Below, one piece after another: positions 1-64,000 of a stretch of 64,000 nucleotides of DNA. Positions within the stretch are counted from its first letter, which is position 1; every line of letters begins with the position of its first letter. Position numbers and translations under genes: made by a program. This DNA is from a virus, in the IMG/VR virus record IMGVR_UViG_3300020045_009879, positions 31,872 through 95,871 of that record. One strand, written 5' to 3'. Under the pieces are notes generated by a model. That model saw only the letters and a list, made by a program, of their open reading frames with translations, had not been told where the DNA came from and made no database searches.

Positions 1-360
1 GAATGCAACTGTTACAAAGCACTTATAGCCGCAGGAATTACTTTTGACCATCACACAAAGCATGAAATATTTCCAGGATTTATCTCTTCAATTACATCAT
101 TTGATAAAGATGAACGCAAGGGAAAAGACATGTATCTTTCCTCTGAAAAATTCGGAAGTCTCTCATATACTCCTGATTACCAGGCTAAAGACTATTCGTG
201 GTTCATAGAAACAAAGGGTTTTCTGCGGCCTGAGGCTGCCATGCGGATAAAACTATTTAAAATGAAACTTACGCAAGAAGGAAGTACGGCGCATTATTTT
301 ATGCCAAGAAATAAAAAACACATTGATCAAACTATTGAAATAATTAAAACGTTACAATGA
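1..360 (+). CDS. PD-(D/E)XK nuclease (endonuclease I / DUF1064-like), 5'-truncated by window edge
   Basis: Frame 1 is open from base 1 (ECNCYKALIAAGITF...) into the 130..360 ORF; motif YTPDY...FIETKG matches the PD..ExK signature. Confidence 0.75.
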   Translation, partial: ECNCYKALIAAGITFDHHTKHEIFPGFISSITSFDKDERKGKDMYLSSEKFGSLSYTPDYQAKDYSWFIETKGFLRPEAAMRIKLFKMKLTQEGSTAHYFMPRNKKHIDQTIEIIKTLQ

Positions 361-1127
361 GAGAGGAAATAAGAGAGATATTTTATCAAAGAGCCAAGTT
401 GTTACAGAATTTAGATAAGATAGTATCTGCCGGACATAAGGCTGCCAATAAGAGTAAAAATCAAATGTCTCTCTTTGCAGAGGATGAATCGTATTCTGAT
501 ATCATATTAGAAGAGCCAAAAGACTTTAATCCATTTGAATTTGTTGAAATGGAAAAAGATACCATAGGATTTTCATTAACATATTCTGAGTATGAGAGAT
601 ATGAAATGTTAAATTGCAGATATTGTAATAGCACTTTAGAAAAGGTCTTCGGGGTAGAATTTGAAGGTAATAAAACATTTCTTGCTAAGTTGGTAGACAT
701 ACAACATAAAACCAGTGGATTTGGCAATCCTTTTGCAAAATTAATATTTGCTTATGATGGAACAAAAACTAAGATGTATTTATTTGGAGATCTATATAGA
801 AAGAATCTGGTAAAATGCTTTATCAATAGAATATATTTGATTACTGCCACACACAATATCGAACGTAATTCCCTTGATTTAGTTAATTTTATGCCAGCAG
901 ACGATGTCTCTGATCTAAATATTAAAGTCATATGGGTCTCTGTACCACTAAGTAAATTGGCACTGCTAAAGACTTATTTATATGTGCATATGAAAGGCGA
1001 CAATTTTCCTATAAATATACACGTCTCAGATAAAAACTTTACCTATATGGAAGTATTAAGATGTAATATTAATAATGAAAATCTTGTAGAATTAAGAAAG
1101 CAGGGAATAACAATAAAATTAAGATAA
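357..1127 (+). CDS. Stand-alone C-terminal fragment of DNA polymerase III alpha (DnaE): beta-clamp motif, OB fold, C-terminal domain
   Basis: RAKLLQNL...QMSLF...EMEKDTIGFSLT, then OB-like KTSGFGNPFAKLIF...LFGDLY, colinear with the last third of DnaE; no PHP/palm motifs. Confidence 0.7.
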   Translation: MREEIREIFYQRAKLLQNLDKIVSAGHKAANKSKNQMSLFAEDESYSDIILEEPKDFNPFEFVEMEKDTIGFSLTYSEYERYEMLNCRYCNSTLEKVFGVEFEGNKTFLAKLVDIQHKTSGFGNPFAKLIFAYDGTKTKMYLFGDLYRKNLVKCFINRIYLITATHNIERNSLDLVNFMPADDVSDLNIKVIWVSVPLSKLALLKTYLYVHMKGDNFPINIHVSDKNFTYMEVLRCNINNENLVELRKQGITIKLR

Positions 1128-1128
1128 A

Positions 1129-1344
1129 ATGCCGGTACATCAAAAAGAATTATTTAAAATAAAATCTGGACAAGTTAATGTGCGTTATCCAGAACATAAA
1201 GCTGAAGCCTTAAATAGGGTATATGGAAGGACATTACCACGATTAATAAGGGGCCTATTAGATGAACTGTTATCTGACGGTCTTTTAAATGCAGAGAGAG
1301 ATTTAGGACACACTGTTATACGCAGAGAAAATTTAATAATGTAA
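1129..1344 (+). CDS. Putative ribbon-helix-helix DNA-binding protein
   Basis: QVNVRYP (strand) - EHKAEALNRV (helix) - GRTLPRLIRGLLDELL (helix), an Arc/CopG-like pattern. Confidence 0.5.
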   Translation: MPVHQKELFKIKSGQVNVRYPEHKAEALNRVYGRTLPRLIRGLLDELLSDGLLNAERDLGHTVIRRENLIM

Positions 1345-1347
1345 AAT

Positions 1348-1635
1348 ATGAAAAAAGAGCGAAATAATGACGTAATATTAACAACAATTCTTAATAAAAT
1401 GCTTGAAAAATATGGAGTTGATGTTAAATATGTGTTAAAAAATCAAGAAGTCAATGGAGAGTTATGGTATCAATACTATACAATGACGCAAAAAGAATTT
1501 GAAAAATGGCGTGAATGGACGATGAATTATTTTAAAACCACATATATTTCTAAGGCCAACAGAGAACGCGAGTTTGACAGTATAAATTTAATGTGGGGAC
1601 TTAAAATAAAAGAAGATGATGATACAACTGAATAG
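1348..1635 (+). CDS. Hypothetical phage protein
   Basis: 95-aa ORF tightly packed in the + strand operon. Confidence 0.7.
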   Translation: MKKERNNDVILTTILNKMLEKYGVDVKYVLKNQEVNGELWYQYYTMTQKEFEKWREWTMNYFKTTYISKANREREFDSINLMWGLKIKEDDDTTE

Positions 1636-2380
1636 TAAGCAATTAGTTTTTATAGGAGATATCCACGGTGATTTTGCTAAACTCCAACAACTTATAAAAC
1701 CATTCACCGACACTTGTTTTATAGTATGTGGAGATTGTGGCTTTGGCTTTTCAGATACAAAGTATGCCAAGATACAGAAGATGATTAAGGCCAATTTTGA
1801 TGCCGGATTAGAGAAGAGAAATAATTATCTTCTTTTCTTTAGGGGCAATCATGATGATCCTTCTTATTTTGAGGCGCCAATTAAAGATTATATTAATACT
1901 CATAGATTCAGACTCATAGAAGATTTTACAATGGTTGAGGTTGCTGGAGAAAGAGTTTTATGTGTCGGTGGTGCTGTGTCTGTAGACAGAAGATTTAGGA
2001 AGGTTAATTCATCTTATTGGCTTGATGAAGAAATATCTTTCAAGTATTACGATTCAGTTTTTTCTTTCCCATCAGAGGATCCAGAACCAATCATAACAAT
2101 TTTAGCTACACACTCTGCACCAAGAAAGTATGTAAACGCGTATATTAAAAAAGAAGATTGGGTTAAAATATCTTTTAATTTGGATAAAAAACTTACATTA
2201 GATTGTGATCGTGAAGACAAAATACTTGAAAGGATTTATAGCAACGTTGATGCACCCAAATGGATACACGGACATTATCATTTCAGTAATGTTAGGCCAA
2301 TAGAACACGGAGAACTTATAAGTCTTAATATTAATGAATTATATCTAATAAAATCAAAAGATTATTACAATGAGCTATAA
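1616..2380 (+). CDS. Calcineurin-like metallophosphoesterase
   Basis: GDIHG, GDCGFG, GNHD, THSAP and GHYH motifs in canonical order. Confidence 0.92.
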   Translation: MMIQLNSKQLVFIGDIHGDFAKLQQLIKPFTDTCFIVCGDCGFGFSDTKYAKIQKMIKANFDAGLEKRNNYLLFFRGNHDDPSYFEAPIKDYINTHRFRLIEDFTMVEVAGERVLCVGGAVSVDRRFRKVNSSYWLDEEISFKYYDSVFSFPSEDPEPIITILATHSAPRKYVNAYIKKEDWVKISFNLDKKLTLDCDREDKILERIYSNVDAPKWIHGHYHFSNVRPIEHGELISLNINELYLIKSKDYYNEL

Positions 2381-2624
2381 ATTGATTAGAAAAAAGGATA
2401 ACTTAATACATTGTGCTAAAAATGTATGTTATTTAACATTTTTTGAGAATGGTAGTTTTAGAAAAAAGCATTTGAAACCAAAAGTCGGCAGGTCATTATT
2501 AATGAGTCCATTTAACATATATTTTACCTGGCAAACAACTCCAATTACGAAGATAATTGAAGAAAAAGAGAATTATCTACATTTTCTTACGGAAAATAGT
2601 GAATATGAATTATTTAAAGAATAG
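2370..2624 (+). CDS. Hypothetical phage protein
   Basis: 84-aa ORF overlapping the upstream stop. Confidence 0.7.
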   Translation: MSYKLIRKKDNLIHCAKNVCYLTFFENGSFRKKHLKPKVGRSLLMSPFNIYFTWQTTPITKIIEEKENYLHFLTENSEYELFKE

Positions 2625-2627
2625 ATC

Positions 2628-2933
2628 ATGAGGACAATGAAGATATATATAGTGATTGCCAGCTATAACTATGAGGATAATAGTTTGGATAATACAGCCA
2701 TAATTGGAATTTTTAGACACAGATCTAAGGCTGATAAAATTTGTGAAAAATTTAGAGAAAAACAAGAATTATTAGCCAATGCACCAGAACCAATATCACC
2801 ATCATCTACTTATGATCGGAGGAATCCTACCGATGAGTGGATAAATTATTTTGATGATCATGCAAATTGGGAAGAACATCAAGAGTATGACAGTTGCGAA
2901 GTTGTAGAAAATGAACTTAACGGAGAAAGATAA
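2628..2933 (+). CDS. Hypothetical acidic protein, paralog of the next gene
   Basis: MKIYIV..YED..IGIFRHRSKA..EW..Y..C.V.E.ELN pattern shared with 2936..3247. Confidence 0.7.
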   Translation: MRTMKIYIVIASYNYEDNSLDNTAIIGIFRHRSKADKICEKFREKQELLANAPEPISPSSTYDRRNPTDEWINYFDDHANWEEHQEYDSCEVVENELNGER

Positions 2934-2935
2934 TT

Positions 2936-3247
2936 GTGAAAGTATACTTAGTAGAGGCAGATTTTGATCAATATGAAGATTCTTATCAAGTATCATTAGG
3001 ATTGTTTAAACATAAATCCAAAGCAGAAATTGTTAAATTAAACTATGAACAAGACATTAAAAAATTGTGTGACGAAGTATTAGTTAAGCCAATTGCAAAT
3101 GGTGAAGATGAAGATTCCCCCGAATGGGATGAATATTGGAGTCCTGAATGGAATGAATATTGGAGTAATGAGGAGTCCAAAAGAATTGCAAATGACTTTA
3201 ATTTCTGCACCATAACAGAATACGAACTTAATGAAGAAGAAAAATAA
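2936..3247 (+). CDS. Hypothetical acidic protein, paralog of the previous gene
   Basis: GTG start; MKVYLV..YED..LGLFKHKSKA..EW.EYW..C.I.EYELN. Confidence 0.7.
   Translation: MKVYLVEADFDQYEDSYQVSLGLFKHKSKAEIVKLNYEQDIKKLCDEVLVKPIANGEDEDSPEWDEYWSPEWNEYWSNEESKRIANDFNFCTITEYELNEEEK
3119..3166 (+). repeat. 24-bp tandem duplication encoding PEWDEYWS/PEWNEYWS
   Basis: cccgaatgggatgaatattggagt followed by cctgaatggaatgaatattggagt. Confidence 0.9.
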
Positions 3248-3450
3248 TGGCAACATTTGGAAGTTCTTGGAATGAAGATGATAAACCAATTGGACCAATG
3301 AGTCATTGGTTAGAAGATGATGAAGAGATTGATGATAGTCCATTGGCTCTACGCTCTCTTAAAGAAATCATGAATGATGGGGATGCAGAAAAGAAAATTG
3401 GACCAATGTCAAGTTGGTTGTCAAAAGACTATAACAAAAAACATAAATAA
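3247..3450 (+). CDS. Small acidic protein with duplicated IGPMSxWL motif
   Basis: 67 aa; TAATG coupling to upstream gene; IGPMSHWL and IGPMSSWL. Confidence 0.7.
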   Translation: MATFGSSWNEDDKPIGPMSHWLEDDEEIDDSPLALRSLKEIMNDGDAEKKIGPMSSWLSKDYNKKHK

Positions 3451-3451
3451 C

Positions 3452-3676
3452 ATGAGCAAAAAGACGTCAATTAAAAATAAACTTCAAGAAAGATTTGGAA
3501 TTTATTTTACGCAAAAGGAACTCTATAGGGCGTTATGTAGTTTTAGTGACAGTATTGACAGGACTTATACTATTAGTGAACTAGAAAGCCTCCTAGATGG
3601 CAAAGAACGGTTGCTGGAGGAGTTTTCTGAGTTTTTACTGAATGAATTTGAACCAGAACATAAATTTATAGCATAA
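3452..3676 (+). CDS. Hypothetical protein (start probably at 3452, MSKKTS...)
   Basis: ATG 1 nt after the upstream stop; the longer 3374 start would overlap the upstream gene by 77 nt. Confidence 0.6.
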   Translation: MSKKTSIKNKLQERFGIYFTQKELYRALCSFSDSIDRTYTISELESLLDGKERLLEEFSEFLLNEFEPEHKFIA

Positions 3677-3783
3677 TGGATGAAGAAGTATTGCTTTGTC
3701 CCCATTGTTTTGGGATATGGGATGGGGTCTATTGTTTAGAATGTGGATTTAGTGTATTTAGAATGGACCCTTATTATGATTAA
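3676..3783 (+). CDS. 35-aa zinc-ribbon microprotein (not in ORF track)
   Basis: MDEEVLLCPHCFGIWDGVYCLECGFSVFRMDPYYD*; CxxC-x8-CxxC; TAATG coupling. Confidence 0.6.
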   Translation: MDEEVLLCPHCFGIWDGVYCLECGFSVFRMDPYYD

Positions 3784-3794
3784 AAAATAATATT

Positions 3795-3935
3795 ATGAAG
3801 GTAGAATTTTCAATGTGTAGCTTTGATAATATCCTGTTAGGATTAATGACAGCAAGAGGACAGGATGAGGATGGTGAATTTATTACCTTATCGCTGGGAT
3901 TATTATTCTTTGAGGTAAGTTGGTATTGGTATTAA
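3795..3935 (+). CDS. 46-aa hypothetical microprotein (not in ORF track)
   Basis: MKVEFSMCSFDNILLGLMTARGQDEDGEFITLSLGLLFFEVSWYWY*; A-rich leader; fills the gap before the terminator. Confidence 0.55.
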   Translation: MKVEFSMCSFDNILLGLMTARGQDEDGEFITLSLGLLFFEVSWYWY

Positions 3936-3969
3936 AAGAAAAAGCGGCTTTTGGCCGCTTATCTTTTTT
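3934..3969. terminator. Bidirectional intrinsic terminator between convergent gene blocks
   Basis: aaaagaaa-aagcggc-ttttg-gccgctt-atcttttttc: GC stem flanked by A and T tracts. Confidence 0.85.
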
Positions 3970-6900
3970 CTATTTGTTCTGTGGTATTCCAGTGCTTCTA
4001 TCCCTAAATTTATAATAGACGTTTAGTATTGGGAATGTTTTTATAAACCTTTCCTTAACCTGCTGATCATTATAATATGGATCACCTAATAGATGATGAT
4101 AAAATGTTGTCATTAATTTTCTATAGTCATCTAAAAATCCTAACGCTGGAATAAGATTATCTGTTGTTGTCTTAAACGATCTTGGATCTATAAAAAATGT
4201 TATATCTTTAATAGTATTATTCATATTATTCATCAGAAGATATTTCCATCGTTTTGTTTCTTTATCATCGTCGTCAAGCGATGCAGACAGTAATAAATAT
4301 GCAGCAGCAAGAGTTAATAATACTTTTATCTCTATAAATTGTTTGCGAAGATTAGATATAAATAATTGCTTATCTTTTGTCAGCAATTTAATACCATCAA
4401 AAGATGCTTCTCCCTTAAACATTGCAAGTTTTGCAAATATACTACCCATCTGCGCAATACCAGAGAATAATCCCTCCCTTTGTACAAATTTTAACATGGT
4501 GGTATAAGTACCCTCGAAATCTCTACCAAGAACACCTAATGATTGTCTAGGCGCAAATCTGGTATATACTCCATCAGCAAGCCAGGACATACGATATTGA
4601 GCTACTAATCTGCCAACTATAGACCTTTTAAGCATGATAGAAGACTCTTTGGCCATGTTACCATGCAGTAACTGGTTAATAAATTTAACCTTATTCATAA
4701 AGGCTAAAAGCTCTTTGTTTCCAAGTATTGATTCTGAATTAGATCCCCAATCATTATTCTCACCAAATTCCTTTGCATTCCATGATCCATCAACATTAAA
4801 CGCATCAATAAGATTTCTTTCTTTACCATTGATATCTGTCATCTTAGTATGATGCATCATAGCATCCATAACTGATGTTCTTAAAATATAGTCACCCTCG
4901 CTAAGCCATCCAAAAGCACTAAAGAATTTAGTACTATACTTATTGGCACCGGCATCACCACCATAATTTTCAGCAAGAATCCCATTACGAACTGCAATAT
5001 TATGAATTTTGTTATTGGTTAAGTTCTTACTGCCTGCAGTTTTTTTTAAAGAGGACATAGCCCTGCCCCATGAGGCAAGAGCTTCTTTTGGTGTAAATTC
5101 AGATCTTCCTGCTGCATGAGAAAAAAAGTTTATTGAACCAAATAATATATTAGTAACGGCTGGAAATGGGTTAAAAGCAAATGTTTTGATAGCTGCACCA
5201 GTAATTAATATATCACCAGCTTGTGACCATACAAAATTAGAGCCGGTAGAATCTGTAAATTGTTTATAAACAGATATCTTGTAATCAAAATCTTCCTTAG
5301 TTATCTCGCCATTATCATACGCCCATGTAAGATCATCTATTAATTTTAAGATTTTACCACCGGCAATCTTTTCTGTCTCTAGAGTAACAAGAGACGGATA
5401 TTTCTTTAATATTTTATTGATGGCCGCCTCTTTGCCAAGCTTAGCAACTAAATCATTGAAATCTACAAGTATATTGATCGCTTTCTTTGGATCATTGATA
5501 GATATAATTTTTATATTATCATCATAAATCTTTTTAGCACTAACACCTTCTTTATCGGAGGATTTATTGTATAAATTATTGTTTATAACGTGGTCAATAA
5601 GCTTCCTTAGGTTGTGGAGTTTATCCTCCCCTCCATTACTTTTTTTTGTGTTGGCAACGTCAATAGTTCCATCTGCCTTTAATATAATCCTTCCAAAACT
5701 TTTATCATCAATGGCAGACTTTATGAGTAATGCATAATCCTCAATGGCAGATAAATGCTTATAAGTAATTGCCATCTTAGCAAATTCTATCAAATTACCC
5801 TCTAAATTATCACTCTTTTCGGCGACATCTAAATTTCTTAGATATTGCATTGGGATAACATTCTTAGGATTACCATCTCCATCGAGAAATTCAAGTTGCA
5901 TCCCATTCCTTGAAGTTACAGCACTCATGAGTCTACCTGACAGCGTAGTGGGAATACCCCTTAAACTACCCTTTAATAGCTTATTTAATAACTCTTTCCT
6001 TACATTGGGTATAAATGTTCCATCTATATCTTTTGAGGCATATCCTGGCAGATAAGAGGCATATTTTGTAAGCTCAGATGCGTGGGCATCATAAAACTCA
6101 AGCATCTTAGGATTAGACAATATTTTATTGACAAATCTATTATCATACGACAATAAATCTTTTCCGCTTGAACTATTTCTAATTGGTACCTCAACGATAT
6201 GCTTATCAATATCTCCGAACATCCTTATATCATCTTCAGATGCAGTATCATTATAAATGTAATTATAATATTCTGATGGAGATGTATTTTTTCTATACTC
6301 ATTAAGAAATGATTCTGATTCTGCCTCCGACTTACCCGAGGCCACAAGTTCTTTCTCCCTCTCTTCTATGTGGTCATATAGTTCAGTCCAACTTTGTTGT
6401 TTTACCTTAGCCTCTTCGATTAATTGCTTTGAATATTTCTCATCATGAGTGATGTTATTTAATTCGTTAAATAACTTATTTAAACCGTGTTCTGTAGATA
6501 ATAATTTTGTGTTAATAGTATAGACATTACTCTTTAATGCCTCTGATTTACGCTTAACTTCCCTTAACATTTTCGCTGCAGAATCCTTTTTATTACCATA
6601 CTTAATATCATTTATCTTCTCAACAAAGTCTTTATCAATTGTTTTCCTGAAGGTATAGTAACTTTTTGTGAATCTAGAGATAATGCCACCGTCCCAATTG
6701 CCATTTTCATCTGTTGACAACATGTCCTTAAAGTTAAGTCCAGCCTCTTTTAACTTTGCAAATAATGATTTAATTCTATTTGCCGCATCAAAATATTCAT
6801 TATGAGATTTTGAATTTGCAGACGTTATAAACTTATGTAATAGATTAACTATAGGCTTGTCGCTATAATGAGCTAACCCCAATGAATAGGCTCCTATTGT

Positions 6901-8130
6901 GCCTATATCAGACTCTCTAGACACGGCTGATGTAGGTATTTCTAGACCAAACATATCCTTACCAACCTTCTTGATGAATGAAGGCAATATTTTACTATGC
7001 AGTTTATCAAAATCAGCATTAAAAGCTTTTCTTTGAACACTCAGTACTCCTTCGAGAGTCTTTTTATCCAAGCGCATTCTTCCTCCGAATACATTACGAA
7101 GATTCTGCCACATAGAAATAGCTTCTCCTACAGCTTTTAATTCTTCTGCCCCTGGATTCTTGGAATTTAGTATAGAATTAATCCATGCAGCATTCTTTTC
7201 ATATAGTGCATCCAGGTTTGCAATGTTTTTCTTACTTGCTAATGTAGATAATTTGGTTTGCATTATCACCAAGTTCTTTTCGTGATGTTCTTTCTTCTGA
7301 ATTAATGCTGCCAATTCATTCATATTGGCATCTGTCTTACCAAGTAAATTGATCTGACTTTCTATCTCCTTAATTCTATTCTCAACCTTTCCAATAAGCC
7401 TATATAATTCTGCATTTCTTGCCTTAATTCTATCAATAACAAAATTAAGACCCATCTTTAGATTTACTTCAAGGGGGGAGTCTTTAAAGAATGCCCGAGA
7501 AAAATCATCTTCATACAATGCAGCAGGATCATATTCATTCTCTAACGTGAATAAATCTTCTTCGTCTAATATATTTTCCTCAATATAATTTAACTCTCCG
7601 TCGTATTCTTCATCGTTATCACCAGAAACAAACTCTTCTCCAATAGTATCATCGACATTATCCTCAACTTCACTTTCTGGGACATAATCAATTAGGTCAT
7701 CATCTATAATGGAATCAATATCTGCCTCTACTGGATCTTCGCTATCAGTATCATCCGGTAAACCCTCTTCAATATTATCACCTGATGGAATATTTTCTTT
7801 AGTATATTGATATTTCTGACTAGTATATTTCTCTCCAAAATCTATATTGAGTTTTAGATTAAAACTGTTTTGCTTACTCCGTAATATATCATTGGTACTA
7901 ACTGCAACACCGTTAAGTGTGTAGAAATGATTCTCTCCAACAGAACTACTATATTCGGCAAGAGACTTAACTAAGTTAACTGCATCTACCTTTGTTAATG
8001 TGGAGGTTCTTTCGAACTTATTTAATACATTAGAGGCAAGATTGAGGTATGTCTTTATGCCCTCTTCTCCGTATGTAGAGACTAATCTCTTTAATGTAGG
8101 ATCTTTTATATCTTTAATTTTGCAGGTCAT
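3970..8130 (-). CDS. Giant virion cargo/ejection protein (third of the vRNAP cluster)
   Basis: 1386 aa, helical/coiled-coil, hydrophobic segment near C-terminus; last gene of the crAss-type giant-protein trio. Confidence 0.75.
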   Translation of the reverse strand: MTCKIKDIKDPTLKRLVSTYGEEGIKTYLNLASNVLNKFERTSTLTKVDAVNLVKSLAEYSSSVGENHFYTLNGVAVSTNDILRSKQNSFNLKLNIDFGEKYTSQKYQYTKENIPSGDNIEEGLPDDTDSEDPVEADIDSIIDDDLIDYVPESEVEDNVDDTIGEEFVSGDNDEEYDGELNYIEENILDEEDLFTLENEYDPAALYEDDFSRAFFKDSPLEVNLKMGLNFVIDRIKARNAELYRLIGKVENRIKEIESQINLLGKTDANMNELAALIQKKEHHEKNLVIMQTKLSTLASKKNIANLDALYEKNAAWINSILNSKNPGAEELKAVGEAISMWQNLRNVFGGRMRLDKKTLEGVLSVQRKAFNADFDKLHSKILPSFIKKVGKDMFGLEIPTSAVSRESDIGTIGAYSLGLAHYSDKPIVNLLHKFITSANSKSHNEYFDAANRIKSLFAKLKEAGLNFKDMLSTDENGNWDGGIISRFTKSYYTFRKTIDKDFVEKINDIKYGNKKDSAAKMLREVKRKSEALKSNVYTINTKLLSTEHGLNKLFNELNNITHDEKYSKQLIEEAKVKQQSWTELYDHIEEREKELVASGKSEAESESFLNEYRKNTSPSEYYNYIYNDTASEDDIRMFGDIDKHIVEVPIRNSSSGKDLLSYDNRFVNKILSNPKMLEFYDAHASELTKYASYLPGYASKDIDGTFIPNVRKELLNKLLKGSLRGIPTTLSGRLMSAVTSRNGMQLEFLDGDGNPKNVIPMQYLRNLDVAEKSDNLEGNLIEFAKMAITYKHLSAIEDYALLIKSAIDDKSFGRIILKADGTIDVANTKKSNGGEDKLHNLRKLIDHVINNNLYNKSSDKEGVSAKKIYDDNIKIISINDPKKAINILVDFNDLVAKLGKEAAINKILKKYPSLVTLETEKIAGGKILKLIDDLTWAYDNGEITKEDFDYKISVYKQFTDSTGSNFVWSQAGDILITGAAIKTFAFNPFPAVTNILFGSINFFSHAAGRSEFTPKEALASWGRAMSSLKKTAGSKNLTNNKIHNIAVRNGILAENYGGDAGANKYSTKFFSAFGWLSEGDYILRTSVMDAMMHHTKMTDINGKERNLIDAFNVDGSWNAKEFGENNDWGSNSESILGNKELLAFMNKVKFINQLLHGNMAKESSIMLKRSIVGRLVAQYRMSWLADGVYTRFAPRQSLGVLGRDFEGTYTTMLKFVQREGLFSGIAQMGSIFAKLAMFKGEASFDGIKLLTKDKQLFISNLRKQFIEIKVLLTLAAAYLLLSASLDDDDKETKRWKYLLMNNMNNTIKDITFFIDPRSFKTTTDNLIPALGFLDDYRKLMTTFYHHLLGDPYYNDQQVKERFIKTFPILNVYYKFRDRSTGIPQNK

Positions 8131-8131
8131 A

Positions 8132-11100
8132 TTAACACTTAGTTTTAAATATATTATTATTTAATGCATGCCTAAAGGCGCTTCTTTCTTCTCTGGTGGA
8201 ATTACTCAAGAAATCCCTTACTGTACCAGTAATCTGTTGAGAATCAGAATCTATAATTTCATTTGGGGCATACTTTTGAGTTGCTGATCTGATAATATTC
8301 TTTTTAAGTTTCTTTGCCTTAGTATTCATTAATTCATTCGTAAGCATCATATTTTGAACCATGGCGGCCTCTAATACACTTTGCTGATTAACAGATGAAC
8401 CATTGAAGAAGGATACTATAGAGTCAAAGAATGATGCAAATTTACTAAATAACGTTTCGAGCAATGATTTACTTTTCTCTACACCAATCTTTTCGTATGT
8501 GCTATCGCTAAGATATACACTATTCATTAGATCTTGGATGTGTTTTCTAGATGATAGTTCTGAGATAAAGTCCATCTGACTATTTAGCATATACAAGGAT
8601 TTCCTTAGATCATCTTGCATATCTTTATCATCCGCAAAGATACTATTAATTGCCTCGGAATCCAACCTCCCATCTTTGATAAATTGTCCATATGTAAGTG
8701 GCTCATCATCAATTATAAAGTTAGCGCCATCAAAAGAGCTTACAATGGGTTCATCACTAATGGCACCCATGGCATCGTCGTATATCATGTCAACATTGTC
8801 AGCTATCTGTTTGAACCTGGGGTCGCCATTCTTACCAAGAAGATATGACTCTGCCATCATGGAGTGCTGTATCTCGTGTAATATCGTTTCTTTTGCAAAA
8901 GACATTGAGCCAGTCCTATCTATCTCTTGCTCAAATAAACCATTATATATTGTTATCTGACTCTTGCCATCTACAATATTAAACTCTGCAATAGAGTTAT
9001 TAACACTTGGTTCATCGCTGTATTTAACAGATATATCCTGAATATTATCTGGAAGTTGTTTCAGCAACTCTACAATCCATTTTGAATATGTAGTATCAAT
9101 CTGTTCTACTACAGGTAATAAAGATCTAACATCTGTCTGCTCCTTAAGCATACGCAGGAAGAATACCTTCTCTGTATTAAAGTCATTAGATAAAGAGTTA
9201 ATATTTGCCATTCCTCCAACAAAATAACCTGTAGATATTGCATCTGGTTTGTAATCAGTAAAATACCCAGAGTCGAATACCTTTTTACCAACCTTATTCA
9301 TTGAGGACTCAAAATAAGAGGCCGATCCTTTTAATATAGAATAGTCATATTTTTTGTATAATGCAAGCTTATTATTTCCACTACTTATCGGAGAATCAAA
9401 GATATATATATTAGCATTAGGAGAACCCTTAGAGCTTTTTATAAACAGAGGTATTTCCTCTAATTTAAAATTTTGCCCTATCCTTACAAAATTCCTGTCT
9501 AAACTTTTATGATAATTACCCCCGACAGAGTTAAAATTAGAATACCTGGAATCCAGTACATTAAATGGTATTATATACTGAGGATTGTTTCTATAGAATA
9601 AATTAATAAACTCATCTACATGTGATCCATCTCTCAGATCTCTTACTTTTTCTGCAAGCTTAGAATAGAACCCGATTGACTCAAGGGCATCTATTGGTAT
9701 CACTTTTACAAAACTTGTCTTGGTTTTATTGCCACTAGTAAGAAATTCATACATTATTATTGATGTAGTCAATTGTCTAACATCATCATCGGTATCTTTA
9801 GATAATGTATAGAATCCATCCATGGCCCTCTCTAAATCTGCATTGTTTTTTAGATCACCATTAAATGAAATGATTTTGTTTGTCTTATTAATAGACACAG
9901 ATGTAAGAAACTTATTATTTTTATATTTAGAGCTAGTACTTGACTGTAACTCCCTGATTTTCTTGGATATATTGGCACCAATTTCTTCTACCGTTCCGTG
10001 GATACCAAAAGATTCAGATATAACTTTAGAGAATACGTAAGACTTATACCCATCAACCACAGAACTTATCATCTGCGGTTTTGTCTTTTTGTTCAATCCG
10101 TTAAATAATGTAATCTTATCTATGGCGGTCATTAAAATACTACCATTATATCCAAGCACTTTATCTATGTCAAAGATTATATCCTCTGCCAAAACTAAAT
10201 TATTACCGGTGGTATTCAATTCTCCATTAAGAGATTGGGTAAACTTGTCAGAATTGATTATGGATCCATCATTACCTGAAGACAATATGCTACTTAATAA
10301 TAAGTTATTCTCTGCACTATTAGATTTAAATCCCTTATCAAATCCAGTTTGATTATTAAGATCAAAGAGTTTATTGGCTATCTTAGACAATGGGGTAAAG
10401 ATATTCTTCATAATATCTATCTGATGAGCCACCCATAACGCCTTTGTTTCTGGCAGTGCCCCTTGTCCGGATACAAGTTGCTGCCCCGTATTATAAATAT
10501 TATACAGTTCTTGCTCATTATAGACCTTGCTAGACAGTTTCTTTGTTTCAGTGGCAACTTGTACCGCTGTTACATCTAATTGCCTTAAAAGGTCTGCAAA
10601 TGCAATCTTTGTGGCAGTCTTAAGATTCAATGTTTTTCCGCTAGTTCTAACAACACCCTTTGAATTACCAATAAGACCAGATACTATCTTAACGATCTCT
10701 TGGTTTAGTATCGCTGGAACATATGTTAGTGGCAGTGAATTATTATTACTGTCGGATAATAACATAAGAGATTCTGCAATATTGAATGTAAAACTATTTA
10801 GTCCGTTGGGGATTAAATTACCATTCTTTGCATTGTCAATAGATTCTGATAGTAAAATAACTATATTTCTAAGTGCAGTTCGATCTTCGAAATCCAAACT
10901 AAGAGACGAATTGCTTCCGGTCCATTTGCCAACAACAGATTTGCCGTATGGATTTATGTATCTTAAAATCAATGGATTAGATCTTCCATTAAGACTAAGT
11001 TTTGATACGGATAAATCTTTAAAGATCATACCCTTCTTATATGCGAGTATAATGGACGACATTGCCTTTGCATAAATATCAATACCCCCTTTGGCGGACT

Positions 11101-14100
11101 GTTGTGATTTATATTCTTGTGTTTGACGCTGCCATGAATACCATGGTGCTTTTGGCTGTAATATCTTATATTTCTTGCCAGTATCTTTTAGATCATCGGC
11201 ATCTAATGCCTCAAGGGACATTCTTGCAACATTGGGGTTAGATAATACAGACTCAAATAAATCAACGTAATCATTCTCTATTGCTTGTCTAGAAACATCC
11301 TCTACAGATGGGCGACTATCTTCGTTAAAATTACTTTCTATGAAACTATTTACTGCGTCATTATTAATTGATACATGACCATTTTCATCGTATTGAGTTA
11401 CACCTTTTGGGATAGAGACAAGTTTATTATCTTTTGTTAAAAATGCATTCCTCCAATATTGGTATAATTTATCAATGTCAAAGTCGGATCCAGTCTGAAC
11501 AACGATTTCTTGCGGTACTATAACCATTGTGCCCATACCCTTAGGCGTAAATCCAACGATCTTAAATAACACCTGAGACTGATGCAACTGGTTAGGCAAA
11601 CGCATCCCTATGATGTTAAGTAGCGATGGATCTATATTGTTTAGGTCAATACTATTCATATTGACAGAACTTCCCATTGATATAAAGTCAAATGGTAAAA
11701 TTATTTCTGCAACATGAACTTCTTCGCCGCCATTCTCTTTAGGTTTTATTCTAGTGTATTTTAATTGCTCACCAGAATCCCTGCCGTTAAACATTACGAC
11801 GCCATCACGAGGAACAATTTCTGTCTTAACAGTAACCTTACCGCTCCCAGTCAGTGGGAACTGCGGATTAGCCCTGCCTGGTCTTTGCAGTTTAATGACA
11901 TCTGTATATTGAGAGAACAGAAATTCTTCTAGAGATTTCCTTGAATATGACCAGAACAATGGTAACCCATATTTATCTGCAACTAGTGCAGAGTTTGATT
12001 CATTATTTGATATACCAGAGTCAACTTTTATGGCTTTTTTAACTATCTTTTCAATGTCAAATTCGCCATCAGTCTTTAGAGATTCATCAATAGATTGTTT
12101 GGCTATCTTTGATAATTCTGCATTAATACTGTGTTTTCTGAGGTCTAACTGTTCCCCAGAAATCTTATCTCCATGATGGGTGAATTCTTCGTCATATAAC
12201 CCCCCAAGGATTGACTTATCAGCCTGAACAACATTCGTCTGTAATCCTTCACCTAAATGCGTAGGAGTCTCTTGTTGATAACCAAAACCAGTCCATGGAA
12301 GTTCTCCTGACGATTGGTCTAATGCAGCACGAAGATCTTTTGCATTTTTTATTGTAAATGCTGAATCTTTCCCGTATATTGATACGGGAGTAATGCCCCC
12401 CTGTTTGCCGGAAGATTTATGAGGAATCCTACCAATGTGTTGATCTTTAGAAGGATCTTCATCATAACCCATCTCCATAGCCTCAACAAGATTAACTAAA
12501 TCTTGGTTAACAGACTTTGCAAATTCTTGAGTTAAGGGTAGTTCTGCAGATTTCATGAACACCTTTACCGCAATGTTCTCTCCACCAATTTCTTTTACAA
12601 CAATGGCTACCTGTCTTGGTTTACCTGCACCGATAATAAAATGTTTACTATATTTTTTATTTACTGTGCCATCCTCTGCATATTGCCTTCTAAGCTGAAC
12701 AAATTCCCAATCTTTAATTACTCCAGTACGATATAATGCATCTAACTTATTATAGAAAGAAACATACTCTAAGCCATCGGTACCTTTACCAGTATATTTA
12801 TCGACTTGATTTTGCAGATTCTTTGGTAGAGACGTTAGATAGTCTTTACCGTCCGTACGGGAATCATCGACATAAGCAACCTTATAAGTTGGTTTACTAG
12901 ATATAACAGATCCATCGTTGAGAGTAATAGTGTATTCTCCAACTGCATCTACGGCTGGAGATATGTCTGATGACAATCTCTTCTGATACTCATTCATAAA
13001 TTTCTCCATCGCAGAGTTTATTGCGATAGCATTTGATGGATCTTTTATGCCATTGACCTTATTGTCATCTGACTCTGACTTAATCATTTTCTGTAAAGAC
13101 TGTGAGGATTGTGCTGGATCACCAGACATAACTAACCCAAACCCACCCATGATAGAGAATGAATTCATTGATGACTCCAGAGACAATAATGATAACACAC
13201 GAAGCATCTCATCATTATAGATATTATTCTTGTGTGATGAGGATTGATTTGGTGAGACCACAAACTCATCGTCAATTTGTTCGTCATCAAAGATATCTTC
13301 AGAAGCATATTCATTAGATACAGTCTGTTTCTTCATAAATGGAGCATATCCTTTTGATTTTCCCCATTCGTATTTTATTAGGTTAGTATAATATTTACTA
13401 CCACTGGTTTTAAGCAGACCTAGTTTCTCCCAACTATTTAAGTCTGAGCTTATCTGACTTATAAAATGATTATATAATGCTTCTTTAAATTTAGCCTCAA
13501 TATGCTTTTTATTAAGATCTAAATCGCCAATGCCTTTATCTGTATAAATTGAACCATCTTTATTTCTCTTTATCAATCCATTTAAAAATGATGCAGAATA
13601 AAAAAACTGAGAGTTATATTCATAGTTTGCACCAAGTTGTTTTTTCATCTCCTTAACAACATCGCCATCCTTATGCGTTAAAACGTATATCATTCTATCT
13701 AACTCTGCAGAAACAACGGTCATAGCATTAGACATTAACTCACTATCCATGATCTGTCTCTTGCCAAACCTACTAATCAACATGTTGCCATCAACGAATG
13801 ATATCAGGTCTGTAAGTTCTGCTTTTCCACCTTCTTCTGCAATAGCATTTAACTCAACTCGTGGCACCTTAAATATTGGAGACTCTTTTTTGTCAGACTT
13901 AGTAGTATCTAGAATAGACATAAAACTACCACCTTCTTGGAATAGATACATAGCATTGACATGAAGATCCACGTCACTAAGATTACTTCTCTCTGCACCA
14001 TCATTAGTGCCATACTCCTTCATGGCATAGTTTTCGTCATATTGGAATCCATTGGTAAACTCGTCGCTGGCAGATTCTATGATGCCATAATCTCCAACCC

Positions 14101-15961
14101 TTCCCCCAAAGTGTCTATTATTGAATAATGCCAATCTTCTTAACCCAACAGTAGACGCCAATGTATCTCTTAATGCAATATTAGTCTGCAGATTTCTGAT
14201 AAGATTAAAGTTTGGAGATGGTTGTTTGTAATTATATCTAGGTTTACCGCCAATACCAATGAAGTTATTTGCAAAGAATCTATTAGACGCCTTCCCTTCA
14301 ATATTGGCTAAGAATCTTAAGCCGGTCTGATTTAGGTCGTTAATAAGTTTATCGGATATTGCAGACGAAGTGATCTCGTCTGCGTTTAATTTTTTAATAT
14401 CAAACTTAGACAAAATATCTGCAATAGAACCAAATACACCAGACTTTAAGTGTGATGTGGAGAATCCTTTAGATGCAAGATTATAAGAGTTCCTTCTATT
14501 GTAAAGAGTCTTAGCGTCACCAGATAGCAATGCAGCAAAAGAATTATCAGACAGTTTTATCCCAAGATCCTCAAGCATTCTAGTGGCATAACCCTTAATT
14601 AAATTATTCTTATCTTCATTGGATAAAGATCTATTCTCTTCTAAAAGGGTTTTTAGTGATTTAAACTCCTCACCAATACTCTTTATATGATCAGCATAGC
14701 CAAACAGATTCCCCACGAATTTAGACTCATACAGAAGGTCTAGTACGTTAGATATGTCTGAATACCATTGCTTGATAACAACGCTCTCTATGCGACTATT
14801 ATTGGCCTTGGCGACCCTGCTAGCGGCTGGATCTTTACTGTTGATTAAAATGACAACGGGTTGGTTCCGCTGTTTATTCATTGCATTCTGAAACTGAATC
14901 CTAAGTTGCTGATTTTTACTATCGTTCAGAGTATTGTATACAACCTCAAAGAAATTATCTTTCGGATGGTTTTTTGACTCATTTAAGAGTGTGTTCATCA
15001 TACCTTTCTCTGAGAAATCATTATTGGCAGTCAGCACCATTAACACTTCTTTATAGACCCTAGACTGGTCATAGAGTGTTGTTACCCCTAGATTATTGCC
15101 TCCAAAGTCTTTAATACCCATCATCATCGCCTTTACCTGTGCAGACGAGTATTCTTTAGGGTCCTTGCCAAGTGAATCGTCAACATCAAAAGATTTCTCC
15201 ACTACATCACTATCAGTAGCATCCTGCATAGTAGCATCTTCTGTAACTATTGAATTTAAAAACTCATCATCAAGTGAGAGTAATTGTTTTAATTTTCTTT
15301 TATTTCTAGACCTAAAGCGAATACCATTTAATTCTAAAAGGTTTATTGCATTATCTTGTAACTTATTCCATGCGTCATTGTCAAGAATCTTATCGTAAGA
15401 CCTATTGGCAGTTTTTAATGCCCTTAATAGTGCCTCATCATTTTGTGTTAACGTACTCTTACCGGCTAGTTTGGAAATGTCTTTTTCTACAGCATCCTTA
15501 AGCGTTGTAATAGTATTTTTGGCACTAGTCATAATATCCAATACCTTAGCACTTTTCTGGTGTAATAAGGCCTGAGACACCTCATAGGTAATACTATCTA
15601 CTGCAGCAGTCTTTTCTCTGAGCGACAATACTTTACCATCAGATGTTTTAACTGTATATGTGAAGTCCCGATTTTTCTTGGGGATATATTCTATTGGACT
15701 ATTTTTTGTTACCTTACTTTCCTCGTTTTGAATATTCTGCATGGCAACAGACGCCTCTTCTGTACTTAAACCACGCAACAATGTGCTCCTAGTCTCTTCG
15801 TCTAACTTAATAAACTCACTGGCATATGGAAGGCCGTCATTAGATATATTGCCATGGGTCTTATTCCAGATATTATGGGCAATATTCTCATCCTCTACCC
15901 TTTTGAGTAAATTCTTATATGAGTCGTGATTTACATTTGGACATGTTACTTTCCTTGCCAT
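8132..15961 (-). CDS. Virion-packaged single-chain RNA polymerase (crAss-type) with C-terminal zincin-like domain
   Basis: 2609 aa; RLPNQ...TGSDFDIDKL catalytic motif (DFDID at 11471-11485); TDG motif; HEIQH at 8864-8878. Confidence 0.92.
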   Translation of the reverse strand: MARKVTCPNVNHDSYKNLLKRVEDENIAHNIWNKTHGNISNDGLPYASEFIKLDEETRSTLLRGLSTEEASVAMQNIQNEESKVTKNSPIEYIPKKNRDFTYTVKTSDGKVLSLREKTAAVDSITYEVSQALLHQKSAKVLDIMTSAKNTITTLKDAVEKDISKLAGKSTLTQNDEALLRALKTANRSYDKILDNDAWNKLQDNAINLLELNGIRFRSRNKRKLKQLLSLDDEFLNSIVTEDATMQDATDSDVVEKSFDVDDSLGKDPKEYSSAQVKAMMMGIKDFGGNNLGVTTLYDQSRVYKEVLMVLTANNDFSEKGMMNTLLNESKNHPKDNFFEVVYNTLNDSKNQQLRIQFQNAMNKQRNQPVVILINSKDPAASRVAKANNSRIESVVIKQWYSDISNVLDLLYESKFVGNLFGYADHIKSIGEEFKSLKTLLEENRSLSNEDKNNLIKGYATRMLEDLGIKLSDNSFAALLSGDAKTLYNRRNSYNLASKGFSTSHLKSGVFGSIADILSKFDIKKLNADEITSSAISDKLINDLNQTGLRFLANIEGKASNRFFANNFIGIGGKPRYNYKQPSPNFNLIRNLQTNIALRDTLASTVGLRRLALFNNRHFGGRVGDYGIIESASDEFTNGFQYDENYAMKEYGTNDGAERSNLSDVDLHVNAMYLFQEGGSFMSILDTTKSDKKESPIFKVPRVELNAIAEEGGKAELTDLISFVDGNMLISRFGKRQIMDSELMSNAMTVVSAELDRMIYVLTHKDGDVVKEMKKQLGANYEYNSQFFYSASFLNGLIKRNKDGSIYTDKGIGDLDLNKKHIEAKFKEALYNHFISQISSDLNSWEKLGLLKTSGSKYYTNLIKYEWGKSKGYAPFMKKQTVSNEYASEDIFDDEQIDDEFVVSPNQSSSHKNNIYNDEMLRVLSLLSLESSMNSFSIMGGFGLVMSGDPAQSSQSLQKMIKSESDDNKVNGIKDPSNAIAINSAMEKFMNEYQKRLSSDISPAVDAVGEYTITLNDGSVISSKPTYKVAYVDDSRTDGKDYLTSLPKNLQNQVDKYTGKGTDGLEYVSFYNKLDALYRTGVIKDWEFVQLRRQYAEDGTVNKKYSKHFIIGAGKPRQVAIVVKEIGGENIAVKVFMKSAELPLTQEFAKSVNQDLVNLVEAMEMGYDEDPSKDQHIGRIPHKSSGKQGGITPVSIYGKDSAFTIKNAKDLRAALDQSSGELPWTGFGYQQETPTHLGEGLQTNVVQADKSILGGLYDEEFTHHGDKISGEQLDLRKHSINAELSKIAKQSIDESLKTDGEFDIEKIVKKAIKVDSGISNNESNSALVADKYGLPLFWSYSRKSLEEFLFSQYTDVIKLQRPGRANPQFPLTGSGKVTVKTEIVPRDGVVMFNGRDSGEQLKYTRIKPKENGGEEVHVAEIILPFDFISMGSSVNMNSIDLNNIDPSLLNIIGMRLPNQLHQSQVLFKIVGFTPKGMGTMVIVPQEIVVQTGSDFDIDKLYQYWRNAFLTKDNKLVSIPKGVTQYDENGHVSINNDAVNSFIESNFNEDSRPSVEDVSRQAIENDYVDLFESVLSNPNVARMSLEALDADDLKDTGKKYKILQPKAPWYSWQRQTQEYKSQQSAKGGIDIYAKAMSSIILAYKKGMIFKDLSVSKLSLNGRSNPLILRYINPYGKSVVGKWTGSNSSLSLDFEDRTALRNIVILLSESIDNAKNGNLIPNGLNSFTFNIAESLMLLSDSNNNSLPLTYVPAILNQEIVKIVSGLIGNSKGVVRTSGKTLNLKTATKIAFADLLRQLDVTAVQVATETKKLSSKVYNEQELYNIYNTGQQLVSGQGALPETKALWVAHQIDIMKNIFTPLSKIANKLFDLNNQTGFDKGFKSNSAENNLLLSSILSSGNDGSIINSDKFTQSLNGELNTTGNNLVLAEDIIFDIDKVLGYNGSILMTAIDKITLFNGLNKKTKPQMISSVVDGYKSYVFSKVISESFGIHGTVEEIGANISKKIRELQSSTSSKYKNNKFLTSVSINKTNKIISFNGDLKNNADLERAMDGFYTLSKDTDDDVRQLTTSIIMYEFLTSGNKTKTSFVKVIPIDALESIGFYSKLAEKVRDLRDGSHVDEFINLFYRNNPQYIIPFNVLDSRYSNFNSVGGNYHKSLDRNFVRIGQNFKLEEIPLFIKSSKGSPNANIYIFDSPISSGNNKLALYKKYDYSILKGSASYFESSMNKVGKKVFDSGYFTDYKPDAISTGYFVGGMANINSLSNDFNTEKVFFLRMLKEQTDVRSLLPVVEQIDTTYSKWIVELLKQLPDNIQDISVKYSDEPSVNNSIAEFNIVDGKSQITIYNGLFEQEIDRTGSMSFAKETILHEIQHSMMAESYLLGKNGDPRFKQIADNVDMIYDDAMGAISDEPIVSSFDGANFIIDDEPLTYGQFIKDGRLDSEAINSIFADDKDMQDDLRKSLYMLNSQMDFISELSSRKHIQDLMNSVYLSDSTYEKIGVEKSKSLLETLFSKFASFFDSIVSFFNGSSVNQQSVLEAAMVQNMMLTNELMNTKAKKLKKNIIRSATQKYAPNEIIDSDSQQITGTVRDFLSNSTREERSAFRHALNNNIFKTKC

Positions 15962-15962
15962 A

Positions 15963-18900
15963 TTATTTCTTGCATATATCGTGAATATTCTCTATCTCTT
16001 CGTCATCATCCATGGTTATCTCAAAACCACCAGAGGTAATTGTTACCTCATTAGAACTGCCAATAACTTCAATTTTCTTTGAAGTATTACTATTATCCGC
16101 AACAGTCTCGGTAACGATTGGTACAACAGTTAGCACCTCCACTATAGGCTTTTTAGATTCTACCGATATATTAGGAATTTCAAATTCTAATACTGGTTGC
16201 ACAAAATATACTCCTTTAGTAGTATTGCCAAACGGTATCTCGCCAGCAACCTTAAATTGAATCATCCTATTGTTCTTATAGAAATCGCTAATAGTCTCTG
16301 CCTCAACAGTATGCGTGCCGTCAGGATGAATCATTATTACATTATTGTCGGTATTACCATTGTTATCTAGGCCCAGATGCTTCTTGGAAAAGTTCATTAA
16401 CATACTAGATGCGTCGGACGTCAACATATTTATCTCCGCATTAGTAGGTTTGACCGCTTCGAAAATAGTCTTAGTGCTTCCCGCGTGTTTCCATTCAATA
16501 ACGAATTTATCATTCTCATCAAAGTTCATGTGGAATTGCCATCCCTTAGATTTAGACGAATTTAACAACGTGGTAATATATGAGTATAAACCCATTCTCC
16601 TTAACTGATCAATGCTTTTTGTTTCTGGATTCAATCCATTTCTTAATCTATATTTAGATCCTAGATCATGAAGTATATCTTTTACACCTTTATTTTTATA
16701 GAACATTTCTAATGCGGTACCTATTGATGCAGACCATTTCTCTCCAAGTGGACTTGCGTAGGCTATCTGTGGAGACAGCATGCCATTAGCGGTGGGAACC
16801 ATTACAACGGGAGTACCATCAATAGCCTTGAACATTATACCATTAGTAATTGGATTACCATTCACATCCTGCGCAACACCACCTTGCATAAACCCCCACA
16901 TATTACCAGATGAACCAGTATATTTCTTTACATCTTCCTCTAGGTTCGGAGCACTCTCGGTGATTGGCATCTTTTCTTCTGTAGAGAAAATCATTCCTGC
17001 ACCTACGTTGGTAATTTTAGATTCTACCTTAAAATTCTTATTGCCCTTATTGAACTGCTTTTTAAATTCTTCCCTAAGTTTATCTATTGAATCTATGTCT
17101 TGTACTATTTTTGTCTCACCCTCTTTATTATCCGCAGGAGCAATGTGTGTTCTTTCTCTAGCATCATTTCTTTCTTCTAGCCATGCGTGTTCTGGCAGAT
17201 AACCAACCAATTCATCATTAATAAATATGCCGATTGGCATTTCATTCTTTTTGTTATCCCCATATGTAAGATTATCTTTGGCTGCATCACTAGGTGATAC
17301 GTCTTTAGTGGCATAAGAACCATCTTTTTCGTTTACTATTGGCCTTCCATTTATACCTCTTTGAATGGATTTAACGGCGCCATCGACGACTCTTAAGGTT
17401 ATTTTTGCACCATTAGTAAAGGAGAAATCTGAGTTCTTTAAAAACTCCTGATTGACACTGTCAGGGTTACTCTTAATTAACCATTCGCCAGTAGATTCAT
17501 TCTTTACGTAGGAATATTTTGATGCAAGATAGTTTACAGCAATTGCCATTAACCTCTTTCTGGTATCCATTAATGTAGATTTCTTCTCACTATCTAGTAT
17601 CTTTGACGCTAATTCTCTGGCCTCCTTGGGAGATCTATTTACTATACGATCTGGCCTCTTATTCGTTGGTTCAACCTCTTTTTTGTCAGAATATGTTTTG
17701 ATGATGGACGACATGTCTAATTGACCACCCTCAGCGACATGTGCAACAACTTGATCGTAAATATCTTTGCCAATAATATTCTCTCCAATAACAACCTTAG
17801 TGTCTGGATTTTCAACAGCCTGAAACATATGCAATTGGTTGTTTAGCTCCTGTGCGCCCTTCATTACCAAAACAATAGCCTCTAATTCAGAAGTTGCATT
17901 CGTAAGATGCCGTATCTTAAACTTCTTTCCGTCAGGAGTTGGGAATAGTGTAAAAAAATTATCTGGATTACCATTTACACCATTTTCTTTTACTAAATGC
18001 ACTGCTGGATTTTCTTTATCAAATTTAGATCCCGTAATATCTTCATATTTATCTTGCGGAACACTGGTCAGTTTTACAATGTTATCTTTTACCTTTTGGG
18101 TACCATCTTCGCTACTAGTTACATACTTTGAATGCATATATTCTTCCTGTACGGAATTACCACTATTGGTAACTATAGACGGTATAACGCTATTAACATT
18201 ATCAACACTTGGAGTAGTTCTAACCACTTCATTTGCATATATTTGCTTTTCGCCGATAGGAGTCTCAATTACAATAGGTTCTGTCTTTGGAGTAATATCA
18301 GCAGCATTCTTTGTAGCCTTTGCATTATCAATTTGATTCTTAACCTCTTCGGCCTGCTTCTTCCTATCAGACCTGAGCGCATCCCTTGTTTCTTCTGAAA
18401 TTGCAGCTTTATATGCTTCTTTGGCCTCGTCCATCATCGTTGTTAGATTTGACCTAAGTGCTATTAAATTCTTTATATTATCCTTGCTATTGAATAATTT
18501 TTCATCTAATGTTCCGTCAAAGTTGATATTTTGCTCTAAAGATTTTTGATTTTCAATTTCCTTATCCGTTGACTCAATTTTGTCTTTCAACACATTTATG
18601 CCAATAACATATCCAAGTATTTCTTTAGCATTTTCTCTACCGGATAAGTCTTCCCCCTTAGCAAATTTTACAACACTATTAAGTTTCTCTATGGCAAGTT
18701 GCGCCCTCTCTTTTTCTTTGGGGGTGGAATTTCTATTTTCTAAAACATTCTGAAATGCGGCAATCTTTGTTTGTGTTCCAGATAGATTAATGCCTACACC
18801 TTCCTCCGAGTTTAATGCATCGACTGCTACAGAAGATATAGCCATATCATATCCAAATGCCTCAGGGTCTGCGTCTACATCTTTAGATGTCATAAAGTCT

Positions 18901-20231
18901 CTAATACCATCGACCTGTCCTATTGATGTTTCTGCCTTAGATATTACATCTTTTTTCCCAGATAATAGTGCTGCGTCTTTTAAATCCTTAACTGCGCCCT
19001 CGACTCTTTTATATGCAGGAACAATATAATGTGTTATGGCAGTATTACCACCACCGCCAATGGCACCGAGCATCATGGATTCTAAACCCTGTGGTTCAAC
19101 TAAATGTGATAATGATCTAGATAAATTGTGTTTGAATTTATCGCCCTGTTCGCCCTTTAAAGACGATTCTGACTGTGCTATATAGTTAACGCCCTCTTCT
19201 GCGCCTTCCTGCAATGATTCTATGCCAATAGATCTTGCAATACCCCCCTCTAACTTAGTTATGGTTCCACGTGCTCCAGTAAATAGTCCTGCAGATGTTA
19301 GGTTAGATAATACGTTCAATCTGTTAATACTAACGCTTACGTCGGCAGCAGCAGAGGCTGCATCTCTAGCATCATCATCAGACATTCCCTGTGCCATCTT
19401 CATCTGATACACCTGTTGATATTGCGGCACAGCCTCCATAACGCTCTCTGCCTGATTTAGAGCCACGGCATTCAATACTGTGGGGGCAGCATATAATCTT
19501 TTTGCTACAGAGTTTTCTATGAACTTAGGAATAGCACTCTCAGTTATCTTTCCTGCACTAAGCAGCTTTTGTGCACGTGCATTCGCGCCTAGTTTTAATG
19601 CTTCTATACCGGTCTTACCAGCAACAGCATCAGCAGCAGCAGACATCAACCCACCAGTTATATATCCAGTAAGAGCAAAAGATCCAACAGAGTTTAATAG
19701 TTGCGATAAATTATCCCAGTTATAACCACTGTCAGAGAAATTAAATGACTCTCCTGGGTTTTTCCTGTAGATAGGTGCTTTTGAATTAACCCATGCCATC
19801 ATAGAGTCGGTGGCCTTTTCTATTGGATTGCCATACTCATTGTCAATATTAGCATAGTCCTCAAAGTCTAATATATCTGCAAGATTACCTATTGTCCCGA
19901 GTATTGTGTTAGGGATAAGCCTCTTAGCAGTATTAAACATCTGCTGATAACCAGACTGAGAGTCTGCCCTAAGCGCATTAATATTAGTATCTTCGGAGAG
20001 TAGTGCAGCATTAGGAATGTATTCTGAATAATTTCCAATAGGTTCAACCATGCCAGCAGTATCATAGGATACTCTAGAGGCAATCTTTGGATCATACACA
20101 TCCCTTGGTTTGCCTATGTTATATATAGGATTACCAAACGCATCGCGTTCGTAAGATGCAGCATTCTCTATCTGTGCAATTTGATTTTGCTTATATAATG
20201 GTTTGGCTGAATTTGGAATCATTATTTCCAA
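15963..20231 (-). CDS. Giant virion cargo/ejection protein (first of the vRNAP cluster)
   Basis: 1422 aa; N-terminal Gly/Ala-rich hydrophobic helices and EGAEEGVNY motif typical of ejected proteins; synteny. Confidence 0.75.
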   Translation of the reverse strand: MEIMIPNSAKPLYKQNQIAQIENAASYERDAFGNPIYNIGKPRDVYDPKIASRVSYDTAGMVEPIGNYSEYIPNAALLSEDTNINALRADSQSGYQQMFNTAKRLIPNTILGTIGNLADILDFEDYANIDNEYGNPIEKATDSMMAWVNSKAPIYRKNPGESFNFSDSGYNWDNLSQLLNSVGSFALTGYITGGLMSAAADAVAGKTGIEALKLGANARAQKLLSAGKITESAIPKFIENSVAKRLYAAPTVLNAVALNQAESVMEAVPQYQQVYQMKMAQGMSDDDARDAASAAADVSVSINRLNVLSNLTSAGLFTGARGTITKLEGGIARSIGIESLQEGAEEGVNYIAQSESSLKGEQGDKFKHNLSRSLSHLVEPQGLESMMLGAIGGGGNTAITHYIVPAYKRVEGAVKDLKDAALLSGKKDVISKAETSIGQVDGIRDFMTSKDVDADPEAFGYDMAISSVAVDALNSEEGVGINLSGTQTKIAAFQNVLENRNSTPKEKERAQLAIEKLNSVVKFAKGEDLSGRENAKEILGYVIGINVLKDKIESTDKEIENQKSLEQNINFDGTLDEKLFNSKDNIKNLIALRSNLTTMMDEAKEAYKAAISEETRDALRSDRKKQAEEVKNQIDNAKATKNAADITPKTEPIVIETPIGEKQIYANEVVRTTPSVDNVNSVIPSIVTNSGNSVQEEYMHSKYVTSSEDGTQKVKDNIVKLTSVPQDKYEDITGSKFDKENPAVHLVKENGVNGNPDNFFTLFPTPDGKKFKIRHLTNATSELEAIVLVMKGAQELNNQLHMFQAVENPDTKVVIGENIIGKDIYDQVVAHVAEGGQLDMSSIIKTYSDKKEVEPTNKRPDRIVNRSPKEARELASKILDSEKKSTLMDTRKRLMAIAVNYLASKYSYVKNESTGEWLIKSNPDSVNQEFLKNSDFSFTNGAKITLRVVDGAVKSIQRGINGRPIVNEKDGSYATKDVSPSDAAKDNLTYGDNKKNEMPIGIFINDELVGYLPEHAWLEERNDARERTHIAPADNKEGETKIVQDIDSIDKLREEFKKQFNKGNKNFKVESKITNVGAGMIFSTEEKMPITESAPNLEEDVKKYTGSSGNMWGFMQGGVAQDVNGNPITNGIMFKAIDGTPVVMVPTANGMLSPQIAYASPLGEKWSASIGTALEMFYKNKGVKDILHDLGSKYRLRNGLNPETKSIDQLRRMGLYSYITTLLNSSKSKGWQFHMNFDENDKFVIEWKHAGSTKTIFEAVKPTNAEINMLTSDASSMLMNFSKKHLGLDNNGNTDNNVIMIHPDGTHTVEAETISDFYKNNRMIQFKVAGEIPFGNTTKGVYFVQPVLEFEIPNISVESKKPIVEVLTVVPIVTETVADNSNTSKKIEVIGSSNEVTITSGGFEITMDDDEEIENIHDICKK

Positions 20232-21841
20232 GCTTTAGATGAGCGATATATATCTTCGGCCCTCTGGATTGAATTTGTTGCGTCTTGATCTCGCTGAGAA
20301 GACGTCTCTGGATTATGGAGAACATTTACGGCCTTTTTTGCTGCATAATATAGGGGAGAGGTGGGGTTAATATTGATCGTTCGCGGTGGCATACGTTTTG
20401 TCCCCTCCTTGTACTCAATTAATACTGATATAAATGGTTTCCCGGTTCCATTGAAACTTCGCCTACCATCTTTGTCTACCAAAGATTTACCCTGAAATCC
20501 AAGATGAGTAACTTCCGTGTTAGTTATTTCGGCAGTACCATCCTTAATTTTCTCTAAAAGATCATTATCCTCAGAAGAGTAACCTCTATTCACAAAATCT
20601 CCAGAGATCAAACCATACCGCAGTGGTTCGTCTAACGTTTGCCTTATATTGTAAAGAACTTCTTCCGACGCTGTCTTTCCAAGGTCGGCTACTTGTCCTT
20701 TATTTATTCTAAATTTCTGTGTATGTGTGAAATATGGATCTGTCCTTAATTCGTCTTTTAACTGTTCTCTCTTTTGCACTAATCCCTCAGGATCAAATAA
20801 TCCAGATTTATCCAGTATTGATGGAGTATAATCTCTCCATTTTTGATTTTCCTCTGTAATTCTGCGCTGCATACTATCATAATCATACTTGCCATTAGTT
20901 AATTGCCTTGTGGCAACATCTAATTGCTCTTTCTTGACTGGATTTTCTGCTGCCAAAGTTAATACATCATCACTGGGTTGTAGTATGTTTAATGTTGAAC
21001 TATCTTCCTGATCAATAAAGTCCGTTCTGGTTTCTTTCGCCCCATTTTTGCCCTTATAGTTTTCTTTCATATATTGTGCTGAGACCGGTGCACGCTCCAT
21101 TCCACCAACAACACCAGACATAATACCGCCGGTAATAGCATCTCTTACCTCTGAATGTGTGGGATCTAAACCCCTAGATTTTGCTATCTCATTAACCTGT
21201 GCATCAACAAGGCTCTTAAATTTAGGATCTGTCTGATATGCTTTAAATGCATCATCCTGAGTTTTAAATCCATGGACGAAATTCATTATGCCAAGATCAA
21301 GATCTGTTGTGTCTCTTCCAGTAATACCCTGTGCATAATTCTTTCCATATGCGGCCCCAAGACCAGTGAGTTTATCTCTGCTTACAACCTGAAAACTATT
21401 TAATGCACTAGGATCTTTCCTGTATTCATCGAAGGATTTCTCTAGTGGACTTGTTCCTACGATAATGTTATCACCATCCATTCTGGCCTTAGAATACTCT
21501 GCGCCCCATTTCTCTCTCGTCTTGGCAAAGTCCTGCATTGGTAAAACCTGGGTGGCGTATAATTGCCTAAGTTGTCTTGCATCGTCTACATTCTTCTGTG
21601 TGGCGCCTTCTTTGGATATTTTATTAAGAACTTCGTTATACTTCTTAGTAAACTCTTCTTGCTTAGGTGCAGCCTCTCCTAATGCCCCTTGTAAGGTCAA
21701 ATTAGCCTCATTCATGGCATCAACCTGAGACGTTAGCGCTTGATCCCTCTTGTATAGTTCTTGCGGCCCAAACATGGACTCCTGCATTGTCATTGGAGAA
21801 TATTCTGCAATTGGTGCATTTCCCCAGAATCTATTTGCCAT
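20222..21841 (-). CDS. Virion cargo protein (crAss C2-like)
   Basis: 539 aa; N-terminal YSPMTMQE..P motif; lies between C1-like genes and the giant trio. Confidence 0.6.
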   Translation of the reverse strand: MANRFWGNAPIAEYSPMTMQESMFGPQELYKRDQALTSQVDAMNEANLTLQGALGEAAPKQEEFTKKYNEVLNKISKEGATQKNVDDARQLRQLYATQVLPMQDFAKTREKWGAEYSKARMDGDNIIVGTSPLEKSFDEYRKDPSALNSFQVVSRDKLTGLGAAYGKNYAQGITGRDTTDLDLGIMNFVHGFKTQDDAFKAYQTDPKFKSLVDAQVNEIAKSRGLDPTHSEVRDAITGGIMSGVVGGMERAPVSAQYMKENYKGKNGAKETRTDFIDQEDSSTLNILQPSDDVLTLAAENPVKKEQLDVATRQLTNGKYDYDSMQRRITEENQKWRDYTPSILDKSGLFDPEGLVQKREQLKDELRTDPYFTHTQKFRINKGQVADLGKTASEEVLYNIRQTLDEPLRYGLISGDFVNRGYSSEDNDLLEKIKDGTAEITNTEVTHLGFQGKSLVDKDGRRSFNGTGKPFISVLIEYKEGTKRMPPRTININPTSPLYYAAKKAVNVLHNPETSSQRDQDATNSIQRAEDIYRSSKAWK

Positions 21842-21855
21842 ATAATTATTTTTTA

Positions 21856-21886
21856 CAAATGTAGTGTATTATTAGCGCAGATGCAA
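21856..21886 (-). promoter_or_regulatory. Bacteroidota primary-sigma promoter (-33/-7)
   Basis: Minus strand TTG-N20-TACATTTG just upstream of the ATG at 21841. Confidence 0.75.
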
Positions 21887-21919
21887 TATATCAATTAGTC
21901 CATTAGATTAACAGAACCT

Positions 21920-24595
21920 TCATGATGGATGCACTGAAGATAACTTCTGTTTGGTTACCTTTGGATTCTGTTTATAAACAACCTGTGCCTTTTTCTTTGG
22001 GTCTGTAATCTTAGTGCCATCAGAAGAATATCCATATATTCTCTCTGCAAGTTTATTTTGCACATTTTCCTTACCGATCTGTCCTAGTTGCGTAAATGCT
22101 GCAGACCTGCGTTGTTGTTCCTGATTAGTAAAACCCTGAGACAATTCTTTATTAGTAATATCCATATCCTTACGAGATAATGCCTCTTTGGCACCCATCT
22201 CTGCATTAAACATATTGACTTTATTAACATTCTCCAGATTATATTGTTCGGCAGAATTTTTAAGCCCAGTATTCTTTCCATAAATATCAGTTAATGCTTC
22301 ACCCGCAGACCTACCTGTTGCACGATTTAATCCCTGTAGGCCACTTCTCATTGCTGAAGCAGAACCGCCAGCGACACTAGATAATACGTCTACACCTGTT
22401 CTATACTGAGAACCAAGTTGTTCTGTTACTGGTGCAGTAGATAAGTAGTCTGGCGCAAACTTTTGTGCATTAACTCTTGGTAACATTAAATCATTGGGAA
22501 TGTTACTTGGTTTACGTCCAGGGATTAGATTGGCAAATACTGGCGCCATGCGAAGAAGATTACTATAATCAAAACCTCCGCCGGTTATGTCTGGATGCAA
22601 TTGAGTAAAATCTGGAGTAGGTGCCAATTCATTTGGCGGTGGAGTTACTGCAAGAGATAGAGATCTTGGTTGTAATGGAGATAAATTGCCCGGTCTAATT
22701 GGTTTCTTTGCATAAACACCTACATCACCAGTATCCTGCGGTCTTGCCTTGCTATCATAATAGTTTGGATTATCCTGTGTAGAATAATTCATATTAGGAA
22801 TCTGAAATGGAGTCGGAGTATTAATACCAGTAATACCATTAGGTTGTGTATTATTCACCTCCGGCAATCCGTTTACTTTTGCATTATATGCAAGTGTTCC
22901 TGCTCCGCCAACAATACCTGCGGCCATAAACTTTCTTGCATTATCCGCATCCTGTGCGGCAAACTGAGATGACTGGAGTGTTGGCGCATTGCCAGAATAT
23001 TTTGGAATAGCAGTGGTTGGTTGTGCCACTGTTGTAGCCTCTCTTCCTGCTAATTCCTCTGCCCTATAAGCCTTATTCATAGCATCCTTAACAGTTCCTG
23101 CAGCCCTTCCAGTTGCACCCAATACTGGCATTCCTGCGGCATATGCATCTGGACCAGTTGCTGATCCAGTAAGATAATTTAATAATGCAGTAGGGGGGAA
23201 AATATTACCAAAACCTTTTAATACTTCACCAGCTGGAGCTATTTGCCCGGCATTTTCTATAGCAGAATCAACCCATTTATCTGTAGTTGTTCTTGGATCA
23301 CGTGCGGACATTTTGGTGCCCCAAGGATATAAATTACCACCATCTGCACTAATGTTATATTTCTTTGCAGCAACCCATGGTTTCCATCCCTGTTTTGAGT
23401 GCAACTCGGCAGCCTTCATAATATTGTACTCTGGGTTAAAAACATCACCACCCAAATAAACCTCTGGATGATATTTACTGTTAAACTGAAATAATCCACT
23501 ATCATTACCGCCACCAGGATTTCTTTTCTCTCCCCTAAAGGTTTTTGCATTGCCGGCAGATTCACCCATCATAACTTTAGCAGCATTAGACCATTGATCT
23601 TCTTTAAAATACTTTTTAATCAAATCGAGATATGGAACGTTGGGTGGCACGGTATTAGTCTGAGATACTGCATTATCAATCTTCTGTTGTACTGGTGCAT
23701 ATACAGACTGAGCCACGGATGATGGCGGAGTAGATTCTGTTACTTGTTGTCCGCTTTGTGGTGATACAATTTGTGGCATTTCGTTATTGCCATATTTTTC
23801 AGCAAGTCTTTTTCTGCTAAGCTCTTGAATTAATGGATGATCAAAAATAGATCCGCCACTGGCCAACATTCTGATGCCGGCAATATCTGCATCAGTAAGG
23901 TTAACTGGTTTAATATCTCCGCCCAAAACATATTTATTTTTCTCATCAGTAAGATTATTCTCTATGAGTCTCTGGTAATATGATTGCTGGGGATTGTCTG
24001 AAAGATTTCTAAAGTCGCCCTCGTGATCAGACATGATTGATTTTGCAAACTTATCAATTGTAGGGAACTGTCCTGTTTGTGCAAGGTAATTTTTAACGAA
24101 TTCTAAGGTGGGTGCATGTTCTCTCTCAACCTCTACACCATTTTTAATCTCTCTTTGCAAAGATACTTTACCACCATTAGCAAATTCTGCCTCAGCAGTT
24201 GGAATTCTGGCTGGCTGCTGACCAAATCTTGGTGGTGCCGAAGGATAACGAGTAGTATCATTAAATCCAGTGGCAGCTTTTTTGCTCTGCAGATTTAATA
24301 CATCTTCTTGCCATCTTTTATACGCACCACTTTCATTAACTTCATCACGACCCTTAGACTCGCTAAGGTATTTCTTTTGTTGTAGATTAAGGTCCATGTT
24401 GCCATGTAGATCCATAAAGTCGTTGGTGGACAATCCTTTGCCGGTTATGGGTACATCGCCAACCATATTAGGATTATTACCGGCAAACTTCTTTTGCTCG
24501 TCATATAATTCTTTAAGTAATTTTCTGGTGGTTCCAGAATCTACTCCGTACGTTGTTTCAATGGCCTTTGCCCTAGTTGCAAAATTTGGTTTCAT
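21920..24595 (-). CDS. Virion cargo protein (C-terminal part of crAss C1-like) with inserted DUF5661-like and lytic transglycosylase (SLT) domains
   Basis: GVEVEREH...IMSDH...YYQRL; VMMGESAGN...DSGLFQFN...NPEYNI..A...GWKPW; C-terminal LRMAPV...LGQIGKEN. Confidence 0.7.
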   Translation of the reverse strand: MKPNFATRAKAIETTYGVDSGTTRKLLKELYDEQKKFAGNNPNMVGDVPITGKGLSTNDFMDLHGNMDLNLQQKKYLSESKGRDEVNESGAYKRWQEDVLNLQSKKAATGFNDTTRYPSAPPRFGQQPARIPTAEAEFANGGKVSLQREIKNGVEVEREHAPTLEFVKNYLAQTGQFPTIDKFAKSIMSDHEGDFRNLSDNPQQSYYQRLIENNLTDEKNKYVLGGDIKPVNLTDADIAGIRMLASGGSIFDHPLIQELSRKRLAEKYGNNEMPQIVSPQSGQQVTESTPPSSVAQSVYAPVQQKIDNAVSQTNTVPPNVPYLDLIKKYFKEDQWSNAAKVMMGESAGNAKTFRGEKRNPGGGNDSGLFQFNSKYHPEVYLGGDVFNPEYNIMKAAELHSKQGWKPWVAAKKYNISADGGNLYPWGTKMSARDPRTTTDKWVDSAIENAGQIAPAGEVLKGFGNIFPPTALLNYLTGSATGPDAYAAGMPVLGATGRAAGTVKDAMNKAYRAEELAGREATTVAQPTTAIPKYSGNAPTLQSSQFAAQDADNARKFMAAGIVGGAGTLAYNAKVNGLPEVNNTQPNGITGINTPTPFQIPNMNYSTQDNPNYYDSKARPQDTGDVGVYAKKPIRPGNLSPLQPRSLSLAVTPPPNELAPTPDFTQLHPDITGGGFDYSNLLRMAPVFANLIPGRKPSNIPNDLMLPRVNAQKFAPDYLSTAPVTEQLGSQYRTGVDVLSSVAGGSASAMRSGLQGLNRATGRSAGEALTDIYGKNTGLKNSAEQYNLENVNKVNMFNAEMGAKEALSRKDMDITNKELSQGFTNQEQQRRSAAFTQLGQIGKENVQNKLAERIYGYSSDGTKITDPKKKAQVVYKQNPKVTKQKLSSVHPS

Positions 24596-24604
24596 ATCTT
24601 GCTA

Positions 24605-25456
24605 TTAATAATCTGTAAATAAATAACCACCAGTAGCATGAACATTCTTCATTTTACCTCCATGGCAAAATTGTGGTTGTTGTGGTATCAGTCCCTGTTC
24701 CGCAGCTTCCTTCATTTGTTTAGCCTCTTCGTTGGCCATTTTAAGGCGATTTAAGAACACTTCTTGCCCCTTCTGGGCAATTGAATCATTAGGTCTATCT
24801 TTGATGTATTTAGAGGCCAATTTAGACGCTGCAGCGAATGTTTTGCCTTCATATTTCTCTGGCAGGTTATACTCCTTAGCACCCATAACTGGAAGTCTAT
24901 CTGAATAGATAAAATCCTTAACCTTAGTTTCACCCTGTTCTACGAGATTTGGCTGACCATTTTGCTGTGATATCCCCTGCGGTATTCCGTTAAGTGGGTT
25001 CTGTTCGTGTCGACCACCTGTATTGAACTGCGTAATACCTGGAAGTTCGCCTCCATCGGCAGCATAAATATTACCTGTCTGAGAATTAATACCAGACATC
25101 ATCAAATCACCTTTGGCCTGATTGCTCATTCTATTTGCAAAATCCATTCTTTGTTTATCTTTGGAGGCTGTGATGGCACTTATGCCGCCACCAACTAACG
25201 CACCAACGCCCATACCTATTGGTCCTAATGCTGCTCCCGCGGAAGCTCCACTTAGCGCGCCCTTGGCTATTGCTCCACCAATAGAACCTTCTGGGGTCAA
25301 AAGATCCACGCCCTGACCAAGTATTCCCGCCCCACCAGCGATAGCACCCTGGTTCTTGTTCAAAAACTGGCCGGTTATACTGTCAAGACCCATGCCTCCC
25401 ATGAAGAATAGATTTCCGCCATGGCTTTTTATAATGGGCAGATTATTTTTATACAT
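24605..25456 (-). CDS. Virion cargo protein (N-terminal part of crAss C1-like) with glycine-zipper hydrophobic region
   Basis: GALSGASAGAALGPIGMGVGALVGGGI; GGRHEQNPLNGIPQG...PNLVEQGE...IYSDRL block characteristic of crAss cargo protein. Confidence 0.72.
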   Translation of the reverse strand: MYKNNLPIIKSHGGNLFFMGGMGLDSITGQFLNKNQGAIAGGAGILGQGVDLLTPEGSIGGAIAKGALSGASAGAALGPIGMGVGALVGGGISAITASKDKQRMDFANRMSNQAKGDLMMSGINSQTGNIYAADGGELPGITQFNTGGRHEQNPLNGIPQGISQQNGQPNLVEQGETKVKDFIYSDRLPVMGAKEYNLPEKYEGKTFAAASKLASKYIKDRPNDSIAQKGQEVFLNRLKMANEEAKQMKEAAEQGLIPQQPQFCHGGKMKNVHATGGYLFTDY

Positions 25457-25458
25457 AA

Positions 25459-28400
25459 TTATTGTCTTAAACTGTTGTAGTACAACGAGATATCATTTAA
25501 AAAAATACTTTTACTTGTTGTCCCTGGGAGATATTTTATCTTAATAAATAAGTGTTGTCCTCTCATCCTAGATATGGGATAGGTTGCGTCCCTTGGTATA
25601 TATAACCTAGAAATTCTAAACCTACGTTTTATTGAACTCATAATGGATGGTGTACTAGAAGTTGTAAGTACACTTGATGTTAGGTAGTCATTCCATGCGG
25701 AGAAATATGTTATATTATCTGCTCCGTCAGCAAAACTACTATTCTTAACGTCTGACGAGTAATTGGTATTTTTATCCGCAGTGCTAATAACATCATGCGT
25801 CCATTCTATTGCATTAAAAATATTATCATTAATACCGCCCTCTGGGTTTAGACAAATAGTTAACTCTAACTCCTTCTGTGCCCCGTAAAAGTTGCATGAA
25901 TTGCCACTGGTAAAATGGGTATATAATTGACTTGTATTACTTTTGGGTACAGAGTGCAGTTGTCCATCTACTGTGCAGAAGAACTCTGGAGAAAACTCAT
26001 ATATGCCAAAGAACTTGGAGGCGTTTTCATTAAACATCAAAACCTCTGAGGCTGGTGATGGTGGGGTTTCGGGAGAGGCATATCCTTTGGCGATGTCAAA
26101 TAGAACATCGTCGGTCATTGGATCATAACCTAGACTATATTCTGGCTTATATGTTAAGCTTGCATCAAAACCTTTTATATAAGATGATACAAGCATCTTA
26201 TCGCTAAGACCGGTTACCTGACTTCCATTAATAATATTAATAGTTCTACGAATCTTATCTGCATAATAAACGGCAGATGACGTAGATACAATACCGTTAA
26301 AATCATCACATCCAGATTGAGTATTTATATATTGATAAGTATTTAATACCTGTCCTGTACCTAGTTCTATTGCCACACTATCAGAACCCTGTATTTGCAC
26401 TCTTGGCAATATACTTAGTACACTTACACCATCTCTTTGAAAGCAATAAACAGTATCGTTAAGTTTCAGTAATCTATTAATATTACCATATTCTCCCTCT
26501 ACATACATTTCCTCATTTGAAAGGATGTCTAACCATGAGTCTATAATCTCTCCGGCCATCTTTGGTTTGCTCGCAAGTATTCTATTAGAGAAATTAGTAT
26601 TCTTTACGAATAGATATGGGTCTGGCATTGAAACTATTGCATTTCCCTCCTGAGAAAATACATTGTTATATTTATGAAACTCCTCATTGGTTGGAAGGAA
26701 TGTTGAGGACCATCCTGCAAAAGACATATCATTTCTATTAAAGATATTGATAGATGTCTCTACTGGAAATTTAACAATCTCTGTTAACTGTATTTTACTC
26801 TCAGAAAAACCAACGCCGTCGATCCTTGCAATTCTTGCAAATGTAAAGTCGCCCACAAATACATCCCCACTATCTATGATTAGATATGGAGTGGCCGCAT
26901 CCTCTATCTTATTATAATGACCAACCTCAATATATTTGTTAATAGTCCTGTCCTCGTATCTATTACCACCATATTGATTTATGAGCGGATTAACAATTTC
27001 CATTAGTAGTAGATCATCAGTACTCTCCATTCCGGCCCCAAGAGAACTAGTCATTAGCGTTTCATACGGCACCTCATTACTATCGACAAATGTAATATTT
27101 TGAGAGGCGATAGAATCTACCCCCATGATTGGTAATCCAAGTGTACGCTCGACAAATGTATCCCTATATTCATCTCTGCAGTCCGCAACAATCGTCTGAA
27201 GAGAATTGGAATATCTATATCTTGACAATCCATTATACTGTCTCACAAGAGAGTCGTTCTTTGCTAATTCTGGAGTTCCAAGAATAGTGCCCTCTGTGCC
27301 GCCGAGAGCGGAATGAAATACATAACTTCTATAATGATGGAGTAATTGTTCTGATTTTTGATCCAACTCACCATACGGTTTATTTGGGCCTATATATCCA
27401 TTAGCATTAATAAAATTACCATTTATCCCGGCATCATAAGCGTTATAAGTAGCAACAGAAAATAGGTTTGTCTTGGCCTCATCAGTTTGATCAAATTGAA
27501 CGTCTTCACCGTTAATGAGAATAAGTTTACCCCTTATTTTTCTAACGTCTTGTGTTAATGACCCAACAACTCTATATTTCATACCACTAGATAAGAGTGG
27601 ATCTGCAAAGACAGTATCGGGAGAATACAATTGCATTAGTCTATTTTCCTGGAAGGATATTTGTAATCCGGCCAATCCTGCTGGTAATGCATCATAATCC
27701 CTAAATATCTCAGTCCACGGCCATGGTCTATCACCATCAGTATGCCTAATTGCAGAAGTGGAGCCATATGGTGCCGCTCTATGCGGACTTATACATGAGT
27801 GATTAGACATGCCATATATCTTAACCTCGCGTTGTATCCCATCACCATGGGATGCCTCGTATGGTACATCTACCTGGTCTAATCTGTGACGAAGCCATGG
27901 TGATGGGACTTTAAGCATTTTTGGCGCCTGAAGGTCTCCGTGTCCAATAGTCTCATATGTCCCATCAAAATAAGATCCAGTCTGCCTGGAGGCAAAACTA
28001 GACGTATCCTGAAATATCATAGGAGAGACAATACCCTGTGCAACAATGGTCTTATCAACAGATGTTCTTTCCACGCGTAAAAACTTATATCCTATAACTC
28101 CCTGTGCAACCAATATGTCGTGACCAGTCGGAGATACAGTAAATTCAATGGCAACCCTAGTATCATTAGCCATTCCAGTATAAACTATGGGGATCCTAAC
28201 GTCAGCAATCCATTGTGGTTTAGACTTTTGTGATCTGCTATTATAAAATTGCACGGCCCATCTATATGTTTCACCTCGCTTCATAGAGCGAATTTCTTCC
28301 TCGTCATAGCCTGCAGTATTTATACTCGCTACAGACGTCTCTTTTATCTTATAAGAAAGATGTCTTCCCTCTCCACCATAAACGGTTCCAGCAACTTCAT

Positions 28401-29700
28401 TGGGATGATATAGATATGTATAGTCTTGAATGCAGTCGTGCGTGGTTGGTATATTGGCGCTAGATATGGTATATGCCCTACCAGTTTGATCTACAGTAAC
28501 AGGCGAGGAATCGACTAATAATGCAACTACTCCGCCGACTGTAGCAGAATAACATCTAGAATCAAAAAAGTTAGCACTATTAACCGTAAGATCCATGTTA
28601 AGATCCCATGGATTCTCCTGAAGGTTAGCTAATATAAGTCTATTTTTCTTTCCTATGATACACCTTGGAACAAGTTCTATGCCACCAAGAAATGTTAATT
28701 GCTCAATAGATGATATATATTTAATTCTTCCATCATCAACGAGTCTTAAGCTAGCAGAACTGTCAATGGCATAATCGCCTATTACTGACACTGTTGGCGT
28801 TACGTTTAAGTCATTATATTTTATAGAATAGACTCTTACATAATCATAACTTGTATCAATATTGGAAATGGTAATTACGTTAGACTTACCGATCAGTTCA
28901 TCGACCGCTCCTCCGCCATTAGTCTTAGACATAACCTGCATCTCAGAGAGTGGTGACAGATTGGTCTGTCCTCCATTTATGTTATAAAGGTTATAGGCAT
29001 ACTGGATATATCCGGCGGTATGACTACCACCAGATAAGTGATCAATAATTTCTGGCTGTGAAAAATTAAACTGTGGCACCATGGAGAATACCTTCTTAGG
29101 TTTAACCATATTTATGGTGCTAAGTAAATTTATTGAGAACACTTGATGGACGCCATCTGCAATATATATTCTCTTAACTGATTCGCTTTCATGATTAATA
29201 ACTATATCATAGTTATAACTAGTAGACCATCCGAGAGAGTTAATATAAACCAGCGTTATCGATGGGCTCGCATATGTAGACACATTATATTTCCATATGC
29301 AGTCTACTACAGTGTTAGTAGTTAACAGGTATAAATCTGCCCCATCATTATATGTTGCGACGATTTTGCATGTCCCAAGCCCGCCAATCTGCGACTCTAA
29401 ATCTTGAATCTCTTGGTGTAATCCCAGCGAATATGTAAGTGTTGCAGATACACCATTAATATTATATGTCACCACAGTAGATGATATTGATACTATTGTG
29501 CCAAACTCTAATGCGATCTGATTACCATCAGCACATCGTATAATACCATCAGAGCCAATATTATTATCTGCAGTAGACGAATAGGAACTGGTTATGCGTC
29601 CATTCCTAAGCATAGAATAGACATTCTTGCCACGCTTAGAACTTGGAGAATCGGCATCAAGGCCGCCAGTATATGAATATGTTTCCTTCTTAATTGCCAT
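25459..29700 (-). CDS. Tail stabilisation / muzzle protein (P22 gp10-like)
   Basis: 1413 aa, beta-rich; YGNINRL...FQRDG...ELGTGQVL...Y and RMRG C-terminus; synteny after tail tubular protein. Confidence 0.85.
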   Translation of the reverse strand: MAIKKETYSYTGGLDADSPSSKRGKNVYSMLRNGRITSSYSSTADNNIGSDGIIRCADGNQIALEFGTIVSISSTVVTYNINGVSATLTYSLGLHQEIQDLESQIGGLGTCKIVATYNDGADLYLLTTNTVVDCIWKYNVSTYASPSITLVYINSLGWSTSYNYDIVINHESESVKRIYIADGVHQVFSINLLSTINMVKPKKVFSMVPQFNFSQPEIIDHLSGGSHTAGYIQYAYNLYNINGGQTNLSPLSEMQVMSKTNGGGAVDELIGKSNVITISNIDTSYDYVRVYSIKYNDLNVTPTVSVIGDYAIDSSASLRLVDDGRIKYISSIEQLTFLGGIELVPRCIIGKKNRLILANLQENPWDLNMDLTVNSANFFDSRCYSATVGGVVALLVDSSPVTVDQTGRAYTISSANIPTTHDCIQDYTYLYHPNEVAGTVYGGEGRHLSYKIKETSVASINTAGYDEEEIRSMKRGETYRWAVQFYNSRSQKSKPQWIADVRIPIVYTGMANDTRVAIEFTVSPTGHDILVAQGVIGYKFLRVERTSVDKTIVAQGIVSPMIFQDTSSFASRQTGSYFDGTYETIGHGDLQAPKMLKVPSPWLRHRLDQVDVPYEASHGDGIQREVKIYGMSNHSCISPHRAAPYGSTSAIRHTDGDRPWPWTEIFRDYDALPAGLAGLQISFQENRLMQLYSPDTVFADPLLSSGMKYRVVGSLTQDVRKIRGKLILINGEDVQFDQTDEAKTNLFSVATYNAYDAGINGNFINANGYIGPNKPYGELDQKSEQLLHHYRSYVFHSALGGTEGTILGTPELAKNDSLVRQYNGLSRYRYSNSLQTIVADCRDEYRDTFVERTLGLPIMGVDSIASQNITFVDSNEVPYETLMTSSLGAGMESTDDLLLMEIVNPLINQYGGNRYEDRTINKYIEVGHYNKIEDAATPYLIIDSGDVFVGDFTFARIARIDGVGFSESKIQLTEIVKFPVETSINIFNRNDMSFAGWSSTFLPTNEEFHKYNNVFSQEGNAIVSMPDPYLFVKNTNFSNRILASKPKMAGEIIDSWLDILSNEEMYVEGEYGNINRLLKLNDTVYCFQRDGVSVLSILPRVQIQGSDSVAIELGTGQVLNTYQYINTQSGCDDFNGIVSTSSAVYYADKIRRTINIINGSQVTGLSDKMLVSSYIKGFDASLTYKPEYSLGYDPMTDDVLFDIAKGYASPETPPSPASEVLMFNENASKFFGIYEFSPEFFCTVDGQLHSVPKSNTSQLYTHFTSGNSCNFYGAQKELELTICLNPEGGINDNIFNAIEWTHDVISTADKNTNYSSDVKNSSFADGADNITYFSAWNDYLTSSVLTTSSTPSIMSSIKRRFRISRLYIPRDATYPISRMRGQHLFIKIKYLPGTTSKSIFLNDISLYYNSLRQ

Positions 29701-30530
29701 TAATGTTTTCTAATTCTTTCAGGATGTCCTGCGTGACGGAAGAACTGTGCGTGTTGGTCATCATTGCCTATCAGTCTTCTGTAGGTATTAGACATAGCAG
29801 TTCTCTTGTCTATACTAGCATATGCAGCGTGAGATTGCGCCTGTCCGACCGCCCAAAGATATTCTTCATTTGCTCTTTGATATGCACGTACAACATCTTT
29901 ACCCATATCTTGCATGATGCCAAAATATTCTCTCTTAATATTATTCTCAATAGCCTTTTCTACCGCAACATCATTGGGTATCATGGGAACTCCATCATCA
30001 TCTAATAACAATCCATCGTAGGCAATATCCATTATGCCAGAAGAGAATGAGGTATATACATAGTTTCCATTAAACTTATATGTATTCTCTGGGGTTAAAT
30101 CGGTCATATCAGATCTATTATAGAACTCATGAAAAGTATCCGTTGCCTCATACATAGCCTCATAAGACTCTTGATCCACGCCTGTCGGGTAAGAGATAAT
30201 TTGTTCTGGTGCTACATAGGTAGCAGTTTCCATGTCTACTTCTGTAGTGTCTATGGGCTCATATATATCATAAGTCCACGTATCACCTTCTGTCAGGGCA
30301 TTTTGTACGCGCCTAGCCTGACGTACAAAAACCATATCACATGGCTTTATACATCTATTATTTTCTATATTTAACCGCACAATTTTACCCTGCAGGAACG
30401 CTGGCGACCCTATGAGTTTTATTACATCAACGGCCCACACTACGGCAGACTCATAAGCAAGATCGTTACACAGAGGATTTCTGTGAACACGATCGATTAC
30501 AGAATTTAAACTTATGAAATTACTGTACAT
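29700..30530 (-). CDS. Tail tubular / ring protein (P22 gp4-like)
   Basis: YKFNGNYVYTSFSSG...LDDDGVPMIP...YLWAVGQAQ; synteny. Confidence 0.8.
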   Translation of the reverse strand: MYSNFISLNSVIDRVHRNPLCNDLAYESAVVWAVDVIKLIGSPAFLQGKIVRLNIENNRCIKPCDMVFVRQARRVQNALTEGDTWTYDIYEPIDTTEVDMETATYVAPEQIISYPTGVDQESYEAMYEATDTFHEFYNRSDMTDLTPENTYKFNGNYVYTSFSSGIMDIAYDGLLLDDDGVPMIPNDVAVEKAIENNIKREYFGIMQDMGKDVVRAYQRANEEYLWAVGQAQSHAAYASIDKRTAMSNTYRRLIGNDDQHAQFFRHAGHPERIRKH

Positions 30531-31059
30531 ATTTACTGTTTTTATCGTCTAATGAGTCAAATGTTCCATTGAAGATATTCTTGGATACATCTCTTTTAAA
30601 CTTTCTATTTATCTGGGCCATATAAAATATCCTATTGCCAAACTTGCAGGTATCTTTCTTGTAGTCTATAGTAAAAAGATATCCAGAAGAATGATCATTG
30701 GTATGATACACCAACTGTTTAATTTCTTTTGTCTCTGGATATTCTACCCACAACTTCTTTGTTGCATCCCAGTTGGGTGGCAGTCGTTTATATGGATTAC
30801 CGTCTTTATCAAATTTCATCTTAGGTAGATACTTCCTTATAACTATCCTCCCTAGTGCATACGGTATTTTGAAGTCATACATTGTAGAAGACATTCTGTC
30901 TCTTAATGCACTAAATAACAAATCGAGTATTTTAGCATATTCTCCAGATGTTATTTTCTTATCGCCACTCCTCTTAACATAATCCTTATAATAATCCTCT
31001 ACACCGTAATCACATATTACCTTGTGGATTCTTATCAAGCCTTTCCTCTGTTGCATCAT
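30520..31059 (-). CDS. Conserved crAss IHF/HU-like protein
   Basis: Basic protein; FKIPYALGRIVIRK...PNWDATKKLW...HTNDHSSGY; synteny. Confidence 0.65.
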   Translation of the reverse strand: MMQQRKGLIRIHKVICDYGVEDYYKDYVKRSGDKKITSGEYAKILDLLFSALRDRMSSTMYDFKIPYALGRIVIRKYLPKMKFDKDGNPYKRLPPNWDATKKLWVEYPETKEIKQLVYHTNDHSSGYLFTIDYKKDTCKFGNRIFYMAQINRKFKRDVSKNIFNGTFDSLDDKNSKYVQ

Positions 31060-31669
31060 TTAATGAATCTTTGTTAATATTTAAATATTGTGCTAACTTC
31101 TGATCTACTATTTTCCTTACATCGAGCAATACACCATTAGATATTGGATACTCTTGATCCCAAAAGTCTAATTGCGAGTTTGGATTTGCTAAAAGCCACG
31201 CTGCTTCTGGATCTTCAAATAAGCCCCTTACGTTTATTGTGTTCAACAGTTTATACATCTCATTTTGACTATTGAAAATTATCTTACCATCGCTATTTAA
31301 CGCACAATAAATCATGTCCGTTGTGAATGGATTGTACCCAACAAATGGTAGTCTATCAATAGATACTACATTAATAGGTATCTCTAACGGACTTACTGTA
31401 TATGCTTTGATTGGGGCATTAGCGCTACCTGTAGTTTTAATAAGAGATGGTAACGATAGCGTAGTCATTGCATTGGTGCCTACTGCAAGTGTAACGAGTT
31501 GATACTCATTATATGGAACGATATTCCTCGGATCAGAATATCTCTGTTGCATAATTACCCCTCTTGCATTATTTATAAGATATGCGATATAGGTATTGAC
31601 AATAGATACATCATCCACCATGAGTCGAAACTGTTCTCTCACGTCATAAATCAACTCGCGTCCAGTCAT
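31010..31669 (-). CDS. Tail ring protein
   Basis: MTGRELIYDVRE...RGLFEDPE...YPI...NDATE; synteny. Confidence 0.7.
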   Translation of the reverse strand: MTGRELIYDVREQFRLMVDDVSIVNTYIAYLINNARGVIMQQRYSDPRNIVPYNEYQLVTLAVGTNAMTTLSLPSLIKTTGSANAPIKAYTVSPLEIPINVVSIDRLPFVGYNPFTTDMIYCALNSDGKIIFNSQNEMYKLLNTINVRGLFEDPEAAWLLANPNSQLDFWDQEYPISNGVLLDVRKIVDQKLAQYLNINKDSLNDATEERLDKNPQGNM

Positions 31670-31683
31670 AATAATTCTTTTTG

Positions 31684-31691
31684 CAAATATA
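31684..31691 (-). promoter_or_regulatory. Bacteroidota -7 promoter element
   Basis: Minus strand TATATTTG(CAAAA) 14 nt upstream of ATG 31669; no well-spaced -33. Confidence 0.6.
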
Positions 31692-31700
31692 CAACATATT

Positions 31701-31737
31701 AAACAAAAAAGGGTGACCCTTTCGAGACACCCCTTTT
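31701..31737 (-). terminator. Intrinsic terminator after the auxiliary capsid gene
   Basis: Minus strand GGGGTGTCTC-GAAA-GGGTCACCCT-TTTTTGTTT. Confidence 0.8.
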
Positions 31738-31773
31738 ATTGCTATAAGCTTATGAATAAGCTCCTTCGAAAAG

Positions 31774-32691
31774 TTACGCCAAATCCTTACCATAAGCGAT
31801 CAGAGCGGCGACATCAGTTTTTGCTGCATCGGCTACTGCGACTGTTAAATGGCGAGGAGACTGTTGTACTGCATGATTATGCTCATCGCCTCCCCAAAAT
31901 TGGAACTCGAACAATTCATAATCAGTACCATCGACGACATCAGATACGAAAGCAAAGTCGTTAGGCCAAGCCTGTCCTCTGTAGGAGTCAGCGAAGGCGC
32001 CACGGGTTTGCCATTCCAAATCTTTCAGGAAGTTTACACTTGTTGGATTTTGAACCCCAGCAGTATAGGCCAGAGCCAATCCAGTAATTGCATTAGTTGT
32101 AACACTAACTTCTGTAGCTTTAACAACGAAATCAATTGGCCGACCATCTTTCTTACCAGTAACAAACGGAAGAGCAATGGACTGCAGAGTAATGACCGCG
32201 CCGCTAGAGGTAATAGTAAAATAAGTTTGACCCATTCTTGTTTGGGCTGCATTAAGACTAGCAGTTAAACCAGTGGCAATGTTTGTGGTATTGGTATCTA
32301 CTGCAATAAATGAGCCAGTAAGGAAAACCACGTCTTCCGTACTAAGAGAACCATCACCAATAATTTTAACAACACATTCATAAAGATCTCCAACGACACC
32401 AGTAGCAACGGTTACAGTTACACTTGGAAGGACTGGAGATACATTAGCGACTTGTTTGTAGGAAATAATCTTCAGTGGATCGATCATGTCAGACCTGCGA
32501 ACACGTCCATCAAGATGTTTGTAGAGAAAATAAAATGGAACCTGGGCATTGTTTGCAACACCGCCGAATTGGGTGAACAGTTGAATCTCTCCAGCAGAGG
32601 CAGTTGCAACAAAAGTGGCCGGAGTTGTCTCAGTGGCTTTTGCGCTAGCGACGATAAGATCCCGTTCTTGATTAATAGAATACTGTGACAT
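31774..32691 (-). CDS. Auxiliary (decoration) capsid protein
   Basis: MSQYSINQERDLIV...RSDMID...DLEWQTRG...YRG..WP...QQSPRHLTV; synteny after ring genes. Confidence 0.75.
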   Translation of the reverse strand: MSQYSINQERDLIVASAKATETTPATFVATASAGEIQLFTQFGGVANNAQVPFYFLYKHLDGRVRRSDMIDPLKIISYKQVANVSPVLPSVTVTVATGVVGDLYECVVKIIGDGSLSTEDVVFLTGSFIAVDTNTTNIATGLTASLNAAQTRMGQTYFTITSSGAVITLQSIALPFVTGKKDGRPIDFVVKATEVSVTTNAITGLALAYTAGVQNPTSVNFLKDLEWQTRGAFADSYRGQAWPNDFAFVSDVVDGTDYELFEFQFWGGDEHNHAVQQSPRHLTVAVADAAKTDVAALIAYGKDLA

Positions 32692-32734
32692 AATAAAAAA
32701 GTATTAAGTTAAATATGATTATTTATAAATTTGT

Positions 32735-33454
32735 TTAAGCTTCATCAGAGGCTTTTTCTCTTACCGCTTTTGAGTTAACATCATCAGACTTTGCTTCGTA
32801 GGCAATAAGAATTGCTTTATTTAGAATTTTATTGTGCAACATCTCCAGGGGTGCAACAGCGGTTAAATCAGAATTGGTTGATACACCATTAATACTTGCA
32901 CCCAAGAGACTATCTGTGACTATAAACGCCGGAACTTTTGATACATATCGTATGAAATAAACTGGATTTGTGTTTGCAAGAACGCTGGTTATAATTTCAG
33001 CATAACTATCACTATCTACCGTAAGGCTGTTTCTATATGCATAGGGACGCGCTGTAGGCGTTCGAAATGGATTATCCATAACATAGGCCGTTTCATCGTC
33101 AGATAATGGTTTTACACGGTCTATAATGACGCCACCAGACGTTTTAAGAAACTCTAAAACAACATACAGAACATCTGATGGAACCAAATAAGTTAACGAC
33201 AAAGCGCTAATTTTATGATCTGAACTTACACTAGACAAACTAATATGTGCAGATTTAGTAATTGGAAGGAGTTGCTTCTTGATTTTCTCATTTCTATCAT
33301 AGAACGGCAATAACTCCTTAACCATTTCATCTGCAGCCTGAGTCAAAAACAGAGATTTCTCATATTCATCAAAGAATAAAAGCTTCTCATATTTTGATTC
33401 AGCGTGTCTGTTTGAATAGACGTCAAAATTATCAGATAGTTCCTTATATGTCAT
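32735..33454 (-). CDS. Tail ring protein, paralog of 33454..34236
   Basis: FDVY.N...EYEKSLFLTQA...YFIRY...H..IL.KAI..A. Confidence 0.75.
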   Translation of the reverse strand: MTYKELSDNFDVYSNRHAESKYEKLLFFDEYEKSLFLTQAADEMVKELLPFYDRNEKIKKQLLPITKSAHISLSSVSSDHKISALSLTYLVPSDVLYVVLEFLKTSGGVIIDRVKPLSDDETAYVMDNPFRTPTARPYAYRNSLTVDSDSYAEIITSVLANTNPVYFIRYVSKVPAFIVTDSLLGASINGVSTNSDLTAVAPLEMLHNKILNKAILIAYEAKSDDVNSKAVREKASDEA

Positions 33455-34236
33455 TATTCAGCACGCTTATTTAATTCGACCTGTGAATTTAAATCACCCA
33501 AAAAGTCGCTTTTGGCTATTTCGATTGCTCTTGCAAGAATCTCATCATGCAACTCTGGTGCCAACTCACACTCTGTGACTACCGAAATGTTCTCAATTGT
33601 AAGGCCTTGCCCAGAAAGACTTTCTAAAATGATTGGAGCTGGACGTTTAAGATATCTCACATAGTAAACATATGCAAGAGAGATATTAAAATTACTCTTA
33701 GTGATAAGTTCTACGTCAAGACTGGAAGAGACACCATTAGTTATTGCACCACTCCTAACAAATCTCCATGTCTGTCTAAGTGGTGGATCTTTATATGCTT
33801 TACCCAGAATCGTTTGATATTGTTTGTAATCAATAGGGACAACTGTGGTATCATAAACATATGCCGATGGACTCCCGGTACCATTGAAAGAGAATCTCTC
33901 ATTTAGAACCATCATTACATTATCTGTAATGCGAACCCTTAATGTCTTGATTCCAAATTCTGTCTGTCCGGTGACAGCTCCGGTAGTAGTAGCTTGTGTA
34001 CCAGTACCAATAGCTTGCACCTTGATAATATTAGAAAAGTCAACATCCCTCTTGGGAGAACCATCAAACCCCTCTTGGTATTTATTACCTTTGGGGTTAA
34101 AGTAGTTCTTGACAATTTCTAGTTGAGCCTGAGTAAGATATAATGACTTTTCATATTCAGTAACACTATGTGCAAGATTACTGTCTATATTATTAAACCT
34201 AACGTCAAACTGTCTTGAAAATTCTGCAGTAGTCAT
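33454..34236 (-). CDS. Tail ring protein
   Basis: EFSRQFDVRFNNI...EYEKSLYLTQAQ...RYLKRPAPIIL...CEL..ELHDEILARA. Confidence 0.8.
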   Translation of the reverse strand: MTTAEFSRQFDVRFNNIDSNLAHSVTEYEKSLYLTQAQLEIVKNYFNPKGNKYQEGFDGSPKRDVDFSNIIKVQAIGTGTQATTTGAVTGQTEFGIKTLRVRITDNVMMVLNERFSFNGTGSPSAYVYDTTVVPIDYKQYQTILGKAYKDPPLRQTWRFVRSGAITNGVSSSLDVELITKSNFNISLAYVYYVRYLKRPAPIILESLSGQGLTIENISVVTECELAPELHDEILARAIEIAKSDFLGDLNSQVELNKRAE

Positions 34237-35111
34237 TACTCAGTAATTTTAGTTTTATTCTCGATCTTTAATCTCAGTGGTTGATTAATCGGCAGATCTA
34301 AGAAGTTTGCAGCCATTGACAATGTTGCATCTCCGGATGATGACAATGGTTTGCCTTCCTCTGTAAGATACTGTCCATCAACAAATCTGATAATACTATT
34401 TCTAACGGCATTATCAATAAGCATTTTGGTCTTCAATTGTTTGTCATTAAGTACCAAAATAAACTCCTTTGTATTACCCTCTATGATATCGCCTATCCAT
34501 CCCTGAATCGTTGACATCTTAGTATTCTTAGCAACCTGTGTTCCCCTTACTGCCTTACAAACATATTCAAGAACATCACGCTCTTCTTCGTATTTACCAT
34601 ACAGTTTGTATGCCTCTTGTTTTGACGTAAGCGACTTAACAGATTGTTTTTCTTTTTCACCCTCTTTAACTGCATAAAACAGATAAGAGGCCTTTTGGTT
34701 AACTACATCAAATGACGACGCAACAATGTCGTCATATGCAAGGGCAATCTTGGCTTTAATAAAATCTTCGGGAGATGACATATCAAATGCGTTCTCACCT
34801 TTTTCTAACCTAACCCTTACCGTTTCCCAGTAGTTATTATCTTTTTTATAAACACTTAATCCATCCTTGCCAAGTTGCATATGTTCTTCCAAATACAACT
34901 TCTCATCATTTGTTAAAACATTCTTGAAGTCCCCGTTCCTTAGTAATGGGGTTGACAGTATCTTAACTGAACCCTCTAACATGCCGCCATATAAAATATG
35001 TTTTGGATTGGTGACAAAACCTCTTGGTCTTGGATAAAACTTAATGATTAATTTTTTGTCCTCTAAACAACTTACTAATTGCTCTTCTCTTTCTTCAGTA
35101 TTCTTTGCCAT
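34236..35111 (-). CDS. Conserved crAss protein downstream of MCP
   Basis: 291 aa; NPKHILYGGM...NVLTNDEK..LE; synteny. Confidence 0.7.
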   Translation of the reverse strand: MAKNTEEREEQLVSCLEDKKLIIKFYPRPRGFVTNPKHILYGGMLEGSVKILSTPLLRNGDFKNVLTNDEKLYLEEHMQLGKDGLSVYKKDNNYWETVRVRLEKGENAFDMSSPEDFIKAKIALAYDDIVASSFDVVNQKASYLFYAVKEGEKEKQSVKSLTSKQEAYKLYGKYEEERDVLEYVCKAVRGTQVAKNTKMSTIQGWIGDIIEGNTKEFILVLNDKQLKTKMLIDNAVRNSIIRFVDGQYLTEEGKPLSSSGDATLSMAANFLDLPINQPLRLKIENKTKITE

Positions 35112-35130
35112 TATACTTAAAATATTTGTT

Positions 35131-35180
35131 AAACAAAATTGGGGGAGAGAGTCTTCTAAATACTTACCCCTCCCCCCTTT
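35131..35180 (-). terminator. Hairpin/terminator after the major capsid gene
   Basis: Minus strand GGGGGAGGGGT...ACTCTCTCCCCC followed by AATTTTGTT. Confidence 0.6.
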
Positions 35181-35184
35181 GTGA

Positions 35185-36705
35185 TTATGCTAATTCAACA
35201 GGAATCAAACTTGCTGTCCTTGATGGATCGAGAACGATCGCCCCAAGGGTACATTGTTTATGGATTACTGCAGAGTCTTCATCATATGACATGTTGTCAT
35301 TGTTAATTGCACCAGTGAACGGGTTTCTAAAGCCCCACTGATAACCACGAATTTCTTCCTGACCCTTGATCTTGGCGATCTGAATGTTTGGCTCTTCCAT
35401 GCTACCAATATACAGGATGTCATAACGATATGACTCTGCTGGCATAGGAACTGAACCGCGGAAATCAGATGCTTGAGTTTTATTACGAACTGGATCGTCA
35501 TAGAAAGGATCTACCTCAACACCTACAACAACACCATTAGGAGCGCGCCATTCAACGAATTGGAATCCAACAGACAATGCGTTATCATGCAAAGGAGATT
35601 TAACCCCTCTCATGTTGCCAGCATTATCGTCAAACCTCATACCTGCAGTAACGGTACCAAGCCATCCTTGTGCGATGTCTGTAATTGCTTTGTGGAACTG
35701 AGCAGCTCCGCCTTCTCCTGTGCGTAAAATGAACTTACGTTCACCCATACCCAACTTAGAGTGAGACAAACTGTAAAGCATATCCTCGATATAACGAATG
35801 CTGAACTTGCCATAATACTGAGTATTAGACACCTCCATTTGTTCGCGAATACCAGAACCCATCTTAATAGCATTACCAGACTTACCAATATTCTGATATT
35901 CACCAGTGGAATCACGGTTAGTACGAGAATAGATGATAGCATGATTTTTCTCTTCAGAAAATTCTTCTTCCAGCTTGAAGTCAACATAGTGCATCCAGCC
36001 ATTCATGGTCTGTTTGTTACCAGCCTTATCAACAACAGGAATACCCATCTGGATCTTCATGTCGTCAATGTTGCCAGGAACTTTATGCTTGATACGAATG
36101 GTTGTCCACTCGTTACGCATAGATGTGGGAGAGGTGAAGTGAATATCCCCAACTTGGCGAGACATTTTTTCTTCAACAGGAGAGAAGTCTTTAGAGAAAC
36201 GTTTCCCAGCGATAAGTTCTGAACCTGGCATGCCAGAAGAGTTAACACCAAGCAGTTCTACGGTGTAAACAACGTACGAACCCTCATTGCGACCGTCACC
36301 GATAACACGCAAAGGATACAATTCATTCTTTTCGCCAACGATTTGGTTGCCATCAGCAAACCAATCTTCTTCGAACAGAAGTTCAAAACGATGTCCAGCA
36401 GCACCAACATTGGTTGTACCTGTAACGATAGGATCTACTCCCGATTCGCGCGCAGAAACCAATTTGATATTACGCCTAGAAGAGCCAATTAACTGCCATA
36501 CAAATTCATCGGAAGTATCGAAATACTTCACGGGAAACTGTTGCAGATAACTCTCTAGAGATTTACCACGATTATAGGCCAAGAGCTGAATCATGTTCTT
36601 AGCGGCAGCTTGTGGCTGTCCTTTGAAGATTGACCTAACATGGTTTTTGTCAGTAAGTCCCTGCCACGCTTTGGGGGCAGTCATTTGAAATTTACCTAAA
36701 CTCAT
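35185..36705 (-). CDS. Major capsid protein (crAss-type HK97 fold)
   Basis: 506 aa; WQGLT.KNH, F.EDWFADG, MRNEWTTIR, GSGIREQ, TGEGGA.QFH, GFQFVEW.APNG, ESYRYDI, G.RNPFTG. Confidence 0.92.
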   Translation of the reverse strand: MSLGKFQMTAPKAWQGLTDKNHVRSIFKGQPQAAAKNMIQLLAYNRGKSLESYLQQFPVKYFDTSDEFVWQLIGSSRRNIKLVSARESGVDPIVTGTTNVGAAGHRFELLFEEDWFADGNQIVGEKNELYPLRVIGDGRNEGSYVVYTVELLGVNSSGMPGSELIAGKRFSKDFSPVEEKMSRQVGDIHFTSPTSMRNEWTTIRIKHKVPGNIDDMKIQMGIPVVDKAGNKQTMNGWMHYVDFKLEEEFSEEKNHAIIYSRTNRDSTGEYQNIGKSGNAIKMGSGIREQMEVSNTQYYGKFSIRYIEDMLYSLSHSKLGMGERKFILRTGEGGAAQFHKAITDIAQGWLGTVTAGMRFDDNAGNMRGVKSPLHDNALSVGFQFVEWRAPNGVVVGVEVDPFYDDPVRNKTQASDFRGSVPMPAESYRYDILYIGSMEEPNIQIAKIKGQEEIRGYQWGFRNPFTGAINNDNMSYDEDSAVIHKQCTLGAIVLDPSRTASLIPVELA

Positions 36706-36738
36706 GTAATTAAATAATTAAATAAAACAAAAAAAATA

Positions 36739-37845
36739 TTAAGCCTCCTCGTCAAACTTATAATCTCTAGCGCCGTAATTTGAATCTTCGTCGCGTGATG
36801 GATTGGAGACATTTCCCATCTTGTCGAAATTTGTACTATTCAGTAGCGTTTCTAATTGTTGAGCGGCCTTAGATGTAGCCTTTTTTGTGATGAACGAATC
36901 AAACTTTTTAAAGCCATCAGTAATAGAATAGAACCATGCTAGTTTATGCTGAAAATCAATTGGGTTTTCCATTTGATATTTCGTTAATGCATTTACAAGC
37001 GTTCCATCTTCTGTCTTTGCGACTGGTTTTGATATTACGTCAAACATTTTATCTCTAAGCTGTTTGGGCACGTCAAATATTTCACCAATCTTTTCGGTAT
37101 TAAAGAATGCGTCCTTAAGTGTTGTTTCGTATTCCTTATACTGTTTTACTTGATCTGCGCGTAGCTGAGTCTGATAATCTAACTCCCTCTGCTGATCTAA
37201 CTTTATTGCATCTCTAAGGTCATCTCTTGCGCTCTTTGCCTCCTCAAGATCCTCTGCTAAGTCTACGTGAGTCTGCGCTAATTTCCTGGCCTTGTCCTCA
37301 TTGATACCCTTAGCCATATAGGCCCTTGTAATTATTTCTTTTCTTAGTATTTCATCATCCGCCAACTGTTGATCTGTCAGCGAATCAATTGCTAGTTCGT
37401 TCTGCTTATTCTCAATAAATTTTTCAGCAGGAATGCCTGCCTTAAGCGCCAATAGATAGTCTTTTTGTAGTTGTGTAAATCCATTGACCTCGCTGAGATC
37501 AAATCCAAGTGCGTCTTTTATCGCCTTACTATTAGCTTCTTTAATCTTGTTTCCAAGTTTATCAAAACTATCTATCTTTTCATTTTCATCAAGAACGAGA
37601 TCAGAAAAGAAACCCTCTTCTTTAAGAGCCTTAGCAAGAGAAGAGTAGAGATTTGGCAAAGATTCATCGCGCTCTTTGTCTAAGGACTCCTCTTCATCAC
37701 TCTTGCCAGCTACTATCTCCTGAGTCTCCTCATCGCTGGATTTTTCTTGATTATCTTTTTGATCCTCATTGGGATCTTCTTCATCAAACCTGACTGCGAA
37801 CTCATCATCAAACAGTTCCAGCCCTAAACCTTCATTTACTTCCAT
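36739..37845 (-). CDS. Putative scaffolding/assembly protein upstream of MCP
   Basis: Acidic N-terminus, coiled coil; YSSLAKALKEEG; synteny. Confidence 0.65.
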   Translation of the reverse strand: MEVNEGLGLELFDDEFAVRFDEEDPNEDQKDNQEKSSDEETQEIVAGKSDEEESLDKERDESLPNLYSSLAKALKEEGFFSDLVLDENEKIDSFDKLGNKIKEANSKAIKDALGFDLSEVNGFTQLQKDYLLALKAGIPAEKFIENKQNELAIDSLTDQQLADDEILRKEIITRAYMAKGINEDKARKLAQTHVDLAEDLEEAKSARDDLRDAIKLDQQRELDYQTQLRADQVKQYKEYETTLKDAFFNTEKIGEIFDVPKQLRDKMFDVISKPVAKTEDGTLVNALTKYQMENPIDFQHKLAWFYSITDGFKKFDSFITKKATSKAAQQLETLLNSTNFDKMGNVSNPSRDEDSNYGARDYKFDEEA

Positions 37846-37947
37846 CTTCTCTACTCTTTTAAATTAATACTTTGCCAAATACCAATACAAAAATAATACT
37901 CATGCGTATAATTTGGTACCACATATACTCACCAACCACTGATATCG

Positions 37948-38499
37948 CTAAAATAATCCCTTAATCTTTGTAAGTGCATTACCAGCAGACGTAATGATGC
38001 CTCCAGATGTAGATTTATTTACAATCCATAGTGCGCCACCAACCAATAATAGAATAACAAACCACCCGCTGTATTTAAAAAACTTAGGAATGTATTTTTC
38101 TGCAGGAAGAATTACGACATTTGCCGTCTCTTTGACTACTTTAGTTATGGTTATCGTATCAACCCTAATGGTCTCCACGTATGTCTTATTTAACCAGGCA
38201 TCGACAGTAAGCCTGTTATTCAAAACCCACGCCTTGGCCGTAATAAAGCCCTTGGTGACACTGACGGGTTCAAGTGATACCAGAGTACCATTTACGGTTA
38301 ATATTCGATCTATGGTCACCGTATCGCTTGGCAATTGAATTCTAACTGTATCCTTACGATAAATAGTGGTATCTCTATACACTGTAGTGGTGTTAAGACA
38401 CACCTTAGCAAATTCATCGCAATTACGCTGGATTCTTCCGACCGTTAAGCATGAAGACAAAAAAATCGCCATAAGCGATATTAATAATAGTTTTTTCAT
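37948..38499 (-). CDS. Putative unimolecular spanin
   Basis: Lipoprotein signal MKKLLLISLMAIFLSS-C, beta-rich middle, C-terminal TM (GWFVILLLVGGALWIV); directly follows the endolysin. Confidence 0.7.
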   Translation of the reverse strand: MKKLLLISLMAIFLSSCLTVGRIQRNCDEFAKVCLNTTTVYRDTTIYRKDTVRIQLPSDTVTIDRILTVNGTLVSLEPVSVTKGFITAKAWVLNNRLTVDAWLNKTYVETIRVDTITITKVVKETANVVILPAEKYIPKFFKYSGWFVILLLVGGALWIVNKSTSGGIITSAGNALTKIKGLF

Positions 38500-39008
38500 T
38501 AGTTAAAAAATTTAAGTTCTCCCGTTGTAAATAATAATGCCTCTGATTGTCTACGATATAATAATCCTTTCATAAACACTCCATCAGCAGTAATATAGTG
38601 ACTTGTCATCCATTTAGTTATTTCGGATGCAGAGACCTTTTGGTTTACTAGTTGTACCATGGTGGCAGAATACCCAATATTAAAGAAATAACTTACCAGT
38701 GCATCAAATTCATATTGTGTTATTGGAATATTAATCCTTAGTTTTACCTTGGCCTCTTGTTTTAAGAGGTCGTCTGCCAACAGTTTATCTGCATCCTCAA
38801 CTGTCATATTGGGATACGTTGCATAAGCTATATCTTTATTCGTAGCACCTTTTAAAAAACTTCCATTTACCGTAATTGCATGCCCCCAACCGGCGGTCCA
38901 TACTCTACTAGGATCCATCTTAGGTTGAAGTCCTATCATGGACAAATCATTGTCATTGATGTTTTCGTAATGCGTAATTAAACTAATTCCCTGGTTGGAT
39001 GTTGTCAT
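38499..39008 (-). CDS. Endolysin, GH24 (phage lysozyme) family
   Basis: LITHYE...D..RVWTAGWGH...EFDALVSYFFNIG...GLLYRRQSEALLF. Confidence 0.92.
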   Translation of the reverse strand: MTTSNQGISLITHYENINDNDLSMIGLQPKMDPSRVWTAGWGHAITVNGSFLKGATNKDIAYATYPNMTVEDADKLLADDLLKQEAKVKLRINIPITQYEFDALVSYFFNIGYSATMVQLVNQKVSASEITKWMTSHYITADGVFMKGLLYRRQSEALLFTTGELKFFN

Positions 39009-39267
39009 CTTTAGGAGTTGTTGTTGTTGTTTTGTCTGTTGTGGTAGTGGTTGAATGACTGCTTGTCTCGGAGAACTTATAATTTAAAATCTTCTCAATA
39101 ACCTCTTTGGCCGATGAGTCCTTAAACCAAATCATGAAGAATGCCGTTACGCATAATATCATAAAATCCGTAGAACCAAATCGTTCTAAACTATAAAGCA
39201 GGAATGCCGCATATGGTATAAGCAGCAATCCTAACAATGTGGTTACGGAATTAACAAATTTTGGCAT
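38983..39267 (-). CDS. Putative holin (2 TM)
   Basis: Two hydrophobic segments and a hydrophilic tail; overlaps the endolysin start. Confidence 0.6.
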   Translation of the reverse strand: MPKFVNSVTTLLGLLLIPYAAFLLYSLERFGSTDFMILCVTAFFMIWFKDSSAKEVIEKILNYKFSETSSHSTTTTTDKTTTTTPKDDNIQPGN

Positions 39268-39270
39268 TGA

Positions 39271-39669
39271 TTATTTGGCTGGTATTCTCTCATTAATAAT
39301 TGTTGAAAGTTCTGTAAGTTTTGTGCCAAGTTGAACGTTCATCGTATTTACAAGCAACGACAAGTCTGTAACCCTAACGTCTATACTATGTATGTGGTTT
39401 TGTGCCAAGGCCCTAGATTCATTCATCATTTCACTCATTTCCTTAAATCGTCTTTCATTGGATTCCTTTGTCCAATGAAGCTCCTGGGCTAATAACGCAG
39501 CCTTGCCGTCTATCTCTTTTTCCGAGATAGCCTGTCGTTTTTCAATATCGACCTGTGGTCTTTTAAACCAATTTATACCAGTAAAAATTGCTGTAAGGAT
39601 CGCCACTATAATTGCAATATCTGATAGTAATGACGAGGAAAATAGGTAGGGTGTTACTTGTGTCTGCAT
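39271..39669 (-). CDS. Membrane-anchored coiled-coil protein (holin/antiholin-like)
   Basis: One N-terminal TM (IAIIVAILTAIFTGINW) plus coiled coil, within the lysis cassette. Confidence 0.5.
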   Translation of the reverse strand: MQTQVTPYLFSSSLLSDIAIIVAILTAIFTGINWFKRPQVDIEKRQAISEKEIDGKAALLAQELHWTKESNERRFKEMSEMMNESRALAQNHIHSIDVRVTDLSLLVNTMNVQLGTKLTELSTIINERIPAK

Positions 39670-39696
39670 GTGTTATTAGTCATATGTGTGTGATAT

Positions 39697-40110
39697 TTAC
39701 TCTTTAATTTCTTCTTTATTGCCAAATAAAAAGTCCAAGATATTAGAGGTATCGTAAGTAAGTTCAATATTACCCAACGATTCCATGTTTACCCCAGAGT
39801 TAAACACGTCAAACTCAATAGTATTTTGTAAAAATTTATTTATCTCCACATTATACTCCTTAGTAAGATCTTCTTTTTCTTTTTCTTCTTTCTTGGATAG
39901 TTTTTCTATTTCTCCTAACTCTTTCAACCTAGTGGGCATAAATTCTTGGATCTCTTTTCTAAAATCTGCGCAGAAATCTGCAGCTTTTTGGAGATTACGT
40001 TTTACAGACACATTAAGAGACAGACTCTTAACCTTACTCTCCCTGAGTTCTGTAATAACGTTTTGTAATTGATTCTCTAAAATGAAACATTCAGTGTTTG
40101 TGATTTTCAT
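39697..40110 (-). CDS. Hypothetical helical protein, possibly a fibre-assembly chaperone
   Basis: 137 aa, charged helical; follows fibre genes; has its own promoter. Confidence 0.5.
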   Translation of the reverse strand: MKITNTECFILENQLQNVITELRESKVKSLSLNVSVKRNLQKAADFCADFRKEIQEFMPTRLKELGEIEKLSKKEEKEKEDLTKEYNVEINKFLQNTIEFDVFNSGVNMESLGNIELTYDTSNILDFLFGNKEEIKE

Positions 40111-40138
40111 ATTTTAATATTGAAAGTTAATAATTTTG

Positions 40139-40169
40139 CAAATATACAACAAAAAAATGCAAAATGCAA
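40139..40169 (-). promoter_or_regulatory. Bacteroidota primary-sigma promoter for the chaperone/lysis genes
   Basis: Minus strand TTG-N20-TATATTTG(CAAAA). Confidence 0.75.
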
Positions 40170-40170
40170 G

Positions 40171-42993
40171 TTAACTACGTAGAGTGGTTTGTAGGTAGAA
40201 TTTAAACGTGCTCCCAGTTAGTGGGGCAACAATGGTTTCTCCTGCTGTTGCTACCATATAGAGGTTTTTGGTAGTAGTAGTTGTATAACTGACACCTGGT
40301 TTAACGGATCCAATAACTCTTGCGGAACCAGACGGCAATGCGTTAAATGTAATCTCAAACCCTCCATTGGCAGTCCTAATATCTGCATTTGCAATAGTGT
40401 CCGCAAAGACAACATTATCTCCCACCATACCTGCGGGCGCCTCAGTAAATAGCCAGCATATGATTTTCTTACTGGCAAACTGTACGCAAGATGTTTCTAT
40501 CCATACATTTTCAAGAAATCCACTGCCACCAACAGTCTCTGCCATATCAGTGAGAGTGATTGGGATTATAGTGGAGTTCGCTAAAGTATGTGCGACACTA
40601 CCAGTAATATTTGCAGTAGTAATAGTAAAGACTGGTGCGGTAAATGGAGTGCCGGCTGTTTGTGCCTCAAAGACCAATGTATTGGTGGAATTGGTTAATA
40701 CTATTCCCTGGGCCAGATAGTCTGCTGCATTGGCACTTTGAAATGTAGAGGCAGTGGTGTCGTTGTCTGTAACATATGTAATTGTTTTACTTAATCCACC
40801 AGCGCCAGTAATTGTAGCTGCGCCAATAGCAACATTAACTTGATCAACATTAATTGTTCCATCAAGATCCCCTGTAAGATTATCTATTGCAACAGCAGTA
40901 AATCCGGTACCTGCGACATTGGCTTCAAACACAAGGGTGTGTCCAGAATTTGTCAATACAATTCCATCAGTTGATAACCATGTTGCAGCATGTGCATTTT
41001 TAAACGCAAGTGTTGTTGCATCCTCATCGGTGGTAAACGTCATTGTATATGACAGTGTTCCCGCAGAAACTGTTGCGGTGCCAACACCGGTAGTAGTCAC
41101 ATTAACCTGATTAACTGTAGTAGATGTTGCTGCAAGATCTCCAGAAACATTGGTAACGGTTGGGGTATTAAAATCCACTCCGGCCACATTTGCTTCGAAA
41201 ATAAGAGATCCAGTATTTGAGGTTAATACTACGCCATCCACCAGGTATGCTGCACTATTAGTAGACACAAATCCTGCTGCCGTAGTAGTTAGATCCGTAT
41301 TAAATGTTATTAGATGTGATAAGTTTGGGGTTAATGCAACTGTAGCCGTTCCAATTGGGACGTTTGCATTAGTGTGATTCGGAGTTCCTGTGATAGTTCC
41401 AGTTAATGCGGCGCCAAATGCTGGCGCATCAAATGCTGTTCCGGCTACGCGTGCGGTAAAGACAATATTATCACCATCTGCCATTAAATCAATGCCCTGA
41501 GCAAGATAGTCAGATATATTACCAGCTGAAGCAAAGGCAGTCGCCGCAGCAGCAGCAGTGGTATGAAAAGTAACCAACTTAGTCAGTCCACCGGTTACGG
41601 TAATATTTGCAGTGCCATCTGCTGTGTTGGCAGTTGTCGGAACAACACCACCATTAACCGTTCCCGTTAATTCCGCATCTAATACCGGGGCAGTAAATGC
41701 AACACCTGCAACACTGGCCTCGAATATAATATCATCGCCACTCCCGGTAAGCGCGATGCCAACAGCAAGATAGTCGGCAATATTCCCCATAGAGACAAAT
41801 GCGGCGACAGCAGCAGCTGCAGTAGTCGAATATGTTAATAGTTTTGTCAGTCCACCGGCATTAATAACATTAGCAGTTCCATTAGCAACATTAGCAACGC
41901 TATTTGCCATTGAACCAGCCAGGTTGCCAGTAAGGGTGGTGACATCGGTGACTGGCAGTGCGGTGCCGGCGGTATTGGCCGTAAATATTACAGAGGCAGT
42001 TCCGGCAGTTATTGTTATACCAAAAGTAGTATTGTAATAATTTGCATGGGCAGTGACGAAGTCAGATGCGGTAGTATCTAAATCTGTATTAAATGTAATT
42101 AATTTATTTGTGCCACCGACGATTGTCATGTTTGCAGTACCAGCAACAACATTTGCAGTACTGGCGGTTGTTCCACCAAGATCAGTATCGCCGGCAGTAA
42201 TTGTTGGTGCTGTGAATGGAGTTCCTGGAGTAGCGGCAGTAAATATAATATGTGTTGTTGAACTAGACAGTGTAATCCCAGCGGTTGCATATTCTGCAAT
42301 ATTAGTAGGATTAGCAAATGCGGCAGCAGTACCAGCTAAGTCCGTTGTCCAGGTAACGAGATTGGTAAATCCACCAGTACCAGAAATTGTTAGTGTTCCA
42401 GACGATCCAGTAAGGGTAATATCCTCTACCTGCGCCACCGGGAGGGTTCCGGTTAGCGTAACAATATCGACCTGCGCAACTGCAGCAGTACCAGTTATTG
42501 TCATTGTCTCCTTCTGTTTTACAGCAGCGGTACCACCAAGTAATATTTTCTCTATCTGAGCTTCTTGTATCGTACCCTCAAGAGCAATAGTAACTTTTTT
42601 CTTTCTAGCCTCGGTGCCAGTAATGGTTAGAGTCTCTTTTTGTTTTTGTCTAAGAGTTCCACCGAGAGTAATTGTTTCTTTTTGTTTTACGTTAACCGTA
42701 TAGGTGGAGATAACATCATTGGCCGCATAATCATTTGCATCAGCAGGCCTCGTCACTGCGGCAGAGACCCTTTGCGGAACACTGGATGGGGATACAAAAG
42801 CTCCCGTAGAGTCTATTAATTGCACCTTAGTATATCCCGTGGTTCCACCGTCAGTTCCCAATAGGGTATCATTTATTTCTGATAGTCCAGCAGTCGTAGC
42901 CAATCCCGCAGAAGTCGTTGTAAATTCTGTGGTTAATTCTGCTAATGTTTGCTCTGTGGCCAATCCTTTCCAGGACTCTTTTGCTAATGTCAT
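40171..42993 (-). CDS. Putative virion appendage/fibre protein with seven nested repeat domains
   Basis: 940 aa, Thr/Ala/Gly-rich; 7 short strand repeats followed by 7 repeats of about 88 aa. Confidence 0.7.
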   Translation of the reverse strand: MTLAKESWKGLATEQTLAELTTEFTTTSAGLATTAGLSEINDTLLGTDGGTTGYTKVQLIDSTGAFVSPSSVPQRVSAAVTRPADANDYAANDVISTYTVNVKQKETITLGGTLRQKQKETLTITGTEARKKKVTIALEGTIQEAQIEKILLGGTAAVKQKETMTITGTAAVAQVDIVTLTGTLPVAQVEDITLTGSSGTLTISGTGGFTNLVTWTTDLAGTAAAFANPTNIAEYATAGITLSSSTTHIIFTAATPGTPFTAPTITAGDTDLGGTTASTANVVAGTANMTIVGGTNKLITFNTDLDTTASDFVTAHANYYNTTFGITITAGTASVIFTANTAGTALPVTDVTTLTGNLAGSMANSVANVANGTANVINAGGLTKLLTYSTTAAAAVAAFVSMGNIADYLAVGIALTGSGDDIIFEASVAGVAFTAPVLDAELTGTVNGGVVPTTANTADGTANITVTGGLTKLVTFHTTAAAAATAFASAGNISDYLAQGIDLMADGDNIVFTARVAGTAFDAPAFGAALTGTITGTPNHTNANVPIGTATVALTPNLSHLITFNTDLTTTAAGFVSTNSAAYLVDGVVLTSNTGSLIFEANVAGVDFNTPTVTNVSGDLAATSTTVNQVNVTTTGVGTATVSAGTLSYTMTFTTDEDATTLAFKNAHAATWLSTDGIVLTNSGHTLVFEANVAGTGFTAVAIDNLTGDLDGTINVDQVNVAIGAATITGAGGLSKTITYVTDNDTTASTFQSANAADYLAQGIVLTNSTNTLVFEAQTAGTPFTAPVFTITTANITGSVAHTLANSTIIPITLTDMAETVGGSGFLENVWIETSCVQFASKKIICWLFTEAPAGMVGDNVVFADTIANADIRTANGGFEITFNALPSGSARVIGSVKPGVSYTTTTTKNLYMVATAGETIVAPLTGSTFKFYLQTTLRS

Positions 42994-43033
42994 GGCAATA
43001 TTTTATAAGGTAGATAATTACAAATAAATTTTA

Positions 43034-43064
43034 CAAATATAAAGAGAAAATATGATAATTCAAA
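43034..43064 (-). promoter_or_regulatory. Bacteroidota primary-sigma promoter for the 940-aa gene
   Basis: Minus strand TTTG-N19-TATATTTG. Confidence 0.75.
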
Positions 43065-43109
43065 CTACGTGATAGACTGCGACTTATATAGCTAATTTCT
43101 TACGATTAA

Positions 43110-44198
43110 TTATTCATAAGTTGGATTATTATTGTACCAACACCATGCACCAGTTACAAGTGCATTCCAGTCTGAATAATTTGTTACTTGAGGAATGCTT
43201 ACACCGGTTAGGTATTTAGTTTCCTTGAGATTTTCCGCCATCCACACTTGTGTCCCGATTTTTACTGTTGCGTAAGTCTTACCATCATTGCCAGTATATC
43301 CAGCCAAAGTAGAGTTATCTTTAATCAATCTAACAGAAACACCCCTATTTAAGGGCACATTTATACCAGTATAAGCCGCGGCTGTATTATGGGCAATATA
43401 CATTACCACATCATACTCCCAAGCCCAAACCTCATGCCACTCTTGAATAAACCCCTCGATTGCAGCGTCACGGATACCAGCCCCTACAGAAGTAAACCCC
43501 GACCAGTTATCGGCTCCCGTGTTGGGTGTTTTCCAGTGTGTTGTTCCTGATTCTTTTAAGTATCCTCCGGCCACTGTTTGACCCCCAATTTGATAGATAA
43601 GGTAATCTAATTCGGCACGAGTAGGTACATGCCATCCAGCAGCTGCCAGTCCATTACCGTCACGAACAGCAAATTTATTATATAATTTACCATAACCGGC
43701 ATTTGCAACAGATGTTGCAACAAATGATTCATTCTGTCCATAGGAAGTGCCAGCGCTATTAGTTGCATAAGCCCTTACATAATATCTAGTTAAATTGGTT
43801 AAACCAACGATTGAACTAGTAAATGACCCAGTAGCACCAGGGTCTATTGTTTTACTATTTGCAGTGGTTGGATTTGCAGATGTTGCCCAGCAGACACCTC
43901 TTGCAGTTATTGTGCCACCACCGTCGGAGGTTACATTTCCACCACTAGACGCTGTCGTAGCAGTGATCCCAGTTACCATTGTAGTTATTACTGTTGGAAG
44001 TGTTGCTAAACTTGGTCCATAATTTCTAAACCTACCCATTGTCATGGTTGGAACATAATATGTAGGATCAAAATACCCAGATATAGAATTAGTATAACAT
44101 AACGATAAGGATTTAGATGCAGTGGAAGTGTGATCATTTACTGCAGACCAGATATCTGTCATTGTAATAGGAAAACTTACTGGAACTCTAATTGCCAT
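43110..44198 (-). CDS. Putative fibre-tip adhesin: short N-domain, FN3-like domain, permuted FISUMP (Fib_succ_major) domain
   Basis: TARGVCW...YYVRAYATNSAGTSYG (FN3-like); YGKLYN, GWHVPT, SVRLIKD, TVKIGTQVWMAENL motifs; ATG at 44198 preferred over TTG 44204. Confidence 0.8.
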   Translation of the reverse strand: MAIRVPVSFPITMTDIWSAVNDHTSTASKSLSLCYTNSISGYFDPTYYVPTMTMGRFRNYGPSLATLPTVITTMVTGITATTASSGGNVTSDGGGTITARGVCWATSANPTTANSKTIDPGATGSFTSSIVGLTNLTRYYVRAYATNSAGTSYGQNESFVATSVANAGYGKLYNKFAVRDGNGLAAAGWHVPTRAELDYLIYQIGGQTVAGGYLKESGTTHWKTPNTGADNWSGFTSVGAGIRDAAIEGFIQEWHEVWAWEYDVVMYIAHNTAAAYTGINVPLNRGVSVRLIKDNSTLAGYTGNDGKTYATVKIGTQVWMAENLKETKYLTGVSIPQVTNYSDWNALVTGAWCWYNNNPTYE

Positions 44199-47100
44199 AA
44201 ACAAGTAGTTTTAATTTTCTAACTTCATCCTTAAGATATGCTACCTCCTTGATTAATAGATCGGTGTAACTCACCTGATATCCATCATCATAATTTCCCC
44301 TAACCAACTCTGGATTATCTTTAAGTAATTCCTGTGCTATAATACCATACTTAAGTTGATCTGGGCGCGTAACTGGATTATACTGTACATATTCAGCACT
44401 AATAGGTTTTAATTCTATAGGTGTAATATTAATTTTTTGGCGTCTATCAGATGTCGCTGTAACCTCATGAGCAGATAAATCCCAAGATCCCAGAGTTACA
44501 CTCCCAGTAGCACCAGTATAGGGAACATAAGTGGTATGTGTATGGTCACTTAGCGAATATCTTCCGTCTAAACTCACTGTTACGTTAGACATCCCAATAC
44601 CGCTCATCGTAAGCACTCCGGTTCCAGTCGCAAATGACATTCCTGTTGGATAATAATTGGTATCCGTGAAGGATTGCGCCGTCCATACTCCATTGCCAAC
44701 ACTATCACTAACCAATACTTTACCCGAAGCAGCACCAGAAACAATCTTGATTGTGTTAGACTGTACTAGTCCAGATGCGACTAAATTGGGTGTATATTGT
44801 GTAGAAGCACTATAATAAAACGAGTTGTCTGTATTTAACTGTGTAGCAGAAAAAAATGGTATTTGTCCACCACTAACAGATCCTGATACATTTAAACTAA
44901 GAGTTGTTGTTCCAGTTAAAAAACTTCCTGGATAATATAGGGTGTCTGTATCATCTCTCCATGAGGGATTGCCAGAGACATCAGTTTTCCATACCTTATT
45001 TGCAACTGCGCCGGGTGCGGCAACATAACCTGCCACATTTAACGAATTTGCTACCCATATCGTAGTCTCAGTTCCAGTGGTATATCCAGTTGTATGACCA
45101 TACGTGTCAAAAGTTAATCCAGTTACGTAGGTACGCCCACTGGCTGTTAAATTAGTTGCAGTAGAAGTATCTTCATGATTGATAGTAAGAGTATTTGTTG
45201 ATGGTGCATAAACAGTAGTTAGTGCGTCACCGCCAACAAAAGTTACCGATCCCATTATCCCAATGTTTTCAGTGCCAGTGTCACCATTTATTGTCCAATA
45301 CTGATAGTGATCCGCCTGTGAATCCCCAGAATATCCTAGATCAGTAAGTGTTAACGATCTAGTAGTCCACCCTGTTGGGTGACCAAGTGAGTCTATCGTT
45401 AAATTAGAGATAATACTCACTCCAGAAAGATCAGATTTATCAACCCAGGTTTTTGCGGGATGTGTATAACTATATGTGTTGCTGATCTTTATTGCATCAT
45501 TTGCGGCATCAGTGTATATGGAAATGTTAGTGCCGGCAACAAGAGTTAAGGTATCATTATATAGATCTGCGACAACACTAGATGAGCCCCACGTAAAACC
45601 ACTGTCACTAGATAGTGATATTGTTTTGAATATAAGATATCTAGTATCAAGACCAAGGTCTTCTATAAGTTCTGATCCTGAGACATATTTAACAATGCCT
45701 AAAGCACTAACAAGAATTTTATCCTCGGTATACGGAGTTGCATGTAATATAGAACTTATGTGTAATTCTGTGTCTACCAACACGTAGTCACTAGATAGTC
45801 CTCCAACACCATCAGTAATGCCAATAACCTTAAACTGTCCTCCACCATCTATACTAAGACAATAACTCATCTCTAGTCCTGCAGAAGAGTACACTACCGG
45901 CATCTCAGCAAGAGTTACTTTACCGGCATCAGCAACAGTATATAAACTTTGTATTCCAACATTATTACCAAACTCGATCAGATTATCTTTGCTGACCTTA
46001 AAGACATTAGTTATGTTGCCGGCATAATCGTATGACTCAAACCATTGGTCATTAAGAAGGCGCCCTTCTTTGAGCATATATCTCCAGTCAAGATTGGCCA
46101 CTACTGTTCCAGCATCTTGCTGTGTAATAGTTAGGTCTCCAGTATCATTATCAAACGATGCAGATATCACTCTATCATTATATGCAATATCCCAATTTGC
46201 AGTATTGTCTGGAGTAATACTTAATACACCAGTAGAAGTGGTGTTTTTCACTAACCCAGTTGTTAATGCACCAAGAAACTGTGCATTTGTTAGACCGCTA
46301 TCTGTGGTACCCTGTACAATAAACTTATTTGCAAGAGGAACATTTGCAGACCCATCAACACTGTTTCCTCCAAGTAATCTTGCAGTTGTCCATTTAGCAG
46401 CAGAGCCGTCTATGGATGTTATGCCAGTAAGTGATTGTGCCGCAGAGGTTCTATTTAATGCAATCTGAGTGGTCCCAATATAGAATGAACTATTACCTAA
46501 TACTGTTGAACTGATGGTGCCCGTAATATAGGTACCACCAAGATCTATTGCAGTTGCATTTATTTCCTGACCAACAAGTTCTATGTATGTTTTACTACCA
46601 GTTTTTAAAGTAACTGGTACATGTTGGTTATATCCAACCTTTTGCAATGCAGTTAAAATGGAATCCGCCGCTGTTATTGTTCCACTTGTTGCAGTATAAC
46701 CAGTTAAAACCTTGGCAATTACAGCTGCATTAGATATTGTGGCAACTCCCGCATTGGTAATAGATATTTGACTGGTTACGGGAACACCAGTTGCAACATT
46801 GGAACTATTCCCCACAAAAATATATCCATCGGTAAGAGTATTCACTAGTGGCGACGTAGGATATAACATCGTTCTTACCTGTGCAAGAGTTAGTACTTCT
46901 ATATCTCCAGTACTCGCAGTTAGTCTCCCTAATATGCTAGCCGTATCTATACTTCTAACCTTGGGAAACGTAACTGCCCTGGCATTAATGGTAATATCTG
47001 CATCACCTACAGATGTCGCATCTCCAGTTCCAGACCTACCATGATGTGGATGCACGTACGCATTGGCACCATCAGCGACATTGAGAAGAGTTTGTACCTG

Positions 47101-49167
47101 AGCGATACTAAGTGCCGTAACACTTCCTGTTCCTGTCGCAACACGTCCTATTAAAACAGAGGTGGCGACATTCTGAAACTTCGCATATGTAACGACACCT
47201 GGTTGTATTGTTGTGGCAAAAGTTCCTGTACCAGATCCTACTACGTCTGTATTAAGTGTAATTGTCTGATCCCCAGAATTACTATTTGTAAGTCCGAGGT
47301 CTATCTTTAACTGAGCAAGTGTATTAACTTCTGGTACACCAGTGCCGGCGGTTCTTCGGTATATTAAAGATGCGGTGGTAATATCCTGTATCTTAGCCAT
47401 TGTAACGGCCTTTGCCGTAATTGTCTGTGCGCCATCTGCCACAGAAGTGACCTCACCAGAATGATTTGGATGAATATAGTTATTGGCGCCATCTGAAACG
47501 TTAATAAGAGTTCTTATTTGTGACGGACTTAGTTCAGTAACACTTCCACTCCCGGATGCGATTCTACCAATTATTACAGCAGTAGATACATTCTGAAACT
47601 TTGCAAACGTAACAACTCCGGCCTGTATAGTTGTCGCAAAAGAACCAGTACCAGTACCAGAGACATCCGTTGTTAGTGTAATCGTTTGATCTCCAGAGTT
47701 AGAATTAGTTAATCCTAAATCTGTTTTTAATTGGGCGAGGGTATTAACTTCTGGTACACCAGATCCAGAAGTCCTTCTGTATATTAACGAAGAGGTTGCC
47801 ATGTCAGCCATCTTTGCAAGTGTAACAGAGGCGGTATCTATGGTCCAGATGTTTCCAATATCACCACCCGTACCGCTAACGACTATATCCCCCTTATCTC
47901 CATTCCCAATATCCAGTACACTAGAATTAATCTGAAGACTTCCACCAACCTTTATTCCACCAAGAACACTTACGGTGGCTGTAGTAAGTGTATATCCAAC
48001 ACCCTGCTGATATTGCCAAACAGAACCATCATAATGAACCTCATCTCCCAATGCAAGGGTAATACTGTTGCCACTTGGATTACCATAGTCATAGGTACCA
48101 GCAACAGCACATCTATAATACCACCCAGACGTTCCAGTATCATTAATTAGAGCGTTACCACCGACAGTTGGGATACCAGTTGAACCATTAATCGTACCCT
48201 TATAAACCTGAGATGCGGCAATTGCAACCCATGACCCAGATCCGTCCACATTGGTACATCTCCAGTAATAATCCACAGTAGCCCCAGTAGTTAATCTTAT
48301 TGTAGGTGTAGTTGCAGATGTGGCAAATAGGGCAGTCCCATTGACGTTTAATTTATACCCACTTCCAGTAGTTGTTCCTATACAAAAAGTTGTACCATCA
48401 TCATAAGTTATACTATTAACTAACTTAGATCCATCCCACTTTGGTAAATAATTAGTAGTGAGATATGCCCCATTCATCTGTGTGAATACAGTATTCCAAT
48501 TGGTGGAGTTATTCGTTAGAATAGAATAACTGCCAGATGTTGCGCCCCTGAGTATAATGCCCTCAGAAGTAAAATCTCCATCTACGACGACGTCTAAATG
48601 AGAGGTTTGCGAAGTTAAATACGTTGATGCGTCGAAGACAAAACCAACTCCATCATATTTCATGAATCCAGTTGCGAGCGTGGCAATAGTTTTATTTTTG
48701 ATCTTATCAACAGTATTAGCACCATAGGCTCCCGATACGTCTCCAGCAAGATTATGTGCTAACGATGTAAGATATCCTACCAGTGTATGATCTCCCCACC
48801 CAAAAGCAGTGTTCCAATCGGTAGAGTTATTGGTTAAGATAGAATATGACCCAGAGGTTTCACCTCTAAGTATGATGCCCTGAGAAGTAAAATCAGAATC
48901 ATATACGACCCCATCAAGACCGCCAGTTAAATCAATAAGTCTAACGGCATCATTATCATTAACTGGAGCCCCAAGATCTGTTATTTTAAAACCGCCGTGA
49001 CTCTCGTCTGCAATAAAATCAACAGTTCCATCAGCCTTAATGAAGAGGTATCCATCGGCTAACTTAGATGTTACTATACCAGCAGCAGAAGCTACATCGT
49101 CATCAATAATTTGAAGATTAACGATTTGCCTTTTCTGAATGGGACTATCAGACTTTAGTTGCGTCAT
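44188..49167 (-). CDS. Long tail fibre with C-terminal peptidase S74 intramolecular chaperone
   Basis: 1659 aa, G/T/S-rich repeats; TSDRRQKINI...YGIIAQEL...PELV...VSYTDL...LK.EV..LK. Confidence 0.85.
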   Translation of the reverse strand: MTQLKSDSPIQKRQIVNLQIIDDDVASAAGIVTSKLADGYLFIKADGTVDFIADESHGGFKITDLGAPVNDNDAVRLIDLTGGLDGVVYDSDFTSQGIILRGETSGSYSILTNNSTDWNTAFGWGDHTLVGYLTSLAHNLAGDVSGAYGANTVDKIKNKTIATLATGFMKYDGVGFVFDASTYLTSQTSHLDVVVDGDFTSEGIILRGATSGSYSILTNNSTNWNTVFTQMNGAYLTTNYLPKWDGSKLVNSITYDDGTTFCIGTTTGSGYKLNVNGTALFATSATTPTIRLTTGATVDYYWRCTNVDGSGSWVAIAASQVYKGTINGSTGIPTVGGNALINDTGTSGWYYRCAVAGTYDYGNPSGNSITLALGDEVHYDGSVWQYQQGVGYTLTTATVSVLGGIKVGGSLQINSSVLDIGNGDKGDIVVSGTGGDIGNIWTIDTASVTLAKMADMATSSLIYRRTSGSGVPEVNTLAQLKTDLGLTNSNSGDQTITLTTDVSGTGTGSFATTIQAGVVTFAKFQNVSTAVIIGRIASGSGSVTELSPSQIRTLINVSDGANNYIHPNHSGEVTSVADGAQTITAKAVTMAKIQDITTASLIYRRTAGTGVPEVNTLAQLKIDLGLTNSNSGDQTITLNTDVVGSGTGTFATTIQPGVVTYAKFQNVATSVLIGRVATGTGSVTALSIAQVQTLLNVADGANAYVHPHHGRSGTGDATSVGDADITINARAVTFPKVRSIDTASILGRLTASTGDIEVLTLAQVRTMLYPTSPLVNTLTDGYIFVGNSSNVATGVPVTSQISITNAGVATISNAAVIAKVLTGYTATSGTITAADSILTALQKVGYNQHVPVTLKTGSKTYIELVGQEINATAIDLGGTYITGTISSTVLGNSSFYIGTTQIALNRTSAAQSLTGITSIDGSAAKWTTARLLGGNSVDGSANVPLANKFIVQGTTDSGLTNAQFLGALTTGLVKNTTSTGVLSITPDNTANWDIAYNDRVISASFDNDTGDLTITQQDAGTVVANLDWRYMLKEGRLLNDQWFESYDYAGNITNVFKVSKDNLIEFGNNVGIQSLYTVADAGKVTLAEMPVVYSSAGLEMSYCLSIDGGGQFKVIGITDGVGGLSSDYVLVDTELHISSILHATPYTEDKILVSALGIVKYVSGSELIEDLGLDTRYLIFKTISLSSDSGFTWGSSSVVADLYNDTLTLVAGTNISIYTDAANDAIKISNTYSYTHPAKTWVDKSDLSGVSIISNLTIDSLGHPTGWTTRSLTLTDLGYSGDSQADHYQYWTINGDTGTENIGIMGSVTFVGGDALTTVYAPSTNTLTINHEDTSTATNLTASGRTYVTGLTFDTYGHTTGYTTGTETTIWVANSLNVAGYVAAPGAVANKVWKTDVSGNPSWRDDTDTLYYPGSFLTGTTTLSLNVSGSVSGGQIPFFSATQLNTDNSFYYSASTQYTPNLVASGLVQSNTIKIVSGAASGKVLVSDSVGNGVWTAQSFTDTNYYPTGMSFATGTGVLTMSGIGMSNVTVSLDGRYSLSDHTHTTYVPYTGATGSVTLGSWDLSAHEVTATSDRRQKINITPIELKPISAEYVQYNPVTRPDQLKYGIIAQELLKDNPELVRGNYDDGYQVSYTDLLIKEVAYLKDEVRKLKLLVYGN
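46992..47831 (-). repeat. Tandem duplication of about 420 bp (140 aa) within the long tail fibre
   Basis: gtattaacttctggtacacc occurs at 47321 and 47741; SLIYRRT.G.GVPEVNTLAQLK.DLGLTNSNSGDQTITL occurs twice. Confidence 0.9.
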
Positions 49168-49169
49168 TA

Positions 49170-49889
49170 TTAAACTCTTTTATATTCTACTATTAATCCA
49201 CTCGCTGTTTCTGGCGGCCAAAAAATCCATACTACCCAAGAGTCGTCTCCTCCGTCAGCAATAGCCCAAAACTCTTCCTTAAAGCCAAGGTCTGGACTAG
49301 AACCCTTTCTTTGTTCTACACCATTGACATGAAGTCTTACTGATCCGGGAACAAAATCATATATAGTTGTAAATCTTTGTCTAGTATCATCTGGTAGTTC
49401 ATTGAACCCGTAGTCTAACTGATCTGTTACGTCTACTATCTGCTCGAAATTGAGAGCATTCATTCCAGCAGCATAATCAGGGTCAATCATATGCTGATAG
49501 GTAGAAGGCGTTCTTATAAAGTCCCTATATGCTAAATCAGAACCTATTGGGAATGATCCAGTTATGGGAGTGTTGCCAATGATCTGTGGAATTGGATCTC
49601 CGGAGTATTGAGTATTTGGCAAGGTTGGTTCTTCATATAGAATATCTAACTCTAAATATTTTCCGTTGACAGTTACTATAGCATTAATCTCATACCTATC
49701 ATACACAACATAACCATCTTCGTGGTAGCCACGCATAATAATTTTATCATTTAATGATGCCGCATTAGCAAGAAAAGACCCAGTTGGATCTTCTATTGTC
49801 CCCGAAACTCTCCATATATTGTTAGAGGGATCAGATGCAGCAAAGTCTATAGATGATAGATCATACCTTGCTATGAATAATTTGCTCAT
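49170..49889 (-). CDS. Hypothetical structural protein in the fibre cluster
   Basis: 239 aa; FVPGSVRLHVNGVEQ beta motif. Confidence 0.6.
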   Translation of the reverse strand: MSKLFIARYDLSSIDFAASDPSNNIWRVSGTIEDPTGSFLANAASLNDKIIMRGYHEDGYVVYDRYEINAIVTVNGKYLELDILYEEPTLPNTQYSGDPIPQIIGNTPITGSFPIGSDLAYRDFIRTPSTYQHMIDPDYAAGMNALNFEQIVDVTDQLDYGFNELPDDTRQRFTTIYDFVPGSVRLHVNGVEQRKGSSPDLGFKEEFWAIADGGDDSWVVWIFWPPETASGLIVEYKRV

Positions 49890-51604
49890 TAGAAGAGTAG
49901 TCTAATATGATTCGTAGTTGTATTAATTAATCCATTGATAGTTGCCTCATCAAATACTGATGCACTTGGAACTATATTAACAACCATTAATTGTGCTCGC
50001 GTATCTTCCCTCCATGCTTGAACCATTGGCACCCATCTATTATTAATAGAAGAGTTTCCCATATCGTCTGTATCCATTTTTACGGTAAGACTGCTATATG
50101 CCCCAAAACGTATTTTAGAAGAGACAATATGTGTGCCTGCTGGAATGACGTATGTTAATACCTGTCCAGCAAAAGACGCTGTAATACCAGTCTTATTTGC
50201 AAGAACCTCAACTTCGGAACCAGAAGTGGCCACTACAGTATATCTATATAATGCTGGAACAGAAATATCTACGCCATGAAGAGTGGCATCGACTGGATCA
50301 TATACTATATCATTAAATGTCGCGGTACTGTCCGTGGATGTTAGTTCATGTATAAATGCGTCTGGATTAGTGGCAAGATAATATTCATCTGATGTATATG
50401 CGTTAGTACCAAGGCCTAACCACGTCTGCACTACGGTATCAGAGAACCGTCTAATAGTACCATTAGCAACCTCAAATCCAGCAACACTACCAAGTGCAGT
50501 AGAATCATCTGTTGGCGTAGTGGTTGTGATATATCCAGCCGTTAATTCGGCAAATGTAACTGTGTTGGTGGTACTAAGTCTCTGGTTTTCTAATAATTGA
50601 AATATTGATCCGTCAAGCATTGCATCAAAACGACCCCAATCATATGCACTAAGAGCACCATCTGTGGCTACTCCAGCATATGCAAGTGACAACACCTGCC
50701 CCGCCAAAGATAATCCATGCGCAGTTCCAATAGTTACAGCAGAGTGCCTTGCGGCAGTATTCGCAGCGACAATAGTGTTGGCAGTTACTGACGCAGAAAA
50801 ATCGCTTACCTGCGAAGTGGTTATAACAATGCCGGTAGTCTTGTCCCATGCTGTAAATATAGGGTCTGTCTCTGAGGTTTCAGAGGTAAGATATCCAGCC
50901 AGTGAATGATCACCCCAGGAATATGCAGAATCCCAATTTGTAATTCTTGGGTCAGAATCTGATAAATATGGGTGAGTATGATATACAGAGAAATAACTGT
51001 CGCTATGGCCATTTAGAAACTCAGCATTGAGGCTTGTCACTAAAGTAGCGTTATCCATTGTTCCACCTGAAAGTGGCAAATAAGTGTGTGTATGGCCCGC
51101 TAAGGCATAACCTGTTAAATCTGTAGATAATGCATATCCGATTAAAGAATGGTCACCCCATGAAAACGCTTCATCCCAATTTATAATGTCTCCGGACGTA
51201 ATATCTGCACTCGGCATAACTACTGGATCAACACTTACAACGCCGGCTGTTATAATAAGGCCATTCCCAATTTTTATGCCGCCAAGAACGGTGTCGGTTG
51301 CAATCGGCAAAGAATATGGAGTGATTGCCCCATAAGTCCAAACCCCTCCTGCACCCATGACCATATAATTACCTTCTGGTGCGTCTGGAAGATTAGGGTC
51401 TACATCATAGAAATTATTAATCGTAGTAGCATTAATAATATCATTGACAATATTATTAACTTCTGTGATATTAGTAATTCCAGATGCAGTGCCAAGAGTG
51501 TCGGAGGTATCTTTTACAAATTGTAAAGCACTTGGAACAGAGTATTCCCCAAGTTCAGTGGTGGTATCGACACCTCTCCATATATTTTCTCCGCCGAGTT
51601 TCAT
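49889..51604 (-). CDS. Tail fibre-like protein
   Basis: YSLPIATDTVLGGIKIG, HTHTYLPLSGGTM and two NWDxAxSWGDH repeats. Confidence 0.75.
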   Translation of the reverse strand: MKLGGENIWRGVDTTTELGEYSVPSALQFVKDTSDTLGTASGITNITEVNNIVNDIINATTINNFYDVDPNLPDAPEGNYMVMGAGGVWTYGAITPYSLPIATDTVLGGIKIGNGLIITAGVVSVDPVVMPSADITSGDIINWDEAFSWGDHSLIGYALSTDLTGYALAGHTHTYLPLSGGTMDNATLVTSLNAEFLNGHSDSYFSVYHTHPYLSDSDPRITNWDSAYSWGDHSLAGYLTSETSETDPIFTAWDKTTGIVITTSQVSDFSASVTANTIVAANTAARHSAVTIGTAHGLSLAGQVLSLAYAGVATDGALSAYDWGRFDAMLDGSIFQLLENQRLSTTNTVTFAELTAGYITTTTPTDDSTALGSVAGFEVANGTIRRFSDTVVQTWLGLGTNAYTSDEYYLATNPDAFIHELTSTDSTATFNDIVYDPVDATLHGVDISVPALYRYTVVATSGSEVEVLANKTGITASFAGQVLTYVIPAGTHIVSSKIRFGAYSSLTVKMDTDDMGNSSINNRWVPMVQAWREDTRAQLMVVNIVPSASVFDEATINGLINTTTNHIRLLF

Positions 51605-51665
51605 ATTATGTTGTTATAGTTTTTAAATAATTCCAATTTTGAGAGTTAAAATCCGTTGCAGGTGT

Positions 51666-53255
51666 TTAGAAATTTGTGTCGTAAACCAGCTTCCGTTGAT
51701 CTGTATCTAATAATCTACTCCAAAGATTTATATTAGAAAGAAGTCCATTATACCCACGAATAGGATTACTGCTAAGTAGGTTCCCGATTGTCCACGTCGT
51801 CCCACTTGCGGGCGTTCCTGCTGCCTGATTTGCCGTCCCGCTTAAAACGCCATTGATATAAAAATTTGTAACACCAGCAGAAGTTGACGTTATCAATAAA
51901 TGAACCCACGTATTTATTGGAACAGAAGATGCTGCTGGATAAATAAAGGTTGACCCATTTCGGGAAAAGGCAACTGAATTACTTGCGTCATCCAGCCACA
52001 ATATAAATTTGGTATTAATCAAAATACGCCCTGCCTGACCCTCATTGTTTCCCTGTGTATTCAGCCAGCAACTAAATGTAACATCTCCCGTAAGTCCGTT
52101 CATATTTGTATATTCCAAATACGAAGTATCCCCATTAAAATACGTCCCCCCCAAATTACTCGCAGGTGGCACTACCAAGCTCGTCCCACTGTTGGTGGCG
52201 GTCAAGGTGTTTGTGCGGTCGTACCAGTATCCACTGGTAGCATTGGAGAGACCAGAGGCGTTGAGGTCGAGAACGCAGCCGAGTTGGATGACTGAGACAT
52301 TTGCAATGTCAACTGAACCAGTAGGGGATCCATCAACACCTAATACTACATATGCCCTATACGCATTTGTAGTAGAAACTGTTGTATAACTATGCACACC
52401 TACTGAAATAGGGAGCCCGCTTACATCGGAAGACACCTCTTGGCCTGTCCAACCAAGCACTTTCAATGACGTTGCGCTTGATGTATTTGCTAAAACTTCA
52501 TACGTGATCTTAATGGGTTTATTAGCGTCCACAATAGGTGCCCCTGTATGCCATTGTACATAAGGACCTGTGGTTATTGTTTTAGTAGCAGCATCTGTAA
52601 ATTTAGGATTCCCCGTAGTCCCCCTATCAACCCACTCAATAGGGTATTCAGGCTTGCTGTAATTCGTAATCTGCTGAGCAGTGAGGGCGTAGTTGAAGAT
52701 CCTAACGAGACTATATTCTGCTAATTGGCCTGTTTCTAAAATTATACTATTTGCTACATTGTAATTTTGAGTATCAGTAATACTATTATCTTCAATACCA
52801 TTAATGATATATGTCCCAGTAGTTCCACTACGCTTGTACCCTATTATCGTATATTCATTAGCAATTACAGATGACGTACTTGTCGCATGGTGTAGTACCT
52901 GACTCTCCCATGCCTCTAACTTCCCATTTGTGCCGACAGACAATACTAAAGATTCCGCATATGCACCACCTCCAGAGCTAAATACTTCAGAATAAGTAGT
53001 TACATTCACCAATCTAATTTTAATAAGTATTGTAAAATCTCCAGTTCCAAATGCAGGAATAGTCGGTAACGTAGTATAACTACTCGTTCCATTATAATTT
53101 ATTGATCTTCTGCCACTTCCCTGCTCATCTAACACTGGGTAGCAATCTGTCGGAGTTCCAATTGTGCCACTTATTTCATCGCGAGATGGATTCCATTCAC
53201 TGCCTTCCCATCTGAAAATAAGTGATTTTTGAAGTTCGCTTAATTGATTACTCAT
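51666..53255 (-). CDS. Tandem LamG/concanavalin A-like lectin-domain protein (putative receptor-binding)
   Basis: Two YNG/FNG..SY...FTI/TFSCW...YING...RIFNYALT/NLWSRLL repeats. Confidence 0.8.
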   Translation of the reverse strand: MSNQLSELQKSLIFRWEGSEWNPSRDEISGTIGTPTDCYPVLDEQGSGRRSINYNGTSSYTTLPTIPAFGTGDFTILIKIRLVNVTTYSEVFSSGGGAYAESLVLSVGTNGKLEAWESQVLHHATSTSSVIANEYTIIGYKRSGTTGTYIINGIEDNSITDTQNYNVANSIILETGQLAEYSLVRIFNYALTAQQITNYSKPEYPIEWVDRGTTGNPKFTDAATKTITTGPYVQWHTGAPIVDANKPIKITYEVLANTSSATSLKVLGWTGQEVSSDVSGLPISVGVHSYTTVSTTNAYRAYVVLGVDGSPTGSVDIANVSVIQLGCVLDLNASGLSNATSGYWYDRTNTLTATNSGTSLVVPPASNLGGTYFNGDTSYLEYTNMNGLTGDVTFSCWLNTQGNNEGQAGRILINTKFILWLDDASNSVAFSRNGSTFIYPAASSVPINTWVHLLITSTSAGVTNFYINGVLSGTANQAAGTPASGTTWTIGNLLSSNPIRGYNGLLSNINLWSRLLDTDQRKLVYDTNF

Positions 53256-53838
53256 TACTATTTTCTCCTATATTTTTATATTTCCAAATAAACCCTTTTG
53301 CTGTTTTGTTATCTCTATATCCCTTGCATACTGCAGTAATCACAGAACCACTACAACCAACTTCCGAACTAGCATTTACAATTGAATCGAATGATTTTAT
53401 ATAATTGCCAGAGGCATCAAATTGGTCTACAGATTTTACTCTTTGTCTGTTTGACTCAATAACGCTTTGTATTTGTGCTTCATATGATTTATGTCCAATT
53501 TTCTTATTACTCATCTTGTTTTTTGTCTCTTTTGTATGAGTATGATTTTTACCGCCACATGCGATATTCAAACCAATGGGAACCCTTGCATTTAAATCTA
53601 TTATATACTGTTGTTCTAATATATTTAATACGGACATAGTGTTCTCATCACGTTCCACTAATTCAACTACATCAAAACTATGGTTTTCAACACCATATTT
53701 CATTAGAGAATTATATAATAAATTCTGATCTTTACATTTATATTTTCTATAATCGTTCCACCTATTCTCTATATTGATACTTTGTCCCACATAAACCCTT
53801 CCGCTCGGACTTGTAATTTTATAAATTCCTGCACCCAT
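53248..53838 (-). mobile_element. Free-standing GIY-YIG homing endonuclease with NUMOD3/NUMOD1-like DNA-binding modules
   Basis: GIYKITSPSGRVYVGQS..I..RW..Y; HTKETKNKMS; VDQFD..G.YIKSFDSI..AS...I..VCKG...TAKGFIWKY. Confidence 0.9.
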
Positions 53839-53847
53839 ATTTTTATT

Positions 53848-56800
53848 TTACGTTAATAACCCTAGCGCCGTTAATTTTGTCTGCAACTCTGCTACTCTTG
53901 TCTGTAGATTCAGTATAGTAGAAAGTACGGTATTTCCCTCGTCTTTTGTTACAAAACCAAATCCACCAGAATCTACTAAGTCTTGTATCGCATAATCTGG
54001 TGTTCCTGGTGCTGTGTGAGTAATACTGGTTAATTGTGTTGTTAATGCCGTTGGTCTTACTACTGGGGTAACACCATAAAATCCAAGATGAGTTCCAAGG
54101 AATTGCATAGTGGTAGTGTCTACGTCGCCAGCACCATCTGAAAGAGCACCAACCTTAAATATCCTTGTTCCACCAACAGTAATACCGACGCCATGTTCGG
54201 TACCATCTGCACTAGTGCTATCTACTGGTATATCCACAATATCATTAAATCCGCTATTCAACACATGATAAAATGCGCATATTTTCACCGCACTCGCGAA
54301 TTCCAACACATTATCAGCAGACAATTTAAACAGATTACTTGTTCCACCAGCGTAATTTAATGCTGTCAACCAGGTATCATTAGCCAGGGGTGGCAACTCT
54401 GTCATCAACATCTGGTGCCATGTTGGTGCTGTACCATTAGTGCCCGTACCAGTTTGTGATAAGAATTTAAGTGTGGTAGATGTATTAGGTGCAAGCATTG
54501 TGGTAGTATCAGTATTTGACTGATATCCAATAGATCCCAATAATGTAGTAGAATTACCACCTACAAGATTTGTTGCTTTTGCTGCGGTTCCATCAATACT
54601 TGTTATACCCGTAAGTACTAAAGCTGCACTGGCCCTATTAATTGCAACCTGTGTTGTGCCAATATAAAACTGTTGATCCACAAGTGCATCAGAGGAGGCA
54701 TGTCCGGTTAATGCTCCTGTAAATGTTGTTGCTCCAACGGCAGTAAAAGATGGACTTGATGTGGTTGTTAATGCCTGATTGATTCCTGTTAGGTTGGAGT
54801 TATAGGCCTGAACATTTGTTCCTATAACCAAACCCAATGTTGTTGGTGTAACTGCTGCCGCAGCTCCTGCGACATCATATGCAGTAGATGCTGTGTATGC
54901 CGCAGTACCTAATGCGCTTGGGCTCCATTCTATATCTGTTGCAGATGCAATTAAAACCTTTCCTGTCGGTGTAGCAGGAAATGCTAGTCTTGCCCACTTA
55001 GGGGTCGAATTGCCGATAATAATATCTCCCCTGATAACAGTATCAGCCAGAGTATCTCCATGAGTTGCGGAGAGTAAATTATGTGCTGTGACTGATGTTA
55101 AATATGTATTTGTGTCTAATCCAAAAGTTCCAGTAGCACTCATCTTTACAAACGAGGTACTGGCAAAACTTAATGCATTGAGAGACACTAAATTCGTAGC
55201 TAGTGTCCATGCGGGCGTAAACGGAGTAGCACCGGTAACTAATATCTCATTAGCTTGAGAACCGTTGCCAATAAAACCCAATCCTGCAGTTATCGCATGA
55301 GAGTGAGTGTTAGTAGATACAGCATTACTCGTACTAGACGTAACCGTGGACGGGGTACCCATATTAAGAACCTGAGTACTAAGTGCTAATCCACTATCAG
55401 TTGCAAGAGTTATGGCATCATGTAGATTAGATGTAAGTGCAACTGTGCCAGATGCATTTGGAAAAGTATATGTTCTTTCTGCCGCAAGAGAGGAGAGTAG
55501 AAATATCGCTGAATAACTTGTTGCAGGTGCTCTTAACTCGAATCCCGTTCGCGCACCTGAAGTGGTCAACCATCCGGTTATTACATTATTTTCTTCAATT
55601 TCAAAACCGGAAGACACACCACTAGCAACACCTCCATTAACATTAAGCGTAATAAGTTTGTCTACTACTTTTAAGTCAGTGGCATACTGATATGATACAA
55701 CTCCATTAATATTGACAGTCGAACTTGCATACCCAATATTGATAATATCCGCATTAGTTGTACCAATATTTAATACATCTGAACCTACAGTTGAAACTAC
55801 ATCAATAATAGAATTGTTAGCAAAATACATATTACCAAGTCCAGTATCGCCAGATTTTATAATATAGACATTGGTATCTAATCCAAATGTATTTGCTCCG
55901 GTCATCTTTACAAATGATGTAGAAGCATATGTAAGACTTGAAATAGATGTTAGATTGCTAGATGCCGATTGGTAATTAGTTATATTATAGTTAAAATCAA
56001 AATATCCACCAACTTGATCCCATACGGGGAATTGTCCAGTAACAGTTAATGCTGTGCCATTAATATCAGATAATGCTGCTAATGTTTTATGTCTGTTAAT
56101 TGATATCTCGATAGTCCCCTGAGTTGCATGCACTATTCCAACGGTGGCTACTGTATCGGCATAATTTGGCGCCGCCGGTTCAATGTTGGTCAACTGTCCT
56201 GCTACCGTCTTTGAAACATACAACAGATCATTCGTGACCCATGTAGTCCCCCAGTCACCATTCCCAGTATAGTCAGTCTTAATTCCGCGAACATATCCAA
56301 ATGTTGTTATAAATCCAAATCCTGGCGATGCTATATCCTGCGTTGCAACCCCCCTGACTCTTGCCGTTGATTCCGAATCGCTACGAGCCTTCCTGACATC
56401 TGAATATGCGCCCGTTCTACCTGAGACATATACGACCTGTCCATTTGATATGGTCTCGTATCCAGCGGCATTTCTTACTTTTGTGAACAGTTCTTGTCCT
56501 AACTGCATTGTAATATCTCCACCAGACATTCCGAGGTCCAACGTACCATCAGTTGAATTCCATCTAAGTAAACCTTCTGCAATATTCGTAGTTGAGGGAG
56601 TTATATCAAATTGTATCCCCTCAAATATTGGAGACCCATTTGTTACTGATTGTGGGGTTGTTTGGTCTAATAGAAGTGCCGACCCAGAACCCAGGAAATA
56701 ACTAGAGTCATGCCCGTCAAATAGATCTGCATTTAAATTAGTAACTACCGTTGTACTTGCAACAGTAAATGGCGCAGTACCCGTGGTTACGGTTGACGTA

Positions 56801-57309
56801 ATTGTACTTGCCGTTATAGACGTACTATCTATATCTGATGCCCACAACTTCGTAAGTCTTGTTCCAGTCAGACCAATAGTCTGTCCGATAGTTTGATCAA
56901 CCTTAATAATACCAGCCTCTATAAGAGTATTATTTGCCCATGTGCCACCAGTCCACCGAAGTATTTCTCCATCAGAATTAGCACTAACAGTAACATTTGT
57001 AAGTGCATCTAATGAATGATTGTGTGCTAATAATGAATATAACCCAGCATGGTTTCCCCATCCGTAAGCCGTTTCTCCATTAATAATACGAGAATCGTTT
57101 CCTTGGGCAACAGTATCTGCGATAGTACCAAATGCTTTATTAAAGGCTGATAGTTTTGTTATCGCAGGTTCTTTGGCATTGAATATAGCCCAGTCTACGG
57201 CGGTTAGGTATCCGTTGGTAAGCGCAGAAGCAGGACCCATAGAAGCAACATTATTCAACGCCATTGACGCATCTATACCACTAAATGGACTTATATTTCC
57301 AAAACTCAT
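53848..57309 (-). CDS. Tail fibre-like protein
   Basis: 1153 aa; TGTAPFTVASTTVVTNLNADLFDG, fibre repeats, C-terminal coiled coil. Confidence 0.78.
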   Translation of the reverse strand: MSFGNISPFSGIDASMALNNVASMGPASALTNGYLTAVDWAIFNAKEPAITKLSAFNKAFGTIADTVAQGNDSRIINGETAYGWGNHAGLYSLLAHNHSLDALTNVTVSANSDGEILRWTGGTWANNTLIEAGIIKVDQTIGQTIGLTGTRLTKLWASDIDSTSITASTITSTVTTGTAPFTVASTTVVTNLNADLFDGHDSSYFLGSGSALLLDQTTPQSVTNGSPIFEGIQFDITPSTTNIAEGLLRWNSTDGTLDLGMSGGDITMQLGQELFTKVRNAAGYETISNGQVVYVSGRTGAYSDVRKARSDSESTARVRGVATQDIASPGFGFITTFGYVRGIKTDYTGNGDWGTTWVTNDLLYVSKTVAGQLTNIEPAAPNYADTVATVGIVHATQGTIEISINRHKTLAALSDINGTALTVTGQFPVWDQVGGYFDFNYNITNYQSASSNLTSISSLTYASTSFVKMTGANTFGLDTNVYIIKSGDTGLGNMYFANNSIIDVVSTVGSDVLNIGTTNADIINIGYASSTVNINGVVSYQYATDLKVVDKLITLNVNGGVASGVSSGFEIEENNVITGWLTTSGARTGFELRAPATSYSAIFLLSSLAAERTYTFPNASGTVALTSNLHDAITLATDSGLALSTQVLNMGTPSTVTSSTSNAVSTNTHSHAITAGLGFIGNGSQANEILVTGATPFTPAWTLATNLVSLNALSFASTSFVKMSATGTFGLDTNTYLTSVTAHNLLSATHGDTLADTVIRGDIIIGNSTPKWARLAFPATPTGKVLIASATDIEWSPSALGTAAYTASTAYDVAGAAAAVTPTTLGLVIGTNVQAYNSNLTGINQALTTTSSPSFTAVGATTFTGALTGHASSDALVDQQFYIGTTQVAINRASAALVLTGITSIDGTAAKATNLVGGNSTTLLGSIGYQSNTDTTTMLAPNTSTTLKFLSQTGTGTNGTAPTWHQMLMTELPPLANDTWLTALNYAGGTSNLFKLSADNVLEFASAVKICAFYHVLNSGFNDIVDIPVDSTSADGTEHGVGITVGGTRIFKVGALSDGAGDVDTTTMQFLGTHLGFYGVTPVVRPTALTTQLTSITHTAPGTPDYAIQDLVDSGGFGFVTKDEGNTVLSTILNLQTRVAELQTKLTALGLLT

Positions 57310-57327
57310 ATTACTCGATATTATATA

Positions 57328-57597
57328 TTAAATACTATCTGCCCAGATATCTGGCACTGTAGATGCAGTGAGTTTATTAAAGGTCCGAATTAGTGTTCTT
57401 ACATTATCTTTTGTTAATGGATCATACTCTTCAACTAACTCATCAATCTCCATTATTGTCTCAAACAACATGCCAGCATATCCATCCTTATAATGCATGC
57501 CAGAAGTATATTTACCATTACGCATAATAGTAGTCTGCCGAATCATATAGGCAGACATCTGGCTACCAAGAGTTGCTTTTACCTGTTCGAATGTCAT
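57328..57597 (-). CDS. Hypothetical structural protein (possible tail-hub B-like)
   Basis: 89 aa helical; TAATG-coupled to upstream gene; assignment by position only. Confidence 0.45.
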   Translation of the reverse strand: MTFEQVKATLGSQMSAYMIRQTTIMRNGKYTSGMHYKDGYAGMLFETIMEIDELVEEYDPLTKDNVRTLIRTFNKLTASTVPDIWADSI

Positions 57598-58145
57598 TAT
57601 AGTTCAGCTAATCTGGTGAATAGGTCTATTTTCTCGTAAATGCCGCTAGTACTTCCAATAAAAATGTCCGCGGTAAGTCCCTGGTATAAAGCATTAACCA
57701 TACAAGCATACTTGATTTCCCTTGAATTAACATCTTCTATGAAGTCAACAGCAAGAAATGCGGCATCGGTTTTCGTCTTCCATGAATTATAGTAAAATAC
57801 CTCATCGGTACTGTAAGTGTATTCCGTAGATCCAGTAATCGCAATAGTAATAGTTAAGATATCATCTGGTATAACCGTTACACTCGAACCAAAAACTGTT
57901 GCAGCAAGAAGGTCTATCTGAAAATCACCAACCAATTGGGTCGGAGTGTATGCAGTGGTGACATAGGATGCTGCACCGTTAAACAAAGTCGCATTACCGT
58001 CTAGTGCGGCAATCGTTAATGTTACCGTTGTGGAATCGCCTGGGACATAATAAGTCCAGTTACTACTGGTATTATATATCCTTATAGTAGAACCCGCAAT
58101 CATGGGGGTGGTTGAAAATCTGAATGTTACAATTGGATCTGGCAT
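57597..58145 (-). CDS. Hypothetical structural protein (possible tail-hub A-like)
   Basis: 182 aa, beta N-part and helical C-part; immediately after portal; assignment by position only. Confidence 0.45.
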   Translation of the reverse strand: MPDPIVTFRFSTTPMIAGSTIRIYNTSSNWTYYVPGDSTTVTLTIAALDGNATLFNGAASYVTTAYTPTQLVGDFQIDLLAATVFGSSVTVIPDDILTITIAITGSTEYTYSTDEVFYYNSWKTKTDAAFLAVDFIEDVNSREIKYACMVNALYQGLTADIFIGSTSGIYEKIDLFTRLAEL

Positions 58146-58146
58146 A

Positions 58147-60525
58147 TTATTTTGATGTTTTAGGTTTATTTCTGGCTATAGTCTCCTTAGCCTCATTGGA
58201 TCTTTTTGTTTCCTCTAGTATAGCAGCATCAAGAGTCATCTTATCACGGTGTTTCTTTTCCTCCAAACTAATCTTTGCACTATCATCCTGCGGTTCTGGT
58301 TTACTATTGGCATTAATCTCTGCCACCTGTATCTTAGTTTCGTTATCGAGCTTATTCATCTCTACATTAGCCTGAATTGTTCGTTGAGACATGTTCTCTC
58401 TGAACTTCTCTATCTCTAACTGCGTCTGAAGTTGTTGCTGCAACTGATCCTGTTTAGTCTTCTCTATCTGTGCATTGAGTTCCATTCTTGCTTTCTCATC
58501 TTTTTCAATCATCTTAATATTCTCTGACAGAGAGGATGATGTAAAGATCTTCATTATAGTAGAGAAAGATAACGTACTTGTCTGTAGTGCTGCATGAGCA
58601 AGTTGTTCTAATTTCTGATCGAGATTTGTCACGCTTGCGGAGTTATCTACAATAATACCAAAGTCTACCTCTGAAAAATCTTCTCCACCAATCTCATAAA
58701 TCTCCATAGAATAATCATCGGAGATGTTCTGGAACTTCTTTTTATTATTTTTAAGTGCAATCTTAGCGGTTTCAATCAGACACTCAAGACAGCGTTTCTT
58801 AACATTATCGTGAACATAAAATAATTCCTCGGTTATATTTGAAGAGGCATTAACAGACCTTTCTATTCCACCAACAGTTTCGCTGGATGTAATCTGCCCT
58901 TGTCTTTGTCTGGAGATACCGGCAATCTCAAACATCTCATTCTTAATCCACTCCAATAGAGATAGATGGAAGTTGATTGATGCAGAGTTGTCAAGATTTA
59001 AAACTTTCCCAGTAGTGTTGTTTAACGATGCTGCAAGTTTACCTGTTGAGGCACCCTTGTTACCCTCCTTAAATGAGTCAACGGCAGCTATGCCATCCTG
59101 TTTTAAGAAGTGAAACCATGTTTCAAAAGTCCAGCCATCTGGTATCTTTGCAAAGTCAACCTCTATACTCTGCCCGTAACTGCGTGACATGGCCTTATTC
59201 AGACGATCTGCCACGATGGTATATAGGTATGCATAGGGCTTCATCCTATCTAATACAGATACTGGCTTTGCGTGGTTGGTGTTATATGTCTGTCCAATAA
59301 CACCTAGGTGACATTTCGATGGGTTAGATATTCTGTTATACTGTATCTTTCTGGGACGCATATTAACATATATGTCCTTTCCAATCTTAGTGCCCTCCCA
59401 GGCCTCGTTAATCCAGTAAGGAGTGACCTCTTCACCCCTTGCCTTATCTGCAATATAATCCTCTGGAACGAAAGTAAATTCCTCTTCTCCGGTCTGTTCG
59501 TTGTAATATTTTAATTTAAGAACCTTTCTTTGTGACTTCCATCTTACGCGTAATACGCGGATGTTACCATTACCATCGTAGTAGTTTGAGAATGTTCTAC
59601 CCATGGCACCAGCAAAATAGATCATTTGGTCTACGCTATTAGCCTCATCGCCAACGGCTGGAGTATATATTAAAGATGAGCGTTCGTCGATATTATCCAT
59701 ATCGTCGACCTTACTAATACTATTAGTCTTATTAATCAGGTCGATATCATCCTCTTTTAGTTCATCATAGTAAGTATCTATGATTCTACCCGGACTCCAA
59801 TAATCTTGCATGATAATAAGATCCGCATCTTCTGCCCTAGATGAGTATCCATTTCTTAATATGAATACCTTCTGTGGATTAAGTCTTTCAAATGTAGGTT
59901 CTCCCTGTACAACATCAAAATCATAAAGTTCCTCACCACAAATAGCCACATCTTTCATTCCCTGATTCCAGAGAATCTTCATATCTAACTCTTTTATATA
60001 GTGCGATAAAAGAAAATTGGCACTTCGTTCGCGAGCATCTTGCCAAGAATACATAAAGTAATCACCATGCTCTTTCAGTTTCTTTTGAAAATCATCTTCG
60101 CCAGTAGAAGAGTTCTGGATCAGTTGCATAAAAGCCTGATCTAACTCTCCCTTACGTTGCTCCTCTTTTTCAGAGATGGCGTTATTGTTGGATACTACAG
60201 CCTTAAATTCAAATCGACGTTTGGCCTCTTCACCTACTAAAACGTTGATCGGAGAATTAACTATGGATAGATATTGAATACTTTCTGGAACAAAACCTTC
60301 AGCATCGATACCATAGGGATTTATAACTTGCTTAAGATCAGACATATGGATCTTGCCGTTCCATAGGTCATAGTTAATTTTCTTATGGCGAAGACTACTT
60401 CTTACGTTGTTATCATAAGCCATCGAACTCATGTCCGACCAATCAATATTGGACTTACGCCACTTCTTCCCCTTTTGAGAATATGGTAATTTTTGACTTG
60501 GATATCCTGTTGGCCACGTGTACAT
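58147..60525 (-). CDS. Portal protein
   Basis: 792 aa; PSQKLP..QK...W, NVLVGEEAKR, WINEAWEGTKIG, GISRQRQGQI...ETVGGIERSV; follows terminase. Confidence 0.92.
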   Translation of the reverse strand: MYTWPTGYPSQKLPYSQKGKKWRKSNIDWSDMSSMAYDNNVRSSLRHKKINYDLWNGKIHMSDLKQVINPYGIDAEGFVPESIQYLSIVNSPINVLVGEEAKRRFEFKAVVSNNNAISEKEEQRKGELDQAFMQLIQNSSTGEDDFQKKLKEHGDYFMYSWQDARERSANFLLSHYIKELDMKILWNQGMKDVAICGEELYDFDVVQGEPTFERLNPQKVFILRNGYSSRAEDADLIIMQDYWSPGRIIDTYYDELKEDDIDLINKTNSISKVDDMDNIDERSSLIYTPAVGDEANSVDQMIYFAGAMGRTFSNYYDGNGNIRVLRVRWKSQRKVLKLKYYNEQTGEEEFTFVPEDYIADKARGEEVTPYWINEAWEGTKIGKDIYVNMRPRKIQYNRISNPSKCHLGVIGQTYNTNHAKPVSVLDRMKPYAYLYTIVADRLNKAMSRSYGQSIEVDFAKIPDGWTFETWFHFLKQDGIAAVDSFKEGNKGASTGKLAASLNNTTGKVLNLDNSASINFHLSLLEWIKNEMFEIAGISRQRQGQITSSETVGGIERSVNASSNITEELFYVHDNVKKRCLECLIETAKIALKNNKKKFQNISDDYSMEIYEIGGEDFSEVDFGIIVDNSASVTNLDQKLEQLAHAALQTSTLSFSTIMKIFTSSSLSENIKMIEKDEKARMELNAQIEKTKQDQLQQQLQTQLEIEKFRENMSQRTIQANVEMNKLDNETKIQVAEINANSKPEPQDDSAKISLEEKKHRDKMTLDAAILEETKRSNEAKETIARNKPKTSK

Positions 60526-60547
60526 AATTATAGTATCGTTTAATTTG

Positions 60548-60555
60548 CAAATATA
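60548..60555 (-). promoter_or_regulatory. Bacteroidota -7 promoter element upstream of portal
   Basis: Minus strand TATATTTG(CAAA) in the 46-bp intergenic gap. Confidence 0.55.
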
Positions 60556-60571
60556 TATTAAAAAAACTCAA

Positions 60572-63500
60572 TTAGTTGTCTATCTGGAATTTCTCATTAT
60601 TATAGCTTAAAAGTCCATGGCTATTTTTTAAAAAGTAGGGGTCAAATTGAATTCCAGTTCTCCTTTCAGATTCACTTCTCATAGTATTCTCTAAATACTT
60701 TTGTCTATCTTCCCTAAGTAGCATTAACATACCACACGCAGATATTCTATCGAAGTTGCCATTGACATTCCATTTTAATGCTTCTAATAAAAGACCTATA
60801 CTCCTTATTTTGTGCAGATTAAGCTGGCGATTATCGCCAGATTCTCCCTGTGCATCTGTCATCATATAGTCTGCAATCAACCTTCTAGCTCTTGCGTTAA
60901 TAAACTTCCCACTGTTCGTGCCTTTTGATTTATTTCCGTAGAGGTTTCCCTTAACCATTTCAATATCTCTTAGCGATTGCAATGTATCTGATAATAAGTG
61001 TAGCGAGTTTTTTCTATCGAAATACCCGAACATGCCCTTTTTGTCACAGTTGTGTGTTACAACATAGTCTCCGATAAGATACAGTCCATCACTAGAATCA
61101 ACTGTTACACATTTTCCCATCTCATAGTGGGAAAATTCGACCGATGTTATTGCAGTCTTGTCCATATAAGCTGATGCCTTACTACCTCTAGATTTCCTAT
61201 TATGAACATGTTGTACGCTAGACTTTCTTGGTAAACTAAATATTTTCTCATCAGTGTAAACTACTACTTTATAACTGTCTAACTTCATGGTTTTATTGAT
61301 CGTTCTCTTACAGTTAAATCCCAAACTTCTACACAAAGACATAAAGTCTAGCGATAGTTTATCTGATGATGTAACATATACAGGCGATCCACCATTGGTA
61401 GCATGCCCGTCTCCATCCATCATTCCCCTCAATAAACTAAGTCTAATATCATACGAGTTGTGAAGATAGGTGTCTGGAATAAATTTTGTTTCACTCCTAG
61501 CCTTTAACAACCCAAGACTATCAATCTTTTTCCTGCATTCTGGTATAATTAGGTTCCAACTAAACCCCTTAGTTCCACTATATTTTATTTCATATGGAAC
61601 AAGTGTTTTATAAAACTCAACATCATCAGTACTGGAGGATATTTGTACTTGGTTTTTACTACAGTGGCTTCCGGTTAGACATCCTTCAGATATTATCAAC
61701 CCCATTGTGTATGGATCAATAGGGACATCTTTTTTATCATATGATACAGCGCCACCGTTGGGAACAAAGAAGGTATTCTGTTTGTATTTATTTTTTGTTC
61801 CAATCCTAAGAATATCGCTGGTTGTATAATTCTCAAGACTATGGGGATGATCATTAAGTTTAAATAAAGACCAAATATGATTATCGCTAGCCATTATTTC
61901 TCTACCATCATTAAGTGTTATTTTATATATTGGCATCTTTTCATCTATGGGTATAGCAACAACCTTAACAACACCACCATTAGGAGCAAACAACTCGTCT
62001 CCAACTGATATATCTCCCCATAATTTAGTCTCTCCAGATGGAATTCTTACGAGTTGACTATATGGGTGGGCCTCATAGTTCCCTATTGCATTATAAAAGA
62101 GTAACATTCTGCGACATATCTCAAAAAAATCGTTGGCAAACTTTGGTCTACCTGTATATTCTGCTACTATCCTATCTGTAAATAAATCCAGTATAAATAT
62201 AGAACCAAGTGATACAGTGTTACTTGCATCATCATCATATCCATCAATTCCTCCGATATATCTATTTCTCTGGGCCTCTCCTCCGACAAAATGTGGCATC
62301 TCAAAGATCTCTATGGCGCCCTCATGCTTATTGTCTTGCAAAGGAAACTCTCTGATTGGTTTTTTATATCCACCAACTTTCCACACCACCTTACCATTAG
62401 AATCAAAAGCAAGATCTCCAATATAATGGGGACCAACAAATTCATCAATCATTGGCAATACTGTCTCCAAATAATCCCTTATCTCTCCTACGGGAAACAT
62501 TGTCCCATCTATCTTCATCATGGAGTCCTGCGGAGTAATGGGTTTTTCTGCACGTCTCTGTGTTAACGCCCTAGTATCGGACGAAGACTTACGTATCTTT
62601 TCATAGTCTAAGTATATCTCTTTCAATGCCTTAGTAACATCTGGCATGCCATTTTCATCGTAACAGTTGGCCCTGTTTAAATATGCACCCCAAAAGAATC
62701 CTGCCTCTCCTTTGCCCTCTGTATTTCTGTCAAAGACGTTGGCAAGGGGCATAATATTATACGATGTCGGATGATAAAACATATCCTCAGCACCCTCAAA
62801 ATCAGAACCTTCTGTCCCGCCCGTCCCCATAGCACACATTTGAGCAAACACATTCTCTCCATCCTCCACAGCATCACGTGATACATTCCATGCTTTTTTG
62901 ATGTGTGGAAAAGATCCATACTCTTCAAAGATAATGTCACCGCGTTTACCACGAGCCTTGTCTGGGTCATCATTAAGAGATAGCCCTATAATGTCAGACT
63001 TCATTCCCCTCTCTGCACCAGATCGAACATCCTTATATCCAATACGTTTTTCTAGTTGAGTATCTTTTAATCTAAGTCTAGGGAATGGGGTATTAAGTGC
63101 ATTAAAGTCCAAGTAGTCCCACGACTTGGTGAGCACACCATCCTTATTAAGATATTGCATATTTGATGCAACATAAAAAGTCTTCGACCTTGGTTTAAAT
63201 AATGCATTCCTAGGTCCTATAGAACCCATCTTAAAACTTGCGCCAATACCCCTACACTTTAGAACCTCAATATGTTGACCTATATATTCAGCCTGATTTT
63301 TATAATGGAAAAACAGATAGTCGCCCAACCATACATTTGCAAAGTCATGAAGACGGTCGGCCCTTTTCCCACCTTTATTAACCCTCTTGGTTAACATGAT
63401 GGGACAATAATTTAAGTACCAGTAGTAATCACCGGGGATCCATTCACCATCCTCTCGTACTAGTCCTTCACGTATTCTTCTCTTTTCCTCTTTCCAGTGC

Positions 63501-63832
63501 TGATAATATGCACTCTTTGGATGTTTATTGGGTGTAAGCAAAGTATAATATCCGTGTTTCCTAAAGTGATCGCCCGCCTCTGTGAAGAATGTCATATCTT
63601 CAAGTACGTGAGGATCAGTAACATCTATAATAATCTTACCATCCTCATCTTTTTCTATATCGCACACCATCTTAATATCATTAGAAACTAATCTTCGAAT
63701 GAAAATTATCTCGTCTATAGAGGCATGGATATCATCTACAACATCTCTACTTAGATCAGCATAATACTTACTGTCTAGTGGAGTATTAAATTGATTGACA
63801 TTACGCAGTAACTCTTCCATGTTATTCTCCAT
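60572..63832 (-). CDS. terL: Terminase large subunit containing an intein (start ATG 63832 or 63820)
   Basis: LKCRGIGASF (Walker A-like), IIFEEYG (Walker B), GTGG, IGGIDGYD and NFDRISA nuclease motifs. Confidence 0.92.
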   Translation of the reverse strand: MENNMEELLRNVNQFNTPLDSKYYADLSRDVVDDIHASIDEIIFIRRLVSNDIKMVCDIEKDEDGKIIIDVTDPHVLEDMTFFTEAGDHFRKHGYYTLLTPNKHPKSAYYQHWKEEKRRIREGLVREDGEWIPGDYYWYLNYCPIMLTKRVNKGGKRADRLHDFANVWLGDYLFFHYKNQAEYIGQHIEVLKCRGIGASFKMGSIGPRNALFKPRSKTFYVASNMQYLNKDGVLTKSWDYLDFNALNTPFPRLRLKDTQLEKRIGYKDVRSGAERGMKSDIIGLSLNDDPDKARGKRGDIIFEEYGSFPHIKKAWNVSRDAVEDGENVFAQMCAMGTGGTEGSDFEGAEDMFYHPTSYNIMPLANVFDRNTEGKGEAGFFWGAYLNRANCYDENGMPDVTKALKEIYLDYEKIRKSSSDTRALTQRRAEKPITPQDSMMKIDGTMFPVGEIRDYLETVLPMIDEFVGPHYIGDLAFDSNGKVVWKVGGYKKPIREFPLQDNKHEGAIEIFEMPHFVGGEAQRNRYIGGIDGYDDDASNTVSLGSIFILDLFTDRIVAEYTGRPKFANDFFEICRRMLLFYNAIGNYEAHPYSQLVRIPSGETKLWGDISVGDELFAPNGGVVKVVAIPIDEKMPIYKITLNDGREIMASDNHIWSLFKLNDHPHSLENYTTSDILRIGTKNKYKQNTFFVPNGGAVSYDKKDVPIDPYTMGLIISEGCLTGSHCSKNQVQISSSTDDVEFYKTLVPYEIKYSGTKGFSWNLIIPECRKKIDSLGLLKARSETKFIPDTYLHNSYDIRLSLLRGMMDGDGHATNGGSPVYVTSSDKLSLDFMSLCRSLGFNCKRTINKTMKLDSYKVVVYTDEKIFSLPRKSSVQHVHNRKSRGSKASAYMDKTAITSVEFSHYEMGKCVTVDSSDGLYLIGDYVVTHNCDKKGMFGYFDRKNSLHLLSDTLQSLRDIEMVKGNLYGNKSKGTNSGKFINARARRLIADYMMTDAQGESGDNRQLNLHKIRSIGLLLEALKWNVNGNFDRISACGMLMLLREDRQKYLENTMRSESERRTGIQFDPYFLKNSHGLLSYNNEKFQIDN
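61049..62071 (-). mobile_element. 341-aa class-3 intein with LAGLIDADG endonuclease inside TerL
   Basis: NYE|AHPYSQ...SDNHIW...KCVTVDS..GLYL...VTHN|CDKKG; MGLIISEG and LRGMMDGDG LAGLIDADG motifs. Confidence 0.9.
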
Positions 63833-63950
63833 CGTCCTCAAATAAAGCCCTATCTTGCGATCCTCTGTGTGCCGTTCCTGTTTACTCCTAAATACAAGAA
63901 CTGTTGCATGAAATCAGGAAAATATGAAAACTATAAAACAAATAAATAAT

Positions 63951-64000
63951 ATGAAATTAAAGTTAGAGTACGGTAATCCAATGATTAGCAGGCTAGAACA
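63951..64000 (+). CDS. Start of a hypothetical protein, truncated by window end
   Basis: A-rich leader then MKLKLEYGNPMISRLE... Confidence 0.45.
   Translation, partial: MKLKLEYGNPMISRLE

Follow-up and report, generated by a model that had tools for sequence, protein, structure and literature searches.

Among human gut phages, crassviruses are the most abundant. The storage and delivery of the huge RNA polymerase cargo has been raised as a question (PMC10172136; PMC13434306), and the closest described systems are those of the cultured phages phi14:2 and crAss001, in which three giant proteins (g067-g066-g065 and gp47-gp50-gp49, respectively), with a DFDxD two-barrel RNA polymerase in the middle, are encoded in the structural module, behind its tail and cargo genes. 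All three phi14:2 proteins have been detected in virions by mass spectrometry (MS), and crAss001 gp47, gp49 and gp50 are carried in the capsid, from which they can leave only when partially unfolded (PMC10172136). Fusions of the three cargo proteins into one polyprotein have been noted before, and cleavage of the fused relatives, once packaged, has been suggested (bioRxiv 10.1101/2020.03.07.982082). Neither of the two latter sources mentions a cysteine or disulfide of these phi14:2 and crAss001 cargo proteins, and our literature search found no description of a chain of terminal cysteines in them. Within the same virus order, inter-subunit disulfides are present in the crAss001 virion, namely in the gp57 dimer, the tail hub and the ring proteins R1/R2 (PMC10172136), but these staple fixed tail and portal-vertex proteins and are neither in mobile cargo nor formed by terminal single-cysteine pairs.

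The N4-like systems (N4 gp50; DEV gp71/gp72/gp73) likewise eject giant virion RNA polymerases through the envelope, and the extreme cysteine depletion of these ejection proteins has been ascribed to passage through the periplasm (PMC11445570). The N4 polymerase, with which a three-part parallel has been raised (PMC13434306), consists of a single chain made up of NTD, core and CTD; its fold family is, however, unrelated, its ends carry no cysteine, and no chain of separate proteins has been proposed for this type. In AB-type toxins (clostridial neurotoxins), two chains held together by one disulfide are translocated, and reduction of this bond in the target cytoplasm sets the active part free (PMC6899712).

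The RNA polymerase cargo block of the window

The window, i.e., the whole 64,000-nucleotide stretch of DNA that was analysed, contains three giant genes which are the RNA polymerase cargo block of a divergent crAss-like phage. The relevant features are as follows:

20222..24595, minus strand: two upstream ORFs of 539 aa and 891 aa, both without cysteine; the 891-aa ORF has an SLT_3 lysozyme-like domain
15963..20222, minus strand: p1, first giant cargo protein, 1419 aa from ATG 20222; alternative start TTG 20231
15959..15965, minus strand: junction 1, consisting of the p1 stop TAA, one base and the p2 ATG (TAATATG)
8132..15961, minus strand: p2, virion RNA polymerase homolog, 2609 aa
11471..11485, minus strand: catalytic DFDID motif of p2, aa 1493-1497, inside GSDFDIDKLY (aa 1491-1500)
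8864..8878, minus strand: HEIQH (HExxH, zincin-like) motif of p2, aa 2362-2366; H, E and H invariant in alignment A3
8128..8134, minus strand: junction 2, consisting of the p2 stop TAA, one base and the p3 ATG (TAATATG)
3970..8130, minus strand: p3, third giant cargo protein, homolog of crAss001 gp49 and phi14:2 g065, 1386 aa

Pfam and PHROGs searches with p1, p2 and p3 gave no match, nor did phmmer with the single p2 sequence against PDB or a scan of viral contigs with p2 alone. The profile of 15 p2 relatives (alignment A1), by contrast with the single sequence, matched phi14:2 gp66, the g066 product, in PDB (6vr4_A) with E=1.8e-138 over profile positions 107-2102, and G, S, D, D, D and L of GSDFDIDKLY are invariant in this alignment. 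Identity to the phi14:2 and crAss001 polymerases is ~23-25% and extends over the p2 core only. Given the DFDxD motif, the profile homology and the place in the structural module between two giant genes, p2 belongs to the gp66/6VR4 family and, judged from its sequence, is a virion RNA polymerase of the phi14:2 gp66 type.

The structural module runs in the order TerL, portal, MCP, virion structural protein, two cysteine-free ORFs and p1-p2-p3. As in phi14:2 and crAss001, the block follows the tail and cargo genes. The two cysteine-free ORFs are likely to be further ejected cargo, outside the cysteine chain described below. The proteins p1, p2 and p3 are probably packed and injected by the phage, with the virion MS evidence coming from phi14:2 and crAss001 only. 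Both junctions have the TAA-T-ATG arrangement, and p1-p2-p3 do not form a single uninterrupted ORF, as there are stops at 15963-15965 and 8132-8134 with a frame change after each. The ATG of p1 at 20222 overlaps the stop of the upstream ORF as TAATG, and this start is more likely than TTG 20231.

Cysteines at the gene junctions

The three ORFs contain 4 cysteines in ~5,414 residues, all located at the two gene junctions, with no internal ones:

15972..15974, minus strand: sole cysteine of p1, C1417 from ATG 20222 (C1420 from TTG), 3 residues before the stop (...HDICKK), codon TGC
15941..15943, minus strand: Cys7 of p2 (MARKVTCPN), codon TGT; invariant in 15 p2-alone relatives of 18-50% identity
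8135..8137, minus strand: Cys2609, last residue of p2 (...FKTKC), codon TGT; invariant in alignments A1 and A3
8122..8124, minus strand: Cys3, sole cysteine of p3 (MTCKI), codon TGC; invariant in 26 sequences of 16-89% identity

An earlier, sequence-only reading of this locus had reported exactly these four residues and cysteine-free outer ends of the series; the coordinates were unchanged on re-examination, no internal cysteine had been overlooked, and both outer ends proved to be free of cysteine in the window. The same reading had p1 as a protein of 1422 aa with C1420, of which the position of the cysteine in the DNA holds; the more likely start, ATG 20222, gives 1419 aa and C1417. The cysteine content of the trio is 0.07% vs 0.61% in the window ORFs outside the cargo block (85 in 13,850 aa), and if the residues were placed at random, the probability of finding all four at most 7 residues from the four junction-facing ends would be ~(28/5414)^4 = 7e-10. 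Thus, the trio lacks cysteine nearly totally, as does the N4/DEV type, but unlike that type carries four invariant terminal cysteines.

The terminal pattern is shared by the cultured phages. In phi14:2, the sole cysteine of g067 is its last residue, g066 has cysteines only at C3 and C2179, and the sole cysteine of g065 is C3. In crAss001, gp47 has its sole cysteine, C2339, at -3, gp50 has C5, one internal cysteine (C1334) and C2404 (-9), and the sole cysteine of gp49 is C5. The gene for gp47 lies on the opposite strand from gp50-gp49 and does not adjoin the start of gp50, but the C-terminal cysteine is still kept.

Conservation of the junction pairs in relatives

Among 76 non-redundant IMG/VR crAss-like loci with 66 junctions, cysteines are present within 12 residues on both sides of 63 junctions, whereas none of the free ends of the series carries one (0/43 and 0/53, together 0/96). 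Thus, the expectation that terminal cysteines are conserved in orthologs as junction pairs was confirmed in these loci as well as in crAss001 and phi14:2. The three exceptions include one junction with a cysteine at -15 and another that is a frameshifted fusion. Cysteine content across the module is 0.070% vs 0.64% in the 76 loci. Orthologs at 42-92% identity carry exactly the same junction cysteines; in particular, p1 orthologs (42-85% identity) retain the sole cysteine at -3. The 15 p2 proteins have only 38 invariant columns, C7 and C2609 among them, and C3 is 1 of 10 invariant columns in 26 p3 proteins. Among the proteins of the tree set that were judged complete, 6/105 split N-termini and 3/78 split C-termini have no cysteine within 15 residues of the end, the p2 proteins of loci L041 and L059 being examples of such junction ends, and one clade (the L048 group) has 11 internal cysteines in p2. 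Most junctions in relatives measure -8 to +35 nt, and cysteine pairs are also kept across gaps of 82, 135, 483 and 504 nt, which leave room for other small genes. The position of the cysteine varies (3-8 at the N-end, -1 to -4 at the C-end), and both TGT and TGC are used.

Fused versus split genes

Searches with an iterated p1 HMM revealed that the p1 domain is fused to p2 in many relatives. We surveyed 170 proteins using profiles iterated from hmmsearch alignments. None of the triple fusions, which measure 4.7-6.1 thousand residues, carries a terminal cysteine (0/11), and 9 of the 11 are entirely free of cysteine, which resembles the single-chain N4 polymerase. Fusions of p1 with p2 lack the N-terminal cysteine (0/28) and have the C-terminal one (26/28); conversely, p2-p3 fusions have the N-terminal cysteine in 52 of 62 cases and the C-terminal one in none (0/62). 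On the polymerase-core tree, ~17 of 18 independent contrasts for p1-p2 fusion show loss of the cysteine, with 0 opposite (p ~1.5e-5), and for p2-p3 fusion ~8 of 8 do so, again with 0 opposite (p ~0.008). Fused protein P0027 has Ile at the position aligned to C7; alignment of the p1 C-terminal tail to fused relatives gave weak matches only. In one lineage (L058), a split inside p2 brings its own new cysteine pair. The tree contrasts and this split bear out the prediction that junction cysteines change together with gene fission and fusion. Comparison thus shows a cysteine pair, putatively bonded, to be present where two parts of the block are encoded separately and absent where a single gene encodes both.

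Protein tips and the HExxH domain

In AF2 models, Cys2609 of p2 is on an unstructured tail and Cys3 of p3 on a 10-residue coil ahead of a small folded domain. The cysteine is the only invariant residue of the tips, the surrounding motifs differing between clades; short motifs following the N-terminal cysteine (C-P-N-x-N-S, C-x-Y-x-x-N-G and C-N-F-x-A-P-N-G) recur at p2 and p3 N-termini. The flanks are Lys-rich, and no conserved His, Asp, Glu or second Cys was found within 8-12 residues of the cysteine in 163 N-tips and 141 C-tips.

The HEIQH domain of p2 is folded and lies ~250 aa before the C-terminal cysteine. The protein carrying the HExxH domain is p2 in the window, g065 in phi14:2 and gp47 in crAss001, and the junction falls on different sides of the motif in different lineages. 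No Foldseek match of the p2 C-terminal model reached E<=0.001, the top ones being Zn peptidases at E>=0.046; in VIA, zincins scored Z 4-5, and the best match was 8vb2_A (PhiM1 phage ejectosome entry; Z 8.4, rmsd 3.7, 149 aligned residues).

A putative tether and its alternatives

As the comparisons show, cysteine has been purged from the trio except for one residue per chain end that faces the next protein. The head-to-tail pairing of each C-terminal cysteine with the N-terminal cysteine of the next protein, which the sequence-only reading had proposed, is well supported by evolution, the pairs being kept at junctions and absent at free ends and in fusions. We consider it probable, though well short of certain, that each C-terminal cysteine is tethered to the N-terminal cysteine of the next protein, most likely by a disulfide, resulting in a thread-like pseudo-polyprotein. 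In the particle, the C-terminal cysteine of p1 would be bonded to Cys7 of p2 and the C-terminal cysteine of p2 to Cys3 of p3, with a disulfide as the most likely bond at both junctions. Because the cysteines are located 0-3 residues from the C-terminus or 2-7 from the N-terminus, on flexible tails, the product would be a nearly linear pseudo-polyprotein of ~5,400 residues. Functionally, it would correspond to the single-chain fusions of relatives; it could be packed in one piece and threaded through the tail, and reductants of the host cytoplasm would part the three proteins after delivery. As the sequence-only reading proposed, the chain might also set the stoichiometry and the order of ejection. 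Loss of all other cysteines would avoid trapping in the periplasm and prevent mispairing with the functional pairs. If fused relatives are cleaved after packaging, an unbroken chain may be required during assembly but no longer during ejection.

Phages are assembled in the reducing cytoplasm, and the habitat of gut phages is anoxic. Both circumstances count against the disulfide, and the comparative data would fit a disulfide and any other link dependent on two cysteines alike. In favour of a disulfide, bonds of this kind do join subunits elsewhere in the crAss001 particle. Facing cysteines might instead share a metal ion (Zn, Fe or Cu), giving a chelator- or pH-sensitive tether of the same topology, which would suit the pairing rule and could form where a disulfide is harder to make; yet each tip offers one thiol, on Lys-rich flanks in which neither His, Asp, Glu nor another Cys is conserved, and for Zn or Fe two-coordinate sites made of thiolates are uncommon and bind weakly, so that we regard such a bridge as quite unlikely. 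Unlikely, too, is a non-covalent docking of the tips, be it to one another or to a common third partner, with the cysteines serving recognition or transient assembly and a disulfide arising only through chance oxidation after lysis. The recurrent motifs after the N-terminal cysteine hint at recognition beyond the thiol, and this docking would be compatible with reducing assembly conditions, but these motifs are clade-variable whereas the cysteine is invariant; a lone invariant cysteine in proteins purged of cysteine is best explained by thiol chemistry, and a third partner leaves the cysteine-free outer ends unexplained.

Two further explanations do not invoke a link between the proteins. The cysteine codons could be a by-product of a nucleotide signal at coupled junctions (TAATATG-type overlaps or re-initiation signals), as might be suggested by the identical stop-1 nt-start arrangement at both window junctions and the short distances in most relatives. 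This is contradicted by crAss001 gp47, which keeps its cysteine despite its separate location, by pairs kept across gaps of up to 504 nt and by the variable position and codon, making it very improbable. Chance placement of residual cysteines in proteins that are cysteine-poor through periplasm passage, for which the depletion known for N4 gp50 and DEV gp71 provides a precedent (PMC11445570), has a practically negligible probability: it is contradicted by the random-placement estimate for the window, the rule across 76 loci and 170 proteins, the cysteine-free outer ends and the independent contrasts, and N4-type proteins have no cysteine even at their termini.

Several other candidates were rejected. 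A lipoprotein-type N-terminal cysteine would call for a signal peptide or lipobox, neither of which is present, the cysteine being at residue 3-7. Split inteins or protein trans-splicing would need halves of a Hint fold flanking the nucleophilic cysteine, for which 0-3 residues at the C-end or 2-7 at the N-end are too few, and there is no Pfam match. A Rad50-type zinc hook needs at least 2 ligands per chain (CxxC or Cys+His), whereas the tips have one Cys each and lack a conserved His, Asp or further Cys in its vicinity. Homodimer disulfides leave the restriction of cysteines to junction-facing ends unexplained, and two-gene architectures, which keep exactly the head-to-tail pairs, argue against intramolecular N-to-C closure of p2.

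Implications for crassviruses

The proposed disulfide tether resembles AB-type toxins in concept, with one cysteine per chain placed for pairing (63/66 junctions). The systems share no homology: the toxin chains are fragments of one nicked precursor joined by a proven bond, whereas the trio consists of products of separate genes, joined end to end by a putative one. Whether split cargo blocks are daisy-chained by terminal disulfides throughout Crassvirales, packed and ejected as a unit, and cut by thiol reductases of the host cytoplasm is a generalization to which we give an even chance. The cysteine rule can serve as an annotation aid, marking true starts and ends of giant genes and telling real splits from frameshift artefacts. 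If true, a conserved end-to-end tether would explain how three giant proteins are packed in a fixed ratio and passed along a narrow tail, why their genes could fuse and split freely in evolution, and why every other cysteine was lost; as a disulfide, it would be the phage equivalent of the bond between the chains of AB toxins and would replace a polyprotein at the post-translational level.

Cysteines of the cargo trio face the gene junctions

The three giant cargo proteins of the window, p1, p2 (the homolog of the virion RNA polymerase, vRNAP) and p3, are encoded back-to-back on the minus strand and, by translation, contain exactly four cysteines in total.

Open reading frames (ORFs) and cysteines of the trio
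15963-20222 (-), p1 from the likelier start, an ATG overlapping the upstream stop
15963-20231 (-), p1 from the alternative TTG start (ORF call)
8132-15961 (-), p2 (ORF call)
3970-8130 (-), p3 (ORF call)
15972-15974 (-), p1 Cys, three residues short of the stop (translation)
15941-15943 (-), p2 Cys, residue 7 (translation)
8135-8137 (-), p2 Cys, last residue (translation)
8122-8124 (-), p3 Cys, residue 3 (translation)

The p1|p2 boundary (junction 1) and the p2|p3 boundary (junction 2) share the same layout (TAA, one base, ATG), and translation of the ORFs revealed no Cys at the free ends, namely, the N-terminus of p1 and the C-terminus of p3. Were the trio as Cys-rich as the window ORFs outside the cargo block (0.61%; 85 in 13,850 aa), it would contain about 33 Cys instead of four. 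Four Cys placed at random would all lie no more than 7 residues from the four ends facing a junction with a probability of about 7e-10. The junction-only placement, first noticed in the sequence-only reading, is thus confirmed and lies far beyond chance; the Cys positions given there were correct, whereas the p1 start is more likely the ATG at 20222 than the TTG at 20231.

Identity and neighborhood of the cargo genes

None of p1, p2 and p3 has a match in Pfam or PHROGs. Over its core (aa about 1130-1530), p2 shares 23-26% identity with the "putative RNA polymerase" encoded by crAss001-type phages, it contains the GSDFDIDKLY catalytic motif, and a profile built from 15 p2 relatives matched the solved gp66 polymerase of phi14:2 (PDB 6VR4) at E=1.8e-138; p3 matches crAss001 gp49 and phi14:2 g065. 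The gene order around the trio (TerL, portal, major head protein, virion structural protein, and then an 891-aa Cys-free SLT_3 protein) is that of a typical crAss-like structural module. The homologs gp47, gp49, and gp50 are carried as cargo in the crAss001 capsid, were detected by mass spectrometry, and are thought to exit partly unfolded via constrictions under 50 Å (PMC10172136). Two further ORFs, just upstream of the trio, probably correspond to the crAss001 cargo proteins gp45 and gp46, although sequence similarity is marginal:

21920-24595 (-), 891-aa ORF with an SLT_3 lysozyme-like domain at aa 330-407, no Cys
20222-21841 (-), 539-aa ORF, no Cys

Elsewhere in the window, the large terminase (60572-63841 (-); 1089 aa, 14 Cys) exceeds the length of its matching profiles (700-830 positions). 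The TerL match spans aa 108-591; further matches, to other TerL families and to primase and helicase-loader families, fall in residues 600-933, and a sub-threshold LAGLIDADG_3 match covers aa 800-862. An intein or a homing-endonuclease insert may account for the extra part. At 357-3676, small plus-strand ORFs have about 2% Cys, unlike the cargo block; among these, a 254-aa ORF (1616-2380 (+)), on the strand opposite to the trio, carries a C-x3-C-x2-C cluster (C34, C38, C41) and has no Pfam match.

Terminal cysteines are conserved in relatives and cultured phages

The prediction that the terminal Cys are conserved in orthologous trios held. In p2 relatives at 47-92% identity, residue 7 and position -1 or -2 are Cys, and 0-2 further Cys occur; C3 persists in p3 relatives at 50-89% identity; and p1 relatives at 42-85% identity have a single Cys, at -3. 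An alignment of 15 stand-alone p2 proteins (18-50% identity) has only 38 invariant columns, C7 and C2609 among them; across 26 p3 proteins (16-89% identity), 10 columns are invariant and include C3. The cultured phages crAss001 and phi14:2 comply.

Cysteines of the trio in cultured crassviruses
crAss001 gp47 (p1-type): sole Cys at -3
crAss001 gp50 (p2-type, vRNAP): C5, C2404 (-9), one internal Cys
crAss001 gp49 (p3-type): sole C5
phi14:2 g067 (p1-type): sole Cys is the last residue
phi14:2 g066 (p2-type, vRNAP): only C3 and C2179
phi14:2 g065 (p3-type): sole C3

Because gp47 of crAss001 is encoded on the strand opposite to gp50-gp49, the feature is not a by-product of a nucleotide signal at the junction.

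Cysteine pairs follow gene fission and fusion

A HMMER search of the full library with the p2 core yielded 729 relatives, and in almost all of the best 150, Cys were confined to residues 3-7 and/or -1 to -4. The architecture of 170 proteins was classified with iterated hidden Markov models for p1 and p3.

Terminal cysteines by architecture
p1p2p3 triple fusion (4,738-6,139 aa): n=11; N-terminal Cys 0; C-terminal Cys 0
p1p2 fusion: n=28; N-terminal Cys 0; C-terminal Cys 26
p2p3 fusion: n=62; N-terminal Cys 52; C-terminal Cys 0
p2 alone: n=69; both N- and C-terminal Cys in most

Nine of the 11 triple fusions are wholly Cys-free, and in P0027, a fused p2 relative, Ile aligns to C7 of the window. 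We also analyzed gene context in 80 crAss-like loci from IMG/VR (76 non-redundant). Among the latter, Cys lies within 12 residues of the end on both sides of 63/66 intact junctions; terminal Cys are absent from all 43 free p1 N-termini and all 53 free p3 C-termini, whereas 10% of background ORFs have one at the N-terminus and 19% at the C-terminus. The cargo module has a Cys content of 0.070%, versus 0.64% for background ORFs. The exceptions are L065, with Cys at -15; L072, where a 3.1-kb insert follows a p2 lacking the tip; and L078, a probable frameshifted fusion with overlapping ORFs. In the last (L078:3706-18331), an apparent p1p2N|p2Cp3 split without Cys at the break is best read as a triple fusion with a frameshift (sequencing error or programmed).

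In locus L058, a lineage-specific split interrupts p2 mid-protein and has its own Cys pair (...KKCE / MACEY...), and the HExxH motif precedes the junction in the window but follows it in phi14:2, showing that Cys pairs arise anew at new breaks. The L058 break (L058:1397-18918), at about profile position 1171, separates two genes 483 nt apart, with a small, unrelated ORF (about 156 aa) in between. The expectation that pairs are gained and lost together with fission and fusion was borne out by architecture counts, junctions, and the L058 pair.

Several lineages vary in other ways. The clade of L041, L059, and L072 has no Cys at the p2 tip. In L041 (18434-21860), p2 and three small genes are followed by an 887-aa protein with C3 and Cys at -2, and this in turn by a protein starting MDC, apparently an additional Cys-tipped pair set apart from the main block. 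Five loci (L048, L056, L060, L062, and L073) form a clade whose p2-type protein (about 4,300 aa) differs from the rest of the family in having 10-11 internal Cys; the p1|p2 pair is retained.

The association was assessed on a FastTree phylogeny of the p2 core (207 rows, 721 columns), comprising all sequences passing the core-coverage filter, near-duplicates apart. Fusion of p1 to p2 requires a minimum of 26 changes, and of 18 independent contrasts on supported branches, the Cys changes in the same direction in about 17 and in the opposite one in 0 (p about 1.5e-5); for p2-p3 fusion, with at least 14 changes, about 8 of 8 such contrasts agree and 0 oppose (p about 0.008). On the N side of p2, 99 sequences are split with Cys, 52 fused without, 6 split without, and 0 fused with Cys; the respective numbers on the C side are 75, 85, 3, and 0. 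These comparisons show strong, junction-specific selection on the pair, which is dispensable after a peptide bond joins the parts.

Possible nature of the link

The Cys pair would stand in for the missing peptide bond, and the two Cys would therefore link the chains head to tail. Such pairing of the C-terminal Cys of one protein with the N-terminal Cys of the next, as originally proposed, is strongly supported by the comparative and phylogenetic evidence.

N-terminal Cys occupy residue 3 (68 cases), 4 (56), 5 (25), or 6-8 (11), and C-terminal Cys position -1 (36), -2 (64), -3 (26), or -4 (10); no conserved His, Asp, Glu, or second Cys was found near them in the compared tips. A Lys-rich stretch precedes the C-terminal Cys and should therefore lower its thiol pKa. 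AF2 modeled the C-terminal 420 aa of p2 as a folded HExxH domain, ~50 disordered residues, two short helices, and an unstructured end, the last 8 residues, terminating in the Cys; in the N-terminal 350 aa of p3, a 10-residue coil bearing C3 precedes a small confident domain (aa 11-100). Thus, both Cys of junction 2 are predicted to lie on exposed, flexible ends. The HExxH domain (8135-9394 (-), p2 aa 2190-2609), which resides in different trio members in different phages, yielded no significant match with Foldseek alone; its best structural match is 8vb2_A, a chain from the entry for the pre-infection ejectosome of phage PhiM1 (149 residues aligned at rmsd 3.7, Z 8.4), followed by generic zincin peptidases (Z 4-5).

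The facing Cys would most likely be joined by a disulfide, with a metal bridge or non-covalent docking of the tips as less likely alternatives. The disulfide is favored because there is one thiol per tip and no co-ligands; because every other Cys has been purged, avoiding mispairing; because Cys at the extreme ends would give a nearly linear, threadable product; because inter-subunit disulfides are already known in crAss001 particles (PMC10172136); and because thiol-averse, envelope-crossing proteins would tolerate only already oxidized Cys. Weighing against it are a reducing assembly compartment, the anoxic gut, and the few exceptions to the rule.

Parts of this picture have precedents. Cys depletion of ejected proteins is known from N4-like phages, where it is ascribed to selection against reactive thiols on crossing the envelope (PMC11445570), and the three crAss proteins have been described as fused into one polyprotein (bioRxiv 10.1101/2020.03.07.982082). 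The latter preprint, on gp66, contains neither "cysteine" nor "disulfide", nor a junction-Cys rule or cargo tether; the rule and tether are likewise absent from the 2026 N4 paper (PMC13434306) and were not found by targeted full-text literature searches. The crAss001 virion atlas does not use "cysteine", and its structural disulfides are in tail and portal-vertex proteins only (PMC10172136), whereas the link proposed here is between cargo proteins.

The disulfide-linked trio would be released through reduction in the cytoplasm, by analogy to AB toxins, in which cytoplasmic reduction releases the active part. Disulfide chemistry, with a role in packing and ejection of the cargo, is a plausible reading of the sequence patterns, and the Cys rule may help to distinguish true gene splits from artefacts.

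Follow-up and report, generated by a model that had tools for sequence, protein, structure and literature searches.

How would a single chain fold that carries seven short strand repeats in one run and, after them, seven much longer repeats in another? The question is raised by a gene in the 64,000-nt window, that is, the whole stretch of viral DNA analysed here, which belongs to a crassvirus (MCP at most 58% identical to Crassvirales phages). A first-pass annotation of the sequence had read the product, here called P0001, as a nested protein and not an ordinary tandem repeat, with strand k pairing with body 8-k. We find that this reading is supported by four independent lines of evidence, namely strand/body parity, mirror-image co-loss, covariation and an AlphaFold2 model, while it remains unresolved whether the array has a history of insertion or of separate expansion. 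P0001 is very probably a crassvirus surface appendage that is built by recursive nesting of one ~100-residue α/β domain.

In the architecture that we propose, one domain consists of a 14-aa leading strand (s) and a ~86-aa body (b), the body running through two strands, a helix and four further strands. The simplest relatives have a single s-b unit in a loop of a jelly-roll host domain; in P0001, seven units are nested at the s|b junction. The outward chain would leave the jelly roll and lay down strand 1 of domains 1 to 7, turn at the tip (s7-b1), and return completing domains 7 to 1 before finishing the jelly roll. The outcome would be a seven-bead rod with two chain crossings per joint, at most ~33 nm long (98 residues x 3.4 Å, our arithmetic), whose base would be formed by a variable N-terminal anchor and the jelly roll. 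The rod shape, its stiffness and the role of the tip as the interacting end are inferred, and the mechanical clamping envisaged in the annotation is conjecture.

The array and its host domain

The region originally flagged (40570-42690) corresponds to aa 102-808 of P0001. Seven 14-aa strands with a strict period of 14 (aa 102-199), all of the consensus type V-K-Q-K-E-T-I-T-L-T-G-T, are followed by seven ~87-aa bodies (aa 200-810), which start at aa 199/200, 285, 372, 460, 548, 638 and 724 and are ~86-90 aa long. A body HMM finds exactly seven full copies in P0001, at 84-107 bits each, and no copy in any other ORF of the window. Strand 7 is the only strand adjoining a body (b1), the strands being otherwise segregated from the bodies. 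The annotation had counted exactly seven strand repeats and exactly seven bodies of ~88 aa, and had seen only the 7th strand run straight into a body; it was right on all three points. With one body HMM and one strand consensus, the domains are homologous to one another. A plain tandem repeat would consist of contiguous units, which is not the case in P0001 but is so in relatives of the form (sb)n.

The bodies of P0001 are 31-58% identical to each other, b3 and b4 being the most alike pair (58%), and Tandem Repeats Finder detects no DNA repeat of the strand or body periods; the array is therefore old and diverged, and not an assembly artefact. The same 7+7 layout is found in P0002, a protein from another sample that is 84% identical to P0001, and s7+b1 is identical at 93 of 99 positions to the innermost unit of P0005.

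Coordinates of the P0001 gene and its parts within the window; letter pairs give strand position 4 and body column 53.
Feature	Position	Strand	Residues	Evidence and remarks
Promoter-like site	43034..43064	(-)		TTTG 43064-43061, 19-nt spacer, TATATTTG 43041-43034
Whole gene P0001	40171..42993	(-)	940 aa	ORF list and translation
N-terminal segment	42784..42993	(-)	1-70	helical, low confidence: pLDDT 43-60, helices 2-7 and 14-29
Host jelly roll, first strand and conserved loop	42691..42783	(-)	71-101	invariant R82, Y89, D93 (alignment)
s1	42649..42690	(-)	102-115	partner b7; position 4 K, b7 column 53 E; predicted β-strand 105-111
s2	42607..42648	(-)	116-129	partner b6; solved domains on 115..718 to 116..723; K/E match
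s3	42565..42606	(-)	130-143	partner b5; K/E match; β-strand 133-139
s4	42523..42564	(-)	144-157	partner b4; I/T match; orthologous pair in P0003 is strand 5 and body 3
s5	42481..42522	(-)	158-171	partner b3; K/E match; two nested FliD domains on 160..455
s6	42439..42480	(-)	172-185	partner b2; solved domains on 171..371; V/T match
s7	42397..42438	(-)	186-199	partner b1, sole contiguous pair; solved domains on 186..280; V/T match
b1	42142..42396	(-)	200-284	innermost (distal) domain; body HMM
b2	41881..42141	(-)	285-371	body HMM; pairs with s6
b3	41617..41880	(-)	372-459	body HMM
b4	41353..41616	(-)	460-547	body HMM
b5	41083..41352	(-)	548-637	body HMM
b6	40825..41082	(-)	638-723	body HMM; pairs with s2
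b7	40564..40824	(-)	724-810	outermost (proximal) inserted domain; body HMM, best score 107 bits
Host jelly roll, remainder	40174..40563	(-)	811-940	C domain conserved in 79 homologues

The array interrupts a loop of the host domain, a jelly roll made up of aa ~71-101 and 811-940, and solved jelly rolls superpose on residues 68..940 of the model, taking in the N strand and the C part. In eleven homologues the N motif R-P-A-x4-Y-x2-G-D is followed at once by the ~130-aa C part, without an intervening array; the outer domain that the array splits in the original view is real. We propose that aa 1-70 (W-K-G-L-A type) are the virion anchor; the N-termini of the homologues belong to several interchangeable classes, and a blastp search of the N-terminal 101 aa against all ORFs of the window found no shared anchor. 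The ATG lies ~40 nt downstream of a promoter-like site, at the very place where the annotation had given the gene its own promoter. TTTG and TATATTTG are read there as described, and we take the site, with its 19-nt spacer, to fit the Bacteroidota -33/-7 consensus; promoter activity has not been shown and the site remains putative.

Scans of P0001 returned no Pfam family at E<=1 and no PHROG at E<=0.1, tail-fibre families included, tblastn against 50,697 phage records gave no match, and neither Pfam nor PHROG matched any of ten relatives that consist of the host domain alone or carry a single unit. A PDB sequence profile search revealed no solved relative (the best hit being a lectin, E 0.029). 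Foldseek with the whole P0001 model yielded only poor multi-domain matches in the PDB and only uncharacterised phage proteins in BFVD, including some of 160-270 aa that match the host domain, and a search of the ESM Atlas only viral 'hypothetical protein' clusters. P0001 and its relatives define an as yet uncharacterised family of putative surface proteins of phages that no Pfam or PHROG model covers.

Gene neighbourhood and inferred virion location

The P0001 gene closes a cluster, with a 571-aa ORF that has a PHROG tail-fibre hit, a 1659-aa fibre-like ORF and a 364-aa ORF upstream, and is followed downstream by a lysozyme-like ORF (its translation was read by eye only). The gene is thus placed in a tail-fibre module, and we infer that the protein takes its place on the virion alongside the products of the tail-fibre genes. 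A P0001 homologue likewise comes after tail-fibre genes and an endolysin in an unrelated viral contig of 48.7 kb (L001), the single locus returned by a profile search for related loci.

It is possible, if rather unlikely, that P0001 is nested as we propose but serves as a stalked decoration or cement-type protein of the capsid, outside the tail-fibre apparatus. The best matches of the host domain include cement and decoration proteins of phage GP4 (8h89_J, Z 7.8, 126 residues) and Pam1 (7eel_H, Z 7.1) as well as the KHP40 trimeric cement protein (7dou_4, Z 6.7), and the head fibres of crAss001 anchor via short N-terminal segments in hexon pockets (PMC10172136). However, CBMs, plant-virus capsids and nucleoplasmin match the host domain at Z 6-7 alongside the cement proteins; its matches are to generic jelly rolls only, for which Z 6-8 is typical, and the gene adjoins tail-fibre genes and not the MCP gene. 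In crAss001, the genes for the head fibres gp21 and gp29 and the tail fibre gp22, all with short N-terminal anchors, lie between portal and MCP (PMC10172136). P0001 is comparable to them in gene position and in having an N-terminal segment, which is variable, but no sequence similarity to these fibres was found (the phage tblastn gave no match, gp21 and gp29 included), and their distal domains have other folds and are not nested.

Predicted structure

The AlphaFold2 model of P0001 has a mean pLDDT of 84.9, with values of 74-91 in the strand region; with a pTM of only 0.38, it does not predict whether the whole is a straight rod or bent. Using VIA-align, solved domains of ~90 residues were superposed on the ranges 115..718 (s2+b6), 171..371 (s6+b2) and 186..280 (s7+b1), with Z 8-10.8 and rmsd 1.9-3.1 Å: 8kee_A on s2+b6 (Z 10.8, rmsd 1.9 Å, 89 residues), 9f4b_FD (Z 8.0) and T4 gp11 (Z 7.5) on s6+b2, and 9cb9_A on s7+b1 (Z 10.1). 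In the model, nesting is inferred solely from the residues at which each alignment starts and ends, by which only levels 2, 6 and 7 and the host are visible; for levels 1, 3, 4 and 5, mirror pairing rests on covariation only. Structure prediction had been suggested as a check on whether strand k goes with body 8-k, and at the three visible levels it does. The predicted fold is one of discontinuous domains, the inner ones lying wholly between the segments of the outer ones, to which both the model ranges and the K/E code described below (7/7) attest.

Parity, co-loss and covariation are blind to whether pairing is within or between chains, and the mirror pairing could be of the latter kind, with the strands of one subunit completing the bodies of another in a domain-swapped fibre; fibre and cement proteins are, after all, usually oligomers. 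We consider this very unlikely, as every level visible in the monomer model is completed by the same chain, at high confidence, and the linker-free s7 to b1 junction forces a hairpin. In addition, the NsbC relatives insert a single unit in a loop, so that the two ends of the unit must be adjacent.

Strand and body numbers in homologues

For intra-chain nesting, the annotation had predicted that strand and body numbers should be equal in homologues with different repeat counts. This was assessed in 73 homologues carrying both host halves, with the parser results checked manually. The prediction was met in 67 of them, which read as balanced bracket words, from no unit to s7b7, with one clear mismatch (s6b4). 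The balanced words comprise 11 with no unit, 19 sb, 5 ssbb, 6 sssbbb, 1 s4b4, 1 s6b6 and 4 s7b7, furthermore 3 sb-s4b4-sb, 5 sb-s5b5-sb and 1 sbsb-ssbb-sbsb, plus (sb)n up to n=9. Many homologues are such plain (sb)n tandems, in which each strand stands directly before a body. Of the six exceptions, four come down to parsing problems or to a deletion variant and P0072 is unclear, leaving P0018 (s6b4) as the true mismatch and the one clearly unbalanced homologue; in P0180, which belongs to the flagellin cluster, 5 bodies are matched by only 4 strands. An assembly error is not excluded for either P0018 or P0180. Among proteins with a run of at least two strands, strand and body counts agree in 26 of 27, for n = 2 to 7. 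These counts demonstrate parity, and the relatives probably lengthen or shorten the rod by matched pairs of strand and body.

An ordinary repeat protein, in which the strands form a structure of their own (a β-meander or an oligomer shaft), the bodies fold alone and the equal counts are coincidental, would explain why the short repeats are contiguous and regular, similar to the shaft repeats of some fibres, and bodies that are 31-58% identical could well be autonomous domains. We give this reading very little credence: from the observed spread of n, we calculate a chance match of counts of ~0.18 per lineage, against equality in 26 of 27 multi-strand proteins, strands and bodies covary strongly, the strand directly precedes the body in the (sb)n relatives, and single solved domains superpose on a strand together with a distant body. 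Coincidence of the counts is rejected on the equality, the covariation and the superpositions.

The nested reading also accommodates P0018. In its AlphaFold2 model, exactly two strands (aa 146-178) have a pLDDT below 50, and the superposed ranges 176..377, 121..555 and 189..283 correspond to s5+B2, s1+B4 and s6+B1, respectively; as far as the model goes, this unbalanced protein behaves as nesting predicts. Since AlphaFold2 loops out the surplus strands, a strand surplus may be a tolerated intermediate, and rod length probably changes by gain or loss of strand and body in separate steps. As to the route by which the array arose, whole units may have been inserted, or the two arrays may have expanded separately while selection kept strand and body numbers equal.

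Pairing order

Where a lineage has lost a strand, the mirror-image body has gone too. Set against P0008 (inner s5b5), P0012 is without inner strand 2 and its mirror partner, inner body 4, and in P0011 strand 3 and body 3 are absent; s4 and b4 of P0001 correspond to strand 5 and body 3 of P0003.

A near-binary covariation between strand position 4 and body column 53 was found in 222 contiguous s-b units, of which 90 have K-E and 117 V/I-T, with ~15 exceptions. The strands of P0001 read KKKIKVV at this position and the bodies TTETEEE, which in nested order gives matches at all seven levels. When the top 4-10 couplings are used, nested order is among the best 0.16-0.32% of the 5040 permutations for P0001. 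The six informative proteins together give 34/36 in nested order vs 12/36 in parallel order, with one K-T mismatch each under nested order in P0005 and P0008 to P0012. This demonstrates the mirror pairing of strands and bodies. Parallel pairing, where strand k would complete body k in a compact array instead of a rod, has nothing specific in its favour other than that counts alone do not exclude it, and is effectively refuted, leaving it next to no chance, by the K/E code (3/7 in P0001 and 0/4 in P0013, vs 7/7 and 4/4 for nested order), by the permutations (0.79-0.89 of which score at least as well, placing it near the middle or worse), by the loss in P0012 of body 4 and not body 2 along with strand 2, and by the mirror-wise model ranges.

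Taking the mirror-paired, nested architecture further, the K-E and V/I-T pairs in mirror order might be a register code by which a strand chooses its own body in folding; together with spare strands tolerated as loops, this would let rod length change level by level and make the family one of evolvable, length-quantised rods common to phage fibres and flagellins. We offer this only as a speculation that is unlikely to hold as a whole.

Relation to known nested proteins

Recursive nesting in itself is already known, from Si3 of cyanobacterial RNA polymerase and from flagellin. In the crystal structure of Si3 of cyanobacterial RpoC2 (β'), SBHM-2 to -5 (SBHM, sandwich-barrel hybrid motif) are assembled from chain segments that lie far apart (PMC10895346), and the six-level nesting of Si3 served as the example of complex nested organisation in a 2026 survey of 2.7 million ECOD domains (PMC13114784); the nesting of P0001 is deeper. 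As in our family, homologous small β-rich domains lie one inside another, giving an elongated arm. Si3, however, has another fold, with the trigger loop as host and a function in transcription, and it has mixed insertion sites and branching, whereas the P0001 family uses one site recursively, with seven levels plus the host, a natural series from zero to seven nested levels, and tandem (sb)n alternatives of the same unit. One leading strand per body, in mirror order, is a rule that can be read from sequence alone, and the unit offers a simple scaffold from which rods of a chosen length could be designed. Host or mucus binding and spacing are candidate biological roles, for which there are no functional data.

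The best fold matches of the s-b unit are protruding domains of contractile-phage sheath proteins (A-1(L), PhiTE, Milano, Mu), with 8kee at Z 10.3-11.0 (rmsd 1.8-2.2 Å, 88-89 residues), 9cb9_A at Z 10.1-10.6 and 9khy_a at Z 9.9. The sheath protein gp18 of T4 is itself nested, its domain I lying inside domain II and domain II inside domain III. Sequence identity of the sheath domains to the s-b unit is only 11-20%, with no Pfam or HMMER relation. While the sheath domains decorate a polymerising subunit, we infer that in this podovirus-type crassvirus a free-standing stalk is assembled from s-b units.

Flagellin, FliD and hook protein (D0-D1-D2-D3) share the out-and-back topology; in flagellin, each domain is closed by N- and C-side segments (PMC6248924). 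Classical flagellins nest dissimilar domains to a depth of no more than about four, whereas P0001 iterates one domain seven times in a phage protein without D0/D1 helices. It shows repeat growth inside an out-and-back protein, a question posed earlier about giant flagellins (PMC6248924). Outer domains of FliC (4nx9_A, Z 8.0) and of FliD superpose on the s-b unit, and D2-D3 of FliD (5fhy, range 160..455) on two of the nested levels of P0001; the superposition on flagellin and sheath outer domains was repeated on the P0018 model. One protein retrieved with P0001 by phmmer (P0154, E 1.1e-09) is a true flagellin: a Pfam scan found Flagellin_N and Flagellin_C only, with no model for the middle domain, and its layout is s b [s5 b5] s b.

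Architecture of P0001 and its relatives

The 940-aa protein under study, P0001, carries a run of seven short strands (s1-s7) followed by seven bodies (b1-b7), one strand and one body making up a domain unit, and this array splits an outer, or host, domain into an N-terminal strand and a C-terminal part. A body HMM recovers seven full copies in P0001, at 84-107 bits each, and no match in any other ORF of the window; the seven strands and seven bodies described in the first-pass annotation proved accurate to the residue. Because pairwise identity between bodies is just 31-58% and the DNA of the array shows no tandem repeat, we regard the array as old and not as an assembly artefact; the same layout is present in an 84%-identical protein from a different sample. 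Residues R82, Y89 and D93 of the conserved loop are invariant in the 46 sequences aligned.

Location of P0001, its parts and neighbouring features
Feature	Window position	P0001 residues	Strand
P0001 ORF, 940 aa	40171..42993		minus
N-terminus, helical, low confidence		1-70	
Beta strand and conserved loop R-P-A-x4-Y-x2-x-D		71-101	
Seven strand repeats, each exactly 14 residues		102-199	
Seven bodies, 85-90 residues each		200-810	
Conserved C part, ~130 residues		811-940	
s7+b1	42142-42438	186-284	
TATATTTG motif	40139-40146		
Next downstream gene	39697..40110		
Lysozyme-like and small ORFs	38499-39669		
MCP gene	35185..36705		
Portal gene	58147..60525		

A word-indexed search with P0001 gave 38 relatives and an exhaustive one with phmmer 320 at E<=0.001, the best 150 of which are listed; apart from a flagellin (P0154; Flagellin_N, Flagellin_C), those listed lack Pfam domains and informative names. 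Each protein was written as a word by means of the body HMM, a strand position matrix and profiles of both outer-domain halves, and read as brackets, with s opening and b closing. Among the relatives listed, 73 have both outer-domain halves, and the words of 67 of these are balanced. In 11 of the 73 there is no unit and the outer domain is uninterrupted; since its two halves are joined there without an array, we consider it proven that the array is an insertion, and the split outer domain inferred earlier is borne out. Other balanced words among the 73 are sb (19 proteins), ssbb (5), sssbbb (6), s4b4 (one), s6b6 (one) and s7b7 (four), and mixed words are sb-s4b4-sb (three), sb-s5b5-sb (five) and sbsb-ssbb-sbsb (one); the remaining balanced homologues are plain tandems (sb)n, with n up to 9. 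Judged by these words, the family is built from an s+b unit of about 100 residues that occurs in tandem or nested. Strand and body numbers, which nesting had been said to keep equal in all homologues, agree in 26 of the 27 proteins having a strand run, with P0018 a true mismatch.

Six words could not be parsed, that of P0018 among them. In P0021 and P0030 a body is divergent or split, and P0051 and P0072 have an apparent insertion at another loop or a degenerate strand. P0114 (203 aa) is a deletion variant of a P0005-like protein, in which body 1 is fused to the host-domain C part at a shared G-D-N/T site and the rest of the array is gone. We also observed a full body inside another body in P0029, P0031, P0033, P0053, P0078, P0118 and P0161, the outer one being interrupted around HMM column 50-59 (for P0051 perhaps around column 28); the s-b domain thus tolerates insertion at more than one loop. 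The host domain is also combined with other arrays, as P0095 (548 aa) has it uninterrupted, together with an N-terminal repeated module of V-W-F-D-I/V-D type.

Pairing of strands and bodies

The first-pass annotation had proposed seven recursively nested insertions, with strand k completed by body 8-k. This mirror order is given by three independent arguments, namely co-loss, covariation and structure prediction, all of which support the proposal. For co-loss, the homologue P0008 (inner strands 1, 2, Q, M, 5; inner bodies i1 to i5) serves as reference: P0012 lacks strand 2 and the i4 orthologue, and P0011 lacks both strand Q and i3. Parallel pairing, strand k with body k, would predict loss of i2 in P0012, but i2 is retained (66% conserved). 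Similarly, a distinctive E/I-A-Q-I/V-E-K strand comes fourth in P0001 and fifth in P0003, and its mirror bodies (P0001 b4, P0003 body 3) are mutual best matches at 57%.

Covariation was learnt on s-b units whose partners are certain, namely 222 contiguous ones in tandem or single-unit proteins. The coupling that stands out most links position 4 of the strand to column 53 of the body, which is the E/T in the I-F-E/T-A strand; 90 units have K-E and 117 have V/I-T, with about 15 exceptions. In P0001 the strands have K K K I K V V at this position and the bodies T T E T E E E, so that the code is satisfied 7/7 in mirror order and 3/7 in parallel order. Out of 5040 possible orders, the mirror order is among the best 2.9% by this single coupling, the best 0.32% with the top 4 couplings and the best 0.16% with the top 10, while the parallel order is average or worse. 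In the six proteins that can tell the two orders apart, mirror pairing satisfies 34/36 and parallel pairing 12/36; P0005 and P0008 to P0012 have one K-T mismatch each under mirror order.

The AlphaFold2 model of P0001, built from the 46-sequence alignment, has a mean pLDDT of 84.9, and all seven strands are predicted beta (pLDDT 74-91). Its pTM of 0.38 is expected for a string of domains, and the global shape is thus not determined. Pairing was read from the model residues at which each superposition begins and ends, and mirror ranges were obtained for three levels with solved single domains of ~90 residues: s2+b6 (115..718 to 116..723) on 8kee_A (Z 10.8, rmsd 1.9 A, 89 residues), and also on 9khy_a, 9ndy_H, 4nx9_A, 9d93_Ma and 9atl_A; s6+b2 (171..371) on 9f4b_FD, T4 gp11 1el6_A and 8fop_T; and s7+b1 (186..280) on 9cb9_A (Z 10.1). 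At these levels the check by structure prediction came out in favour of the mirror order. Two nested FliD domains superpose on 160..455 (s5, s6, b2, b3), and jelly rolls on 68..940, which here means the N strand together with the C part. At levels 1, 3 and 4 there is no superposition range, and mirror pairing is inferred there from covariation only.

Changes in array length

Among the relatives listed, one homologue alone is clearly unbalanced: P0018 (686 aa), with six strands to four bodies. Three of its strands are nearly identical and three bodies are 88-94% identical, which points either to a recent amplification or to a collapsed assembly. In its AlphaFold2 model, exactly two middle strands (aa 146-178) fall below pLDDT 50 and the other four are confident, with superposition ranges 189..283, 176..377 and 121..555 corresponding to s6+B1, s5+B2 and s1+B4; by this prediction, a strand in surplus simply loops out and does no harm. 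A flagellin variant, P0180 (1377 aa), has four strands vs five bodies. These two mismatches suggest to us that strands and bodies are duplicated separately as arrays lengthen, and that selection then brings their numbers back to parity, but we cannot exclude the insertion of whole units.

Related folds and known nesting

Three known groups share the s-b fold. Sheath proteins of contractile phages have it in their protruding domain (A-1(L), PhiTE, Milano, Mu, 7-7-1; Z 9.2-11.0, rmsd 1.8-2.5 A, identity 11-20%), T7-like nozzle proteins in an insertion domain, and flagellin and FliD in outer domains. Flagellins are related by sequence too: the phmmer match P0154 (1392 aa) is by its Pfam domains a true bacterial flagellin, with a variable region reading s b [s5 b5] s b, where four of the 15-aa strands do not differ and five bodies share 84-92% identity. 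P0175-P0180 are members of its cluster. In the model the host domain folds as a jelly roll. Capsid cement or decoration proteins match it best (Z 6.7-7.8), which says little because carbohydrate-binding modules and plant-virus capsid proteins score equally; small uncharacterised phage proteins (BFVD, ESM Atlas) also have this domain.

Recursive nesting as such is already known. An out-and-back chain with nested, unlike domains is textbook for flagellin (PMC6248924), and the Si3 arm of cyanobacterial RNA polymerase has recursively nested like domains in a solved structure (PMC10895346); a 2026 survey of 2.7 million domains gives the six-level Si3 as its example of complex nested organisation (PMC13114784). 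The present protein differs in having another fold, one insertion site used recursively and seven levels inside a host; its relatives form a natural series of graded depth, and strand and body follow a simple code of pairing.

Genome context and possible role

By its genes the window is assigned to a crassvirus, with an MCP <=58% identical to those of Crassvirales of human faeces, Bacteroides and Flavobacterium. The P0001 gene is the last of a block comprising a 571-aa PHROG tail-fibre match, a 1659-aa fibre-like ORF and a 364-aa ORF, and after it come small ORFs and one that is lysozyme-like, all identified by reading the translations only; their position between fibre block and MCP gene looked unusual, a mere impression without comparison to other crassviruses. 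The promoter claimed for the gene is present as a promoter-like site, TTTG-N19-TATATTTG, upstream of it. The TATATTTG motif also precedes the next downstream gene, and promoter-like sites serving one gene each may be usual in this block.

Tail-fibre genes and an endolysin likewise precede an (sb)n homologue of 695 aa on an unrelated viral contig of 48.7 kb. Homologue N-termini fall into several interchangeable classes, resembling fibre anchors, and crAss001 head and tail fibres dock via their first 26-58 residues (PMC10172136). From the gene context, the interchangeable N-termini and this docking we read P0001 as a virion appendage; this is an inference, with tail or head location, oligomeric state and ligand unknown. 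Such an appendage would have an anchor and a base made by the jelly roll, followed by a rod of seven beads, no longer than about 33 nm, with s7+b1 as its tip. The s7+b1 unit is identical to aa 217-315 of the homologue P0005 at 93/99 positions, while outside it the two proteins are 37-53% identical; this likeness would fit either module exchange or a strong distal constraint.
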